Shown here: in pieces, positions 1 through 64,000 of the stretch
How positions within the stretch are numbered: the first letter of the stretch is position 1
Layout: each line of letters begins with the position of its first letter
Origin: Vermamoeba vermiformis
Lineage: Eukaryota
Direction: 5' to 3'
Assembly (NCBI GenBank): GCA_045837725.1
Contig: JBEWZL010000278.1
Coordinates: 62,001-126,000 of the forward strand
DNA length: 64,000 bases
Position numbers and translations under genes: made by a program
Notes under the pieces: model-generated
What the model saw: the letters and a program-made list of their open reading frames with translations, nothing else
Told to the model about the DNA's origin: nothing
Database searches by the model: none

Positions 1-433
1 AAGTTGCTTCGAGTATCCTCGTCTCAGGCACGATCTCTTTCCATTCGTATACGCTCATGTTTCCAAGCAAATCCAATATCAAAATTGCTTGAAGCAATAA
101 ACAATAGTGGTTTTTCTTAAATTTAAATTGTAATTAATTACCTACGCTTCGGACAGTTCACAACCGTTTTTTTTCACTTTTTTCAACTGTCTTCCTTATT
201 TAGCTTATTTAGCTATCTAATCCATGACCTGAATAACTCAAAGAAGACCGTAGCTTTCTTCAGATTGACAGTTGCTAAAAAAGGCAAGCTCAACGAAAGC
301 ACGTGCTTATCAGATAAAAAGACTAGTTACGTTGTTAGAGTTAATTAGCTAAATAGTGTATCGAAGTGAACACCACGTAATGTTTTCGTTCGGAAAAAGT
401 ACCGGCAAAGATAAAATAGGCTTCAAAAAGCCG

Positions 434-2609
434 ATGAAGAACACCATCCAATTCGAAGATCTTCCCAACAAACTCTGTGAAATTCTGTATTTGTCGAATG
501 AAAATGTGGTAAATTTAAAATCAACAGGTGCTTGGGAACCCACGAACGGCAAACGATTTTATTTCGGTAAGCAAATCCAAACAAAAAAAGAGTAAATTTA
601 AATTAATCTTTACTATCCTTCTAATACTGTTATCACAAACGCCCATATATTAATTATATTTTGGCAATTTTTTAGAGGTCACAGTTATCTCAAAAGGCAC
701 CAAAGGCACGATCGCAATTGGTTTATCAAAGAACGAAAAAGATGCAGCCGACAAGCAACCTGGCTGGACTCACGGTACTTACTTAAGGTCTATATATAAC
801 TTATTGTTAAATTTTTCATTACAGGAACGTTTGGTTATCATGCTGATGACGGCATTGCTTTCTGCGATGATACTGAGGTGATCCGAAACTTTGGTCCCAT
901 ATGGGCAGTTCGAAATGTTACAGTAGGATGTGGTGTTGACTTTGAAGCACGTAAGTACCTCCATGCTGTTTAAAAAAAGTTGAGTGCATCCGTTCGAATT
1001 TAAATTGGCGAGATTGATTGGAGGTATTGGTTCAATTACGCACTAAATATTAGTATACGAGCTAATGTATATTTAGAATCAGTGTTCTTCGTATTTCCCG
1101 ATGGTACGAAGAAAACATTGCCGACGTACAAGATGCAAGCTTTTCCCGACAAGTTGTATCCAATGGTTGGCTTGCACAGCCTGCAAGAACAGATTAAAGT
1201 GAATTTTGGCACCAAAGGAATTCCTTTCGTGCATAATCCATTCGTAAGTAACGCAAAGAAATTTCTGGTACGCGCCATACACATCCGGTTTTTAACTGCT
1301 GATAATTTTTAGGCCGAGAATAAAATACCAACGTTCTTCAAATTCAACAAAACAACAAAAGCAATTCTTGAAGGCAACATACTCACCGTCACAGCGCCAA
1401 AGGCCGAGTCACTTCAAGCTGACTCTTTCTTCCCCCGTCTCACAACATCACTGCCTTATTATGAAGTCACCATACTATCACTAAAACGTAGGTGCCACCT
1501 ACAATATACCATCCAATTATTACCCTATTTGGCGTATTATGAACCTATACTCATACGCGTTTTTCATAGCGGACGAAACGCTTTCGATTGGTTTCAGCGA
1601 CCAAAGATTTGAGTCCAGTCAACTCGTGGGCTCCATGCAGAACTCGTTCGGCTACTTCAACAACGGCACTGTTGGCTTCAACTTCACGAGCGACGGGGAG
1701 CGAGGTGCGTTCAAAGTGAACGACGTGGTTGGATGTGGTCTTGCCATGGACTCGTTCAACCAACGCAAGGTGTTCTATACTGTAAATGGCAAGTTCGTCG
1801 GGTACATAACGAAGAGGGTTGCAGGTGGAATGGATTGCTTCCCAACGCTTGGATTCGTTGGAAGCGACATCCGCGTTCGATACAACTTCGGCCGTTCGGA
1901 ATTTGTTTGGGATATTAACGAATGGCCTAAATCTGACAAGAACTGCTATATTAGCAACTTGCCTACTGAAACTCTGCGAATTATTCTTGAGGTAAGATTC
2001 AGGATCGAGCCACATCCAGCATTTGTACTGACTTATTTTTTTCTTAGCATGCTTCACATACCGCTGCCTTTACCTTACTTAGCGTATCGTTGGTCAACAA
2101 GAAGTTCCATCAGCTCGTGACCGATAACAACGCTATTTGGCACAAACTTTATATGCAACAGTACCCGGATCAGAATCCAAACTTGAAGATGCAAAGTTGG
2201 GCTAAATTCTTCAAAGTACGATATGAAAGGTTTAAAGAGCGACCTGCCGAGCCTGCTATTGGTGCGTAATATTCAGATCCGCTATGTTAATTTTATTGTA
2301 CTGACGTTGGATTTGTTTTCAGAGAATTGCGAATTTGGCTTCAAATGCCCACTATCGTATTATCAATTAGATACAACTGAAGGCGATAGACGACATTGCA
2401 ACAAGTGCGATAAAGACGTCTACGCTGTCACATCCGTTGAACAATTAAAGCAATACGTGCAATTAGGACGATGTGTGGCCCTCGTGCAAGACGATGGCGT
2501 AAGTTTTTTTTTTGCTTTTTAATTTGTATGGTGGTGTTAACTAATAGCCTTGATGCAGTTTGATAGTGAGATGGGTGACATCGACCCTGACTATGGTGAT
2601 GAAGAGTGA
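434..2609 (+). CDS. Multi-exon protein with two SPRY domains, an F-box and a C-terminal Cys-rich domain
   Basis: Spliced translation gives SPRY motifs (YFEVTV..GTIAIGL..PGW..FGYHADDG..VGCGVD; YYEVTI..SIGF..FGYFNNG..DVVGCGL..VFYTVNG..FPTLG..YNFG), an F-box (ISNLPTETLRIILE) and FKCPL..HCNKCDKDVY..GRCVAL. The start codon is uncertain. Confidence 0.8.
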
Positions 2610-2978
2610 AAAAAAAAGACGAGTCTAATATTGTATTGAGTGCCAAAATCTAGCTTTGGAGGCTAAAAATATTGCGTGAACGGGAACAAATTTGCCTCCC
2701 GTCAAAAACTCAATCCTGGCACCATTTTATTTTGCTTTGGAAGATCTTTCTATTTATTCGTACACGGCTCAAATATAAATTCAATATACGACTAGTTCTG
2801 GCCTTTGTTTTTTCTGAGCGCTCAGATGTGAACTGAAACTTCTGACGCCTTTTTCTCTACCTGCGATTCACTGGCGTTTTTATTTGTTTCGGAAGATCTT
2901 TCGGTTTATACACACGATCTTGTTTGTAACAAGATCTCCGAAGACAACCAGGAACGAATAATTAATAATTATTATTTA

Positions 2979-4673
2979 ATGATGAACGAATTGCAATTGT
3001 TAATAGCGTTTCTTGTTCTTGCGGTTGGTAAGGCATCATTTCTTTATTTTATTATTATCGGACCTCAAAATAATTATTTTAAACAGCAAGTTGTTCGTTG
3101 ATCGAGCAAGATCCAAATTTTGCGAATTTATTCGACACGGATTTTGTCAATTTTGGGACAATATATTCAACTGATTTTATTCGGAAAATTGCCAGCGAAA
3201 GAGGAGCCTCAAGACCTCCAATATTCGACAGTTTCAATGAGCCGAAGATCAGACAACAACTTCGCAACAACGTTCTTCTTCTCATTGATAAAATGCTCTC
3301 GATGCAACAAAACAACATGTCGTAAGTAATTTACTGCATAATTTAGCCACAAACGGCTTGCAATTTTTATTGACACGTGTCACTTGTTTTTTCAGATCCT
3401 GTGCAATTCAACGGCTCAGTGAAGCAAAAGCAATCAGAGATATCTATACAGATGATACGAAATTCAACAACCGGCCTCTGCCGCGATATTATCACGTGAC
3501 ACAACAGAAATGGGTTCCAGCAATCTTGGACTCGATGCTCATAAAGTGGGCCGACGCATTGTTTCCAGGAACATGGTTTGCAACAGGTAAAGCTCAACAA
3601 CAACAAGTGCCTAACGCAAACTTTATTGTAAAACATGTCATATTAGGATTCTACTCGATGCGGAGTCCGCAGAGCTATTCACCGGTTTTTTCGTTCGGCT
3701 CCGAGCTTGAACAACCTTTGAACGAGGTCAGCGATGACAGTCATTATATCTACAGCTATGGTCCTAACAATTATTACGGACTTGGTCGAATGCACAATGG
3801 TACATTGTGAACTTCGTATTGTAATTTGATAACTAGCTAAACATTATTTTTTCAGTGTCAATGTGGAAAAACAACACGGATCTGATCAGTTGGGGTGTCG
3901 AACAGAGATTTGTTGAGAATATAACCAGCTATATCAAATCGCGATACAATGAAGAAAAAGCATCGTTTTTGTTGTCAAAGATGACGAGCATCGATCAAAT
4001 TGTTCTTGAACGACAACTTTTGACCATCGCCCACGCGCACACCAACGATAGGGCCAATGCGTAAGCCTATTTTATTATACTATGATGTAAGTATTAACTT
4101 TATCACTAAAGGTTATTGGCTGGTTCTTTCATCGATTCAAGTTGGACCAAATTGAACATTTCCGTCGCGAACGTTTCTGTTGGACAGAGTACGTATTCTG
4201 CGTTGAGATACAAAGTTTTTGGAACTAACATCGTTTACAATGAAGTTATTATTCGTCCTTACGGGGGCAGCAACATGCAATACGAAATGATTGCTGCAGT
4301 GGACTACAACGGGCAGGAAATGACGTTTTTGAGTTTACATGTCGCGACACGCCAAACTACCGTTAGCACCGCGCCTATCTACGTGCTTGTCAACAAGTAC
4401 GTGCCAGACATGGAAATCAAAGACATGACAGTACTGACACAATTGATCGCTGATGGAGCTCTTCTCGATCAACCTCCACCATCGTACACCAAACTGAAAC
4501 GAAGTGTCAACCAGTTGATGACACGTGTCAAACATGTCACTCTCGAAGAACAACGACACAACGAGATACAATCCCAAAAATATCATCGAATGCTTTGCGA
4601 GTCACCTGAACACCATGCCAAAGCCATCGAGTACCTCCAGCAAAAGTTTGGTCTTCAACACTTGTCGTGTTAA
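2979..4673 (+). CDS. Array gene copy 1: secreted ~445-aa protein with putative ADP-ribosyltransferase-like domain; intact
   Basis: Exons 2979-3027, 3087-3321, 3396-3586, 3647-3799, 3856-4060, 4112-4188, 4246-4673 join in frame via GT-AG introns (1338 nt). Signal peptide MMNELQLLIAFLVLAVASCS. The same structure recurs in five paralogs. Confidence 0.85.
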
Positions 4674-4948
4674 GAGTTTACCACGAATAAATATGTGCCT
4701 CAGCGACAACAATTTTCGTTACCCTTGTTAACGGACGCCCCTTGTGAACAAATTTTAGGGGCGTTTATGTTTGTCGGGCCCTGGACTGAAAAACCGGCCC
4801 CAAATTTTGTCCCGTCCCCTCAAAAGTCACCTGGCACGATTTTATTTATTTGTAAGATCTTTCTATTGATACGCACACGGCTGTATAGTGTTGACGCTGC
4901 GCCAAATTATCCAATTCATATTAACCGTAGCGTCGGCGGGTTATTGTA

Positions 4949-6652
4949 ATGCAATTGACATTCATATTTATTTTTCTTGCAATTGGTAAGTTGTCGTTTT
5001 TTTAATTATCCTCACATTAATTTCTTTATTAATTTACTATCGGACCTCAAATTAATTTTATTTTAAACAGCAAGTTGTTCGCTGATCGAGCAAGATCCAA
5101 ATTTTGCGATTTTATTCAAAACAGATTTTGTCAATTCCGGAACAATCTATTCAACTGATTTTATTCGGAAAATTGTCAGCGAAAATGGAGCTTCAAGACC
5201 TCCAATATTCGACAGTTTCAATGAACCGAAGATCAGACAACAACTTCGCAACAACGTTCTTCTTCTCATTGATAAAATGCTCTCAATGCAACAAAACAAT
5301 ATGTCGTAAGTAATTTACTGCATAATTTAGCCACAAACGGCTTGCAAAATGATTTATTTGACACGTGTCACTTTGTAGATCCTGTTCAATTCAACGGCTC
5401 AGTGAAGCAAAGGCAATCAGAGATATCTATATAGATGATGCGAAATTCAATAGCAGGCCTCTGCCACGATATTATCACGTGACAAAACAGACATGGGTTC
5501 CAGCAATCTTGGACTCGATGCTCATAAAGTGGACCGACGCAGCATTTCCTGGCGCGTGGTTTGCAACAGGTAAATCACACCGAAATAGAATCGTTTAATT
5601 TAAAATCCTGTTTTCGTTAGGATTCTACTTGCAGCAAACAGCGAGGTACTATTCACCAGTTTTTTCTTTCGGCTCCGAGCTTGAACAACCTTTGAACGAG
5701 GTCAGCAATGACAGCCATTACATATCTTATTATGGTTCTCGTGATTATTACGGACTTGGTCGAATGCACGACAGTACGTAGTTATCTTCGTTCCATTACT
5801 AGCTAAAAATGACGTTCAGTATCAATGTGGAAAAATAACACGGATCTGATCAGTTGGGGTGTTGAACAGAGATTTGTTGAGAATATAACCAACTATATTA
5901 AGTCGCGATACGACGAAGAAAAAGCATCGTTTTTGTTGTCAAAGATGACGAGCATCGATCAAATTATTCTCGAACGACAACTTTTGACCATCGCTCATGC
6001 GCACACCAGCGATAGGGCCAACGCGTAAGCTTATTATATTATATATTTATATAGTATTAACTTACTTTCTTAGGGTATTGGTGGGTTCCTTCATCGATTC
6101 AAGTTGGAGCAAATTCAACATTTCTGCTGCGAATATGTCAGTCGGACAGAGTACGTATTGTTATAACTTTAAGAGGCTAAATTTAAACGGACTTGCCAAT
6201 CAATTCTATTTGCAGTTATTGTTAGCAGTGCCGGGTTACTGACAGACCTCTATTATGGCATGATTACTTCAGTGGACTACAACAAGAAGAAAATGTCATA
6301 CTTGACGCTGCATATCGCAACGCGTCAAACTGTTTTGAAGACTGAATCCTGGAGCTACTGTTTGATCTTCAATAAGTACGTGCCAGACATGGAGATCAAA
6401 GATATGACAGTACTGACACAATTGATCGCTGATGGAGCTCTTCTCGATCAACCTCCACCATCGTACAACAAACTGAAACGAAGTGTCAACCAGTTGATGA
6501 CACGTGTCAAACATATCACTCTCGAAGAGGAGCGACACAACGAGATACAATCCCAAAAATATCATCAAATGCTTTGCGAGTCACCTGAACACCATGCCAA
6601 AGCCATCGAGTATCTCCAGCAAAACTTTGGTCTCCGACACTTGTCGTGTTAA
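4949..6652 (+). CDS. Array gene copy 2; apparently intact
   Basis: Same 7-exon layout; signal exon MQLTFIFIFLAI; the checked junctions are in frame; ends HLSC-TAA. Confidence 0.85.
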
Positions 6653-6967
6653 AATGACAATAGTTTAGCGATAAATATGTGCCTCAGCGGAACGATTTTA
6701 GTTGGACGCTTTGTCCCTTGTATTGAGTGCCTAAAGTTGGCTTTTGATCGCCTTAGAAAGCGTGTGAACGGTTGAAAATTGTCGTCTTGTGAACAATTTT
6801 TGGCGTTTATGTTTGTCGGGACCCAAATTTAGTCCCGTCCCGTCCCCTCAAAAGTCACCTGGCACGATTTTATTTTATTTCGAAAGATCTTTCTATTGAT
6901 ACACACAGCTGTATAGCGTTGACACTACGCCAAATCATATGAACAATAGGTTCGGCAAGTTATTGTA

Positions 6968-8634
6968 ATGAAATTGACACTCATATTTATTTTTCTTGCA
7001 ATTGGTAAGTTGTCGTTTTTTTAATTATCCTCAAATTAATTGTTATTTTTTAAACAGCAAGTTGTTCGCTGATCGAGCAAGATCCAAATTTTGCGAATTT
7101 ATTCGACACAGATTTTGTCAATTCTGGAGCAAAGTATTCAACTGATTTTATTCGGAAAATTACGAGCGAAATTGGAGCTTCAAGACCTCCAATATTCGAC
7201 AATTTCAACGATCCAGAGATCAGACAACAACTTCGCAACAACGTAATTATTCTCATTGATAAAATGCTTTCAATGCAACAAAACAATATGTCGTAAGTAT
7301 TATACAGTGTAAATTAGCCACAAACGCTTGTAAAATAATTTTTATTTGACACTTTTTGTAGATCCTGTGCAATTCAACGCCTCAGTGAAGCAAAGGCAAT
7401 CAGAGATATCTATATAGATGATGCGAAATTCAATAGCAGGCCTCTGCCACGATATTATCACGTGACACAACAGAAATGGGTTCCAGCAATCTTGGACTCG
7501 ATGCTCATAAAGTGGGCCAACGCATTGTTTCCCGGAACATGGTTTGCAACAGGTAAAGCTCAACAACAACAAGTGCCTAAGGCAAACTTTATAGTAAAAC
7601 ATGTCCTATTAGGATTCTACGCGATCCTGAGTCCACAGAGCTATTCACCGGTTTTTTCGTTCGGCTCCGAGCTTGAACAACCGCTGACCGAGGTCAGCGA
7701 TGATAGCCACTATATCTATAGGTATGGTTTTCGTGATTATTACGGCCTTGGTCGAATGCACGACGGTACGTAGTTATCTTCGTATAATAATAACAAGTTA
7801 AAAATGATTTTCAGTGTCAATGTGGAAAAACAACACGGATCTGATCAGTTGGGGTGTTGAACAGAGATTTGTTGAGAATATAACCAGCTATATCAAATCA
7901 CAATATGACGAAGAAAAAGCGTCGTTTTTGTTGTCAAAGATGACGAGCATCGATCAAATTGTTCTCGAACGACAACTTTTGACCATCGCTCATGCGCACA
8001 CCAACGATAGGGCCAATGCGTAATAATATTATAATATGGTATATGTATGGTATTAACTTGCTTTCTTAGGGTATTGGTGGGTTCCTTCATTGATTCAAGT
8101 TGGACCGAATTGAACATTTCCACTGCGAATATTTCTGTTGGACAGAGTAAGTATTTATCAGAAGGTAAATTGTGACTTTCTAATCGATTCTATTCGCAGT
8201 TATTGTTCGCGGTACCGGGTTAATGACAGACCTCTATTATGGCATGAACTTCAGTGGACTACAACAAGAAGAAAATATCATTCTTGACGCTGCATCTTGC
8301 AACGCATCAAACTGTTTTGAAGACTGAACCCTGGCGCTACAATTTGATCTTCAACAAGTACGTGCCAGACATGGAGATCAAAGATATGACAGTACTGACA
8401 CAATTGATCGCTGATGGAGCTCTTCTCGATCAACCTCCACCATCGAACACCAAACTAAAACGAAGTGTCAACCAGTTGATGACACGTGTCAAACATGTCA
8501 CTCTCGAAGAACAGCAACACAATGAGATACAATCCCAAAAATATCATCGAATGCTTTGCGAGTCACCTGAACACCATGCCAAAGCCATCGAGTACCTCCA
8601 GCAAAACTTCGGTTTTCAACACTTGTCGTGTTAA
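6968..8634 (+). pseudogene. Array gene copy 3 with a 2-nt deletion in the last exon (pseudogene or assembly error)
   Basis: GGCATGAACTTCAGTG at 8241 versus GGCATGATTACTTCAGTG in copy 2; the shifted frame stops at 8325-8327. Confidence 0.7.
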
Positions 8635-9354
8635 AATGACAATAGTTTACCGCTAATAAATATTAGCCTTAGCGACAACGATTTTCTTCGTGACCCCTTG
8701 TTAACGGACGTCCCTTGTATATAATTATAAGCATTGTATAAGTCTCACTTTGCAACAACCCAACCCCCACAACCCCTTTTTGTTCATTTTTTTATAATTT
8801 AGGAGGCGCAGACGTGCGCGAGCGCAACATCCGCACTAACAAAAATTGTGACAGGGACAACACCATACGGTGAAGCCCAACCGATGTCGCACTCCGAGTG
8901 CAAGAGGAGCGCAACGACCGACCTAGAGATGCCTTCTTGATCACATCTCTACTGTCCAGGTAAGTATGAACTATCCAGGTGTTGTTTTTGCTTTTTTGTG
9001 CTTGATCCGGGATAAATATTTTGTGGGATTGGTTGCACGTTGCAAACAGGGGCTTAGAAAAGTACGGACGTACGATGACTATGCAAGAGAAGAAAATCTT
9101 TTTTTGCATGGCTAGATGATGCTAAGAAAAGTTACAACGTGCAAAGCGATCCCCGCTCAGGGGCCTACTTTTTTCTCGAATGCTAAGAAACAGCATAACG
9201 ACCAGGCAGGCTGTAGTTACTATTGCCAGATCGGCGTCGTTGAACGACTTTGTGCTGCGGCAGTCATGTAAATAAAGAAGAAAGGACCGTCGGAGATTCG
9301 GAGATAAATTTATTTATTTAGGGTTAGGGTTAGAAATTTGCTTTTTGGTTTCTT

Positions 9355-11751
9355 CTACTTTTTCGCGTTTCCCTTGGACCCTTTTGCTGCTTTTCTCTTC
9401 GCTCGTTGTTCTTTCACACGTGCCTTGCGTTCAGCTTCTTTGTCTAATATGACTTGTCGTCTGCGTTGGCGCAACACATTCGGTCTGTTGTACGCTGCCG
9501 GAGCATCTCCGTCAAAGAAATCTCCCTCATGATATTTATCAAATTTAACTACTACGCCGTAAAAGACTTCAGAGGCATGATCATTAGCAACAAATTTTCC
9601 GTAGGAACTCTTCAGTTTCGGATCTGTCAAAAAAAGTTAGCTTACTCGATCACGTGATCTTCTTCCAAATAAGGCAATAATGGCTTAACGTACCTTTAGG
9701 TTGTTTATAAGTCACTATTTTCTCCGCGGTAATCGTTGCAACGGCCATACAATTCTCACCTAAAATAGCCTAATTAGGATACTGTCTGACATTACCGAAT
9801 GAAAGTCACGCGATAATTATTCCGCTGTAGCCTATCGATCGCAAAAAAAATATTCACTTTACTTACCAGGATAGACTTGATCCACAAAATTGACTTTTCC
9901 TTCCTTGATCTCGAATAATAGGTGAATATGAATATACCTCTTTAATCCTAATATGTAAATCTCGTTCTCGAAATGATTTCGCAAGGTATTTTGTAAGACA
10001 GCAATTGACACCAAACAATTTCCTGGACGAGATCCGACACTCGGATAATAAGTCAGAGAACTGGAACTGTCCATGGTGTAATAAACAGGGTCATTTGGCT
10101 TGAGTGGGTGCACCCATGGCATGTACGGCATAATCGGACATTTAATGTGCGAAACCGGGCTTTCTTGGACTCCCGCTGGAAAAAATGAAAAAATCGTTAA
10201 TTTTTACCAACAAAGCACCAAAGTGGACTATTACAAAGATCAAGCGAAAAAAATTGCAAATTTCAATTTAGTGAGCTAGCTTGCGCTATTAAATGTGGTA
10301 AATTTTCATAAATGATCGAGTTGTGATCTAGTTCGATCCGCGTCTGTATGTTAAAGAGTCCTAGTTACCAGGACAAATTTTTCAGAACTACTACGTACCG
10401 ACAGTCATGCACAACTGCGTGACTCGTTCTTCGTAGCGAAGGTAATCAGGTTTCGCGAGTGCTTGGCGCAGTGTGAGTGGTGGCAAGAACTGATTTGATT
10501 GGCCAATCAACTCTTTCAGTGTCGGACCTTTGTACCATTCGACCATCTATTGTCCGCAATAACGCGTTAGTGAAACACGCTGAAAATAGCCGTTCAGTGA
10601 AACAGCAAACTGTCGAAAATATTGTTGGCGGTTACGAAATTTGATGCAAAAGTTTAGCTTCATGCACGAATTTTCAACGAGGTTGATCGTTGTCATTACT
10701 ATATTTGGCAATGAGCACGTGGCAACGGTCAAAAAGTCATTTGTAAGTTAATTTTGGGGGCAAGTCCGAGTTACTTTGAAACGCATATTTTTCCCCTTAG
10801 CAAATGTCTTACTGTCCAAAAAAGGTTATACTTGCCTTATTAGTCTTTGGCGAGTATTTTTTAGGCAGTGGAATGGTCTTGAAGTGCTGGAAGTTGCGGC
10901 CCAAGACAATTTGCGCGACGTTTTCAATGTCTGCTTTGAACCGCTCGTACGCTAAAAAAGGAGCATTAGATCCGAATTTCCAAATAAGGAAAAACATTTC
11001 AAATCAAATAATAGTCAACGAAATGATATTTCAAATGAATTTTTACCTTTTTTGTCCGCTTCGTTGTTATTCACTTCCGTGTAACAAGCAATAATATTAG
11101 GACTGCCCATCGCAATGTAAGCATTCGTGATCACTCGCTGCCAGTCCCAATTCGAAAAATATGGAGGATTTGGCATGGTGCTCGGCGAAGTATATGTATC
11201 AGATCGTACCATGATTAACGTGCAGGAAGCCTACGAAAAAATGGATTCGGGATTAGCTGATCTGAATGTTTTCGCAGAAGACAAAACGGTTGATCGTACG
11301 AAGCATAATTTTGAAAGCTCTTTGATAGTGCCATGTCCCACAAGGACATCCAATAAAAGCATTTCTGAATCTGCAAAATGAAATCCGTTACAAAAAATAA
11401 TCATGATTTTTAATAATTAAATAATTATTTATTTGGTGCTCGCTGGACTCAAAATACGAAGAATTTCCAACAAATTGAGCTCGAAATTAATTAATTACCT
11501 GTTAATGTTCCTGAATTTAAGAATGCATCTCCATATCTGTGCACTCTGCCAACGATAAAATGATTTCGTTTAGCACTTAGTAGTGCTAAATATATGTGTT
11601 CAAAGCCTTTACAGCTGCGCAAGCAATTTAAAATTGCGCTAACGCTCAAGTAGGGAAAGATCTCCACCCAAAGCTCGATTGGAAGGATACTCCGCGCTAG
11701 ATTGGCCAGCGATTTTTCTTTACTGTCTAATTCTAGCGTGTTGTGCTCCAT
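9355..11751 (-). CDS. F-box protein fused to a degenerate eEF1A/EF-Tu-like (pseudo-GTPase) body, ~471 aa, 8 exons
   Basis: Exons 11751-11499, 11370-11300, 11230-11047, 10951-10836, 10546-10399, 10175-9867, 9759-9694, 9623-9355 are phase-compatible (1416 nt). F-box ILPIELWVEIFPYL; eEF1A-like segments MVEWYKGPTL and YGKFVANDHASEVFYGVVVKFDK; Lys-rich tail. Confidence 0.75.
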
Positions 11752-11880
11752 TAATTTCGAAATTCAAACTGAAAAAAGACTTCTCAAAACGGAATTCCGT
11801 ACAGATAACGAGTTTGGGAATCGAACAAAGCAAGACGAAGGCAATGGATTACATTATACTACTATTTACTATACATTAAT

Positions 11881-14292
11881 TTAGAATTTAACGCCGTGAC
11901 GACCGAAGAACAAGTCCATCTGTTTTTTAACGAACTTGGCGCCTTCGTGCTCAGTCTTGATGTGGTCTGGAATGCCTGGCAAACCATTCAAATTAGCCGC
12001 TAGAGTAGCGAAGCCTTTTTGGAGGTCATTCATATCTTGCTTATGCTCCATAGCGATCATCTAACAAAAAAGAAAATTGATCAGATCCTGATCCCTGTTC
12101 AATAGTGCTGATGTGGGATCATATAGTTATATATGTATATTACCTCGATAGGCTTGATGTTAACAGGGTCGGGTAACATTGTAGGGCAATCAGTTCGCGG
12201 TGTGTCGCGTTCGAGTACGATCTGCTCAAATGTAGCGGCATACTTGTCACTATAGAGCAATCCAATAAGACTATGAACACTATATAAACTTCATACATAT
12301 CGATACTTACCGCTGAGTCAAGTAGTTTGGCAAGTTGAACATCTTACGAACGGTAGCGTAAACGGATGTGTGATCGAAATAACTTGATTCAGGCTCGTGA
12401 ATTAAAGTGCCCTATTTGAGCAATGTTAATTAGTATCGTTACTATATACTTTCCTTATTTAATCATTAAATTTGGTCGAAGAGTTAAGGAGATCTAGGTT
12501 CCGTAACTAGTTACCTTGTTGATCCACGGTGAAATCATTAAAGTGGGAACACGAACGCCTAATCTATCGAAGTTGAATGCAGGGTCGCTAGAATTAAGGC
12601 CGTCAGGATTAGGCACGTTCATTGGTGGCGGAACATGATCGTAGAATCCACCATGCTCGTCAAAAGTAATTATCAAAAGCGTTTGATTCCATTGTGGTGA
12701 GTTTCTAACGGCATTGTAGACTTGCTTAATCAATAATTCGCCTATAATCAACGACAAAAAGTTTAGCTAAGTCAGATCTTGGCCGGTACAAAAATAATCG
12801 AATCCGGATTCCGCTTACCTTGAGAAACGTCATGCGATGGGTGCTGATCATTAGCAGGATAATAAGGAATAGAATAATATCGTGGCTCGATAAATGAAAA
12901 TTGCGGCAAAGTACCAGCTGCAGCGTCGCTTTCAAATTGCGTCAAAATGCCGTAATTATGTAACAGATAAGTCGGGGAACGAAGTCTCCTCAAGAATCTA
13001 TATGACATAGTTAATATGTGCCATACTATATTATTGACTACGTACACAGCTGAAGGAAACATCTCAAAGTAGATCTTCCATGAAACGCCTTGATCGTAGA
13101 ACTCGTCAAAGTACGTGCGTTGAGGCAAGCCCTCAGCCATAGTAATAGGGTCATTGTTGCCGACACCGTGAGAAGTACCAGATAACAAATAGAATCTGTT
13201 GACCTCAGTAGGGCCTAGAATAGTCGTTAGAACATGACGGATCCACGAGATCTATTTTTAGCTATGAAAATCTTTCTATTGCAATTTGCTAATTATAGTT
13301 ATAAAGCTACATATTGCATTATAGCTAATATGATTATATTAAACCGCCTTAATTTAATTAAATAATAATATCAATTTCAAAAGACTGATCTCCGCGGAGG
13401 TCCACGGTTCACATTGAGTTATGATCCATCTTATATATATCGATATAGTAAATATGACGTATCCTTACCTGGCACTGAACTGTACCATCGATCAAATAGC
13501 GCAAACTCCTTGGCTAACGTAGCCGTTACTGAAATACTCGAATTTGAAAATGATTGCATGATAGTAGCGCCCCATCCCTAATTTTTTACGTGTTATTTAC
13601 ATGAACATAATAAATACGCGTTGAATTTCATTAAAAGAAGGTTAAGCATGATTTAGAAGCCAAGATCTAATTTAATCGAAAAGTCGTCAAGTCCAAAACT
13701 GAGTTATGCGTTGTCTTAAAAATATGATTACCTGTCCATTTTCTTCTGCACTAGCAACGAATCCGGACATATTCGGAGCATCTTTAGGGCCAGGGTTATG
13801 AGTTCCAAAAATTTGTAAAGTTGCATCTGCGTTGCAAAATGAAAATTAGGCTTTCAAAAATATGCATAATATTCTATATATGCCATCATAATATAATATA
13901 ATCGTAAAAAGGGCTTGCAAACGATTTCACATTTAGAACTTAGTTAATAAATCACGCGACTAGATTTTAAAATTACAAATAAGCTTTCTATAGCGCTAAA
14001 AATTACCTGTAATTTGATGACCTGGATTATTAGTCACGAATGAAGACTTATTGCTGACATAGACTCGTTTGGAGTTGGGATCTTGAGGATTGTAAAGGTT
14101 ATATTCGTTGCCTGTAAGTCCATCGATATCGGAGTTTAGTGTTTGTTTTAAATAACCACAATAGTGATCAAAACTTCTATTTTCAAGCATAAGCACTACA
14201 ACGTTTTTGATCGGGGTTTGGAATTTTGGAGCACCAAGTACATCCGCTGAAAACAGCAAGACGATGATGCCGATAATAGCAACAGATCGCAT
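11881..14292 (-). CDS. Secreted phosphoesterase, non-specific phospholipase C (NPC/PlcN) family
   Basis: Signal peptide; [40 protein letters not shown] and [16 protein letters not shown] motifs across several exons. Confidence 0.92.
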
Positions 14293-14407
14293 ATTACCCA
14301 CGCAAATGCAAATAAAGGTTGTGTGGTGGATCTGATCCAAAATTAGTTAAAAATAAAAACTTTTACGGCAAATCATTTTATCCGAACTTCTGTGAACATC
14401 AACACAA

Positions 14408-15393
14408 ATGAAATATCTATCATATTCTTTATTTATCCTGTCTATCACTCTTAGCGTACTGGCCCAAGCTCCTGTGCCCAATAACATTGACCTGGATCAA
14501 CGATGCTGTTTCCAGTTCAACGATCCGCAGCTCCCTAGCTTTATTTTGCCCGCTCCGCAATTGAATTCGCCTGGAGACATCCAATTGAACGTAAACAACT
14601 CGATTACTTTGTATAATGGCCATGCCATCAGCCAAGGTAAAACTAATTTCGAACCGATGGTTTTGATCCGGCTTTTTTTCGAATCTTTTTAAAATTGCCG
14701 CCGTTCAATACCATCAATAGAGTAAAATTTTCCATAAAATACTCAAATACGCATAAATAATTGATTTGATTCGTGTTTCGAGGAGATTTCTTTTGATCTA
14801 CGCAGATCCGCTTTAATTCACCCGCACCGCAATCTTTGACATAATTACCTTCTAATTTCGTACATGCTTTTAAAATAAGCTGATATGACCTTATTTAACA
14901 GGTTGCAATGGTGACCGCACCTTTTACAAGGTGAACGGAACTTGGGTCGAGACGTACGTGGATGCCAATGGCGAAAACCGAACTGGAATTGACTTGTTTT
15001 ATGCTACCGGTAATATTATACTCCCTACAATCACATATTTACCCTTTCAGACCTTGATCTAACCTTACCGAATCCTAGCTACGGATCATTTGAACTTCAG
15101 AACCATTCAAACTTGGCAAAGAAATATTGCGGAAGTATTAAATGATCGACTCATCGCGGTTATAATAACTTGCAACAATGGCGTGACTTCGTGTCTCAAA
15201 TTCACCGTCAACGGTACTATTGTGGACGATTTGGCTGGCGATGCGCCAGGTTACTGCGGTAAATAATATCATATTAATGTATATTAGCTTCATAGAGTAT
15301 TAATTGTATATTTTTTAAGGCGGAGCGGGCTCGTTGTTCTCTTCGATCAGCATTGTTATCTTGATCTGCTCGGCTTTGCTTACTTTGTTCTGA
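14408..15393 (+). CDS. Secreted, probably GPI-anchored Cys-containing surface protein of unknown function
   Basis: N-terminal signal peptide MKYLSYSLFILSITLSVLA; 4 exons; C-terminal small residues plus hydrophobic tail GGAGSLFSSISIVILICSALLTLF. Confidence 0.7.
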
Positions 15394-15634
15394 AGCACCA
15401 ATCAACCTTATTTATTATGACACAAGCATTTAATACTAAAGAATATCCTTCTTACAACTCTATGGGCTGATTCGCTTGGCTTAAAGATTCGGATCGAGCA
15501 CTAAATGGCTTCATGAAGCTCACGTTTAATACTCATATTTTGTGATAATGGCAAGATAACGTGACCCAAACTTAGCAAACTTGGCGATACCTACGATTGA
15601 TGATTTAATTTCATTTATGTTATTTGACAAAAGC

Positions 15635-17508
15635 TCAACACGACAAATGTTGAAGACCAAAGTTTTGCTGGAGGTACTCGATGGCTTTGGCATGGTGTTC
15701 AGGTGACTCACAAAGCATTCGATGATATTTTTGGGATTGCATCTCATTGTGTCGCTGTTCTTCGAGAGTGACATGTTTGACACGTGTCATCAACTGGTTG
15801 ACACTTCGTTTCAGTTTGGTGTTCGATGGTGGAGGTTGATCGAGAAGAGCTCCATCAGCGATCAATTGTGTCAGTACTGTCATGTCTTTGATTTCCATGT
15901 CTGGCACGTACTTGTTGAAGATTATCAAACTGCTCCTTAAGGATGCAGTATTCAAAACAGTTTGACGTGTTGCGATATGCAGGGTCAAGAATGATATTTT
16001 CTCCTTGATTGAGTCCACTGAAGTAATCATGCCATAATACATGTCTGGTGTAAACCCGGCACCACCGCTAACAATAACTGCGAATAGAATCGATTAGAAA
16101 GTCACAATTTCGCTTCTTATAACCATACGTACTCTGTCCGACTGAAATATTCGCAGCAGATTTGTGCGATTTGGTCCAACTTGAATCGATGAAAGAACCA
16201 GCCAATAACCTTTAGAAAGTAAATTAGTACTTATATTCAGTAATCTGTTGCTTACGCGTTGGCCCTATCGTTGGTGTGTGCATGAGCGATGGTCAAAAGT
16301 TGTCGTTCAAGAACAATTTGATCGATGCTCGTCATCTTTGACAACAAAAACGATGCTTTTTCTTCGTCATATCGCGACTTGATGTAATTGGTTATATTCT
16401 TGACAAATTCTTGCTCGACACCCCAACTGATCAGATCCGTGTTGTTTTTCCACATTGATACTGAAAATCATTTTTAGCCTGTTATCAAATTATTATACGA
16501 AGATAACTACATACTGTCGTGCATTCGACCAAGTCCGTAATAATCACGAAAGCCATAATAAGCGATGTAATGGCTTTCATTGCTGACCTCATTCAGAGGT
16601 TGTTCAAGCTCGGAGCCGAAAGAAAATACTGGCGAATAGCTTTTTGCTTTGAACTGCAAGTAGAATCCTAACGAAAACAGGATTTTAAATTAACCGATTC
16701 TATTTTGGTGTGATTTACCTGTTGCAAACCATGCGCCAGGAAACAATGCGTCGGTCCACTTTATGAGCATCGAGTCCAAGATTGCTGGAACCCATGTCCG
16801 GTTTGTCACGTGATAATATCGTGGCAGAGGCCGGCCGTTGAATTTCGCATCATCAATATAGATATCTCTGATTGCCTTTGCTTCACTGAGGCGTTGATTT
16901 GCACAGGATCTGACAAAAAGTAACACGTCAAATAAAATTGGATTTGAACGCGTTTGTGGCTAAATTACGCAGTAAATTACTTACGACATATTGTTTTGCT
17001 GCATCGAGAGCATTTTATCAATGAGAAGAAGAACGTTGTTGCGAAGTTGTTGTCTGATCTTCGGCTCATTGAAACTATCGAATATTGGAGGTCTTGAAGC
17101 TCCGCTTTCGCTGGCAATTTTCCGAATAAAATCAGTTGAATAGATTGTTCCAGAATCGACGAAATCCGTGTCGAATAAATTAGCAAAATTTGGATCTTGC
17201 TCGATCAGCGAACAACTTGCTGTTTAAAATAAAATTAATTTGAGGTCCTATAATAATAAAATAAAATTACAATAATTATATTATTAACCAAATAATTGTT
17301 AAGTTAACTACGACAAATTTTGCAAATTTATTGGCAAGCATAGGAATAACAGCTTGCCTGAATGGCGAATGAAGGAGCGTACGGTCGCATGAAAAAATTA
17401 GTAAATTTAATTTACGTTGAGCATTAAAACTGAAATCGAGAATAATGTGAGGATAATTAAAAACAACTTACCAATTGCAAGAAAAATAAATATGAATGTC
17501 AATCGCAT
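15635..17508 (-). CDS. Array gene copy 4; apparently intact, with enlarged intron 1
   Basis: Signal exon MRLTFIFIFLAI at 17508; the checked exons are in frame; ends HLSC-TGA. Confidence 0.85.
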
Positions 17509-17618
17509 TACAATAACTTGCCAACGCTACAGTTAATATAATTTGACGCAGCGTCAACACTCTAGAGCCGTGTGCATATTAATAAAAAGAACTTTCGTCG
17601 AATTCAATTAACTTTTCA

Positions 17619-17792
17619 GCGAAAGTTCCTACGAAATTGTAGCAACTTGTACCAAAAATAGAATTTTTTTTAATGGCAGTATTTTGAGCTGGCGACTTCC
17701 GTGGCAGCGTCCGTTGCATTGGTATTACCGCAAGCCGTTGGCGCGAACTCCACAGCTCTTCGTCGAAGCTCGCACGGAAGTTCCTGCCGCAG
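17619..17792. repeat. Conserved non-coding element upstream of copy 4, repeated at ~19929-20113 and ~22033-22142
   Basis: Shared GAAAGTTCCTA...CTTGTACCAAAA...GAGCTGGC..GGTATTAC..GCAAGCCG block upstream of all three minus-strand copies. Confidence 0.8.
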
Positions 17793-18145
17793 TTTGAAAC
17801 AGCAAAAACTCCTCCGTTTAATTGTTTCCGCTGCGAGAAATGCGAGAAAGCTCAGCGGAACAAGTCGAGTAATAGAGTACTTTAAAAAAAATTTAATTTT
17901 TAATCGTGCCAGCGGATTTTTGACCTAATTTGTTCCGGACCAAATTTGAGAACAGGTTATGTTTATCGGACTGAAAAATCGGACGTCCAATTAGGCTAGG
18001 ATAGCCTACATAGACTACGATGTATTATGGCAGATTCTGTTTGATCGTTGGCTTCTATTGCGGATCTGGAAATTGCGGGCATCGAAGTTTAACGGTAAGT
18101 AGACCCGCTGCTGAGGCACATTTTTATCGTTAAACTTTCGTAAAT

Positions 18146-19801
18146 TTAACACAACAACTGTCGAAGACCGAAGTTTTGCTGGAGATACTCGATGGCTTTG
18201 GCATGGTGTTCAGGTGACTCACAAAGCATTCGATGATATTTTTGGGACATGTTTGACACGTGTCATCAACTGATTGACACTTCGATTCAGTTTGGTGTTC
18301 GATGGTGGAGGTTGATCGAGAAGAGCTCCATCAGCGATCAATTGTGTCAGTACTGTCATATCTTTGATCTCCATGTCTGGCACGTACTTGTCGAAGATAA
18401 AATTGTAGCTCCAGGGTTCAGTCTTCAAAACAGTTTGACGCGTTGCAAGATGCAGCGTCATGAATGATATTTCCTGTTGCTTGTTGTCCACGGAAGTAAT
18501 CATGCCATAATAGAGGTCTGACATAAACTTGGCACCTCCAACAATAACTGCGAATAGAATCGATTGGCAACTCGCACTTTAACTTTCGCTTATAAGTTAT
18601 AACAATACGTACTCTGTCCGATTGACATATTCGAGTAGAAATGTTGAATTCACTCCAATTTGAATCGATGAAGGAACCCACCAATACCCTAGTAAAGTAA
18701 GTTAATACTCTATTTATATCATTTTATAATATTATTACGCGTTGGCCCTATCGTTGGTGTGTGCATGAGCGATGGTCAAAAGTTGTCGTTCAAGAACAAT
18801 TTGATCGATGCTCGTCATCTTTGACAACAAAAACGATGCTTTTTCTTCGTCATATCGCAACTTAATGTAGTTGGTGATATCCTTGACAAAGTCTTGCTGG
18901 ACACCCCAACTGATCAGATCCGTGTTGTTTTTCCACATCGATACTGAACATCATTTTTAGCTAATTATCTAATTATTATACGAGTTCACAACGTACCATT
19001 GTGCACTCGACCAAGTCCGAAGTGAGTACGAGGACCATAGTAAGTGGCGTAATGGCTGTCATTGCTGACCTCGGTCAGCGGTTGTTCAAGCTCGGAGCCG
19101 AACGAAAAAACCGGTGAATAGCTCTGTGGACTCAGGATCGCGTAGAATCCTAATAGGAAATGTTTTACTATAAAGTTTGCGTTAGGCACTTGTTGTTGTT
19201 GAGCTTTACCTGTTGCAAACCATGCGCCAGGAAACAATGCGTCGGACCACTTTATGAGCATCGAGTCCAAGATTGCTGGAACCCATTTCTGTTTCGTCAC
19301 GTGATAATATCGTGGCAGAGACCGTGCTGTTGAATTTCGCATCATCGATGTAGATATCTCTGATTGCCTTTGCTTCACTGAGGCGTTGAATTGCACAGGA
19401 TCTGCTCGTGTAAAAAAAAATTGCTTCGCAAGTGGTTTGTGGCTAAATTACGCAGTAAAGTACTTACGACATATTGTTTTGTTGCATCGAGAGCATTTTA
19501 TCAATGAGAAGAAGAACGTTGTTGCGAAGTTGTTGTCTGATCTTCGGCTCATTGAAACTGTCGAATATTGGAGGTCTTGAAGCTCCATTTTCGCTGGCAA
19601 TTTTCCGAATAAAATCAGTTGAATAGATTGTCCCAGAATTGACGAAATCTGTGTCGAATAAATTCGCAAAATTTGGATCTTGCTCGATCAACGAACAACT
19701 TGCTGTTTAAAATAATTATTTTGAGGTCCGATAATAATAAAATAAAGAAATGATTACTTACCAACCGCAAGAAACACAATTATCAATTTCAATTCGTTCA
19801 T
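18146..19801 (-). pseudogene. Array gene copy 5; pseudogene with three frame-disrupting lesions
   Basis: +1 insertion near 19324 (exon 3), 1-nt deletion near 18632 (exon 6) and a 35-nt deletion near 18247 removing TLEEQRHNEMQ relative to copy 4. Confidence 0.85.
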
Positions 19802-20198
19802 AATTTTAAGGTAAAGTGCTGCTTTCGTAGATCTAGTAACAAACAAGATCGTAGGTAAAAAAGAAAGTTTCGTACGAAACTGAGGCTAAGCGTTCTATGA
19901 TAAAATAAAAAATTTTACTATTCAGCGCGCGAAAGTTCCTATGAAGTTGTAGCAGCTTGTACCAAAATATAGAATTTTTTTTGATGGCAGTATTTTGAGC
20001 TGGCGACTTCCGTGGCAGTGTCCGTTGCATTGGTATTACTGCAAGCCGTTGACGCGAACTCCGCACGACGTCGAAGCTCGCACGGAAGTTTCCTACGAAA
20101 GTTCCTGCTGCAGCGGATCTGGAAATCGGGGTTTCGTGGGCATCGATTTTTTAACGGTTAGTGGACCCACTGAGGCACATTTTTATCGTTTTTTAAAT

Positions 20199-21890
20199 TC
20201 AACACGACAAGTGTTGAAAACCAAACTTTTGCTGGAGGTACTCGATGGTTTTGGCATGGTGTTCAGGTGACTCGCAAAGCATTCGATGATATTTTTGGGA
20301 TTGCATCTCGTTGTGTCGCTGTTCTTCGAGAGTGACATGTTTGACACGTGTCATCAACTGGTTGACACTTCGTTTCAGTTTGGTGTACGATGGTGGAGGT
20401 TGATCGAGAAGAGCTCCATCAGCGATCAATTGTGTCAGTACTGTCATATCTTTGATTTCCATGTCTGGCACGTACTTGTTGACGAACACGTATCTCAAGC
20501 TAATCAGTGTGGTGCGAACGGTAGTTTGACGCGTTGCGACGTGTAATCTCATAATCGTCATTTCCTGCCGCTTGTAGTCCACTGCAGCAATCATTTCGTA
20601 TGGCATGTAGGTCAGCGCGGAAGCGCGCAAGAGGACTAATTACATAGTAAATAAGCCAGATGCAAAAAACCTATTTCAAGACGTACTCTGTCCAACAGAA
20701 ATGTTCGCGACGGAAATGTTCAATTTGGTCCAACTTGAATCGATGAACGAACCCACCAATAACCTTTTAGTGATAAAGTTGATAATTACATCATAGTATA
20801 ATATAATAAGCTTACGCGTTGGCCCTATCGTTGGTGTGCGCATGAGCGATGGTCAAAAGTTGTCGTTCAAGAACAATTTGGTCAATGCTCGTCATCTTTG
20901 ACAACAAAAACGATGCTTTTTCTTCATTGTATCGCGATTTGATATAGCTGGTTATATTCTCAACAAATCTCTGTTCGACACCCCAACTGATCAGATCCGT
21001 GTTGTTTTTCCACATTGACACTGAAAAAATTATGTTTAGCTAGTTATCAAATTACAATACGAAGTTCACAATGTACCATTGTGCATTCGACCAAGTCCGA
21101 AGTGACTACGAGGACCATACAGCGAGGTATAATGGCTGTCATTGCTGACCTCGGTCAGCGGTTGTTCAAGCTCGGAGCCGAACGAAAAAACTGGCGAATA
21201 GCTCTGTGGACTCCGTATTAAGTAGAATCCTATATGCCACCTGTCAATAAAGCTAGTATTAATTATTTTTGTGCCGTACCAGTTGCAAACCACGCGCCAG
21301 GAAATGCTGCGTTGGGCCCACTTTATGAGCATCGAGTCCAAGATTGCTGGAACCCATTTCTGTTGTGTCACGTGATAATATCGCGGCAGAGACCGTCTGT
21401 TGAATTGCGCATCATCTGTATAGATATCTCTGATTGCCTTTGCTTCACTGAGCCGTTGAATTGCACAGGATCTACGAAAAGTGACACGTCAAATAAAATT
21501 GTCAATAAAAATTGCTTCGCAAGTGGTTTGTGGCTAAGTTACGTTGTAAAATACTTACGATATATTGTTTTGTTGATTTGATAGCATTTTATCAATGAGA
21601 AGAAGAACGTTGTTGCGAAGTTGTTGTCTGATCTTCGGCTCATTGAAACTGTCGAATATTGGAGGTCTTGAAGCTCCATTTTCGCTGGCAATTTTCCGAA
21701 TAAAATCAGTTGAATAGATTGTTCCAGAATTGACAAAATCTGTGTCGAATAAATTCGCAAAATTTGGATCTTGCTCGATCAACGAACAACTTGCTGTTTA
21801 AAATAATTATTTTGGTCCGATAATAATAAAATAAAGAAATGATGACTTACCAACCGCAAGAAACGCTATTATCAATTTCAATTCGTTCAT
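20199..21890 (-). CDS. Array gene copy 6; one +1 C in exon 3 (homopolymer error, pseudogene, or rescued by intron retention)
   Basis: Signal exon MNELKLIIAFLAV; TGGGCCCAACGC near 21316 versus TGGGCCAACGC in copy 3; the other checked exons are intact. Confidence 0.7.
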
Positions 21891-22478
21891 CGATTTTAAC
21901 GTAAAGGCTCGCTGGTTGTTACTTTCGGAGATCTTGTTTAAAACAAGATCGTGTGTATAAACAGAAAGATCTGCGAAATAAAATAAAAAAAACCAATTGA
22001 TTTTGTTTTGTACGAAACCGTTCTTTTCAACTGCGAAAGTTCCTACGAAGTTGCAAGCAACTTGTACCAAAAATAGAATTTTGAGCTGGCACTTCCGTTG
22101 CTGTGGTATTACTGCAAGCCGCTGGCGCTAACTCCGCAGCTCTTAATCTCCCGAAAAGCGAAATTCACATATCGGTTCACATGCGTACCGTCCACTATCT
22201 ATTTCAAATCTTACGACACTGTTTATATTGCAGAGCCTTGACGGGGAGAGGAATCATGGTGTTTTGAGACCACCGTATTTGGTGGCAACCAAAATTCGTT
22301 TTAACTTTCTAAATAATGCCTTCGCATCGAACATCGCACGTAGTATGTTACTTAGTTGGCCTTTTCAAGACTTACAATCCTGGCTTGCTTGAGGTCCAAC
22401 CGAGGCCATCAGAAAACAAAATTTGATCCATACTTTTTTCAACGCGCTTTCCATCGTTTTTATGTACATTCAATATGA

Positions 22479-25361
22479 TTATTGTGGCACGTTAGCAGCA
22501 GGGTATCCGTTTGGATAGTAAGGGTATTGTTGGGTGGGTACCATGTGGGGTGGGTAGTTCGGATGCGGTTGACCTGGCTGTGGGTAACCTTGCATGTACG
22601 GATTGCTATTGTAAGGCATCGGTTGGCCATATACATTAGGTGGCATGCCGTAGTAGCCTTGCGGCGGGTAATAACCTTGGTGTGGTTGTGGCACGAAATT
22701 TCCGTATTGTTGCTGGACTGTCACGTGTTGCGGTGGGTACATCGGCTGTTGAGGAGGATAAGCTGCCATATGGCCTGGTGTAAACGGCTGTGCTTGGACA
22801 AGGTTGGCGTTTAGCTTTGCCGATTGAGGTCCGAACGTGATTGGCTGCATTGGCGAGGGAGCTGAAGTCGTGCCATTGGCTTGCTTCGACACGCCGCTGA
22901 TCGTCTTGACAGGTGTCGGCTCGAGTTCAATTTTAGCGCTGTTATTAACCTTCTCGGGGACTACTTGAGACACGGGTTGGACGACAGGTTGGGCTACTTG
23001 AGGCTGAGCAGATTGTTGCACGCCGTTCGGCTGCGCAGTACTAGCAGGCTTTTGTTGTGTGGCAGCACTGCCATTCTCCGGCAATTGTTGTTCACCAATC
23101 GCTTGAACAGGCTTGGCAACAGCACCAGTAGTCGTTTGAGCTGCCTTAGCTGTGCTATTCGGCTGAGCGACTTGAGAAGTCTGTTGCTGTTCCACAGGCT
23201 TCTCTGTGTTATTTTGAGTAGGCTGGGCAGTTGTGTTCGGTGTAGGGCTTTGAACGGCCTGTTGTTTCTCTTTGAACTTTTGTAAACCGACCCAAACAGG
23301 TGGAGGCGCCATCGGCTTCTTAGGCTGGGCTGTTTCAACGGGTTTTTCTTCCTTCTCTTGCTGTTTCGATGCTGAAGGCTGCTTAGGCTTCTCTTGTTGA
23401 CTATTTTGATGGCCTTGCGTGCCCTTCTTGGGGGCAGCTTTGGGAGCACCAGATTGTTTGGGCTGTGCCTTTGGTGCTTCTTTAGCTGGCGCGGGCGTTG
23501 CGGTCTCGGCAGGTTTGACTGGCTCGACTGGTTTAGCCTTGGCCATCGCTAAAATCTGCGCGTAAGACATCTTCGTCATGCCCTTGCTTTGAGTCAAAGG
23601 ATTGGCTTGTTGGTCACTTGTACTAGTCTCAGTCTTTGTAACTTCGGGCTTAACTTCAGGTGTACTCTCTGGCGTTTGAGTATCTTGCTGTACTTCGTTT
23701 GTAGCATCATTTTCGGTGACCTCGTTAGCAAGCTCGGGATTTTCGGCGATTTCTTCGCCTTCCTTGGGAGGCTCGACTTTGGGCTTCGGAGGCTCCGAGA
23801 ACTTTTGTGCCCAATTGACTGGCTTGCCCCACACACTTGGTGGCGGTGCAACTTCGTCACGTGGCTTTGGTGATGTTCGGACAGGCTAAATTTAGAAAGG
23901 TTAGGGTCAGTTTTCGTCAAAAGCGAGTGATGACTTTTGCAGAATTTTTCTAGTCATGCAGAAAATAAATAAACTAAATATTATTATTAACATACTGCAG
24001 GTGCCGGCTGTCGGTTAGCTCTGTTATCGTTACGTCGTTTTTTCTTCGACTTGACGTCCTGAAATCCCGGTGACTCGGGATCGCACGCGTTAACATTTTC
24101 TTCATTCAACATGTACGCCATTTGTCTATCTTCCTCCTCCATATCTAAACAACAATATTATTACTATATAATGATAATAGTATAATATCGAATTGGTACG
24201 TACTTGCAAGTTCATGCAGCCACAAATCATAGCCAACATTTTGGTACGCGAATTCTTTCTCGTTTTTAGGCTCGTTCAATACTTCAGCCACTAAATCGAC
24301 CACAAGTTCTATTTAAAATAGCATTAGGACTATATTAAAAGAAAATAATATCGATATTGCCTTACCTTGACAAAAGATTAAATAATCCATTTGTTTCTTA
24401 GTATATACAAGGTCGTAATGGTTGCCGTACGAGTAGCATAATTTAATTTGGTTCTTAAATCCGTTGTCTATCGGCGGAATTTCACCGTTGGAATGGATCT
24501 CGAAGTTTACTCTGAAAAAAAAATTAGAAATTTTGTAACGCGTTGGATCTCGCCAGTAAATCATACTTATACAAAAGCGATAACGCCTGAAGCTCTATTT
24601 GACCGCCCCAACAGATGTCCTAATAAAGAAATTAGTATTCGTTCGAGGTAAGTTTTTCGGATGTGGATCTGGTCTTACCAAACTCATAGCATGAAGATAA
24701 TCGTCGAATGTCTGGCCATCAGGCAATGCAACGAAATCTTGAAAGTCTTGGCGGTTTTGACGCAAGTATTCAACGCACTCTAAGCGCACTTTTCGGTGCA
24801 TGACTTGAGTTGCGTAAATGGATTCAGCAATGGCGCGAAACTAAAAGCAAATAATTATAAGCATTAATATTTGTGGCTTATTAAATATAATAGCACGAAT
24901 ATACGAGGGATTAGATTCAAATGCTACCCCAAAATGAAAAGACAATTTGCGATCGCGAACAGAAAATTGTTAGTCAATTCTTTAATTACAAATACAACCA
25001 TAAAATAATGTATTTGCTTATATTAAAGCATCTCAAGTCTTGCAATTAATTATAAGAATTATTCAGTATTAATTTCCGGCCTCATCCATTTTTTATATTC
25101 TTCAGTATTTTTAAATATTCAATAAAAGCTTACCAAACAAGCACCATCCTTAGGCATTTGTTTTCTAACCAATCCTAACGAGTCTAACTTCGCATCCAAA
25201 ATCAAGATCTCGTCGTCTTCATTTTGTTTTGCTGCGGGCTGGCCCGCTGAAGGTATAGAAACATTATTAGGCTCTATAACTGTTTCTATTGTGAATTCAG
25301 AGTTAGTTTGGCCAATAGGCTTTTTGTTGGCTCGCTTCTGCGGTTGCTTTCTTCGACTCAT
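22479..25361 (-). CDS. OTU-family deubiquitinase with long Q/P/Y-rich low-complexity C-terminus
   Basis: Catalytic motifs MPKDGACLFRAIA and LCYSYGNHYDLV across exons; final 451-aa ORF rich in P/Q/Y. Confidence 0.88.
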
Positions 25362-25707
25362 CTCGATCCGATCAGATCTATTTACAAATAATAGTGATAG
25401 TCAAAGAGAGCCTGTTATAGATGAAATAAATAATAAACAATAAAACGAAAAATTCTGGCTGTCTTTTCGCGTCGAAACAAGTTCACAATTTTTCTTCGGC
25501 AGAGTCAAACACGGGTCAAGATCCAGCTCTCCGTTGCGCCAACACGTAAGATGGATCGTTTGCTGTAGCTAGCGGATGGATCTAGGAAGATGGGCGTAAT
25601 ACGAGATGCCGAACAGTCTATTCGGCCGTCTATTCGTTCTAAGAGGCCGAATTTTTCCAGCTTTAAATAGTATTTTTCGAAGCTAAACTCAAACACAATT
25701 GATTATC

Positions 25708-28176
25708 ATGGCTGATAACAATCAAACATCTAAGATAGACTTAATTGAAGAAGAAGAAGGTACCCCGTCACTTAGTTATAATTTTACGCTAAATCCAACT
25801 TGACCGTTGCAACGGTCTTGTGGTATTTTTTTTATTAGTAAACAAAAATTATTAAGAAATTATATTAATTAACTTACAGTTGCTACGAGGATGTTAAACT
25901 TCACCAGCGGAAAGGATGGATTTGCGATACTCGAACCAATTCCGGTTCAAGATACAAATGTTATACTGAAGTCTCTAATAGAGCCAAAGCCAGAAAAGGA
26001 GCGTTCGGCCAAAGAATAAGGGCTCTCATTTATTTCTGGTTTTATTTCTGATTTTTTTCGAATTTTTCTATTATTCTTTTTTGCTTTATAATGTAGGTAT
26101 GACTTCTTTTATGAAGTTAATAAAACAATGAAATACCGATATAATATTGTGGTGGGCTCGTTTCTGTTACCGGTGGATCTCCATCTCGCGATCCGTTCCA
26201 ACCAAAGAGGGATCACAAGCAACTACGGTGCGACTTGTAAAGCATGCTTCATTGTATATTCATATATACATATTGTATTAGATTTCGACTTAGCGTTAAC
26301 GGGCAAAGTGGTTTCCACTATTTTTTCCGGTAAAAGGCAAGAATTTACTGCGAAGGGAAATCGCGTTGACCTTGAAATGTACTAAGCCTGAAAATCATCA
26401 GAACGTTTCAGAACTTGTTCATTAAGCAAGATGGAAACACCCTTTACCAAGTAAGTCCAACTTTTTTTTAATTGCGGTTATAGTACTGTACGATAAAAAA
26501 TGTACCAAGACTTTGTGACAACAAATGTCAAGATCTTCTGCCACCAAATTCTACAAACTAGATTAGTATGATCTGATGCGTATATAGACTAACAAATCTA
26601 AGCAGCGCTCCTCCCGCGCAACAACAAGAACTTCTAACTTCTGTGTGGCTTTACTCCACGGAGAAGGGTCGAGAAAATAAGAAGCGACCTTACAAGTACT
26701 GGATGAACAACACTGAAATGTTCTTTGAGGTCTACATTTCTCTCCCGGTCACAAATCCAGACATCCCATTGCTACTCCAAGCGACGTACAAGTCCTTCAT
26801 TCAAAACGCTATGATATACTCCTACCAGAACGAATTTAAGAACAATGCGCCCATCACGTACATCCCCGCCAACGTCTTTTCGAACCCGATGGTGGATGAC
26901 ATCCGGTCCGTCACTTTGACCAATTATGGTTGGAGAATACCCTTCCGATGCCACATATCGTTGCCTATCGATAAAGTTCGATACATCAAGCTATTCGTTC
27001 AGCAATCCTCCGTCGAATTTGGGATCTACTCAAAAGCAAGCTCCAAAAACAAACTGGACGCTGGTACCCCCACACTTTTCCCCCTAATAAGTAAGCGTTA
27101 TATATCACTAATTTTTCTTACTTGTTATTCCGAATTTATTTCGCACTCGAGATAAAGCCAGATAATTCCAAAAAAGGCAATGTGCAATAAAAAATTTAAG
27201 AATTAAGAATTTACTAAGACGGTTTCGAATTCGGTTCTAATCGATCTATTATAGGAGAATTAACGATGGCCCCTAACAACTTACCTCCGATTTACCTCCA
27301 GATCCCGAACAACCAAGTTTATCCTTCAGCGCAAAATAACTCCCCAGCTAGTAATAGCTCGTACAACGGTACAACCACCTTTCCGTATGAGAACTACACC
27401 AATCAACCGCCAAATAGCGGCAGATCGGACGAGTTCGACAGTTTGAGCTCGGACGACTATTTGTCAGGCGAAGGTTCGGATGGCAATTCGGCCTCACCTC
27501 GCAAAAGAGGCTCGCTAGTGTCTAGTAACAAGTCAATAGGCTTCAGCAACCTCGCTTTGGACGAAAAAGACAGCAGTTCATCCGAGTACGATGATACTAA
27601 ACCTAAGAAGCCCAAGACACGACGAACACAAATAGCCGAAAACAGACGAAGAGCTTCATTAAAGTTGCGAAGCAGTTCTGAGAACGCTCCCGCTATTGAA
27701 GCTCCAATGCACGAGCGAAGCGCTTGTTCAGGCAATAGTGCCAGCGCTGACGACAGCCAAGTTAGTAAGTTGAAAAATATACTTTTTTACTTACGAGTAT
27801 TGATATTGACTTTCTTGCTTTTGCAGCATCACCGAGCGATCCGGAATCTGGCACCTCAGGCGATAATAAAACCAGTGACTCTGATAAGAGCTACCTAGAA
27901 TCGCGACAATTCACCTTACTAGACCCCATGCAGCTTCAGCCATTTGCGAATAAAACGGCTGCAGATTTTGGATGGGTGCTAGGACGGCGAACTCCAACCT
28001 CTGAACACAAACTATGTAAATAATTACTATTAGCGTTTTTCGTAATAAATACTACCTTACCTTAATCTGCCCGACAAGCTCTTTGCACCGTTAGGACCAT
28101 CGACGCTAAAGGATCCCACCTGGCCTACAGAGAGTGCTCGGATCTCGTCCAGTCACGCGCCTGTGTCGAATTGTAG
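25708..28176 (+). CDS. Multi-exon hypothetical protein, probably nuclear
   Basis: The 3' exons checked are phase-compatible; basic NLS-like stretches (SPRKR, KPKKPKTRR); no family recognised. Confidence 0.55.
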
Positions 28177-28285
28177 AAGACGCGGGAATTAATTCTAATC
28201 ATTCTACATTTATTGAAGATAATGTATTTACATTATCGGTGAATAAATCTGCGCTAAAATGAAAAACAGATCGGATCGAATCCGT

Positions 28286-30485
28286 TTAAAGTTTGCTTCG
28301 CAACATAAAGTTAGAAATGTTACCCTTCAGCAACTGTCTGCAGGTATCAATATGTTGATAAAGGTAAGCCTCCCACGATATGTTCTTAATGTTGATGAAG
28401 AACTTTTCGGCCTCTTCTTTGTTGATCATGCGGCGCAACTCTTGCAAGTTATCGGTGCGGAAGATCTGTTGCTGAACTTGATTGCCGACGTAAGGCGTGA
28501 GCTTAAGAAGTGACTTGAGAACCTTATCCTTCTCCGACATCTGCAAAAACTCTTGCATCGAGCAGTTCTGAAGAGGTTCTTCGAGCTTGATCACCTTCTT
28601 CGTTACTGGATGCTTCATCGGCTTGTCTTGGAAATACTTGAATGTAATAGCTTTCAAGTCGCGAAGAGAGAGTGGATTTTCCATGCCAGAACAAACCTAC
28701 GAAGCATAATAAGTAAATTGGAATTTGGCGAACGTAAGATCTTGCAAGATCTTGCAATTTTGTTTAGCTTTCCAAGTGAAACGAAATATAATATATCGTA
28801 TTCAACCATAGCAGCTAGCAAATTTAAGCTTCAATCGAGGAGTTAAATAAAAAAGGGACGAACTTTCGCGGTCCTCCAGTACGCGATCCTCAATTCGAAG
28901 CTCTAGCACGAATAATGTCGTAATCAAATACTTACGTGGAACACCTTGATATCAGGCTTCTTATCCATCGCGTATTTCGTCGACAAGATGCATACATTGG
29001 CGAGAATATCAGCCGGCATGCAATCCCAAGTAAAGCTCTCGTTATGAGGGAACGCCCTTCATTAATAGGTCGCGTTAATTGCGTACTATATATATATATT
29101 CATTATGTATTACGTACTTCAAGTTTCCAGTACCGTAAGCCAAGAAGATCGGCTCGCTTCCTTTGAAGCCTTCGATGAATCCAGGGAAAGGCGACTTGAA
29201 GCACGACTCAATGACTGAAGGACGCACTATGATTACAGGCCAGTTGCCTCTCATCTTAGTTACGATCAATTCACCGAGAGCCTTGGTGTAATGGTACGTA
29301 TCCGGAAAACCTATTGAAAAATGAAATAAATACCCGAATCTTTGATAATGAAACTGAAATATTAGTACATACCATGCTCTTGAGCGCGTTCTAGACCGAG
29401 ATCAGTCAATTCCTCGAAGAGCTTTGTGTTGTCGTCCAAAGAGTACTTGGCCTTGATGGATGCGATTTCATTGTTGACTTCCAAGAGCTAAATCAACTAT
29501 TAGCCTCTATTCTTACTTATTTAAGCTCATAGTAATTTTAGCAATACCACTTGATTCATTTAATGATAAAAGAAAAGTTTTGTAATAGGGATCGGGATCT
29601 TGCTTACTTCTTTGTCAAGTCCACCAACGAGAGTTTCTTCGAGCAACTCTTCTTTAATTTCGCCAGTTTTGTCCTTAGTCATCAAGGCGGCAACAGAAGA
29701 AACATGAATAAAGCCCTTCAGCTGCGAGCAAGTCTTAGCGAACTTGACCAAGTTCAGAACTCCATTAGCATTGGCGCGCATCATAGTATCAACTCTATAA
29801 TATAATATTATTAGACAGACATTAATAGAGCAAAACGCTGGATGGAGATCCGGAAAAATTTTCGTTGCAATGGAATTCTAACGCCGCAATATTATCATAT
29901 TAATATTCATTAGTCCTACCTCCATCTAAAGTTGACGTTCGAGGCAGCATTGATCACGAAATGGATACTTTCACTGATCTTTTTTGCAACTGTCACATCC
30001 TCGAAGATCTGCTCTTCACCAAGCTCTCCAATTACGGGCTCAATCTTTTCAATAAATTTCTATGGTAAAATGGTATTAGTATCGAATTTAAAGCGTATCG
30101 AATAAATTTTATTTTGTTACTTGAATCTGGTGAACAATGTGTCACTTTAATACCGTCGAAAATATTACGACAAATTACGCAATATTATAAAGAATAAATT
30201 TACGTCCTAATTTATAGTTTTAGACTTATTGAATTGTCAATAAATTGATGATTTTGTTACCTGAAACCCCTTGGCGTATCTAATGCGCAGAGCATCGAAG
30301 GCTTTGCTCGAGATGATCTCCTTATCAAATCGTTGCTTTAATGAGGCACTGCCTTCTTTCTTGCGAAAAAGAACATAGATTTTGCCGATGTTGGGCACTT
30401 CGCTTAACAATTTAACCAATACGACTTTTCCTACGAAACCAGTGGCTCCAGTGAGCAAAATCGTAGTGCCATTCAACCAGCTCAT
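28286..30485 (-). CDS. Fatty acyl-CoA reductase (NAD_binding_4 / male-sterility family)
   Basis: ILLTGATGFVGKVVL, DTYHYTKALGE (YxxxK) and IVRPSVIES motifs. Confidence 0.9.
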
Positions 30486-30835
30486 CGCATTTGCAATCTG
30501 TTGTTGCTAGTAAATAAAAAGTTCCCACGCGCAAAACTTTATTGGTGCGATTGATCACGTGATCGTTTAAAAATCTTCGTTATATCTCCAATAATCTAAT
30601 ATAAATTTGATTATTGTCCGGTCTTGCATGACCACTCCTGATATGGTCAAGTTTTTAATTATTTTGGATGTCGCTCTACCCAATTTGACGCTTTTCGATT
30701 TGTCAGCCAATTTTCATGATTCTATATCAGTCTATTAAGTAATTATTCGCTATTTACATGAGGTTTCTTTACATTTATAATCGCTTGTAAGGACCAATTA
30801 AATTTATTTTTTATTGTACTTATTTTTTTTTAAAT

Positions 30836-32534
30836 TTACAATTTTGCAGCGACAACGAATTTAGCGCCAATAGACAAATGATCGCTAGGATAATCTTTGG
30901 CAGGCAATCTATTCGGAAACTTCTCGATCTGCGGAATTTCCTGCAACCCGGTCACGATCAGATTCGAATCCTTGCCTTGTCGGTACAAAATATAATCAAT
31001 TGTGCGCAGTATTTCCACCGATCTCTTCTTATATGTAGTATAGGGCACTGCACGAGGTCCTGATGTCGCATCCAAATCGTACGCTGAATTCAACACGTAG
31101 TCGTTCGTGTACGTTTTGCTACGACCAACTGTTAATAAAACGAGCCATGCAATATTATAACATATGACTAATGATTTCAAGTCATATGACTAAAAATAGC
31201 AATGAGAAAATGATACAATAAGGCACTCGGCGACATTCGATTTAACACCCAAAATTGAAAAATATTGATTGTAAATAGGAGATCGAGCAATGATATTGGC
31301 CCGATTACTAAATAAGGAAATATTTTGTACTAACCCTCCACTCTGACATTGTCCTTTAGTCGCGTAATTGATCACATCGCTCACGGGGAAATCATTGCCG
31401 TCCATCGCCAACTAGAGGTACTTCGTTAATACTATATCCATATATATACTCAATAGGATTATAGACATATTATTAGCACTTACAATTACGGGCCAAGCAC
31501 GCGCATTGAATTTTTCAACGGCCTTCAACAATTTGTTCATTTGTTTGGATCTGACTGTCTCAAAACCAACTGAAAAAGCAATATAAGTATTATTTCGATG
31601 TTACTATACACTATTCAGGAAATATTAGACTTACGTCCTGCTTTCAAGTGCGTTGTAACGATGCAAATTCCCTGAATGAAAAATTTCTTCAGTAACGATC
31701 GCTTAGGATAATATAATAATATATTAATGCATATATATATATATATTAAATACGACTATGACCAAAATTCGAAGGTTAAGCCGATAAAGCTTTAAAGAAA
31801 ATAAAATGGTTCGTGCACGAAAGTGGATGCTGTTGCAGCTGGTAGAAAGGAACTTACCGATTCGGGCTTTGCGCTACCATTGGACTTGGGAAGAAAATGA
31901 GCAAAAATAGCTACATGAGAGCCGCTGCCGTATTCAAATAGCTTGTGGTCAACGAGATCAAACCGATCGGCACGATAAAACAACGCACAGCCATCGAGGT
32001 TACTGCCTACTTTCTTCTTATATAATCCAGCAAAGCCTAATATATTAAATTTAAGCAAAATAAGCATTGAGTTAGCTTAAATAACGGATCAAAATAAAGC
32101 TTACCTTTTTTTTCTAAATTGGGCTTTAAAAAGTCGTGATAATGATCTACTTCTTGTAGCGAAACAAAATCATAATCGTTTTCTAATATGATCGCTAGTT
32201 GATTCGCACAACGATTCTTCCAAAGCAAGACTTCGGGATCGACAAATTGAAACGACTCAGTCGTTGATAAATAATCAGCTAAGACGTTCCATTGAAGCAT
32301 ATTGAATACGAATGCACCGTCTATAATTAAAAATAATTGTTAATTTAATTATTAATAATAAAGACTCGATAACCAATTTTAACGAATTTTTTGAGATACT
32401 ACAGCTTTTTGTTAGTGACGATTGCGTATAAAATCGGGTCGATGCTCGTGTATTTATAATATTTAGTAAGTCCACTCACCAACTGAATTCTCTAAAGTGT
32501 TAAATGCTCGTGTTACAAAAGGTGAACTAGCCAT
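30836..32534 (-). CDS. Nocturnin/CCR4-like exonuclease-endonuclease-phosphatase family protein
   Basis: LQWNVLA, SLQEVD, DGCALFY, TTHLKA, TIDYILY and YPSDHL motifs. Confidence 0.88.
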
Positions 32535-32862
32535 CTGTTTCTTTGTTCTGCAATAGACTATCGATAATCTGCCAATATGTCTTTATTTATGGTCTTTCTA
32601 ATATTTCGCAAATGATACGTCGAGTTGTTATGTGAACCAGGGATAGGAAAACGAAACTAGGGAGGATGGAGGCAAAAAAGTTGCCAATTTTTCAACCTTT
32701 AAATTTAGGTAAAAGAAACTCGGTTTAGTCATGAATGAAACCTCGAACACTCGACCACAACTCTTACACTAACATTGGTCGGCAATGAATCTTATTCTTT
32801 CCTCATCGACCAATCCTTTCTACCATCCCTACGCTCCTGTGCCTAGCATCGAGCTGTGCAGG

Positions 32863-33957
32863 ATGGAAGACAAATGCTTCTCGTGCAATAGCTACGACCT
32901 CGTAGAAGGTGCCCTATAATATTAATACGAGAAGCGTGTAATCGCTAGCCGTTACATTATTTTCAACTTCAATCTGAGAAATAATTCAAAATAAGCATTA
33001 GAATACGCTTAATAATTACTATAACCCTAAAATAATTTTGTATTTATATCAGCAAACATATATATGATTTTTCCAGCATTTTCGCTCGCTAACTTTGCCG
33101 AGTAGATTATGATCGTGGAGATGTGGTCTGCAGAAACTGCGGTTATGTCCAGACCGAAAGACTGATTGCCGACGATCAGCAGGACTTTCGTAACTTCGAA
33201 GGCGACGATAACCACAAGAACCACTTCGGTCAAGCCACATCCATCTTCTATCCAGGCCAATTGACCTCGCGTAACAAGTTCGTGCAGGACGAGGTTGAAT
33301 TCTTGTGGCGTGGTTTCAGAAAAATTCGTCGCCTCGTTGAACGAGTCCAACGCGGTCGTGGCTGCCACCAAAGTGTCGAGGTACATCCGCATCTTTGCAA
33401 AACTTTTTTTCAGTTGTTTTTTTTATGTTACGAATTTAATATGCTCACATCTATTGTACCCGCAGAGCGCTGCTAAAAGCATATTCTATCGTGCCTATGA
33501 AATGATGGTATCGGAAAAAAAGGGCACGAAAAAGATGACCCGAACAAATACCGATCGACAACGCTTTGCTCGTTTAAAAACATTTGTCGTTGCCGCTGTT
33601 TGGCGATCGTTGCACAAATATGTCTATTGTTACTTGACTGAAGAGGAACGAAAGAAAAAAATATGCGTCGTGCACCAACCAGAAAGTATGATAATTTTTA
33701 GATCTGATCTGCTTTATTCGTCGCACGTTCTCTTCGTAGTCCAATATTATCCTTTCATAAGATATATATATATATGTATTCGCGGTTTGATATAATATTA
33801 TTCTGAGCCATTTTTATGAAAACTTTAACGAGATCCGTCTGTCTGTGCGCTAACGTGCCGTACTTACCTTTATGCAGCCTTAAGTGAAATGCTATCGGGA
33901 GCGAAAGTAACACGTGACTCAGTTAATAAGTGCTTGAAGGAGATTGGTGAATTCTAG
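32863..33957 (+). CDS. Short TFIIB-like protein: zinc ribbon plus a single cyclin-like repeat
   Basis: CFSC..DYDRGDVVCRNCGYVQTERLIAD..DFRNF followed by one helical repeat ending at TAG 33955-33957; in-frame upstream ATG at 32785. Confidence 0.7.
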
Positions 33958-34258
33958 AGCGGGATAAGGAAATGAAGTTTGCTCCGGCAATTGGCTTCGT
34001 GCTACAAGAGTACGAGCCAAGTGCAAGATTCAAAGAATCTCATTATTAATGCCATTACATCAAGTTGTAATGGTTTGTAATATAGATAAACAAGTTTTAA
34101 CGGTCAAGCAGTTGAACAACGGATTTGATCTTCAAAATTGTTTTATTCGCAAAGCAATAAACCTGCGTTTGTAAGGAACACATTTGCAATAAAACCTACT
34201 ATTCAATATAGCTAGGAATAAAGTGCAAATGCTTGTCTTGTAGATCACCGGATCAGAT

Positions 34259-35649
<1,391 letters not shown>

Positions 35650-35952
35650 GATGATTGATGATAAAAGAGAAATAAAAGAATAATTGAACGCGTATTTTTG
35701 GCTTGACGATTTTTTTTCCCTAACATTATAATGCGGAGAAAAGGCGTACGAAAAATCTTCTCGAGAGTTGTAGCTTGCATTAGGTTTATAAACAACTCTA
35801 TAATGCCATTATTGCCGAAAGATGAATGATTTCACCTGCCTTTCTCTCTCTGATTTGGCATTTTTCTTACGGTCGCAAGATCAGTACATAAATCCAAAAT
35901 GATTCGTATTCATCTTGTTGGTTTATTAATGTACATTATAAATTCAGCATGT

Positions 35953-38884
35953 CTATTCGTCAGACGATGAAGAATCGGAGCTTTGATTCTCGTCCTTGCT
36001 TTTCTCGTTTAGCGCATGCGTGGATCCTTCGGACTTTTTAAACCGTTGAATAAGATTCTTCAATTCGAACAATTCGTTCTTCATAATCATATTTTCATGG
36101 TAAAGCTTTTCGTATTTAAGCTGATAATAGTCATTCGCGGATTTGTCTTCTTTTCTGCTTTCTTTTTGTTTCTTCAAGCTGTCCAATTCGCGCTCTCTAT
36201 CCTCCAATTTTTTAACTAAATCATTCGTACTAGTATTGTTCGTGGTTCTGTCGCGGCTTGAGCTGTACGTGTTGACGGATCCTTTGAATCCAGACGAATG
36301 CTTTTCTTTATCCATTGTCATTTTAGTCACGAATAGCGTAGCTACACTAACACCTATAAATAGAATGTTAATTAGATACGCATTCAAACGGACTAAGTAT
36401 TTAGTTTTCATCGTAGCGGATCTGCGGGACCTCGGGACTTTTAAGACCTGCTTACCTGTTCCAAGCATAATACCAGCACTTCTTAAGATATACAACAAGT
36501 TACGTTCCGTAGCATTAGTGAATTGCAGTACTATCACTAGAATAGCAAAGAAAGCAGCGTTGTACATCTGACGTCAAAGTGTTAGATCCACGAAGGTTTG
36601 CGTAAATTTAATTCTACTTACGGAGAAAGCAATAATCTTAGACTCATTATAGACAGAGTACCGTAACTTTCTAATCTTCCAAGCAATGACAAGACCGCCT
36701 AAGCCAATAACACCCTGAACAAAACCCGTTAGTTCAGAAGCTCGGTAACAACACCATATCAGTCTCGTACGTTGTAAGCGATCAAAGCAGCTGCAATGCC
36801 TGTGATTGAGGAGCCAGTAGGACAGTCTTCGTAGTCGTAGACTGGGCGATAAATATCAACGTGCACTCGAATGGGCGTCATGTCAATGATGCCTGCTTGG
36901 ACCGCACATATGACCTATGGCACACCGTTAGAATGATATTATTAAGTACCCCAATTACTAAATTTGTACTTACGGCGTCGCCTGCTAGCAAACACAACAA
37001 AATGATGATGAGCTGCGTGTCACTAATCTTGAAAATTCTCAGCGACTTGTTGGTGCTCAATTTGTAAACTCTCCAAGACTTGGCGAACAAAGCACCAAAC
37101 ATGATGGTAAAACCAAATGATAGGAGCCATGATTGTAAGTAACATGCTTCAGCAGTTACATTGTTCAAGGTCCAAGTCCAAATACTCGAGTACAAAAACA
37201 TCGATCCGATCAAGAAAATGATCAGCAAGTTTGGCGAGCTTGCCCTATTAAATATGGTGTAAGAATTATATAATGATAATATAGTATACTTACTTGATAA
37301 TAGGAGTGTTTCGAGCGACAATCGTGTAGATCAACAAAGACAGCGAGAACAAAAAGCCTAATATGGCAAGAATAAAGAAAACCCACTCCGCAGGATTTTC
37401 TGAAAGTATTATTAATATAGATAAAGTACTGAAAGGGATACTTGCCATTGAATCTCTTGACAAATACTCGTTCTTGCCATGTCGGGAACGGATCTACCAA
37501 ATCGAATTCTTCAGTTTGCGCTAATGGAGGACCAACGACTTTGCGCGTGCCATTAATCATTTGAACGAATATACATGTCATTTGGTTGCTATTGTCGACG
37601 CCAAAAGATAGCTGGCCCATAAAGGTGTCCATATTTAGCCGCTCCAAAGTGTCCCGTACATCCACTTGCGAGAACGAAGGCGCTTTCTAAAAATAGACCG
37701 ATTAATTAGTCCTCAGTATACTATAATAACAATTAAAATAAAATTTAACTTATTAAACTGCGTTGGCGCGCGATTCATCGATTAAATGTATTTATAGCTC
37801 AAAGTCGCAAACTTGGATCCTGCCGAAACGTTTCGTTATAGGCGGACAATTTGCCATATTAAATATAAAACTACTATAAAGACGTGTCATTGGGCGCAGA
37901 ATTGAATGACGCTCAATGGAGGAATAATTCTATTCAATCGAAATACGAAACTTACCTCGATCGCGTACTGGTATAACAAGCCGGCCATCGCGCCAAAGGC
38001 AGCATAGTCGTCAGGCGTAGTATTATACTTGGCTTCATAATTGCCGACAAAATCTTGAGTAGATCCGAAAATAGCCTCACCAGGGAAGTTCGCTGCCGGT
38101 TCGAACTAAAAAGGCAAAGATTTATTGTTAGTGACATGCTATTAATAGCTATATCGAAACTAACCGAAATAATAATAAAAGTCCTTAATACTACAGTAAG
38201 ATCATTTGAATCAGATCCGACTTAGAGCGATAAAAATTTATAAAACTTAATGTGAGTTGATTCATTGCAAAATTTTCAGCGAAAGTTATTCTTATACTGG
38301 CAGTACTATATACTTACGCGAGAGCAGCCCGTCATAAAGTCATTTAACTCGTGATCTATGTTTGCGTGCAGATCGTTGAAAGGCAAAAATGTTACGAAGC
38401 GAGGAGCGTAGTCATGATCGCGGAATTTTTGCATAACAACAGCTGCCGTGTCGCCGAATGCGCAGCCTATGACGGTATCAACCTCTTGCTGTTGCAGATC
38501 CTACAAAATCTCATTGTTAATCACAGATCGACAGGCCAAAACAATTCACAAATCAATCGGAATAAGAATTATTTACGCAAAAATGATAAGTAGCCTAATT
38601 AATTAACCACTTACTATCGTGAGCGCTTCGATCTCGTCTATAGCAACTTGACTGACGTTACCCAAACATTCTTGATAGGATTGACCGCGGATGGGCTTGC
38701 TTTGACCACCAATCGTTTCCAGCCAATGATTTAAGCCTTGCAAAATCTTCTTGCCTTGAACAGCGCGACTACTACTAGCTGGCGAATTCGTTATTGAGAT
38801 GCCAAGCGTTATCGTTCCGTTCGCCACATCCGATCGGATCTGCGCTACTAAAGCGACGATAACCAACAGTATTATCCAACGCAT
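35953..38884 (-). CDS. Class C (GABA-B/Grl-like) GPCR with periplasmic-binding-protein-like ectodomain
   Basis: Signal peptide, LivJ-like ectodomain, TM motif CYLQSWLLSFGFTIMFGALFAKSWRVYK, coiled-coil C-terminal tail. Confidence 0.85.
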
Positions 38885-39902
38885 GGTTGTCTAATGTGGT
38901 CTTGATATTGAACAGATACTTTTGGACTGATTTATGGCAGTGTCAATGGTATTTTAGCCAAGTTCACAAGCTTAACAAGGGTTGACAGGTTATTGCTCGA
39001 GATACAATTTTGACACCGTTATTTAGTCCTTGCAAATGCATCTATAGTATATATAGCCTATAATAAACAAATAGACCCATATGGAGAAAATGAACGGTAA
39101 TTACAACCGAAGAGTCAAGCTTTGCGAATTTTTTCCAAATCCGTCCGATGACGAATTGAGAAATTAGCTATAAATAGGCGAGGCACTATATTATGGCGGG
39201 GAATATTCATCATTATAGAACAATAAAGCAGCACTTACTAGAGGAGCAGGAAAGATCCGGAAGGAAAAACTGCGTGCCGTTCAAGAAACCAAACCACAAC
39301 TTTAAACTTGGGGCACACGAAACGACAATTCGTCCACAACTCCTTGGTATGTGTGTAAGTATTTGCCCCAGCCCCTAAGACTTCAGTAAGTAATTGAGCA
39401 AACTTGAAATAATTCATTGGATGTTGTCAAAGAAAATCAAAATTGCTAAACAAAAATTACAAACGAGGAGAAACTATGAGTAATGTGATCTACATAGTTA
39501 ATTGCACGTACCGTCTATTTCTTAATTATTTTGTAAATTGCATGGCGCGAGAAATCAAAATATCTTTTTTTCAAGATCTTATTTTCGATTCACAGATTGC
39601 TTTACTTCTTTTATACTATCGTATGTGAATTATAGGTTAATAATAACCAAATATTGAAATTTTTCCGCTCGTTTCTCTTCTTCATCTATAACAGTATGTT
39701 GTTTTAGCTATTTATGTTTTTGCTCAATTACTAAGACCTCCCGCGGTTCTTTATTCGCCTCTTGACGGCGGCCTCACGTTTTCAAATAAAAGCGGGGTGT
39801 CCTTTTTAATTAGCCGAGTATTCTGTCGTATTTCAGAAAGCAGTCCGCAAAATGATCTTGTTTTCTTGCTTCGACCCAGATCGCGTGAATAATTCAGTCA
39901 AG

Positions 39903-40391
39903 ATGGACACAGCTACGTTCTTCAACTATACTTTATCTTTTACGATAACTTTCTCAGCCTTCTGGGCCTTCGCTTTTTGGACTGGATCGCCGAATACATT
40001 CAATGCGATCTTTGGAAGAGACAGTACTCCCTTAGAAGCGTCTGGATATAGATACGCAGCATGTGGAATGTTTGCAATCGTGCTAACTAGCCTTAGCGCT
40101 CTTTTCAGAAGCGACATCCGAAAGCGCGAGGCTCTGCGGATCGGTACTTTCGTTTGGCTTTCTAATGTCCTTACAGTGCAAGTGCAGAAAGACATATACA
40201 ACGATGCAGCGTACTACATCCTCGCTGGATGCTTTACAGCCGGCATGATCGCTTCATTTGTTGGTGGATTCCTACTGAATTTGGCTCCTGGGGAAGAAGA
40301 GCGAGAGAGAGAGAAGCGCAAAGAACTTCATAAAATCCCTCCTACACTAACAGAAGAGGTTATCGACGAAACTAAGACGCATCAAGCTTAG
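39903..40391 (+). CDS. Small intronless multi-pass membrane protein of unknown function
   Basis: About four hydrophobic segments followed by a charged tail; the start could also be 39852. Confidence 0.65.
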   Translation: MDTATFFNYTLSFTITFSAFWAFAFWTGSPNTFNAIFGRDSTPLEASGYRYAACGMFAIVLTSLSALFRSDIRKREALRIGTFVWLSNVLTVQVQKDIYNDAAYYILAGCFTAGMIASFVGGFLLNLAPGEEEREREKRKELHKIPPTLTEEVIDETKTHQA

Positions 40392-40649
40392 TTTAAAGAT
40401 TTGTTATCGAGATCTATTTTGAAACTCAGTTCGTAGTGACTTAAAATAAAATTGATTTTGCTTTATATATTTAATATAAAGACTTTGAATGATATTGATG
40501 TTGAGATTGAAGTTTATTCACAATTAGAAAACAAGAAGCGAATTCATTTTTTTGTTGTTGCAGATCTAGACCTTATTATTCATCCATTATTATACTAAGG
40601 ACGAACAAATAGGCTTAAAATATTACTATAGTCCTATTATTACCATTTT

Positions 40650-42388
40650 TTAGATCATTTCAGGAGTAATTTGGTTCTCCATCAACAACAAAGCGTCCTT
40701 CACGCTGGACGACCAAGAAGTCATGCGCTCCTTCATTTTGCCAATCTGTTCGCGGCTCAAAGTACGAGGCTGGACCCACGAGATAGTAACTTGTTCGTGG
40801 ACTTGATCGATCGAACCACGGATCAGGCCTAACGACAAAGCACGCATGACGAGCCATTCGACTTCTTGCTTAGGCAGTTGAGTCACGTGACTGATTTGTT
40901 CGAATGTGATTTGTTTCGTTGATTTGTTGAACATTTCTTCGATCAAACTCAAAATTGAAATCTTTTGTTCCAACAAAACTTTGCTGGCAACCAAAGCGGG
41001 CTGGCAAGAAAAAAAAATTTTAGCGTCAGATCTCAAAATTAATAGGGACGAGTTAAATATGTACCTGTTGGTTCAAGTGGGCAGCGTGTTGAACTTGCAA
41101 TTGTTTCCAGCCAGCCAAGTTGCCGTTGCTAAAAGCGGCAATAATGTCGCGGACCCAGCTCAAACCGGTACCTTGCAACGAGCCAGTAATTTCATGACCC
41201 ATCTGCAAATACAAAATAATATTAGCAACGCTTAGTAGGTCCCAGGTATATATTATTATCAGCCATACCAATTCACCAAAGTTGTAAATATCTTCACCAA
41301 TCAACGCGGCAATGCACATGTCGAACGCGAGACTGACACGTTCTTCTTGCGGAATAGAAGCAATAGGAGTGAATGCGAGGTATTGAAGACCACTGCGATA
41401 GAACTCTTGAGGAGCGTCCTTCAACTACAATAATATATACCAATTAGTATCGTATAAAAGTATCGTCAAAGTGAGGTGCTTTCGCGTGTCAAATTTTTTG
41501 ACTCGTACCTTGTAATAGAAGCACCAAGCACGGTGATAGCCGGACAAAATAACGGTGTCAAGGGTCTCAGATTCATTAACAGTAGTGCTATTAATAGTAA
41601 CACGTTAGACTTGGAAGTCACAAAAACAAATCGACAGTGAGGACTACACCATAGGTAATTGCCTAATATGGTAAATGTTACACTTACGAGCATTGGTCCA
41701 AGAGAGTTTTAGCTTCAGGAAGATTTTTGTTGAGCACGTGGAGTTCCGCGATCGTGCAGCGGATTAAGACGTGAGCAGCTGTATCATCGATAACTTTCTT
41801 CTGTTCAGCAACTTTTTGCAAAAATTCGATTCTCTTTGGAATATCTATTATATAACAGAATTAATAAGGGTCGTGCAAGATCCACACCAAAATTGAAAAA
41901 ATTTTTGCAACTCGAAAGGCTTCTAAAAATTGCCTTATTGAAAATTTAGCGTATTAATATTATAGTGTTATTATATTTACCTGGTAATTGCTTAGAAATT
42001 TCTACGGCGATTCTAACAAAGGTAATCTGGTTCATTTTGCTAGCAAAATCTGCCACGAAAGACTGATAAAATTGAATCAAATTGACTTGGCCTCTAACAT
42101 CTGCCGATTTTAAAAATTCATTTTCCACGACTTCAGTCAATTGATGCCATAACCTAGGTGAAATTAAAAATTTAGAAAATTTTTCAATCCAAAAAATTAA
42201 TACAGGGGAATATAGCTACGTCAAATAGCTCCATAAAATTACCACAATATTTATATTGACTAATTTGCCATATTAAAATTATTTCCAGCAAATTCTTACT
42301 TTTTGTCATGAAGATCGTGCATTTTGTTAAATACAGCGGCATGTTGAGGGAACAAGCCAAGTTGTTGCTCTAAATAATTAGTAGCCAT
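40650..42388 (-). CDS. PSMD13: 26S proteasome lid subunit Rpn9/PSMD13
   Basis: KKLWHQLT, ALIGEDIYNFGEL and the PCI end EVEWLVMRALSLGLIRGSIDQV..WVQPR. Confidence 0.93.
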
Positions 42389-42618
42389 GATTCTCGCGTT
42401 CAATATATATTAATGCTAGTGTTGCAAAGTCTTGTTATAATCGAGTGACGAAAAATTTCTTTTTAATGGGCAGTTAAGTCACGGTCCAGTTAAGTCACGA
42501 TTTAAAAGCCAGTACACGACCCTTGAATCTCGTTAGGACCATGAAATACCGAGTTAAAACCATAGACGGAGTATTTTCGATTGCTTTTATTTACATCTAT
42601 CTACACAAAAAATTCAGC

Positions 42619-43667
42619 TTAAGATTGTTGGATCGTTGTGGTAGAAACGCCAGCGTTGGAGTCCTTAGGCTCAATGATAGTGGTGCTTTGTTCGACGACG
42701 GTAGTAGTGCCAGGACCAGTCAAGCCACTAATAGCTTCTTGGGTCTTCAATTTAGCTTGACCAACGGTCTCTGATAAATGCAACTTCTCGTCGACAACCA
42801 TAGCAGCTTCGACGGTTCTGTCCTTAACAGCTGAGGCGGCCTCAACAGTTCTGTCCTTAACGGTGGAAGCGACTTCGACGGTCTTGTCCTTAACTGCGGT
42901 GGCTCTTTCGGTCAGATGCAACTTCTCATCGATAACGTGAGCAGTGTTAACTGTGGTTTCCTTAATAGTTTGGGCGGTCTCGACGGTCTTATCCTTAACA
43001 ATAGTAGCGACTTCGACGGTCTTGTCCTTGACGACAGTGGCGGCGTCAGAGATCTTTTGAGAAATTCCGAAACGAGCTAGAAAAGAGAAATAGGTCAATA
43101 TTATGCTTTGATGGTTAACAAAATATCGCGCGGAAAGGTAATTAAACTAATGAATGATTATTTGATGCTTACCATCGTATTCAAGAGCCTTTTTCTTGAT
43201 CTCTTCACCGAGCTTGTAGCCAGCGGCCAACAAACTGTTAATAACAGCGGTAGCAGTGCCAGTAGCTTCACTGGTCAATTCTTGCTCGTCGGCGAGCTTC
43301 TTCAAGGGGTCACCAGGGTGTTGGATCTTGCTTTCTTCTTTTTGATAGACAAAGATGGGTTGATCTTGAATAAGAGCATTTGACAACAAGCAAGCTGTTC
43401 TAGCAGCTTCTTCAGTACCGAAGACAATTTCGGCCTTCAAAGTGCCGTCTTCTTGGCTGAGATGCGATTAAATTAGAAAAAATCTTCGTAAAATTGTAAG
43501 GCAATTAATTGAGCGATTATTAATGCTTAATATTGTATTAACGGTAATAATACTTACGAAATCAAGTCGATATGCTCGATCTTGCCGCAGAAAGAGAAGA
43601 AATCATTGACTTGATCAGAAGTGGCATTGTTAGAGACGTTCTTAACGTAAACAGTTCTGGATTCCAT
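42619..43667 (-). CDS. Vip1/BPA1-like RRM protein with LEA-like 11-aa repeats
   Basis: VNDFFSFCGKIEHI, AARTACLLSNALI and LLAAGYKLG..KALEYD motifs; repeated TVEVA.xVKD[KR]. Confidence 0.8.
42780..43040 (-). repeat. Coding 33-nt tandem repeat (11-aa unit)
   Basis: Recurrent GACGGTCTT[GA]TCCTT[AG]AC on the + strand, encoding KDKTVEVA-type units. Confidence 0.8.
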
Positions 43668-43896
43668 TATTAATTGTTGTCTTGTGGTTGTTGTTTTGTA
43701 ATTTGTTACTGAATAAACTCAAAAGCAAGTTCTTTTTATGAACAATTTCGCTCACACGGCAGATCCAAATTTTAACAGAAATTTCGGCAAGAAGTATGTG
43801 AAATGATTTCTCTAGCCAATTATCACCTAGATTTGCACAACGTACCTCAAATAATCTTATCTCTGCGCTAACAGTTTTGCCGCTTCGTGATTCGCG

Positions 43897-45679
43897 TTAT
43901 TTTTGCTCGTCTGCGAACCTGATCTTCGATCGAACGTGTGGGCTCGTTGCAGCCGCTACTGGCGGATGTAAGTCATGTTGTGCTTTTTGTCTTTTATATT
44001 GTGATCGAAGCCACTTGATTTCTTTTTGTTTTTGCTTTTTTCTTTTCAGATCTTCAATCGCTTTTTTCTTATTTTCGATCTTTTCTTGCTTATTTCGCTT
44101 CTGTATGTAATCCTATAATATATAATACCAATATTAGGTCAAATTTAGCAAAATGACAGTTGTTTAACTTACCTGAATCATTTGATCTGTCGAGAAATAT
44201 TTTCGCTTGTTCATTACACGTCGCATAATGCTGGATACTATAATAGTCACTAAATCATATTTCTTGGCACCAGTAGGCAATTTCTCGCTATGATTCATAG
44301 CGTATACTTGTCGCAATTGCGTAGCTGTATATTTGGATACAAATTGTTCAAGTTCCGCTTTTGAAATACTCGCTGGCGTATGCGTAAATAGATTATCTAG
44401 CTTCCTAATATCTTGGACCACGATAATCTTTTGCTCTTTTGGCTGATCTGATTCTTCTTTTGTCGGCGAATGTTTCGGATGCGCTAATTTGCTCTCTTTC
44501 GACTTAACGTTCTTTGTTTGCGGTTTTTCACTATCATTAGGCGTGCTTTCATCAGTTTCTGCTACTTCATCTTCACTTTCTTGGCTATTAAACTGGAGTT
44601 GTAATCCACGAGCATTGTCCTCGCTTTTCTCCTCGATTTTGCCGTTAGAACTCGCTCTAAAATTCAAAAACTTTGAAAAATCTACAGCAGGTCCAGCATC
44701 CTCGTCACTTGCTGCATTTTCAGACGAGTTTTGCTGGTTGAGCACAATTTCATCTTCTGAACTCTGCTGATCCGCTTCTTCGTCCTAATATTGCGTTATT
44801 ATGACAATCTAAATGATATATATTAGTATACGTACATTATTATCGCCGCTTGATGAGTTTTCGATCGGGGAGTCTTGGATCTCATTAGACGATTCGCTTT
44901 CTTGGCTAGGAGCTCTAATAAGGGTAGATTAGCATAATAGTAATATCATCAATATAAATCTTACCTCGAATCAAAGTCTTGGTCTTCAATAGAGTCGTCC
45001 TCGTACGAATCCACTAACGTTCTTTTTGGTCGCCGAACAAAATCGCCAGAGGATCCAAGCGAGTCTGGCAACAAATCATAAACAATACGCGTGCCCCTTG
45101 ACTTTCTTTGACTAGGTCCACGTCGTTTTATCGGCTGATCGTTATTTTCTTCATCGCTGCTAGAATAACCAGCGAGTTGACGTTGTTTCCTCGGTGAAAT
45201 ATTGTCTTCTGCATCAATATAATGTTTTTCTCGTTTAATAAGCTTTTCAGGACATCCTACTTCTTTATGTTCGCGTCGCTTCGGCTTGCTCTTTGATTTT
45301 TTAGGTGATTTCTTTGGCGAGACATCACGAACTTTTTTCTCTTTCGTTGGGCTAAGATATAGGTGAGATTTAATCGATAATAATGCAATATAAATTACCT
45401 TGGTGTTATTTTCCGTTTTTTAGGTCGTGGTTCTGGTTCTACATCTTCGCGTTTTCGTTTTTTTGTTGGTGAAGGAATAGTCATCCAATCAGGAAGTGCT
45501 CGCGAGTGCGGTGATTTTTCTGGAACAAAATCATCTTCTTGTTCAATATCAGATGATAAATCAGGCTCAACTACTGAGTTAAATCTGGAATTATTATTAT
45601 TTGACTCGCTAAAACTTTCTACATCGCTTGCAAATTGTTCCTCGTTCGAATCCTCATCCAACTGCAAATTAAGTGACAT
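43897..45679 (-). CDS. Low-complexity charged, probably nuclear, hypothetical protein
   Basis: Four exons; acidic and Ser-rich tracts, NLS-like PTKKRKR/PKKRK, a short helical domain and a Lys-rich C-terminus. Confidence 0.6.
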
Positions 45680-45839
45680 ATCGCATGTGGTGTTGTATTT
45701 AAAATTTAAATATTTTCATAACGTTAACGCGGGAACGATTTTTTTCACGTGGATCCGTTTTGACCAGCCTTGACGTGTGTGGGACCTTTTGTTCCTTAGG
45801 ACTTATTGGACACCTCAATTCATACAACCAGTAATAATA

Positions 45840-46774
45840 ATGGCCGCTATTCACCCTCACGTTGAAAAAGTGTTGATCTCCGAAGAGCAAATCCACAACA
45901 GATTAGTCGAGCTTGGTGCTCAAATTGCTAGAGACTATCATGATGCTAAGGACGTTGTTCTAGTTGCCATTTTGAAGGGCTCATTCATATTTATTTCCGG
46001 TATGTAAACTCGCTAATGAGATCTTTAACGATAATCATTAAATAAAACGGATCCGTTGTCATATTTTGACAATTATTACAAATAATAATCCATGTAAAAT
46101 AATATCACGTAGAATAATATTATTGCGGTTCCATTTGCTAACTTGCCGGCGTAGATTTGGTTCGTGAGATTCATATTCCCACCCGAGTTGAGTTTATGGC
46201 TGTATCTAGCTATGGTAACGAGACTTCCTCATCGGTATGCAATTATAAAAAATATTATCATTGAAATTTAGACCTTATTGACCATCAACTGCAGGGTGCC
46301 GTCAAGATCGTCATGGATTTGCGCACTGATATTGAAAACAAACACGTTATTATCGTAGAGGATATTATTGATACCGGTAAATATTACTATTCTTAAATTT
46401 CAGCTCTTAGAAACAATTTTGTGAGAGCGATCGAGATCTCCGGATGTGATCGAAACAAGACAAGTCTAACAGTGTTATATTAATAGGTCTTACCATGAAA
46501 TTCTTGTTGAATTTGCTTGGTAGCCGCAAGCCTGCTTCATTGCAAGTCTGCTCTTTGCTCAGAAAGGAAGGTACTCAAAAGGTCGAATTGGATCTCAAGT
46601 ACATCGGCTTTGATATTCCTAAGGACGCCTTCGTTGTTGGTTATGGTTTGGATTATGCCGGTATGTACTAATGAAAGAATTAAATAAGCCTTACTAATCG
46701 CGCCACATCCAGAAACTCTCCGAAATCTGAAGTACGTCGGTATTCTCAAGGAGGAAGTCTACAGAAAGAAATAA
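45840..46774 (+). CDS. hpt: Hypoxanthine phosphoribosyltransferase
   Basis: VAILKGSFIF, EFMAVSSYG, PRPP motif IIVEDIIDTGLT and FVVGYGLDYA; 5 exons. Confidence 0.95.
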
Positions 46775-46937
46775 GAATGTAATAAGCACCGCGAATTATG
46801 TATTAAGACATTAAAGTTATGCAGTTTTATCGAGATCTGAAAAGCCCGCCAAATCGTGTAACGGTCATTTTTTTGATTTTTAAACTTTTTTTCGATCTGT
46901 CAGTTTAGTTGCTGCGGAGGAATGAAACGAGGATAAA

Positions 46938-49900
46938 ATGAACTTAGATATTAATGATTTAGTCAATTTGAACGACGTGCCTTTGTTAGATACAGAAGAA
47001 TTATCACCTGGCACGAAAAGTGCTACATCTACGCCATTTGTTTTAACTCCAGATCGAAAACAAATGAAAAAAAGTAATTAATTACTTATTATTTATACAT
47101 GATGCAAGTATACAGTATTGATTAATAAATTAGGAGCTAAAAAGCGAAGATCCAAATTGCAGATCGAAAGTAAAAGAGATAGTCTCGGATTATTTCAAAA
47201 TCTTGATAATAAAGGTATGTAATAATCGATTTATTAGCATCATACGTTAAACATAAAAATTAATAATGTTACAGAAATTTCTATGCTGGATGACTGGACG
47301 CCAACCATAGAACCGACTCCAAAGAAAAGGGTAAGCATAATAATGCAATCAATATTAAAATTCAGATAATTAATCATTCTTTTAGGCCTCTAATAAATTT
47401 ATTTTTGCGTCACCGATCAAACAAATTGGAGTCCAACCTGAAAATTCAAATGTAGATACTCAGAGCACAGAATCTTTGCAAACGTAAGTTCTATTAATGT
47501 ATTTATAAGCCCTTATAATATTAAATTGTCTCTTAGGCCGAAATTGAAAGAGATGCAGATCTTGCCATCCGCAGTTATTGAAACAGCACCATTCGTTCTT
47601 GATGAAATTCAACCTGAGAATATAAAGACACCCGAGAAGCCTATATTATCCAATGATGAGCTGCTATACACAACTCCGCCAAAGCAAATCCAGCCAGAAA
47701 ATTTTGTCGAACACAAAACTGAAGAGAAACAATCAAAAACATTAAAAGACTTATTTAATTCTATTGCAGAGGAAGACAAGAAGCCTAGTAAGTCGTTGTA
47801 TACGTCAAATTGCACCAGATCTAACAGATTTGTCAGGTAAACTTCTTGGATCCGCCTTCAAGACTCCAAAAAGCGTTTCAAAGATGCGATCGGTGATTAT
47901 TACACCCAAGTACGTAACTGTTCAACATATATATTACAGACATGATATTAATATGACTTCTATTAGTTTGAGTTTGTCGACGAAGAAAACACCTCGGATC
48001 AAGTTATTTTCAGTCACGCCTAAGATCCCGAAAGATACTACCGAGGATAGTAATACCAATGATGAGTCAAGTGGTATAGATATGCCTCGATCACCAACAT
48101 TTGGTACGATTATAACATTCGAAGTTGATCTAGATCTAACATTTTTGCAGCGGATCTTGGACTCTCTACGGAAAGTTTATCAAATTTATCAACACCCTCA
48201 AAGATCCAACCACCCACCCCGAAATTATCCACTTGGACTGCTGTACGTATACCGTTTTATACCAGATCCTATCAACCATATTCCTGACATTTTTTTGCGT
48301 AGTCTCCTGCCATGTGCCTGACCAGAAATGGCGTAGAATTGAGTTCGCCGAGTTCAACTTTCAAGCGAAGAATGAGATTGCCATATAAGGCAAGTCCTCG
48401 TCGTGAAGGAATGACGCCGATCCCGATGTCCTTGAGCGGAGAATTTTCACGAAGCAAAATTGCATTGTCACTGACACCAAGCTTGAAGAAAATTAACGAA
48501 ATTTCATCTTCTGAGAACAAAAGTGACGAGCAGATCCAGCTCTCAACTTCAAACTCTTCCATCCCCGAGCCTCCATCGTCTCCAACAAAATCGGTCTTGG
48601 AAACTCCGAGAAAGCCACGTGACACGGAAACTCCCATCGAGAATTCAAGCAATGCTAAAAATAATAGCTCGACAGCACTGGATCTGATCTTCAGTCAAGA
48701 GCTCAAAGAACGAGCGGAACAATTGTCGAATGAAAGTGCTGAATCACGTGACATTTCTGAAGACTCCACGAAGATCCGCGAATCCGATTCGCAAGCAGTT
48801 GAAAACAAGTCCCAGCAACAACAACAGCAAACAATACTGAACAAGTTCTTTGCTGACAAACGCAAGAATATGAACATGAAGAAGCAGCTCGTCAAGGCCT
48901 TTGAAGAGGAAGAAATGAACTTGCAGAAGAAAGACAAGGAGAGCACTAAGCAACAAGAAGAGACGACGAAGAGTACTGTTGTTGAAAAGCCTAAAGCCGC
49001 TGAAGGCACAATTAGCACGGGCATTCCATTGCCTAAAACTAGCGTGCCAAAATTGTCATCTGGGTTGAGGCCTACAAACACGACTACGGCGGCTAGCACC
49101 ACAAAGCAATCAGTCCCTGCTTCTAGTGTCAAAAAGTCTACTCCGACGACCCCTTCAAAGAGTAAGTATAGTGGGGTCTATATTATATTATGTAAGATTA
49201 CTAATGACGCGTCAACATGACAGGTGTCAAAGTGTCAACAACAAGCACGGCTAAAACTACCACAAGCGTCCTACAAAAGAAGACTGTCGTTTCAAAAACA
49301 CCGACTAGTACTAGCACCAGTACTATTAGTAAGCCGGTACCAGCTGCTACTCCCTCCGTCGCTTCGAAGAAAACTTCGGTGACTGCATCCGTTACAAAAA
49401 CTAAACCTGCCCCATTCGTCGCTGCCACTCCTTTAAGCCAAAGATCAACCGCTAGAACACCCTCGACGGCTACTAAAGCACCAATACCTTCAACTAGCAA
49501 AACACAGACTACCAAGAGTGTTTTCAACAGTGCTACATCCGCCAAAGAAAATATTCAAAATGCTGCTCCGCCAACAGTTTCGAAGCTCGAGACTAAGAAA
49601 CGAAAACGTGGCGAAGACGATGAGTTTAGTTCAAGCTCTGCTGGCATGGCAAGCTTCGATCAACTTTTGAAACAAACAACGAATCCAGAACCAACTGCTT
49701 CTGGCTCTCGAAGAACAACGCTTTTATCTTCTTCATTACGTAGAGAATCATCTTATTTCTATCGTAAAGAGCAAGAGAAGAAAAAGCAAGAAGAAGAGGT
49801 AAGAATTAAGCGAGATCTAACGACAGAAAGAACTAAACTTTTTTTCGTGAACAGGATTCGGATCCGCTCAAGCTTTTTGAGAAGCAACTCGAGGCAGCTA

Positions 49901-49992
49901 TGAAATCGGGTTCTGCTAAGGCTAACTTCGGTGCAATGATCAGTTCAGAAACGGATTCGCCAGCGAGAAAGAAAGCCAAAATCGACTGTTGA
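46938..49992 (+). CDS. Large S/T/P/K-rich low-complexity protein with many S/T-P sites and a KEN motif
   Basis: Multi-exon; TPKK, TPRK, SPRR, TPSK and KENI motifs; no globular family recognised. Confidence 0.6.
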
Positions 49993-50088
49993 ATAAGAAC
50001 GCAGCCATATTGTTAATTTTTGTACTATTTCATCGATTTGTAAATAATATATCACCACTACGGTTATCTTAAGACGCTTTATTTACAA

Positions 50089-64000: not shown

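What the first reader, a model, noticed from the sequence alone, without database searches (positions are those of the whole stretch)
2979..21890. Six-copy convergent array of a secreted, hypervariable, putatively ART-like protein: candidate polymorphic effector or defence locus
Seen: three + strand and three - strand copies of a 7-exon gene with a signal peptide, a near-invariant scaffold and localised variable loops. They bracket ~7 kb holding an F-box/eEF1A-like gene, a secreted phospholipase C and a GPI protein. Three copies are intact and three are disrupted, a birth-and-death pattern. I do not recognise the family. Inference: a diversifying secreted toxin or recognition system used against prey, pathogens or competitors. 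A functional link to the enclosed genes is speculative.
Basis: partly seen in the sequence, partly recalled or inferred. Interest (0 to 1): 0.9.

Follow-up and report, generated by a model that had tools for sequence, protein, structure and literature searches.

The report
Six-copy array of unnamed secreted protein
A microbial eukaryote carries six neighbouring copies of a gene for a secreted protein that resembles nothing known, but the copies look like an ordinary duplicated gene family kept similar by copying between copies, not a hypervariable toxin or defence system.

Summary
The six copies are real: three on + and three on -, convergent around about 7 kb. Each has seven exons with GT..AG introns. 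Copies c1, c2 and c4 are intact (445, 444 and 446 aa); c3, c5 and c6 carry frameshifts. Spliced contigs in two public runs reproduce three predicted introns. Transcript-sized relatives of 33-65% identity are colinear with the model.

No ADP-ribosyltransferase, or any other named family, was found by Pfam, PADLOC, NCBIfam, PDB sequences, the Atlas or fold searches. Pairwise dN/dS is 0.28-0.46 and no 30-codon window exceeds 0.68. The variable stretches also have high synonymous divergence. Mosaic identity and a permutation test (0 of 1000) indicate gene conversion. Two of the frameshift sites read in frame in another data set.

Best reading: a lineage-restricted, undescribed family of N-glycosylated secretory-pathway proteins, possibly enzymes, expanded by tandem and inverted duplication. 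The family is rare: 8 short fragments among 1.84 billion representatives. Interest is moderate to low.

The parts
2979..4673 (+). Copy c1, intact, 7 exons, 445 aa
   Evidence: Colinear with P0002, P0005 and P0036 at 58-65% identity.
4949..6652 (+). Copy c2, intact, 7 exons, 444 aa
   Evidence: Introns 3 and 4 (5570-5620 and 5774-5819) are seen as GT..AG joints in contigs of runs X7 and X8.
6968..8634 (+). Copy c3, one 2-nt deletion at 8247/8248, otherwise open
   Evidence: Intron 6 (8147-8199) is seen as a joint in X7 and X8. The X7 contig has TT at the deletion site (tables 4 and 5).
15635..17508 (-). Copy c4, intact, 446 aa; exon 1 at 17508-17472 followed by an unusually long 252-nt intron 1
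   Evidence: An X8 contig lies on 15667-15918 (table 8).
18146..19801 (-). Copy c5, pseudogene-like: 1-nt insertion at 19325, 1-nt deletion near 18634, 35-nt deletion at 18248
   Evidence: An X7 contig lacks the extra base at 19325 (table 4).
20199..21890 (-). Copy c6, 1-nt insertion at 21316 (GGGCCC against GGGCC); opens only through an alternative acceptor at 21240, scrambling about 15 residues including the invariant GAW
8807..8967 (-). U1 snRNA gene inside the enclosed segment (a neighbour, not part of the family)
   Evidence: Rfam RF00003, 78.4 bits against a gathering score of 69.5, E 1e-17.
9860..11763 (-). Enclosed gene with a borderline F-box-like motif (11494-11763); spliced in X8
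   Evidence: PF12937, 24.4 bits against a cutoff of 24.3. Joints 10175>10399 and 10546>10836 in X8. No EF1A-type hit.
12497..14346 (-). Enclosed phosphoesterase / phospholipase C-type gene (PF04185) with a signal-peptide-like start
   Evidence: At least six CT..AC joints in X8, depth about 20-26.
14408..15393 (+). Enclosed 196-aa protein with a signal peptide and a C-terminal hydrophobic tail (GPI-anchor-like)
   Evidence: Model built from X8 joints and checked.

Best explanation
The locus is a genuine and fairly old expansion (pairwise dS 0.18-0.34) of a lineage-restricted, so far unnamed gene family. A gene unit of about 2 kb was duplicated in tandem and as an inverted block, giving 3 + 3 convergent copies.

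Each copy encodes a protein of about 445 aa with these features:
- a cleavable-looking signal peptide
- 5-9 N-glycosylation sequons
- no other membrane segment and no invariant cysteine
- an N-terminal domain of about 265 residues with no recognisable fold
- a small C-terminal beta-barrel followed by a helical, charged tail

Shown here:
- The copies are under overall purifying selection.
- They are homogenised piecewise by gene conversion.
- Some copies have recently acquired small frameshifts. Only c5 has several lesions.

Inferred (about 40% likely within this reading): the product is a soluble enzyme of the secretory or endolysosomal pathway. About 80 positions are invariant between members only 33% identical. 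Many of them are polar, for example Y124-H125, E177, E182, S187-H188, R203, H205, K211, D215, E258, R272, N274, D361, D366 and D376 in P0002 numbering. The multiple copies would then serve dosage or mild sub-functionalisation rather than a recognition repertoire.
For: Array and models.

Independent support for the exon model:
- Joints at 5567/5569>5619/5621, 5773>5820 and 8146>8200 (all GT..AG) appear in contigs of X7 and X8, which are 2 runs from 2 studies.
- Full-length relatives are colinear over 385-438 aligned residues at 33-65% identity.
- 15 of the 33 listed cluster members are 408-445 aa long. 14 of those 15 lie on contigs of 1334-2591 nt, so they are uninterrupted coding sequences.
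- P0003, from a 541-kb contig, reads through introns at the positions of introns 5 and 6.

Restricted family:
- 6 of 12 candidates matched and 6 of 3591.
- 8 short fragments matched among 1,835,955,588 representatives.
- Every name given is 'hypothetical protein' or absent.

Secretory features.

Purifying selection: omega is 0.28-0.46 in 6 of 6 pairs. The highest of 27 windows with a defined ratio is 0.68. pS is 0.4-0.6 in the variable zones against 0-0.15 in the conserved ones.

Gene conversion:
- The nearest partner changes by segment. In intron 3, c1/c3/c5 are 95-97% alike and c2/c4 96%, but the two groups are only 56-58% alike. In introns 4-5 and exons 5-6, c1/c6 are 92-98% alike.
- 43.7% of pairs among 179 informative sites fail the four-gamete test.
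- Neighbour incompatibility is 0.335 against 0.437 +/- 0.008 in permutations, with 0 of 1000 permutations as low.

Invariant polar residues.
Against: - Function is not shown. No family, fold or motif ties the protein to any activity.
- The models are only moderately confident (pLDDT 62.7 and 67.8). The most motif-rich stretch, P0002 residues 149-212, is below pLDDT 50.
- With three or four sequences and saturating pS in the variable zone, positive selection at single sites cannot be excluded. In-frame length changes of 3, 6 and 9 nt cluster there.
- Two RNA runs carrying the species' own label gave only 28 and 23 reads over the 19-kb stretch. 28 of 28 and 22 of 23 lay only partly on it. So these copies are silent there, or those runs come from a diverged strain.
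- The runs X7 and X8 are only guessed to be RNA, although GT..AG joints argue for cDNA.
- Relatives' genomic loci could not be fetched, so the arrangement in other strains is unknown.
Confidence: 0.7

Rival explanations
1. One reading: a diversifying secreted toxin or recognition repertoire (polymorphic effector or defence locus), whose variable patches are selected to differ between copies.
For: - The protein is secreted-type and multi-copy, and variation is concentrated in two zones, c1 residues about 151-210 and about 286-360.
- In-frame indels of 3, 6 and 9 nt occur in exon 7.
- The highest window ratios, 0.56-0.68, include the second variable zone (0.56-0.63 at c1 residues 301-345).
- Part of the variable sequence coincides with low-confidence, loop-like model segments.
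- The state of the frameshift sites differs between strains or data sets.
Against: - No window has dN/dS above 0.68, and overall it is 0.28-0.46.
- Synonymous divergence rises in step with non-synonymous divergence, as expected from blocks that escaped gene conversion.
- No toxin, defence or immunity family was found in Pfam, PADLOC or NCBIfam.
- The spacers between + strand copies are only 275 and 315 nt, which leaves little room for partner genes (coordinates).
Confidence: 0.12
2. A non-enzymatic extracellular glycoprotein, such as a cell coat, cyst wall or adhesion component, needed in bulk and hence multi-copy.
For: - It has a signal peptide and 5-9 sequons, with no catalytic motif or fold recognised.
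- It lies next to a GPI-like protein gene.
Against: - It has no repeats, no low-complexity or Cys-rich modules, and no anchor.
- The very dense set of invariant polar residues at 33% identity is more typical of an active site than of a structural protein. This point is an inference.
Confidence: 0.15
3. An ADP-ribosyltransferase-like enzyme, as in the reader's title.
For: - An invariant His (YYH.T) and an invariant Glu (LE.P) lie in the N-domain.
- One Atlas row at rank 29, score 0.79, belonged to a cluster in which 38% of members carry PARP.
- The relevant segment is poorly modelled, so fold evidence is not decisive.
Against: - No ART or PARP family appeared at E <= 1-10 for 4 window pieces and 5 relatives.
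- A profile of the family against PDB sequences gave 0 matches at E <= 10.
- The Atlas score is in the range that shuffled sequences reach a third of the time, and it did not recur with P0007.
- The first Glu of the 'ELE' motif is not conserved and there is no invariant S-T-S.
Confidence: 0.03
4. An assembly artefact: uncollapsed haplotypes or a fold-back chimera create the extra copies.
For:
- Three single small indels look like possible sequencing errors, for example GGGCCC at 21316.
- Two lesion sites read differently in X7.
Against: - The copies differ by 2-25% in exons and up to more than 50% in introns, in a mosaic pattern. Haplotypes or a fold-back would be near-identical and would include the flanks.
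- Only the 2-kb gene units repeat.
- Contigs from other data sets lie on distinct copies: c2, c3, c4 and c5 (table 8).
Confidence: 0.03

Closest known systems
Lineage-specific secreted paralogue arrays that evolve by birth-and-death with gene conversion (a general phenomenon in eukaryote genomes; recalled, not from a call)
   Same: Tandem and inverted paralogues, segment-wise mosaic identity, a mix of intact and frameshifted copies, and signal peptides.
   Different: The protein itself belongs to no described family. No phenotype or expression condition is known. Selection here is purifying, unlike the classical diversifying examples.
ADP-ribosyltransferase toxins and ecto-ARTs
   Same: Secreted proteins with a signal peptide. 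An invariant His and an invariant Glu exist in the N-domain.
   Different: There is no profile match, no ART among the fold-search rows, no conserved ExE or STS, and the modelled N-domain is largely helical.
Small SH3-like beta-barrels (Gemin6/7, KOW of NusG/Spt5, Tudor, MazF/Kid)
Polymorphic toxin / effector systems with a conserved scaffold and variable modules
   Same: Multi-copy, secreted, with conserved and variable stretches.
   Different: There is no recognisable toxin module and no dN/dS above 1. The variable stretches are internal and homologous between copies rather than swapped C-terminal cassettes.

Membership tests
ADP-ribosyltransferase superfamily | Significant match to an ART, PARP or toxin-ART sequence profile | tested here: not met
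   Pfam hmmscan of 4 window pieces (E <= 1), P0002 and P0005 (E <= 1), and P0007, P0008 and P0036 (E <= 10) listed no ART-type family. The family profile against PDB sequences gave 0 matches at E <= 10.
ADP-ribosyltransferase superfamily | ART fold (split beta-sheet NAD-binding core) | tested here: inconclusive
ADP-ribosyltransferase superfamily | Conserved R ... S-T-S ... [QE]xE motif order (motif definition recalled) | tested here: not met
   In alignment A4 the only ExE-like site reads SELE, SVLE or SDLE, so only the second Glu is invariant. There is no invariant S-T-S.
ADP-ribosyltransferase superfamily | H-Y-E triad with typical spacing (recalled) | tested here: inconclusive
   H125 and E177 are invariant, but the intervening aromatic residue (GFY) is W in P0008. 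The Y-to-E spacing of about 19 residues is far shorter than in the PARP and diphtheria-toxin type as I recall it.
ADP-ribosyltransferase superfamily | NAD+ binding and ADP-ribosyl transfer | not testable with these tools
   Needs a biochemical assay.
Diversifying (polymorphic) effector or recognition repertoire | Excess of non-synonymous change (dN/dS above 1) in the variable module | tested here: not met
   Six of 6 pairs have omega 0.28-0.46. Of 28 windows of 30 codons, 27 have a defined ratio and the highest is 0.68. Only 3-4 sequences were available, so single sites were not tested.
Diversifying (polymorphic) effector or recognition repertoire | Recognisable toxin or defence domain | tested here: not met
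   Pfam, PADLOC and NCBIfam gave nothing above cutoff.
Diversifying (polymorphic) effector or recognition repertoire | Cognate partner or immunity gene beside each copy | tested here: inconclusive
   The + strand spacers are 275 and 315 nt (coordinates). No separate gene was modelled there, and small ORFs were not examined for conservation.
Birth-and-death multigene family with gene conversion (a process, not a protein family) | Clustered paralogues of graded divergence, some inactivated | tested here: met
   Caveat: the lesion sites at 8247 and 19325 read in frame in an X7 contig.
Birth-and-death multigene family with gene conversion (a process, not a protein family) | Mosaic relationships or recombination between copies | tested here: met
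   Identity was computed segment by segment. 43.7% of site pairs are incompatible, and 0 of 1000 permutations reached the observed neighbour compatibility.
SH3-like small beta-barrel (C-terminal domain) | Five-stranded barrel that superposes on known members well above chance | tested here: inconclusive
PF04185 phosphoesterase (the neighbouring gene, not the family) | Profile match above the gathering score | tested here: met
   Scores of 87.7, 40.0 and 98.3 bits against a cutoff of 23 for three exon pieces.

The most novel reading that the evidence does not exclude
The family founds an undescribed secreted enzyme or toxin fold confined to one protist lineage. Its two variable zones would be kept different between paralogues, protected from gene conversion by selection, so that the array supplies a small repertoire of specificities against prey, competitors or viruses.
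Probability: 0.12. Interest if true: 0.65.

Novelty: new member of a known kind. Interest (0 to 1): 0.3.

Why it matters
If the best reading holds, this is one more lineage-restricted secreted gene family in a protist genome. It is useful for annotation because the family is currently unnamed and absent from Pfam. It is also a clean small example of gene conversion producing a false 'scaffold plus hypervariable loops' appearance. It would matter more if the N-terminal domain turned out to be a new catalytic fold. The dense set of invariant polar residues makes that directly testable by expression, mutagenesis and a structure.

Tried and rejected
- **Whole genome:** none is held for this window.
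- **Earlier scan notes:** none by place or by sequence.
- **Word-based search with exon 7, longer proteins:** 74 candidates, none significant.
- **Metagenome contig scans:** the first attempt failed because the alignment had too many partial rows. Repeats with alignment A4 (140 pattern matches) and with P0003 (59 pattern matches) confirmed none. Relatives' genomic loci and synteny could therefore not be examined.
- **Viral links:** viral contigs gave 70 pattern matches, none confirmed. The viral fold library gave 0 matches at E <= 0.001.
- **PDB sequences:** best E 0.43-0.65 for window pieces, and nothing for the family profile.
- **Atlas:** the top score was 0.81 for P0002, including a PARP-containing cluster at rank 29 with score 0.79. 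There was no usable hit for P0007. Both are below meaningful levels.
- **Sub-threshold Pfam rows dismissed:** ThiI_fer, DUF7366, partial_CstF (20.5 bits against 27), RolB_RolC (19.3 against 23) and DUF6216.
- **Sequencing runs:** no RNA holder was listed in the index.
- **Literature:** one search on an organism name that I only guessed returned nothing relevant (listing seen only). I name no organism. I have no family name to search by, so I make no claim that the family is absent from print.
- **Other:** Complex prediction was not used. My first hand-typed exon coordinates were off by 1-8 nt and were corrected by script.


Full report
**Observation**

The window is eukaryotic-looking DNA of about 40% G+C. 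The repeat finder on 1-30000 returned 20 direct-repeat families, 13 with three copies and 7 with two. Spacing is about 1980 nt in 3000-8700 and about 2080-2490 nt in 15600-21900. It also returned 62 inverted pairs, and the 25 longest shown are 87-98% complementary. So there are three direct units on each arm, and the arms are inverted relative to each other.

Projecting that model through a genomic alignment and testing nearby splice sites gave these results:
- c2 is intact at 444 aa.
- c3 and c5 have no open model.
- c6 opens only through an alternative acceptor.
- c4 at first seemed to lack exon 1. A proper signal-peptide exon lies at 17508-17472 behind a 252-nt intron, giving 446 aa.

tblastn of c1 found 17 HSPs, all inside the two arms. 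A self-BLAST showed that nothing beyond the 2-kb gene units is shared between the arms.

**Lesions**

- c3 has a single 2-nt deletion at 8247/8248.
- c5 has a 1-nt insertion at 19325, a 1-nt deletion near 18634 and a 35-nt deletion at 18248.
- c6 has a 1-nt insertion at 21316 in a GGGCC run.

Three intact and three disrupted is therefore correct for this assembly. In the read lay, only three indels separated the contigs of X7 and X8 from the window. Two of them sit exactly on lesions: 'TT put in behind 8247' and '19325 left out 1', both in X7 (table 4). Those two lesions are thus strain-specific or sequencing errors. Only c5 is convincingly decayed.

**Expression and model support**

- Contigs of X7 and X8 come from two studies under other organism labels and are 95-99% alike to the window. 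They carry GT..AG joints at 5567>5619 (equally 5569>5621), 5773>5820 and 8146>8200. These are my introns 3 and 4 of c2 and intron 6 of c3 (table 5).
- X8 also shows the enclosed phosphoesterase gene spliced at depth about 20-26.
- The two RNA runs carrying the species' own label gave only 28 and 23 laid reads, and 28 and 22 of those lay only partly on the stretch. Their loose ends spell an exon 4-exon 5 junction with unlike flanks, so they come from a diverged paralogue or strain (tables 1 and 7). That is no evidence that the window's copies are expressed in those runs. The neighbouring genes were equally bare, so silence and strain divergence cannot be told apart.

**Relatives**

- Exon 7 found nothing by words among longer proteins.
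- Exon 5 found 6 of 12 candidates, and P0002 found 6 of 3591.
- The exhaustive phmmer run with the exon 6-intron 6-exon 7 open frame found 8 proteins of 61-120 aa among 1,835,955,588 representatives.
- Cluster look-up listed 33 members in 8 clusters. All are 'hypothetical protein' or unnamed.
- 15 of the 33 are 408-445 aa, and 14 of these lie on contigs of 1334-2591 nt. They are uninterrupted coding sequences, so either cDNA-derived or intronless.
- The spliced window proteins are colinear with them: 58-65% identity to P0002, P0005 and P0036, 45-47% to P0007, and 33-35% to P0008.
- P0003, called on a 541-kb contig, contains read-through insertions exactly at introns 5 and 6. At least one relative therefore shares those introns.

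**What the protein is**

- Pfam gave nothing above cutoff for 4 window pieces and 5 relatives.
- PADLOC and NCBIfam gave nothing.
- PDB sequences gave nothing, including 0 matches at E <= 10 for the family profile.
- The Atlas gave scores of 0.81 or less for P0002 and no usable hit for P0007.
- AlphaFold2 on P0002 with a 25-row family alignment gave mean pLDDT 62.7 and pTM 0.60. Helices 66-116, the 214-267 segment and a five-strand sheet at 303-358 are confident. Residues 149-212 and 276-296 are poor.
- Foldseek against the PDB gave 0 matches at E <= 0.001.
- The viral structure library gave nothing at E <= 0.001.

Sequence features are a single N-terminal hydrophobic segment, 5-9 N-x-S/T sequons, and no other hydrophobic span. 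No cysteine is invariant. About 80 positions are invariant across seven sequences from four to five clusters. They include many polar residues, while the first Glu of the 'SELE' site varies.

**Evolution of the copies**

- Identity by segment shows shifting partnerships. In intron 3, c1/c3/c5 (95-97%) stand against c2/c4 (96%), with 56-58% between the groups. In introns 4-5 and exons 5-6, c1/c6 are 92-98% alike. In intron 6, c3/c4 are 91% alike.
- Among 179 biallelic informative sites, 43.7% of pairs fail the four-gamete test. Neighbouring sites are more compatible (0.335) than in any of 1000 permutations (0.437 +/- 0.008). The dominant split changes along the gene.
- Nei-Gojobori estimates give dS 0.18-0.34 and dN/dS 0.28-0.46 for six pairs among c1, c2, c4 and c6.
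- In 28 windows of 30 codons over c1, c2 and c4, no defined ratio exceeds 0.68. The variable zones have pS 0.35-0.59, while the 'invariant' blocks have pS 0-0.2.
- The contrast between scaffold and loops is therefore largely a contrast between recently converted and unconverted DNA, under purifying selection throughout.
- In-frame indels of 3, 6 and 9 nt cluster in exon 7. Together with the small sample, they leave room for site-level positive selection that I could not test.

**Surroundings**

The 7 kb between the arms holds:
- a U1 snRNA gene at 8807-8967 on the - strand
- a gene with a borderline F-box-like motif
- a PF04185 phosphoesterase gene
- a 196-aa protein with a signal peptide and a C-terminal hydrophobic tail

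Nothing supports an eEF1A-like domain. Nothing links these genes functionally to the family.

**Verdict**

The interpretation as an ART-like, hypervariable effector or defence array is not supported. The best reading is an undescribed, narrowly distributed family of secretory-pathway glycoproteins. It was amplified by tandem and inverted duplication, is maintained by purifying selection, is homogenised in patches by gene conversion, and shows recent decay of some copies. Function is inferred only: probably an enzyme, from the density of invariant polar residues. The family is new as a protein family, but the genomic phenomenon is ordinary.

Noticed in passing
window 8807-8967 (-): A complete U1 spliceosomal snRNA gene (RF00003, 78.4 bits, model positions 1-166 of 166) lies just downstream of copy c3, inside the segment bracketed by the two arms.
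   Followed up: no
window 17220-17471 (-): Intron 1 of copy c4 is 252 nt, against about 53-85 nt in the other copies. The old exon-1 position is degenerate. This insertion accounts for part of the longer c4-c5 spacing of 2483 nt, against about 2080 nt.
   Followed up: partly
window 3861-3904, 18912-18941 and 20972-21015: A few reads of the own-label RNA runs X19 and X21 match only about 43 nt at the start of exon 5. They continue into unlike sequence that reads as an exon 4-exon 5 junction of another family member. A diverged paralogue or strain variant is therefore transcribed there (table 7).
   Followed up: no
window 15400: The X8 contig has 5 extra bases (TGGTG) just after the stop codon of the GPI-like gene. 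This is the only indel between the window and the laid contigs that is not at a family frameshift site (table 4).
   Followed up: no
window 22479-23885 (-) and 51950-55661 (-): Long open frames rich in P, Q, T, S and K coincide with the G+C-rich stretches (0.48-0.52). The second continues into ORFs at 55636-56585 that read like a myosin motor. That reading is by eye only and was not scanned.
   Followed up: no
window 34259-35428 (-): ORFs with DTGSS and DTGTS motifs look like a pepsin-type aspartic protease with a signal peptide. This was recognised by eye only and not scanned.
   Followed up: no
window 42619-43146 (-): An ORF contains an internal tandem repeat of the VKDKTVE.A type. A self-BLAST hit joins 42778-42903 and 42916-43041 at 75% identity.
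   Followed up: no

Follow-up and report, generated by a model that had tools for sequence, protein, structure and literature searches.

Four tyrosine-rich variable patches in six neighbouring paralogues of Vermamoeba vermiformis, set in a framework under purifying selection and gene conversion

The 64,000-nt stretch of Vermamoeba vermiformis DNA analyzed here (the window, to which all gene positions refer) contains six neighbouring paralogues of an uncharacterised gene, three on the forward strand (2979-8634) and three on the reverse strand (15635-21890), which we designate c1 to c6. The genes of this family are spliced, and the variation between their products is clumped in four short, Tyr-rich patches (HV1 to HV4). 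The framework around the patches is constrained and carries a mosaic of gene conversion, and the patches, compared across the six copies, evolve with an omega of about 1. We tentatively favour the view, to which we give slightly less than an even chance, that these loops are paralogue-specific contact sites of a binding protein, which diversified between paralogues and were then kept. The six genes would in that case be the germline repertoire of one lineage-restricted secreted protein, most of which would be kept alike by purifying selection together with gene conversion between copies. Homogenisation would have spared the four Tyr-rich patches, presumably on the surface, and in a wider sense the beta-rich part that exon 6 and the beginning of exon 7 encode; these would have diverged by point changes and in-frame indels, giving each paralogue its own set of loops. 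These loops would act as specificity-determining contact sites, which implies no somatic mechanism.

A 35-nt anchor taken from a conserved flank has six matches in the window, three per strand, where none are expected (100 shuffles). Alignment of 2.4-kb units around the anchors defines a conserved unit of ~1.6 kb (Table 1). Exon models of all six copies were built from GT..AG sites; each has seven exons and a product of ~445 aa, and all 36 introns are GT..AG. No seventh copy was found in the window by tblastn with the c1 protein as query. The two gene triplets converge on a 7-kb spacer. TRF reported no tandem repeat, because the repeat period is ~2 kb. The mature proteins share 82-90% pairwise identity. 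All products have a short hydrophobic, signal-peptide-like start, e.g. MQLTFIFIFLAIA, together with conserved N-x-S/T sites and four conserved Cys, features that suggest a secreted protein. Intron 1 of c4 is much longer than its counterparts in the other five copies (53-85 nt) because of a ~200-nt insertion.

Table 1. Features of the window. Copies c1 to c6 are the six paralogues; frame breaks refer to this assembly.
Feature	Positions	Strand	Remark
c1	2979-4673	+	7 exons; 445-aa open frame provided intron 6 is spliced
c1 exons	2979-3027, 3087-3321, 3396-3586, 3647-3799, 3856-4060, 4112-4188, 4246-4673	+	
c1 intron 3	3587-3646	+	60 nt; in frame, no stops
c1 intron 6	4189-4245	+	57 nt; in frame, no stops; weak acceptor AAG
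HV1 of c1	3655-3675	+	SMRSPQS; 3 codons past exon 4 start
HV2 of c1	3748-3777	+	IYSYGPNNYY; YG core fixed
HV3 of c1	4251-4286	+	IRPYGGSNMQYE; directly after intron 6
HV4 of c1	4365-4391	+	STAPIYVLV; lengths differ by 3-9 nt gaps
Conserved motif (c1)	4395-4484	+	KYVPDMEIKDMTVLTQLIADGALLDQPPPS; identical in 6/6 copies
c2	4949-6652	+	intact frame, 444 aa
c3	6968-8634	+	frame broken: 2-nt gap (-2 nt), exon 7
c4	15635-17508	-	intact frame, 446 aa
c4 intron 1	17220-17471	-	252 nt
c5	18146-19801	-	3 frame-breaking indels: +1 exon 3, -1 exon 6, -35 exon 7
c6	20199-21890	-	frame-breaking +1 nt in exon 3
SPRY ORF piece	1485-2120	+	
U1 spliceosomal RNA gene	8807-8967	-	complete; directly after c3
Phosphoesterase family ORF piece	12772-13251	-	spacer between triplets; RNA reads support gene
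Low-complexity ORF	22479-23885	-	long; P/Q/T/K-rich
Eukaryotic aspartyl protease ORF piece	34259-34807	-	
LEA_4 ORF piece	42619-43146	-	match below Pfam cut-off
Low-complexity ORF	52737-55661	-	long; P/Q/T/K-rich
Myosin head ORF piece	56097-56585	-	

The original prediction, made from the letters of the window, described four CDR-like, Tyr/Gly/Ser-rich loops that vary within an invariant scaffold. All 24 of its loop strings were reproduced across the six copies, and the coordinates of the c1 patches were verified by translation. Only four of its 44 loop columns are invariant, compared with 295 of 391 columns elsewhere. Columns with at least three residue types number 48, and 29 of these lie inside the 49 loop-window columns of 435, a concentration with a hypergeometric probability of 9e-20 for windows chosen after the fact. 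The clumping is also apparent in a window-free measure, the mean nearest-neighbour distance (2.75 versus 4.89), which was reached in none of 5000 permutations. Length variation of HV3 and HV4 is in frame, as had been described, with gaps of only 3 or 9 nt; all five gap sets in these two patches are multiples of 3, and all frame-breaking indels lie elsewhere. The flank that had been quoted as conserved, downstream of HV4, is indeed the same in every copy. The scaffold is conserved rather than invariant, with two further stretches that also vary, one between HV3 and HV4 (320-345, 10 of 26 columns invariant) and one in exon 6 (278-305, 16 of 28 columns invariant). Rather than two separate loops, the C-terminal variable part forms one broad zone in which variation peaks twice. 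The sequence pattern as such is confirmed as real and non-random.

Two types can be distinguished within HV1, {c1,c3,c5,c6} versus {c2,c4}, with identical HV1 DNA in c3 and c5, and two within HV3-HV4, {c1,c6} (type A) versus {c2-c5} (type B). As for composition, the loop windows are enriched 6-fold in Tyr (17.8% versus 3.0%) and also in Gly (7.3% versus 3.2%), as had been described, but hardly in Ser (10.5% versus 9.5%). The Tyr enrichment argues for binding loops. Together with the fixed Tyr and Gly positions inside the windows, it is less easily reconciled with an alternative that we regard as a serious possibility, though a somewhat doubtful one, namely that these are unconstrained surface loops drifting at the neutral rate and tolerating in-frame indels. 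Conversion and purifying selection on the rest of the gene would then give the patches their hypervariable look, and some of the copies would be decaying pseudogenes. On the other side, Tyr makes up 9.4% of residues in the 29 truly variable columns, which is near the 6.8% expected from local base composition and counts against binding loops.

The six copies have no single history along the gene. The 128 informative two-state sites divide the copies by 22 different bipartitions, where one tree permits three, and the trees of five gene segments disagree. Segment 278-358 shows a deep split between {c1,c6} and {c2-c5}, with an internal branch of 0.34, and the tree of the adjacent segment 359-451 is almost flat. 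Silent third-position divergence between types A and B is 0.26-0.34 in segment 278-358, 0.05-0.09 in segment 359-451 and ~0.10 in segment 17-160. Heterogeneity of silent sites between segments was found in three of five pairs tested, with p values of 0.0003 (c2-c6), 0.002 (c1-c4) and 0.03 (c1-c2); the other two pairs gave 0.06 (c1-c6) and 0.24 (c2-c4). Introns follow suit, with differences of 0.31-0.32 in introns 3, 5 and 6, which adjoin HV1 and HV3, and of 0.12-0.19 in introns 1, 2 and 4. The phylogenetic signal thus conflicts from one part of the gene to another, and silent divergence is uneven, as concerted evolution would have it. Much of the conservation of the scaffold is therefore due to concerted evolution rather than to constraint. 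The variable patches are older tracts that escaped conversion. The raised silent divergence in the loops (pS 0.43 versus 0.19 in the scaffold) is expected of such old unconverted tracts and is in keeping with neutral drift.

Diversifying selection on the loops had been predicted, with a recombination-aware analysis of dN/dS per site as the check. Pooled over 15 pairs (NG86), pN is 0.34 in the loops and 0.05 in the scaffold, with NG86 ratios of 0.70 and 0.23, respectively. By maximum likelihood (GY94) on the six copies, the non-loop codons of exon 4 have an omega of 0.14 (LRT 18.5 versus omega = 1), within a range of 0.14-0.33 for the framework, which is under purifying selection. The corresponding omega is 0.82 for HV1+2 (p = 0.57 versus 1) and 1.01 for HV3+4 (p = 0.99 versus 1). 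The predicted diversifying selection did not emerge from these six-copy values, neither of which differs from 1, nor from the comparison of M2a with M1a, run over the whole gene on segment-specific trees with M0 branch lengths fixed. Here the LRT was 4.79 (p = 0.09), with 1.8% of sites at omega 4.7 and only site 195 exceeding a posterior of 0.8; M2a improves little on M1a, in which 44% of sites have an omega of 1. A framework that is constrained around loops that are not is what binding loops would show. The loop values themselves are what unconstrained sequence gives, and together with the fit of M1a they favour neutral drift over binding loops.

Omega above 1 was found only in HV3+HV4 among the four close copies c2-c5. 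All six pairwise comparisons of these copies have dN/dS >1 (NG86), which speaks against neutral drift, and GY94 gives an omega of 6.5-9 on three topologies (p = 0.011-0.035). For the whole of 305-358 in the same copies the value is 1.4-1.5 and not significant, and in 600 simulations at omega = 1 the HV3+HV4 signal weakened to a marginal p = 0.05 with fixed windows and 0.083 when the most-variable windows were picked, as neutral drift would allow. The loop changes within type B, summed over pairs, comprise 72.7 non-synonymous versus 9.3 synonymous differences and are nearly all single changes. In HV1 and HV2, within-type pairs have ratios of 0.19-0.76 (NG86). For HV3 and HV4, the type B comparison hints at positive selection. 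We read the loops as free of the framework's constraint, being either unconstrained or weakly positively selected; adaptive diversification and a mere lack of constraint are not told apart by these tests.

Expression and splicing of the family were assessed with contigs of a public run, X7, which are under another organism label and 95-99% alike to the window copies. The joints of these contigs, all GT..AG, coincide exactly with the exon models of c2, c3 and c5, so that the family genes are expressed and spliced in this run. Four introns of c2 are confirmed in this way, introns 3, 4, 5 and 6 (joints 5567>5619, 5773>5820, 6024>6074 and 6150>6216), as are intron 6 of c3 (8146>8200) and intron 2 of c5 (19401>19468). 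Intron 6, directly before HV3, is therefore confirmed in two copies, c2 and c3. The splicing evidence of X7 concerns c2, c3 and c5, with c6 outside its coverage, and the splicing of c1 is model-based. In c1, retention of intron 3 or intron 6 would add 20 or 19 residues, respectively, with the frame kept; being in frame and free of stops, both would be taken as coding by an unaided reader. That the loops themselves might be introns misread as coding was considered and rejected, because the four patches all fall within exons and the joints of c2 bear out its introns 3-6.

The contigs of X7 also bear on whether the loops are being kept. Compared with exon 7 of c2, the contig on this copy has seven listed differences in 24 inter-loop codons and no listed difference in the 23 HV3/HV4 codons covered; one of ten differences is unlisted, so that the count in the loops is 0 or 1. 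This pattern sits poorly with neutral drift and is a weak hint that the loops of each copy are now maintained. Frame-breaking indels occur in three of the six copies in this assembly (Table 1), as decaying copies under the neutral reading would have them, and the loop strings of c3, c5 and c6 therefore come from reading across breaks. X7 covers two of the five breaks, those in exon 6 and exon 7 of c5 and in exon 3 of c6 lying outside its coverage. At both sites covered it differs exactly at the break, having two additional letters after 8247, where c3 has its gap, and lacking one letter at 19325, where exon 3 of c5 is broken. These two breaks are therefore either strain-specific or assembly errors, and the decay invoked by the neutral reading may be so too.

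Raw RNA-seq reads under the same species label are sparse (only 28, 24 and 23 matching reads per run), and most match in part. In the copies they match only a ~44-nt block at the start of exon 5 (3861-3904 on the forward strand, ~18898-18941 and 20972-21015 on the reverse strand), beyond which they continue in unlike sequence in either direction; on the upstream side the overhang reads ...YGLGRMHNIS and is synonymously diverged. A block with unlike flanks points to a more distant expressed paralogue elsewhere that has the identical short block, which would be either a micro-conversion tract or a case of constraint at the nucleotide level. This observation bears on a further alternative, that loops are swapped as blocks by short conversion tracts among many members, including members elsewhere in the genome, yielding a combinatorial repertoire as in antigenic-variation families. 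We consider this improbable. It would account for the two or three shared types per patch, where six independent ones might have been seen, for the exon-5 block of at least one more divergent expressed paralogue elsewhere, and for X7 joints between parts of different copies. One of these joints (4984>7057) connects c2 exon 1 with c3 exon 2, and the other (8070/16256) connects c4 exon 5 with c3 exon 6, which lie on opposite strands. Such joints reflect either a different mosaic in that organism or chimeras of near-identical paralogues, which can arise as assembly artefacts. Furthermore, the changes between type B loops are, as described above, nearly all single and non-synonymous rather than imported diverged blocks, and no donor archive was found within the window.

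Searches for relatives returned fragments only. Pfam gave nothing meaningful at E ≤ 10 for exon pieces of c1, c2 and c4 and 12 C-terminal sequences, the queries being exon-sized and the sensitivity accordingly reduced; PDB sequence searches yielded no match with E below 0.4, and Atlas searches gave no usable match. When 1.84 billion representatives were searched exhaustively by HMMER with a 186-aa C-terminal piece, eight proteins were identified, all unnamed fragments of 61-120 aa on metagenome-type contigs, and an N-terminal search added one further fragment, P0011, with 73% identity to exon 3. The relatives P0001-P0011 (E 4.9e-47 to 4.1e-06, 42-95% identity to the C-terminal piece) are 61-141 aa long and named "hypothetical protein"; none is full length and none is annotated. 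The fragments carry the motif KYVPD..I.DM..L.QLIADG.LLDQPP...L.RSV, in which QL.ADG.L.D..P is invariant in the distant fragments too. In these distant fragments HV3 and HV4 differ most from the window copies, and both ISYLTLH.ATRQT and the ADG motif hold. A word-indexed search with the C-terminal piece found no longer relatives, scans of metagenome loci gave pattern matches in 113 and 259 stretches with no relative confirmed, and 'QLIADG' did not occur in a full-text literature search. By sequence comparison the family is an orphan, with no annotated relative among the proteins searched.

On the premise of an ADP-ribosyltransferase fold, the original prediction placed HV3 and HV4 in a separate beta-rich domain. 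Their position in a beta-rich part agrees with an AlphaFold2 model of exon 7 of c2 built with 12 sequences (pLDDT 71.5), in which five short predicted strands (residues 2-50) precede four helices. In it, HV3 is modelled as a low-confidence loop between two strands (residues 5-10) and HV4 as a strand-turn-strand (residues 38-50). Foldseek returned no match to this model at E ≤ 0.001. In a wide VIA-align search the best match had a Z of 5.4 (8p5d_LM0, rmsd 3.1, 69 aligned), and two of 48,161 chains reached Z ≥ 5, all of them generic small barrels (SH3/KOW-like). A Z of 5.4 is within the range of common arrangements, and the predicted exon-7 structure has no clear fold match. Pfam output for the exon-sized pieces contained no Ig family.

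HV1 and HV2 had been placed near the substrate-specificity loops of an ADP-ribosyltransferase (ART), provided that the fold was right. That the proteins are ART toxins or effectors with HV1 and HV2 in this role seems to us very improbable. In favour of it stand the impression behind the original prediction and, noted by eye, an invariant FSFGSELEQ, which unites S.S and E.E, and RYYH upstream of it. In known ARTs, the S-x-S and E-x-E motifs are tens of residues apart, whereas S.S and E.E are adjacent in FSFGSELEQ. No ART family was found by Pfam at E ≤ 10 in any exon piece of several copies, the PDB sequence search gave no match, and Atlas gave no lead. A model of exons 3 and 4, made from four sequences and with 20 intron-encoded residues in the modelled piece, was unusable (pLDDT 38.9). 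ART and Ig chains are absent among the fold matches listed for the exon-7 model, which is not the candidate catalytic part. For both folds, these results are an absence of support rather than an exclusion.

Several known systems resemble the family in part. Like antibody CDRs and other Tyr-rich binding loops, the patches are short, length-variable and rich in Tyr and Gly, lie between conserved strands and number several per chain. However, no Ig domain was detected here, and the diversity is encoded in the germline as differences between six paralogues, without any sign of somatic rearrangement. The likeness to CDRs is an analogy, to which Tyr richness, length variation and the positions of the loops in one partial model lend modest support. 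As in multigene families such as MHC genes, plant NLR LRRs and invertebrate immune repertoires, the paralogues here are clustered, conversion tracts form a mosaic along them, the framework is homogenised, and silent divergence is raised near the old, diverged patches, but the protein family here is unrelated to those families and omega >1 is not established in it (p = 0.09 for the site models and 0.05-0.083 in the simulations). Venom and toxin families have in common with it tandem duplication, sharp boundaries between conserved and variable DNA and, if the products are indeed exported, secretion. In contrast to such families, only ~10% of columns are hypervariable here, the proteins have ~445 aa and only four Cys, and there is no toxin-family match.

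If the loops are binding determinants, this family, which has no annotated relative, would provide a germline recognition repertoire on a new protein scaffold, and at the same time a compact natural example of selection that works against gene conversion. It is possible but unlikely that this amounts to an undescribed family of secreted recognition proteins of a free-living eukaryote, in which a new scaffold bears a germline set of binding loops, Tyr-rich and variable in length, that selection keeps distinct in opposition to gene conversion. Such a family would have arrived independently at the solution of variable loops on a fixed frame for binding diverse targets, for instance prey, microbes or self/non-self cues. 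Should the loops prove simply unconstrained, the six genes would be a young tandem family of an ordinary kind, in which some copies are decaying.

The window is eukaryotic in character, with short GT..AG introns and without long ORFs or tRNA genes. The U1 gene next to c3 scores 78.4 bits and matches model positions 1-166 of 166, and RNA reads of runs X20 and X21 fall in its bin. ORF pieces with matches to known families are scattered through the window, including the spacer between the gene triplets (Table 1). Two long low-complexity ORFs, both on the reverse strand, coincide with a GC content of 0.48-0.52 and a strong AT skew.

Follow-up and report, generated by a model that had tools for sequence, protein, structure and literature searches.

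A spliced, conserved gene joining an F-box-like domain to an EF1A-like core: a probable lineage-restricted SCF substrate receptor

F-box proteins serve as substrate receptors of SCF ubiquitin ligases and carry WD40, LRR or other C-terminal modules, and the specificity of an F-box protein comes from the module behind its F-box. Translational GTPases have their own precedent for use as a scaffold in yeast Ski7, a translational-GTPase paralogue turned adaptor. Within the window, the whole stretch of 64,000 nucleotides of DNA that was analyzed, a single spliced, conserved gene of eight exons on the minus strand (11751..9355, 471 codons) encodes an F-box-like domain followed by a module with an EF1A-like core. 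The protein is probably an SCF substrate receptor restricted to its lineage, with a binding module that derives from EF1A and is dead as a GTPase. A preliminary description of this DNA had regarded the architecture as undescribed. In agreement with this, full-text literature searches listed no fusion or other combination of an F-box with an EF1A-like protein, and the protein collections held no family name, the source names of family members, where given, being only "hypothetical protein."

The gene model has 1416 nt, all of its intron phases fit, and its one stop is at the end. Intron 4 has GC-AG ends, and the other six have GT-AG ends. The exons are given below, with a slash marking the cut in splice site sequences and paired coordinates marking joints; X1 is a run of a close relative, with contigs that are 95-99% alike and an RNA nature that is a guess.

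11499 to 11751, minus strand: exon 1; ORF from the start codon at 11751-11749, 84 codons plus 1 nt, phase 1; donor G/GTAATT; joint 11499/11370 in an X1 contig
11300 to 11370, minus strand: exon 2; phase 1 to 0; acceptor TTTTGCAG/, donor TTC/GTACGA; 5' joint in X1, joint to exon 3 without read coverage
11047 to 11230, minus strand: exon 3; splice sites; joint 11047/10951 in X1; homologous exon in the orthologous contig L200 and in P0008
10836 to 10951, minus strand: exon 4; donor AAG/GCAAGT, followed by the GC-AG intron
10399 to 10546, minus strand: exon 5; starts MVEWYKGPTL; joints 10546/10836 and 10399/10175 in X1; P0006 96% identical
9867 to 10175, minus strand: exon 6; joints in X1; P0001, P0004, P0005 and P0007 43-63% identical
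9694 to 9759, minus strand: exon 7; both joints in X1; covered by P0001 and P0004
9355 to 9623, minus strand: exon 8; stop codon 9357-9355; joint 9623/9694 in X1; P0001 66% and P0002 64% identical

The joints of introns 1, 3, 4, 5, 6, and 7 were present at the exact model coordinates in X1 contigs that contain no introns. The joint of intron 2 lies outside X1 coverage, and its basis is the continuity of the frame together with the equal position of the intron in L200, which also contains exon 2 with an identical donor position. The eight-exon gene of the preliminary description was thus upheld by its fitting phases, its single terminal stop, and six of seven joints, and all of the peptides quoted there are in the translation. 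The joint across intron 4 (10836/10546) was detected in an X1 contig, with ends CT..GC on the plus strand, and the sequence of P0001 at this junction is ..STNKNVEWYKGPTL. An ORF that lies within intron 4 and shares the frame of exon 5 was considered as a missing exon; this X1 joint and P0001 place it inside the intron.

The gene appears to be expressed and is selectively maintained under purifying selection. Among the differences listed between X1 and the locus on this stretch, all 23 were exonic, 17 of them synonymous and 6 non-synonymous, for a rough dN/dS of ∼0.1 (306 synonymous and 1107 non-synonymous sites). No RNA data set was found to carry the window's own sequence. Three sets of raw RNA reads (X7 to X9) provided only 9 to 12 reads each, which matched a conserved stretch of 40 nt at 90-95%, and translation by hand of their loose ends gave ..TTAGVTES.., which is P0001-like. 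Judging from this sequence, these reads are taken to represent an orthologue of another organism, not the 11751..9355 locus.

P0001 (322 aa, from an ORF of a 1193-nt contig) runs colinear with the protein and shares 62.4% identity with it over residues 149-471. Exon-sized homologues were found in several other organisms, with protein identities of 43-74% per exon and open frames, and seven of the eight matches in an exhaustive phmmer search were exon-sized pieces of the same family in other assemblies. The exon-1 homologues P0010 to P0012 are 64-69% identical and L200 is 64% identical; the latter contains the F-box exon and exons 2 and 3, with identical intron positions and phases. The family occurs in only a few organisms, which are related. 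A word-based search with P0001 returned only P0001 itself among 865 candidates, no relative emerged when metagenomes were scanned with P0001 alone, and the ESM Atlas contained no related cluster or family (best score, 0.81). Within the window, no paralogue was detected by tblastn or with an exon-1 HMM.

These results bear on the possibility that the locus is a decaying eEF1A pseudogene, or an artefact that joins unrelated ORFs, with the F-box and the later exons belonging to separate genes. Such an explanation could draw on the missing G motifs described below, on the intron 2 joint that is unseen in reads, and on the guess that X1 is RNA. However, it is countered by the six splice joints that intron-less contigs reproduce exactly, by the excess of synonymous differences among those listed, and by the per-exon protein identity and open frames in several lineages. 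Furthermore, L200 has the F-box exon followed by exons 2 and 3, and X1 joins the exon-1 donor to exon 2. A pseudogene or artefact is therefore largely refuted and extremely improbable.

The preliminary description had proposed an F-box, and the domain was recovered in exon 1.

11596 to 11688, minus strand: F-box-like domain, exon-1 residues 22-52; Pfam PF12937, E 2.1e-5, 24.7 bits

The score is just above the PF12937 gathering cut-off of 24.3 bits, and PF00646 matched the same F-box with an E value of 0.0047. All four exon-1 homologues had an F-box-like match at E<=0.01; three homologues were below the score of the window's F-box, and the best score of P0012 was 19.3 bits. The core residues of the F-box, LxxELWxEIFxxL..CLRxCK, are invariant in five of five sequences. 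An AF2 model of exon 1 built with five sequences (mean pLDDT, 51.1) contained low-confidence helices at residues 25-31, 37-46, and 50-72. By analogy with other F-box proteins, Skp1 of an SCF ubiquitin ligase should be the docking partner of the F-box (residues ∼22-52), and the remaining ∼400 residues should be a substrate- or partner-binding module; we infer membership in SCF on this basis.

The same protein might instead have a role outside SCF, for example as a regulator, Skp1-binding or Skp1-independent, by which a partner of eEF1A is sequestered, with its basic tail used for RNA or ribosome binding. An F-box score just at the Pfam threshold, with three homologues lower, would be compatible with such a role, as would the strongly basic and helical tail. 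However, the invariance of the F-box core residues is expected of a Skp1 interface that is in use, and no data point toward a function outside SCF, which we consider very doubtful.

The similarity of the putative receptor module to EF1A is concentrated in the following features.

10493 to 11113, minus strand: EF1A-like core, residues 148-226; encoded by the last part of exon 3, the whole of exon 4, and the first part of exon 5
10517 to 10537, minus strand: WYKGPTL heptapeptide, residues 212-218

In profile comparisons residues 148-226 are significantly EF1A-like and colinear with EF1A. The stretch runs from GSPNIIACYTEVN to WYKGPTL..LPP, and in EF1A its counterpart stretches between the G4 strand position and the WYKGPTLLEALD..PP linker; introns 3 and 4 fall inside the stretch. 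The heptapeptide can be read directly in the translation and was aligned to the WYKGPTL of EF1A in several comparisons. When the piece 149-235 was compared by hhalign with 32 archaeal EF1A-type sequences, the match (template 141-221) had a Prob of 93% and a P of 3.1e-7, and the score of the core was reached by none of 60 column permutations. An independent hhalign run of alignment A2 against A5 gave a Prob of 69.8% (P 4.1e-5), the comparison with eukaryote-type eEF1A gave 67% (P 5.1e-5), and the longer alignment Q148-412/T140-428 gave 86% (P 4.9e-6); the whole-length Prob values of 67-86% are below the usual bar of 95%, and the family profile is thin (Neff ∼1.4). The piece 149-208, from which the WYKGPTL motif is excluded, was matched at the colinear place with a P of 0.032.

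In an unbiased search of the PDB, the top match of P0001 was EF-1alpha (1jny; E 0.092). An EF1A HMM scored 13.4 bits on P0001 (E 1.3e-6, in one comparison) and only 3.2 bits on the window's own protein. The EF1A match was lost when the A2 profile (273 profile positions) was compared with the PDB, the top matches then being mS27, PsaE, and mS44 (E ∼0.4-0.5). There was no similarity to EFL (P 0.58). Most of the EF1A signal comes from ∼80 residues.

The preliminary description had proposed that the whole protein behind the F-box is colinear with eEF1A. This was borne out for the block from the G4 position to WYKGPTL and, weakly, for the C-terminal hairpin described below, whereas its alignments of G1 (NHFIVGRVH) and G3 (DVLVGHG..ASCTLIMV) were no better than chance in profile comparison. 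The N-terminal piece 56-148 matched EF1A with P values of only 0.12-0.23, and when more sequences were added its best match shifted to the domain II motif VGRVETG. The piece 86-150, which contains the proposed G3, was matched elsewhere (P 0.23), and the domain II region 236-362 and the exon 6 piece were matched at the wrong place in EF1A (P 0.1). No GTP_EFTU, D2, or D3 Pfam domain was found in any of the eight exons or in P0001 at E<=10. The AF2 model of P0001 had a mean pLDDT of 38.5 and a pTM of 0.22, values too low for a usable fold. When single exons were compared with the PDB, exon 6 matched no structure, and the PsaE-like hairpins matched weakly by exon 8 (E at least 0.37) are taken to reflect a resemblance between beta-hairpins and not kinship.

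It is possible, though unlikely, that the C-terminal domain of this F-box protein is in essence new and specific to its lineage, with a likeness to EF1A that is limited to ∼80 residues. The segment would then have been captured from an EF1A gene as a fragment, or would be a motif that arose by convergence or chance, and the rest, the conserved PGNC..HFENEIY..YIHIHLL block included, would not be derived from EF1A. Consistent with this explanation, significance is reached only in residues 148-226, and the pieces 56-148, 236-362, and 300-365 had P values of 0.09-0.25, often at non-colinear places. The lack of a Pfam EF-Tu domain and of an ESM Atlas cluster also speaks for it, as do the His and Cys residues of the most conserved block, which have no counterpart in EF1A. 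However, the length and order of the protein fit a whole EF1A, with 416 residues after the F-box compared to 420-460 for EF1A. In addition, greedy hhalign was colinear over Q56-413/T4-429, blastp against eukaryote-type eEF1A returned three colinear HSPs, and the end of the protein repeatedly selected the C-terminus of EF1A.

9535 to 9603, minus strand: YGKFVANDHASEVFYGVVVKFDK, candidate last beta-hairpin of EF1A domain III, residues 390-412

For the pieces 363-420, 300-415, and 318-415, the best local hhalign match was always EF1A 403-431 (P 0.013-0.095), a place chosen among ∼430 positions with three target alignments. The score of this hairpin (YGKFVANDH..VVVKFDK) was reached by 1 of 60 permutations, and its blastp HSPs were weak and colinear. 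Thus, descent of the receptor module from EF1A over its full length may be suspected from length, order, and the hairpin. The fusion of an F-box with EF1A that had been proposed stands in outline (an F-box, an EF1A-derived core, one spliced frame, and no G motifs).

When the model and five homologues (P0001, P0008, and P0010-12) were scanned by regex, neither a P-loop nor DxxG nor NKxD was found, so that the earlier observation of broken G1, G3, and G4 motifs holds. The earlier term "pseudo-GTPase" is appropriate insofar as the G motifs are missing; its implication that the N-terminal piece is a remnant of the first half of a G domain found no statistical support. Because the P-loop, DxxG, and NKxD are all missing, the protein is not expected to work as a GTPase and would have to act as a binding scaffold. 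In the favored SCF receptor, the central part of the module would come from an EF-1alpha gene, taking in the G4-strand position with the helix behind it, the G5 position, WYKGPTL, and the linker that leads to domain II. The last domain is probably of EF-1alpha descent too, and the module without G motifs would form a binding scaffold that ends in a long basic helix.

9358 to 9531, minus strand: basic C-terminal tail, residues 414-471; 18 K+R, 8 D+E, pI 10.8

The equivalent of this tail in P0001 (residues 279-321) is the only confident element of the AF2 model, a long helix with a pLDDT of 65-92. Conservation in the family peaks in a block of exon 6 (RPGNCLVSIAVLQNTLRNHFENEIY..G.KRYIHIHLLFE), with invariant columns from R307 to L344. 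The His and Cys residues of its invariant PGNC..HFENEIY..YIHIHLL block are without a counterpart motif in EF1A. A cupin-like reading of GLKRYIHIHLLFE (G-x5-HxH-x3-E) was rejected, as the Glu is replaced in two of five homologues (K in P0004 and R in P0007), and there was no Pfam match to cupin.

A more specific proposal, which we regard as quite doubtful, is that the SCF receptor is an eEF1A mimic that docks where eEF1A docks and brings the ubiquitin ligase there. Its docking site might then be the exchange factor eEF1B, the place on the ribosome where factors bind, or another eEF1A client, and the His/Cys block (PGNC..HFENE..YIHIH) might represent a binding or metal site that arose anew on what was once the domain III scaffold. 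If this were true, a small eukaryotic clade would regulate or police its translation machinery via a factor-shaped E3 adaptor. The two roles suggested in the preliminary description, a decoy for pathogen effectors that target eEF1A and a ribosome quality-control factor, are speculative.

If the most abundant translation factor has been recycled as a receptor module, this type of receptor would be new and would show clearly how a GTPase can become a scaffold. It would also hint at a connection, so far unexplored, of ubiquitination with the partners of translation factors. The occurrence in a few related organisms makes the proposal testable but limits its breadth, and its significance would be smaller if the likeness to EF1A were limited to the 80-residue core.

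Compared to EF-1alpha, the protein is colinearly similar between the G4-strand position and the PP linker, WYKGPTL(L)E..D included, and it has a similar overall length, a lysine-rich C-terminal end, and a weak colinear match to the last hairpin of domain III. In contrast to EF-1alpha, it has an F-box in front and is without G motifs, Pfam EF-Tu domains, or similarity to the EFL branch, and in the greedy alignment it has ∼40 residues fewer between the putative first strand and the G4 position. Compared to F-box proteins, it has the same arrangement, with an F-box-like domain at the N-terminus and a larger module behind it; here, however, that module matches no Pfam family, and EF1A is its sole detectable relative.

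The gene encoding the F-box/EF1A-like protein was modeled from stop-to-stop ORFs and direct reading of the sequence as eight exons on the minus strand, from 11751 to 9355.

Exons of the F-box/EF1A-like gene
11751-11499, minus strand, exon 1
11370-11300, minus strand, exon 2
11230-11047, minus strand, exon 3
10951-10836, minus strand, exon 4
10546-10399, minus strand, exon 5
10175-9867, minus strand, exon 6
9759-9694, minus strand, exon 7
9623-9355, minus strand, exon 8

The joined exons form a 1416-nt frame with one stop, at its end (471 residues), and the introns, of 69 to 289 nt, have GT-AG borders in six cases and a GC donor in intron 4. Because eight exons fit in phase with a single terminal stop, the coordinates and exon count of the preliminary description are right. 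The telomere-type hexamer TTAGGG is present in two and a half copies (ttagggttagggttag) at 9318-9335 on the plus strand (CCCTAA on the strand of the gene), ∼20 nt downstream of the stop codon, in what is presumably the 3' untranslated region.

The window is eukaryotic DNA of ∼40% G+C, and the locus is surrounded by ordinary eukaryotic genes (SPRY, phosphoesterase, aspartyl protease, myosin head, protein kinase, and a PCI/Rpn9-type gene). Neither tRNA genes nor a paralogue of the gene were found in the window. Of a two-part gene family, the window has three or more copies, distributed over the two strands (3292-4673, 6173-7773, 15635-16093, 18986-19447, 20199-20639, and 21066-21488), with one part reading ..RSCAIQRLSEAKAIRDIY..PRYYHVTQQKWVPAILDSMLIKW.. 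and the other ..DMEIKDMTVLTQLIADGALLDQPPPSY..HHAKAIEYLQQ.FGL.HLSC; neither of the two ORFs scanned had a Pfam match. Long low-complexity ORFs rich in Pro, Gln, Thr, and Ser at 22479-23885 (minus strand, 468 aa) and 52737-55661 (minus strand, 974 aa) lie in regions with a G+C of 0.48-0.52, compared to about 0.40 elsewhere in the window.

None of the runs on record as RNA contains the 11751-9355 stretch. Contigs from one run (X1), which are 95-99% alike to the window and thus derive from a close relative, cover exons only and lack six of the seven introns to the exact base (joints 11499/11370, 11047/10951, 10836/10546, 10399/10175, 9867/9759, and 9694/9623). At 10836/10546 the missing segment ends in CT..GC on the plus strand, as a GC-AG intron does. 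With six introns absent at exact bases, cDNA origin is the simplest explanation. These joints, which include that of exons 1 and 2, support the proposal that one gene spans the F-box and the downstream exons; the exon 2/3 joint (11300/11230) falls in a gap in X1 coverage and is predicted from the continuous frame and from L200, an orthologous contig from a metagenome. In L200 the F-box exon is accompanied by an exon 2 with the same ..CF/GTACGA donor and an exon 3 starting ASCTL.., in the phases of the model (1, 0, and 1). All 23 differences from the X1 contigs listed on this stretch are exonic, with 17 synonymous and 6 non-synonymous changes for 306 and 1107 sites of the respective kind in the coding sequence. 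The resulting dN/dS, near 0.1, is a rough estimate because X1 coverage is partial, and it is far from that of a decaying gene.

Among longer proteins, a word-based search with exon 6 matched only P0001, a 322-aa ‘hypothetical protein’ from a 1193-nt contig, which is colinear with the model from late exon 3 to exon 8 (62.4% identity). P0001 is continuous over junctions 3/4 to 7/8 and is therefore a spliced form. An exhaustive phmmer search with P0001 of 1.84 billion representatives gave eight matches at E≤1e-3, none of them EF1A, and seven were exon-sized ORFs of the same family. These were P0002 (exon 8), P0003 and P0008 (exons 3-4, intron read through), P0004 (exons 6-7), P0005 and P0007 (exon 6), and P0006 (exon 5, 96% to the window). 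The remaining match, P0009, is a bacterial repeat protein without relation to the family. Four homologues match exon 1, namely P0010-P0012 (64-69% identity) and L200. Identity to the window ranges from 43 to 74% exon by exon, and source names, where given, are ‘hypothetical protein’. The family is thus small and limited to a few related organisms. Raw RNA-seq reads of another organism (X7-X9) match only window positions 10114-10153 (40 nt, 90-95%); their loose ends diverge from the window, and hand translation gave ..TTAGVTES.., like P0001, which suggests transcription and splicing of a P0001-type orthologue in that organism.

The proposed N-terminal F-box was confirmed. Residues 22-52 of exon 1 matched Pfam F-box-like (E 2.1e-5; 24.7 bits versus a cut-off of 24.3) and F-box (E 0.0047), F-box-like was matched at E≤0.01 in all four exon 1 sequences scanned, and the LxxELWVEIFPxL..CLRxCK core is invariant in five of five sequences. 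The AF2 model of exon 1 was of low confidence (mean pLDDT, 51.1). Elsewhere in the window, an ORF at 1485-2120 (plus strand) has a SPRY domain (E 8.8e-7) and then ..ISNLPTETLRIILE.., F-box-like by eye, and may be a second F-box-type gene.

In open searches, exons 2-8 and P0001 had no Pfam match even at E≤10, the single exons searched (6 and 8) had no EF1A match in PDB, and no related entry was found in the ESM Atlas. The best match of P0001 among 177,635 PDB sequences was Sulfolobus EF-1alpha (1jny; E 0.092), with residues 20-85 aligned to chain positions 162-227, the WYKGPTL region. The AF2 model of P0001 (mean pLDDT, 38.5) was confident only in a C-terminal helix.

Directed tests employed an EF1A reference set of 32 ORFs of 400-450 aa collected with a typed P-loop pattern (aEF1A N terminus in 24) and, from viral_contigs, three eukaryote-type eEF1A (L120-L122, canonical) with eight eEF1A-like sequences with insertions. 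A further 22 sequences, most but not all with an EFL-type N terminus, were set apart as an EFL-like group. Among the viral_contigs entries L123-L154, many contigs labelled as giant virus carry eEF1A-like or EFL-like genes that lack introns (459-484 aa). The family alignment for hhalign comprised the model, P0001, and five trimmed fragments (Neff 1.4).

Directed comparisons with EF1A (Q, query positions; T, template positions)
aEF1A HMM, P0001: 13.4 bits, E 1.3e-6 for one comparison, HMM 143-214
aEF1A HMM, window's model: 3.2 bits, E 0.0015
hhalign, family and aEF1A: Prob 86%, P 4.9e-6, Q148-412/T140-428
hhalign, piece 149-235: Prob 93%, P 3.1e-7, T141-221
hhalign, piece 149-208 (WYKGPTL excluded): P 0.032, T141-176, right place
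hhalign, piece 363-420: P 0.013, T404-428, EF1A C terminus
hhalign, piece 56-148: P 0.23
hhalign, piece 236-362: P 0.1, non-colinear place
hhalign, domain III pieces 300-415 and 318-415: P 0.026-0.095, EF1A 403-431 each time
hhalign, family and eukaryote-type eEF1A: Prob 67%, P 5.1e-5
hhalign, family and EFL-like group: P 0.58
hhalign, separate run, alignments A2 and A5: Prob 69.8%, P 4.1e-5
blastp, P0001 and L120: 61% over 18 residues, E 7.6e-5, plus two weak colinear HSPs

The greedy hhalign alignment to aEF1A was colinear (Q56-413/T4-429). Scores as high as the observed one arose from column permutations in none of 60 trials for residues 56-471 or for 149-235, in 1 of 60 for 363-420, and in 3 of 60 for 149-208. 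Colinearity with eEF1A, as originally claimed for all that follows the F-box, is supported for 149-235 and weakly, at the EF1A C terminus, for 363-420; it has no statistical support for 56-148 or 236-362. The alignments previously proposed for G1 and G3 are likewise without statistical support, although they may still be right. With the window alone, NHFIVGRVH matched the first strand, which precedes the P-loop, and the P-loop itself was deleted in the alignment (P 0.23); with L200 and P0010-P0012 added, VGRVETG in domain II became the best match (P 0.12). Piece 86-150, which contains the proposed G3, matched elsewhere (P 0.23). It is very likely that the central ∼80 residues descended from EF1A, and full-length descent, including domain III, is on balance probable; the N-terminal 90 residues may share this origin.

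No GTPase motif is intact, as had been noted: [AG]xxxxGK[ST] and [NT]KxD are absent from the model, P0001, P0008, and P0010-P0012, and DxxG and GK[ST] are absent from the model. Judged from these motifs, the protein, whatever its ancestry, cannot bind GTP in the EF1A manner. Two defining features of translational GTPases were tested and not found, and the model is therefore not a member of that class.

The best-supported reading is that the protein would serve as an SCF-type substrate receptor, in which the F-box would bind Skp1 and the remainder would bind the target, the binding module being a putative EF1A derivative, GTPase-dead and ending in a helical tail of basic character (18 K+R in 58 residues; pI 10.8). 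The SCF step and scaffold role are inferred from the F-box family. The most conserved part of the family, RPGNCLVSIAV.QNTLRNHFENEIY..G.KRYIHIHLL in exon 6, is probably the functional surface. The earlier observation is confirmed in part and its interpretation supported in part: the F-box and an EF1A-like core lacking G motifs stand, and the G1 and G3 alignments have no statistical support; a decoy or a ribosome quality-control role, also put forward there, is speculation. Full-text literature searches brought up no description of an EF1A-like module joined to an F-box, in agreement with the preliminary description; by title and abstract beginning, the matches listed only mention the two together, in studies of plants, QTL, or cancer. 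Ski7, an EF1A-family paralogue that has lost catalysis, provides a precedent. F-box proteins themselves are known; the new part is the putative EF1A-derived receptor module on an F-box protein.
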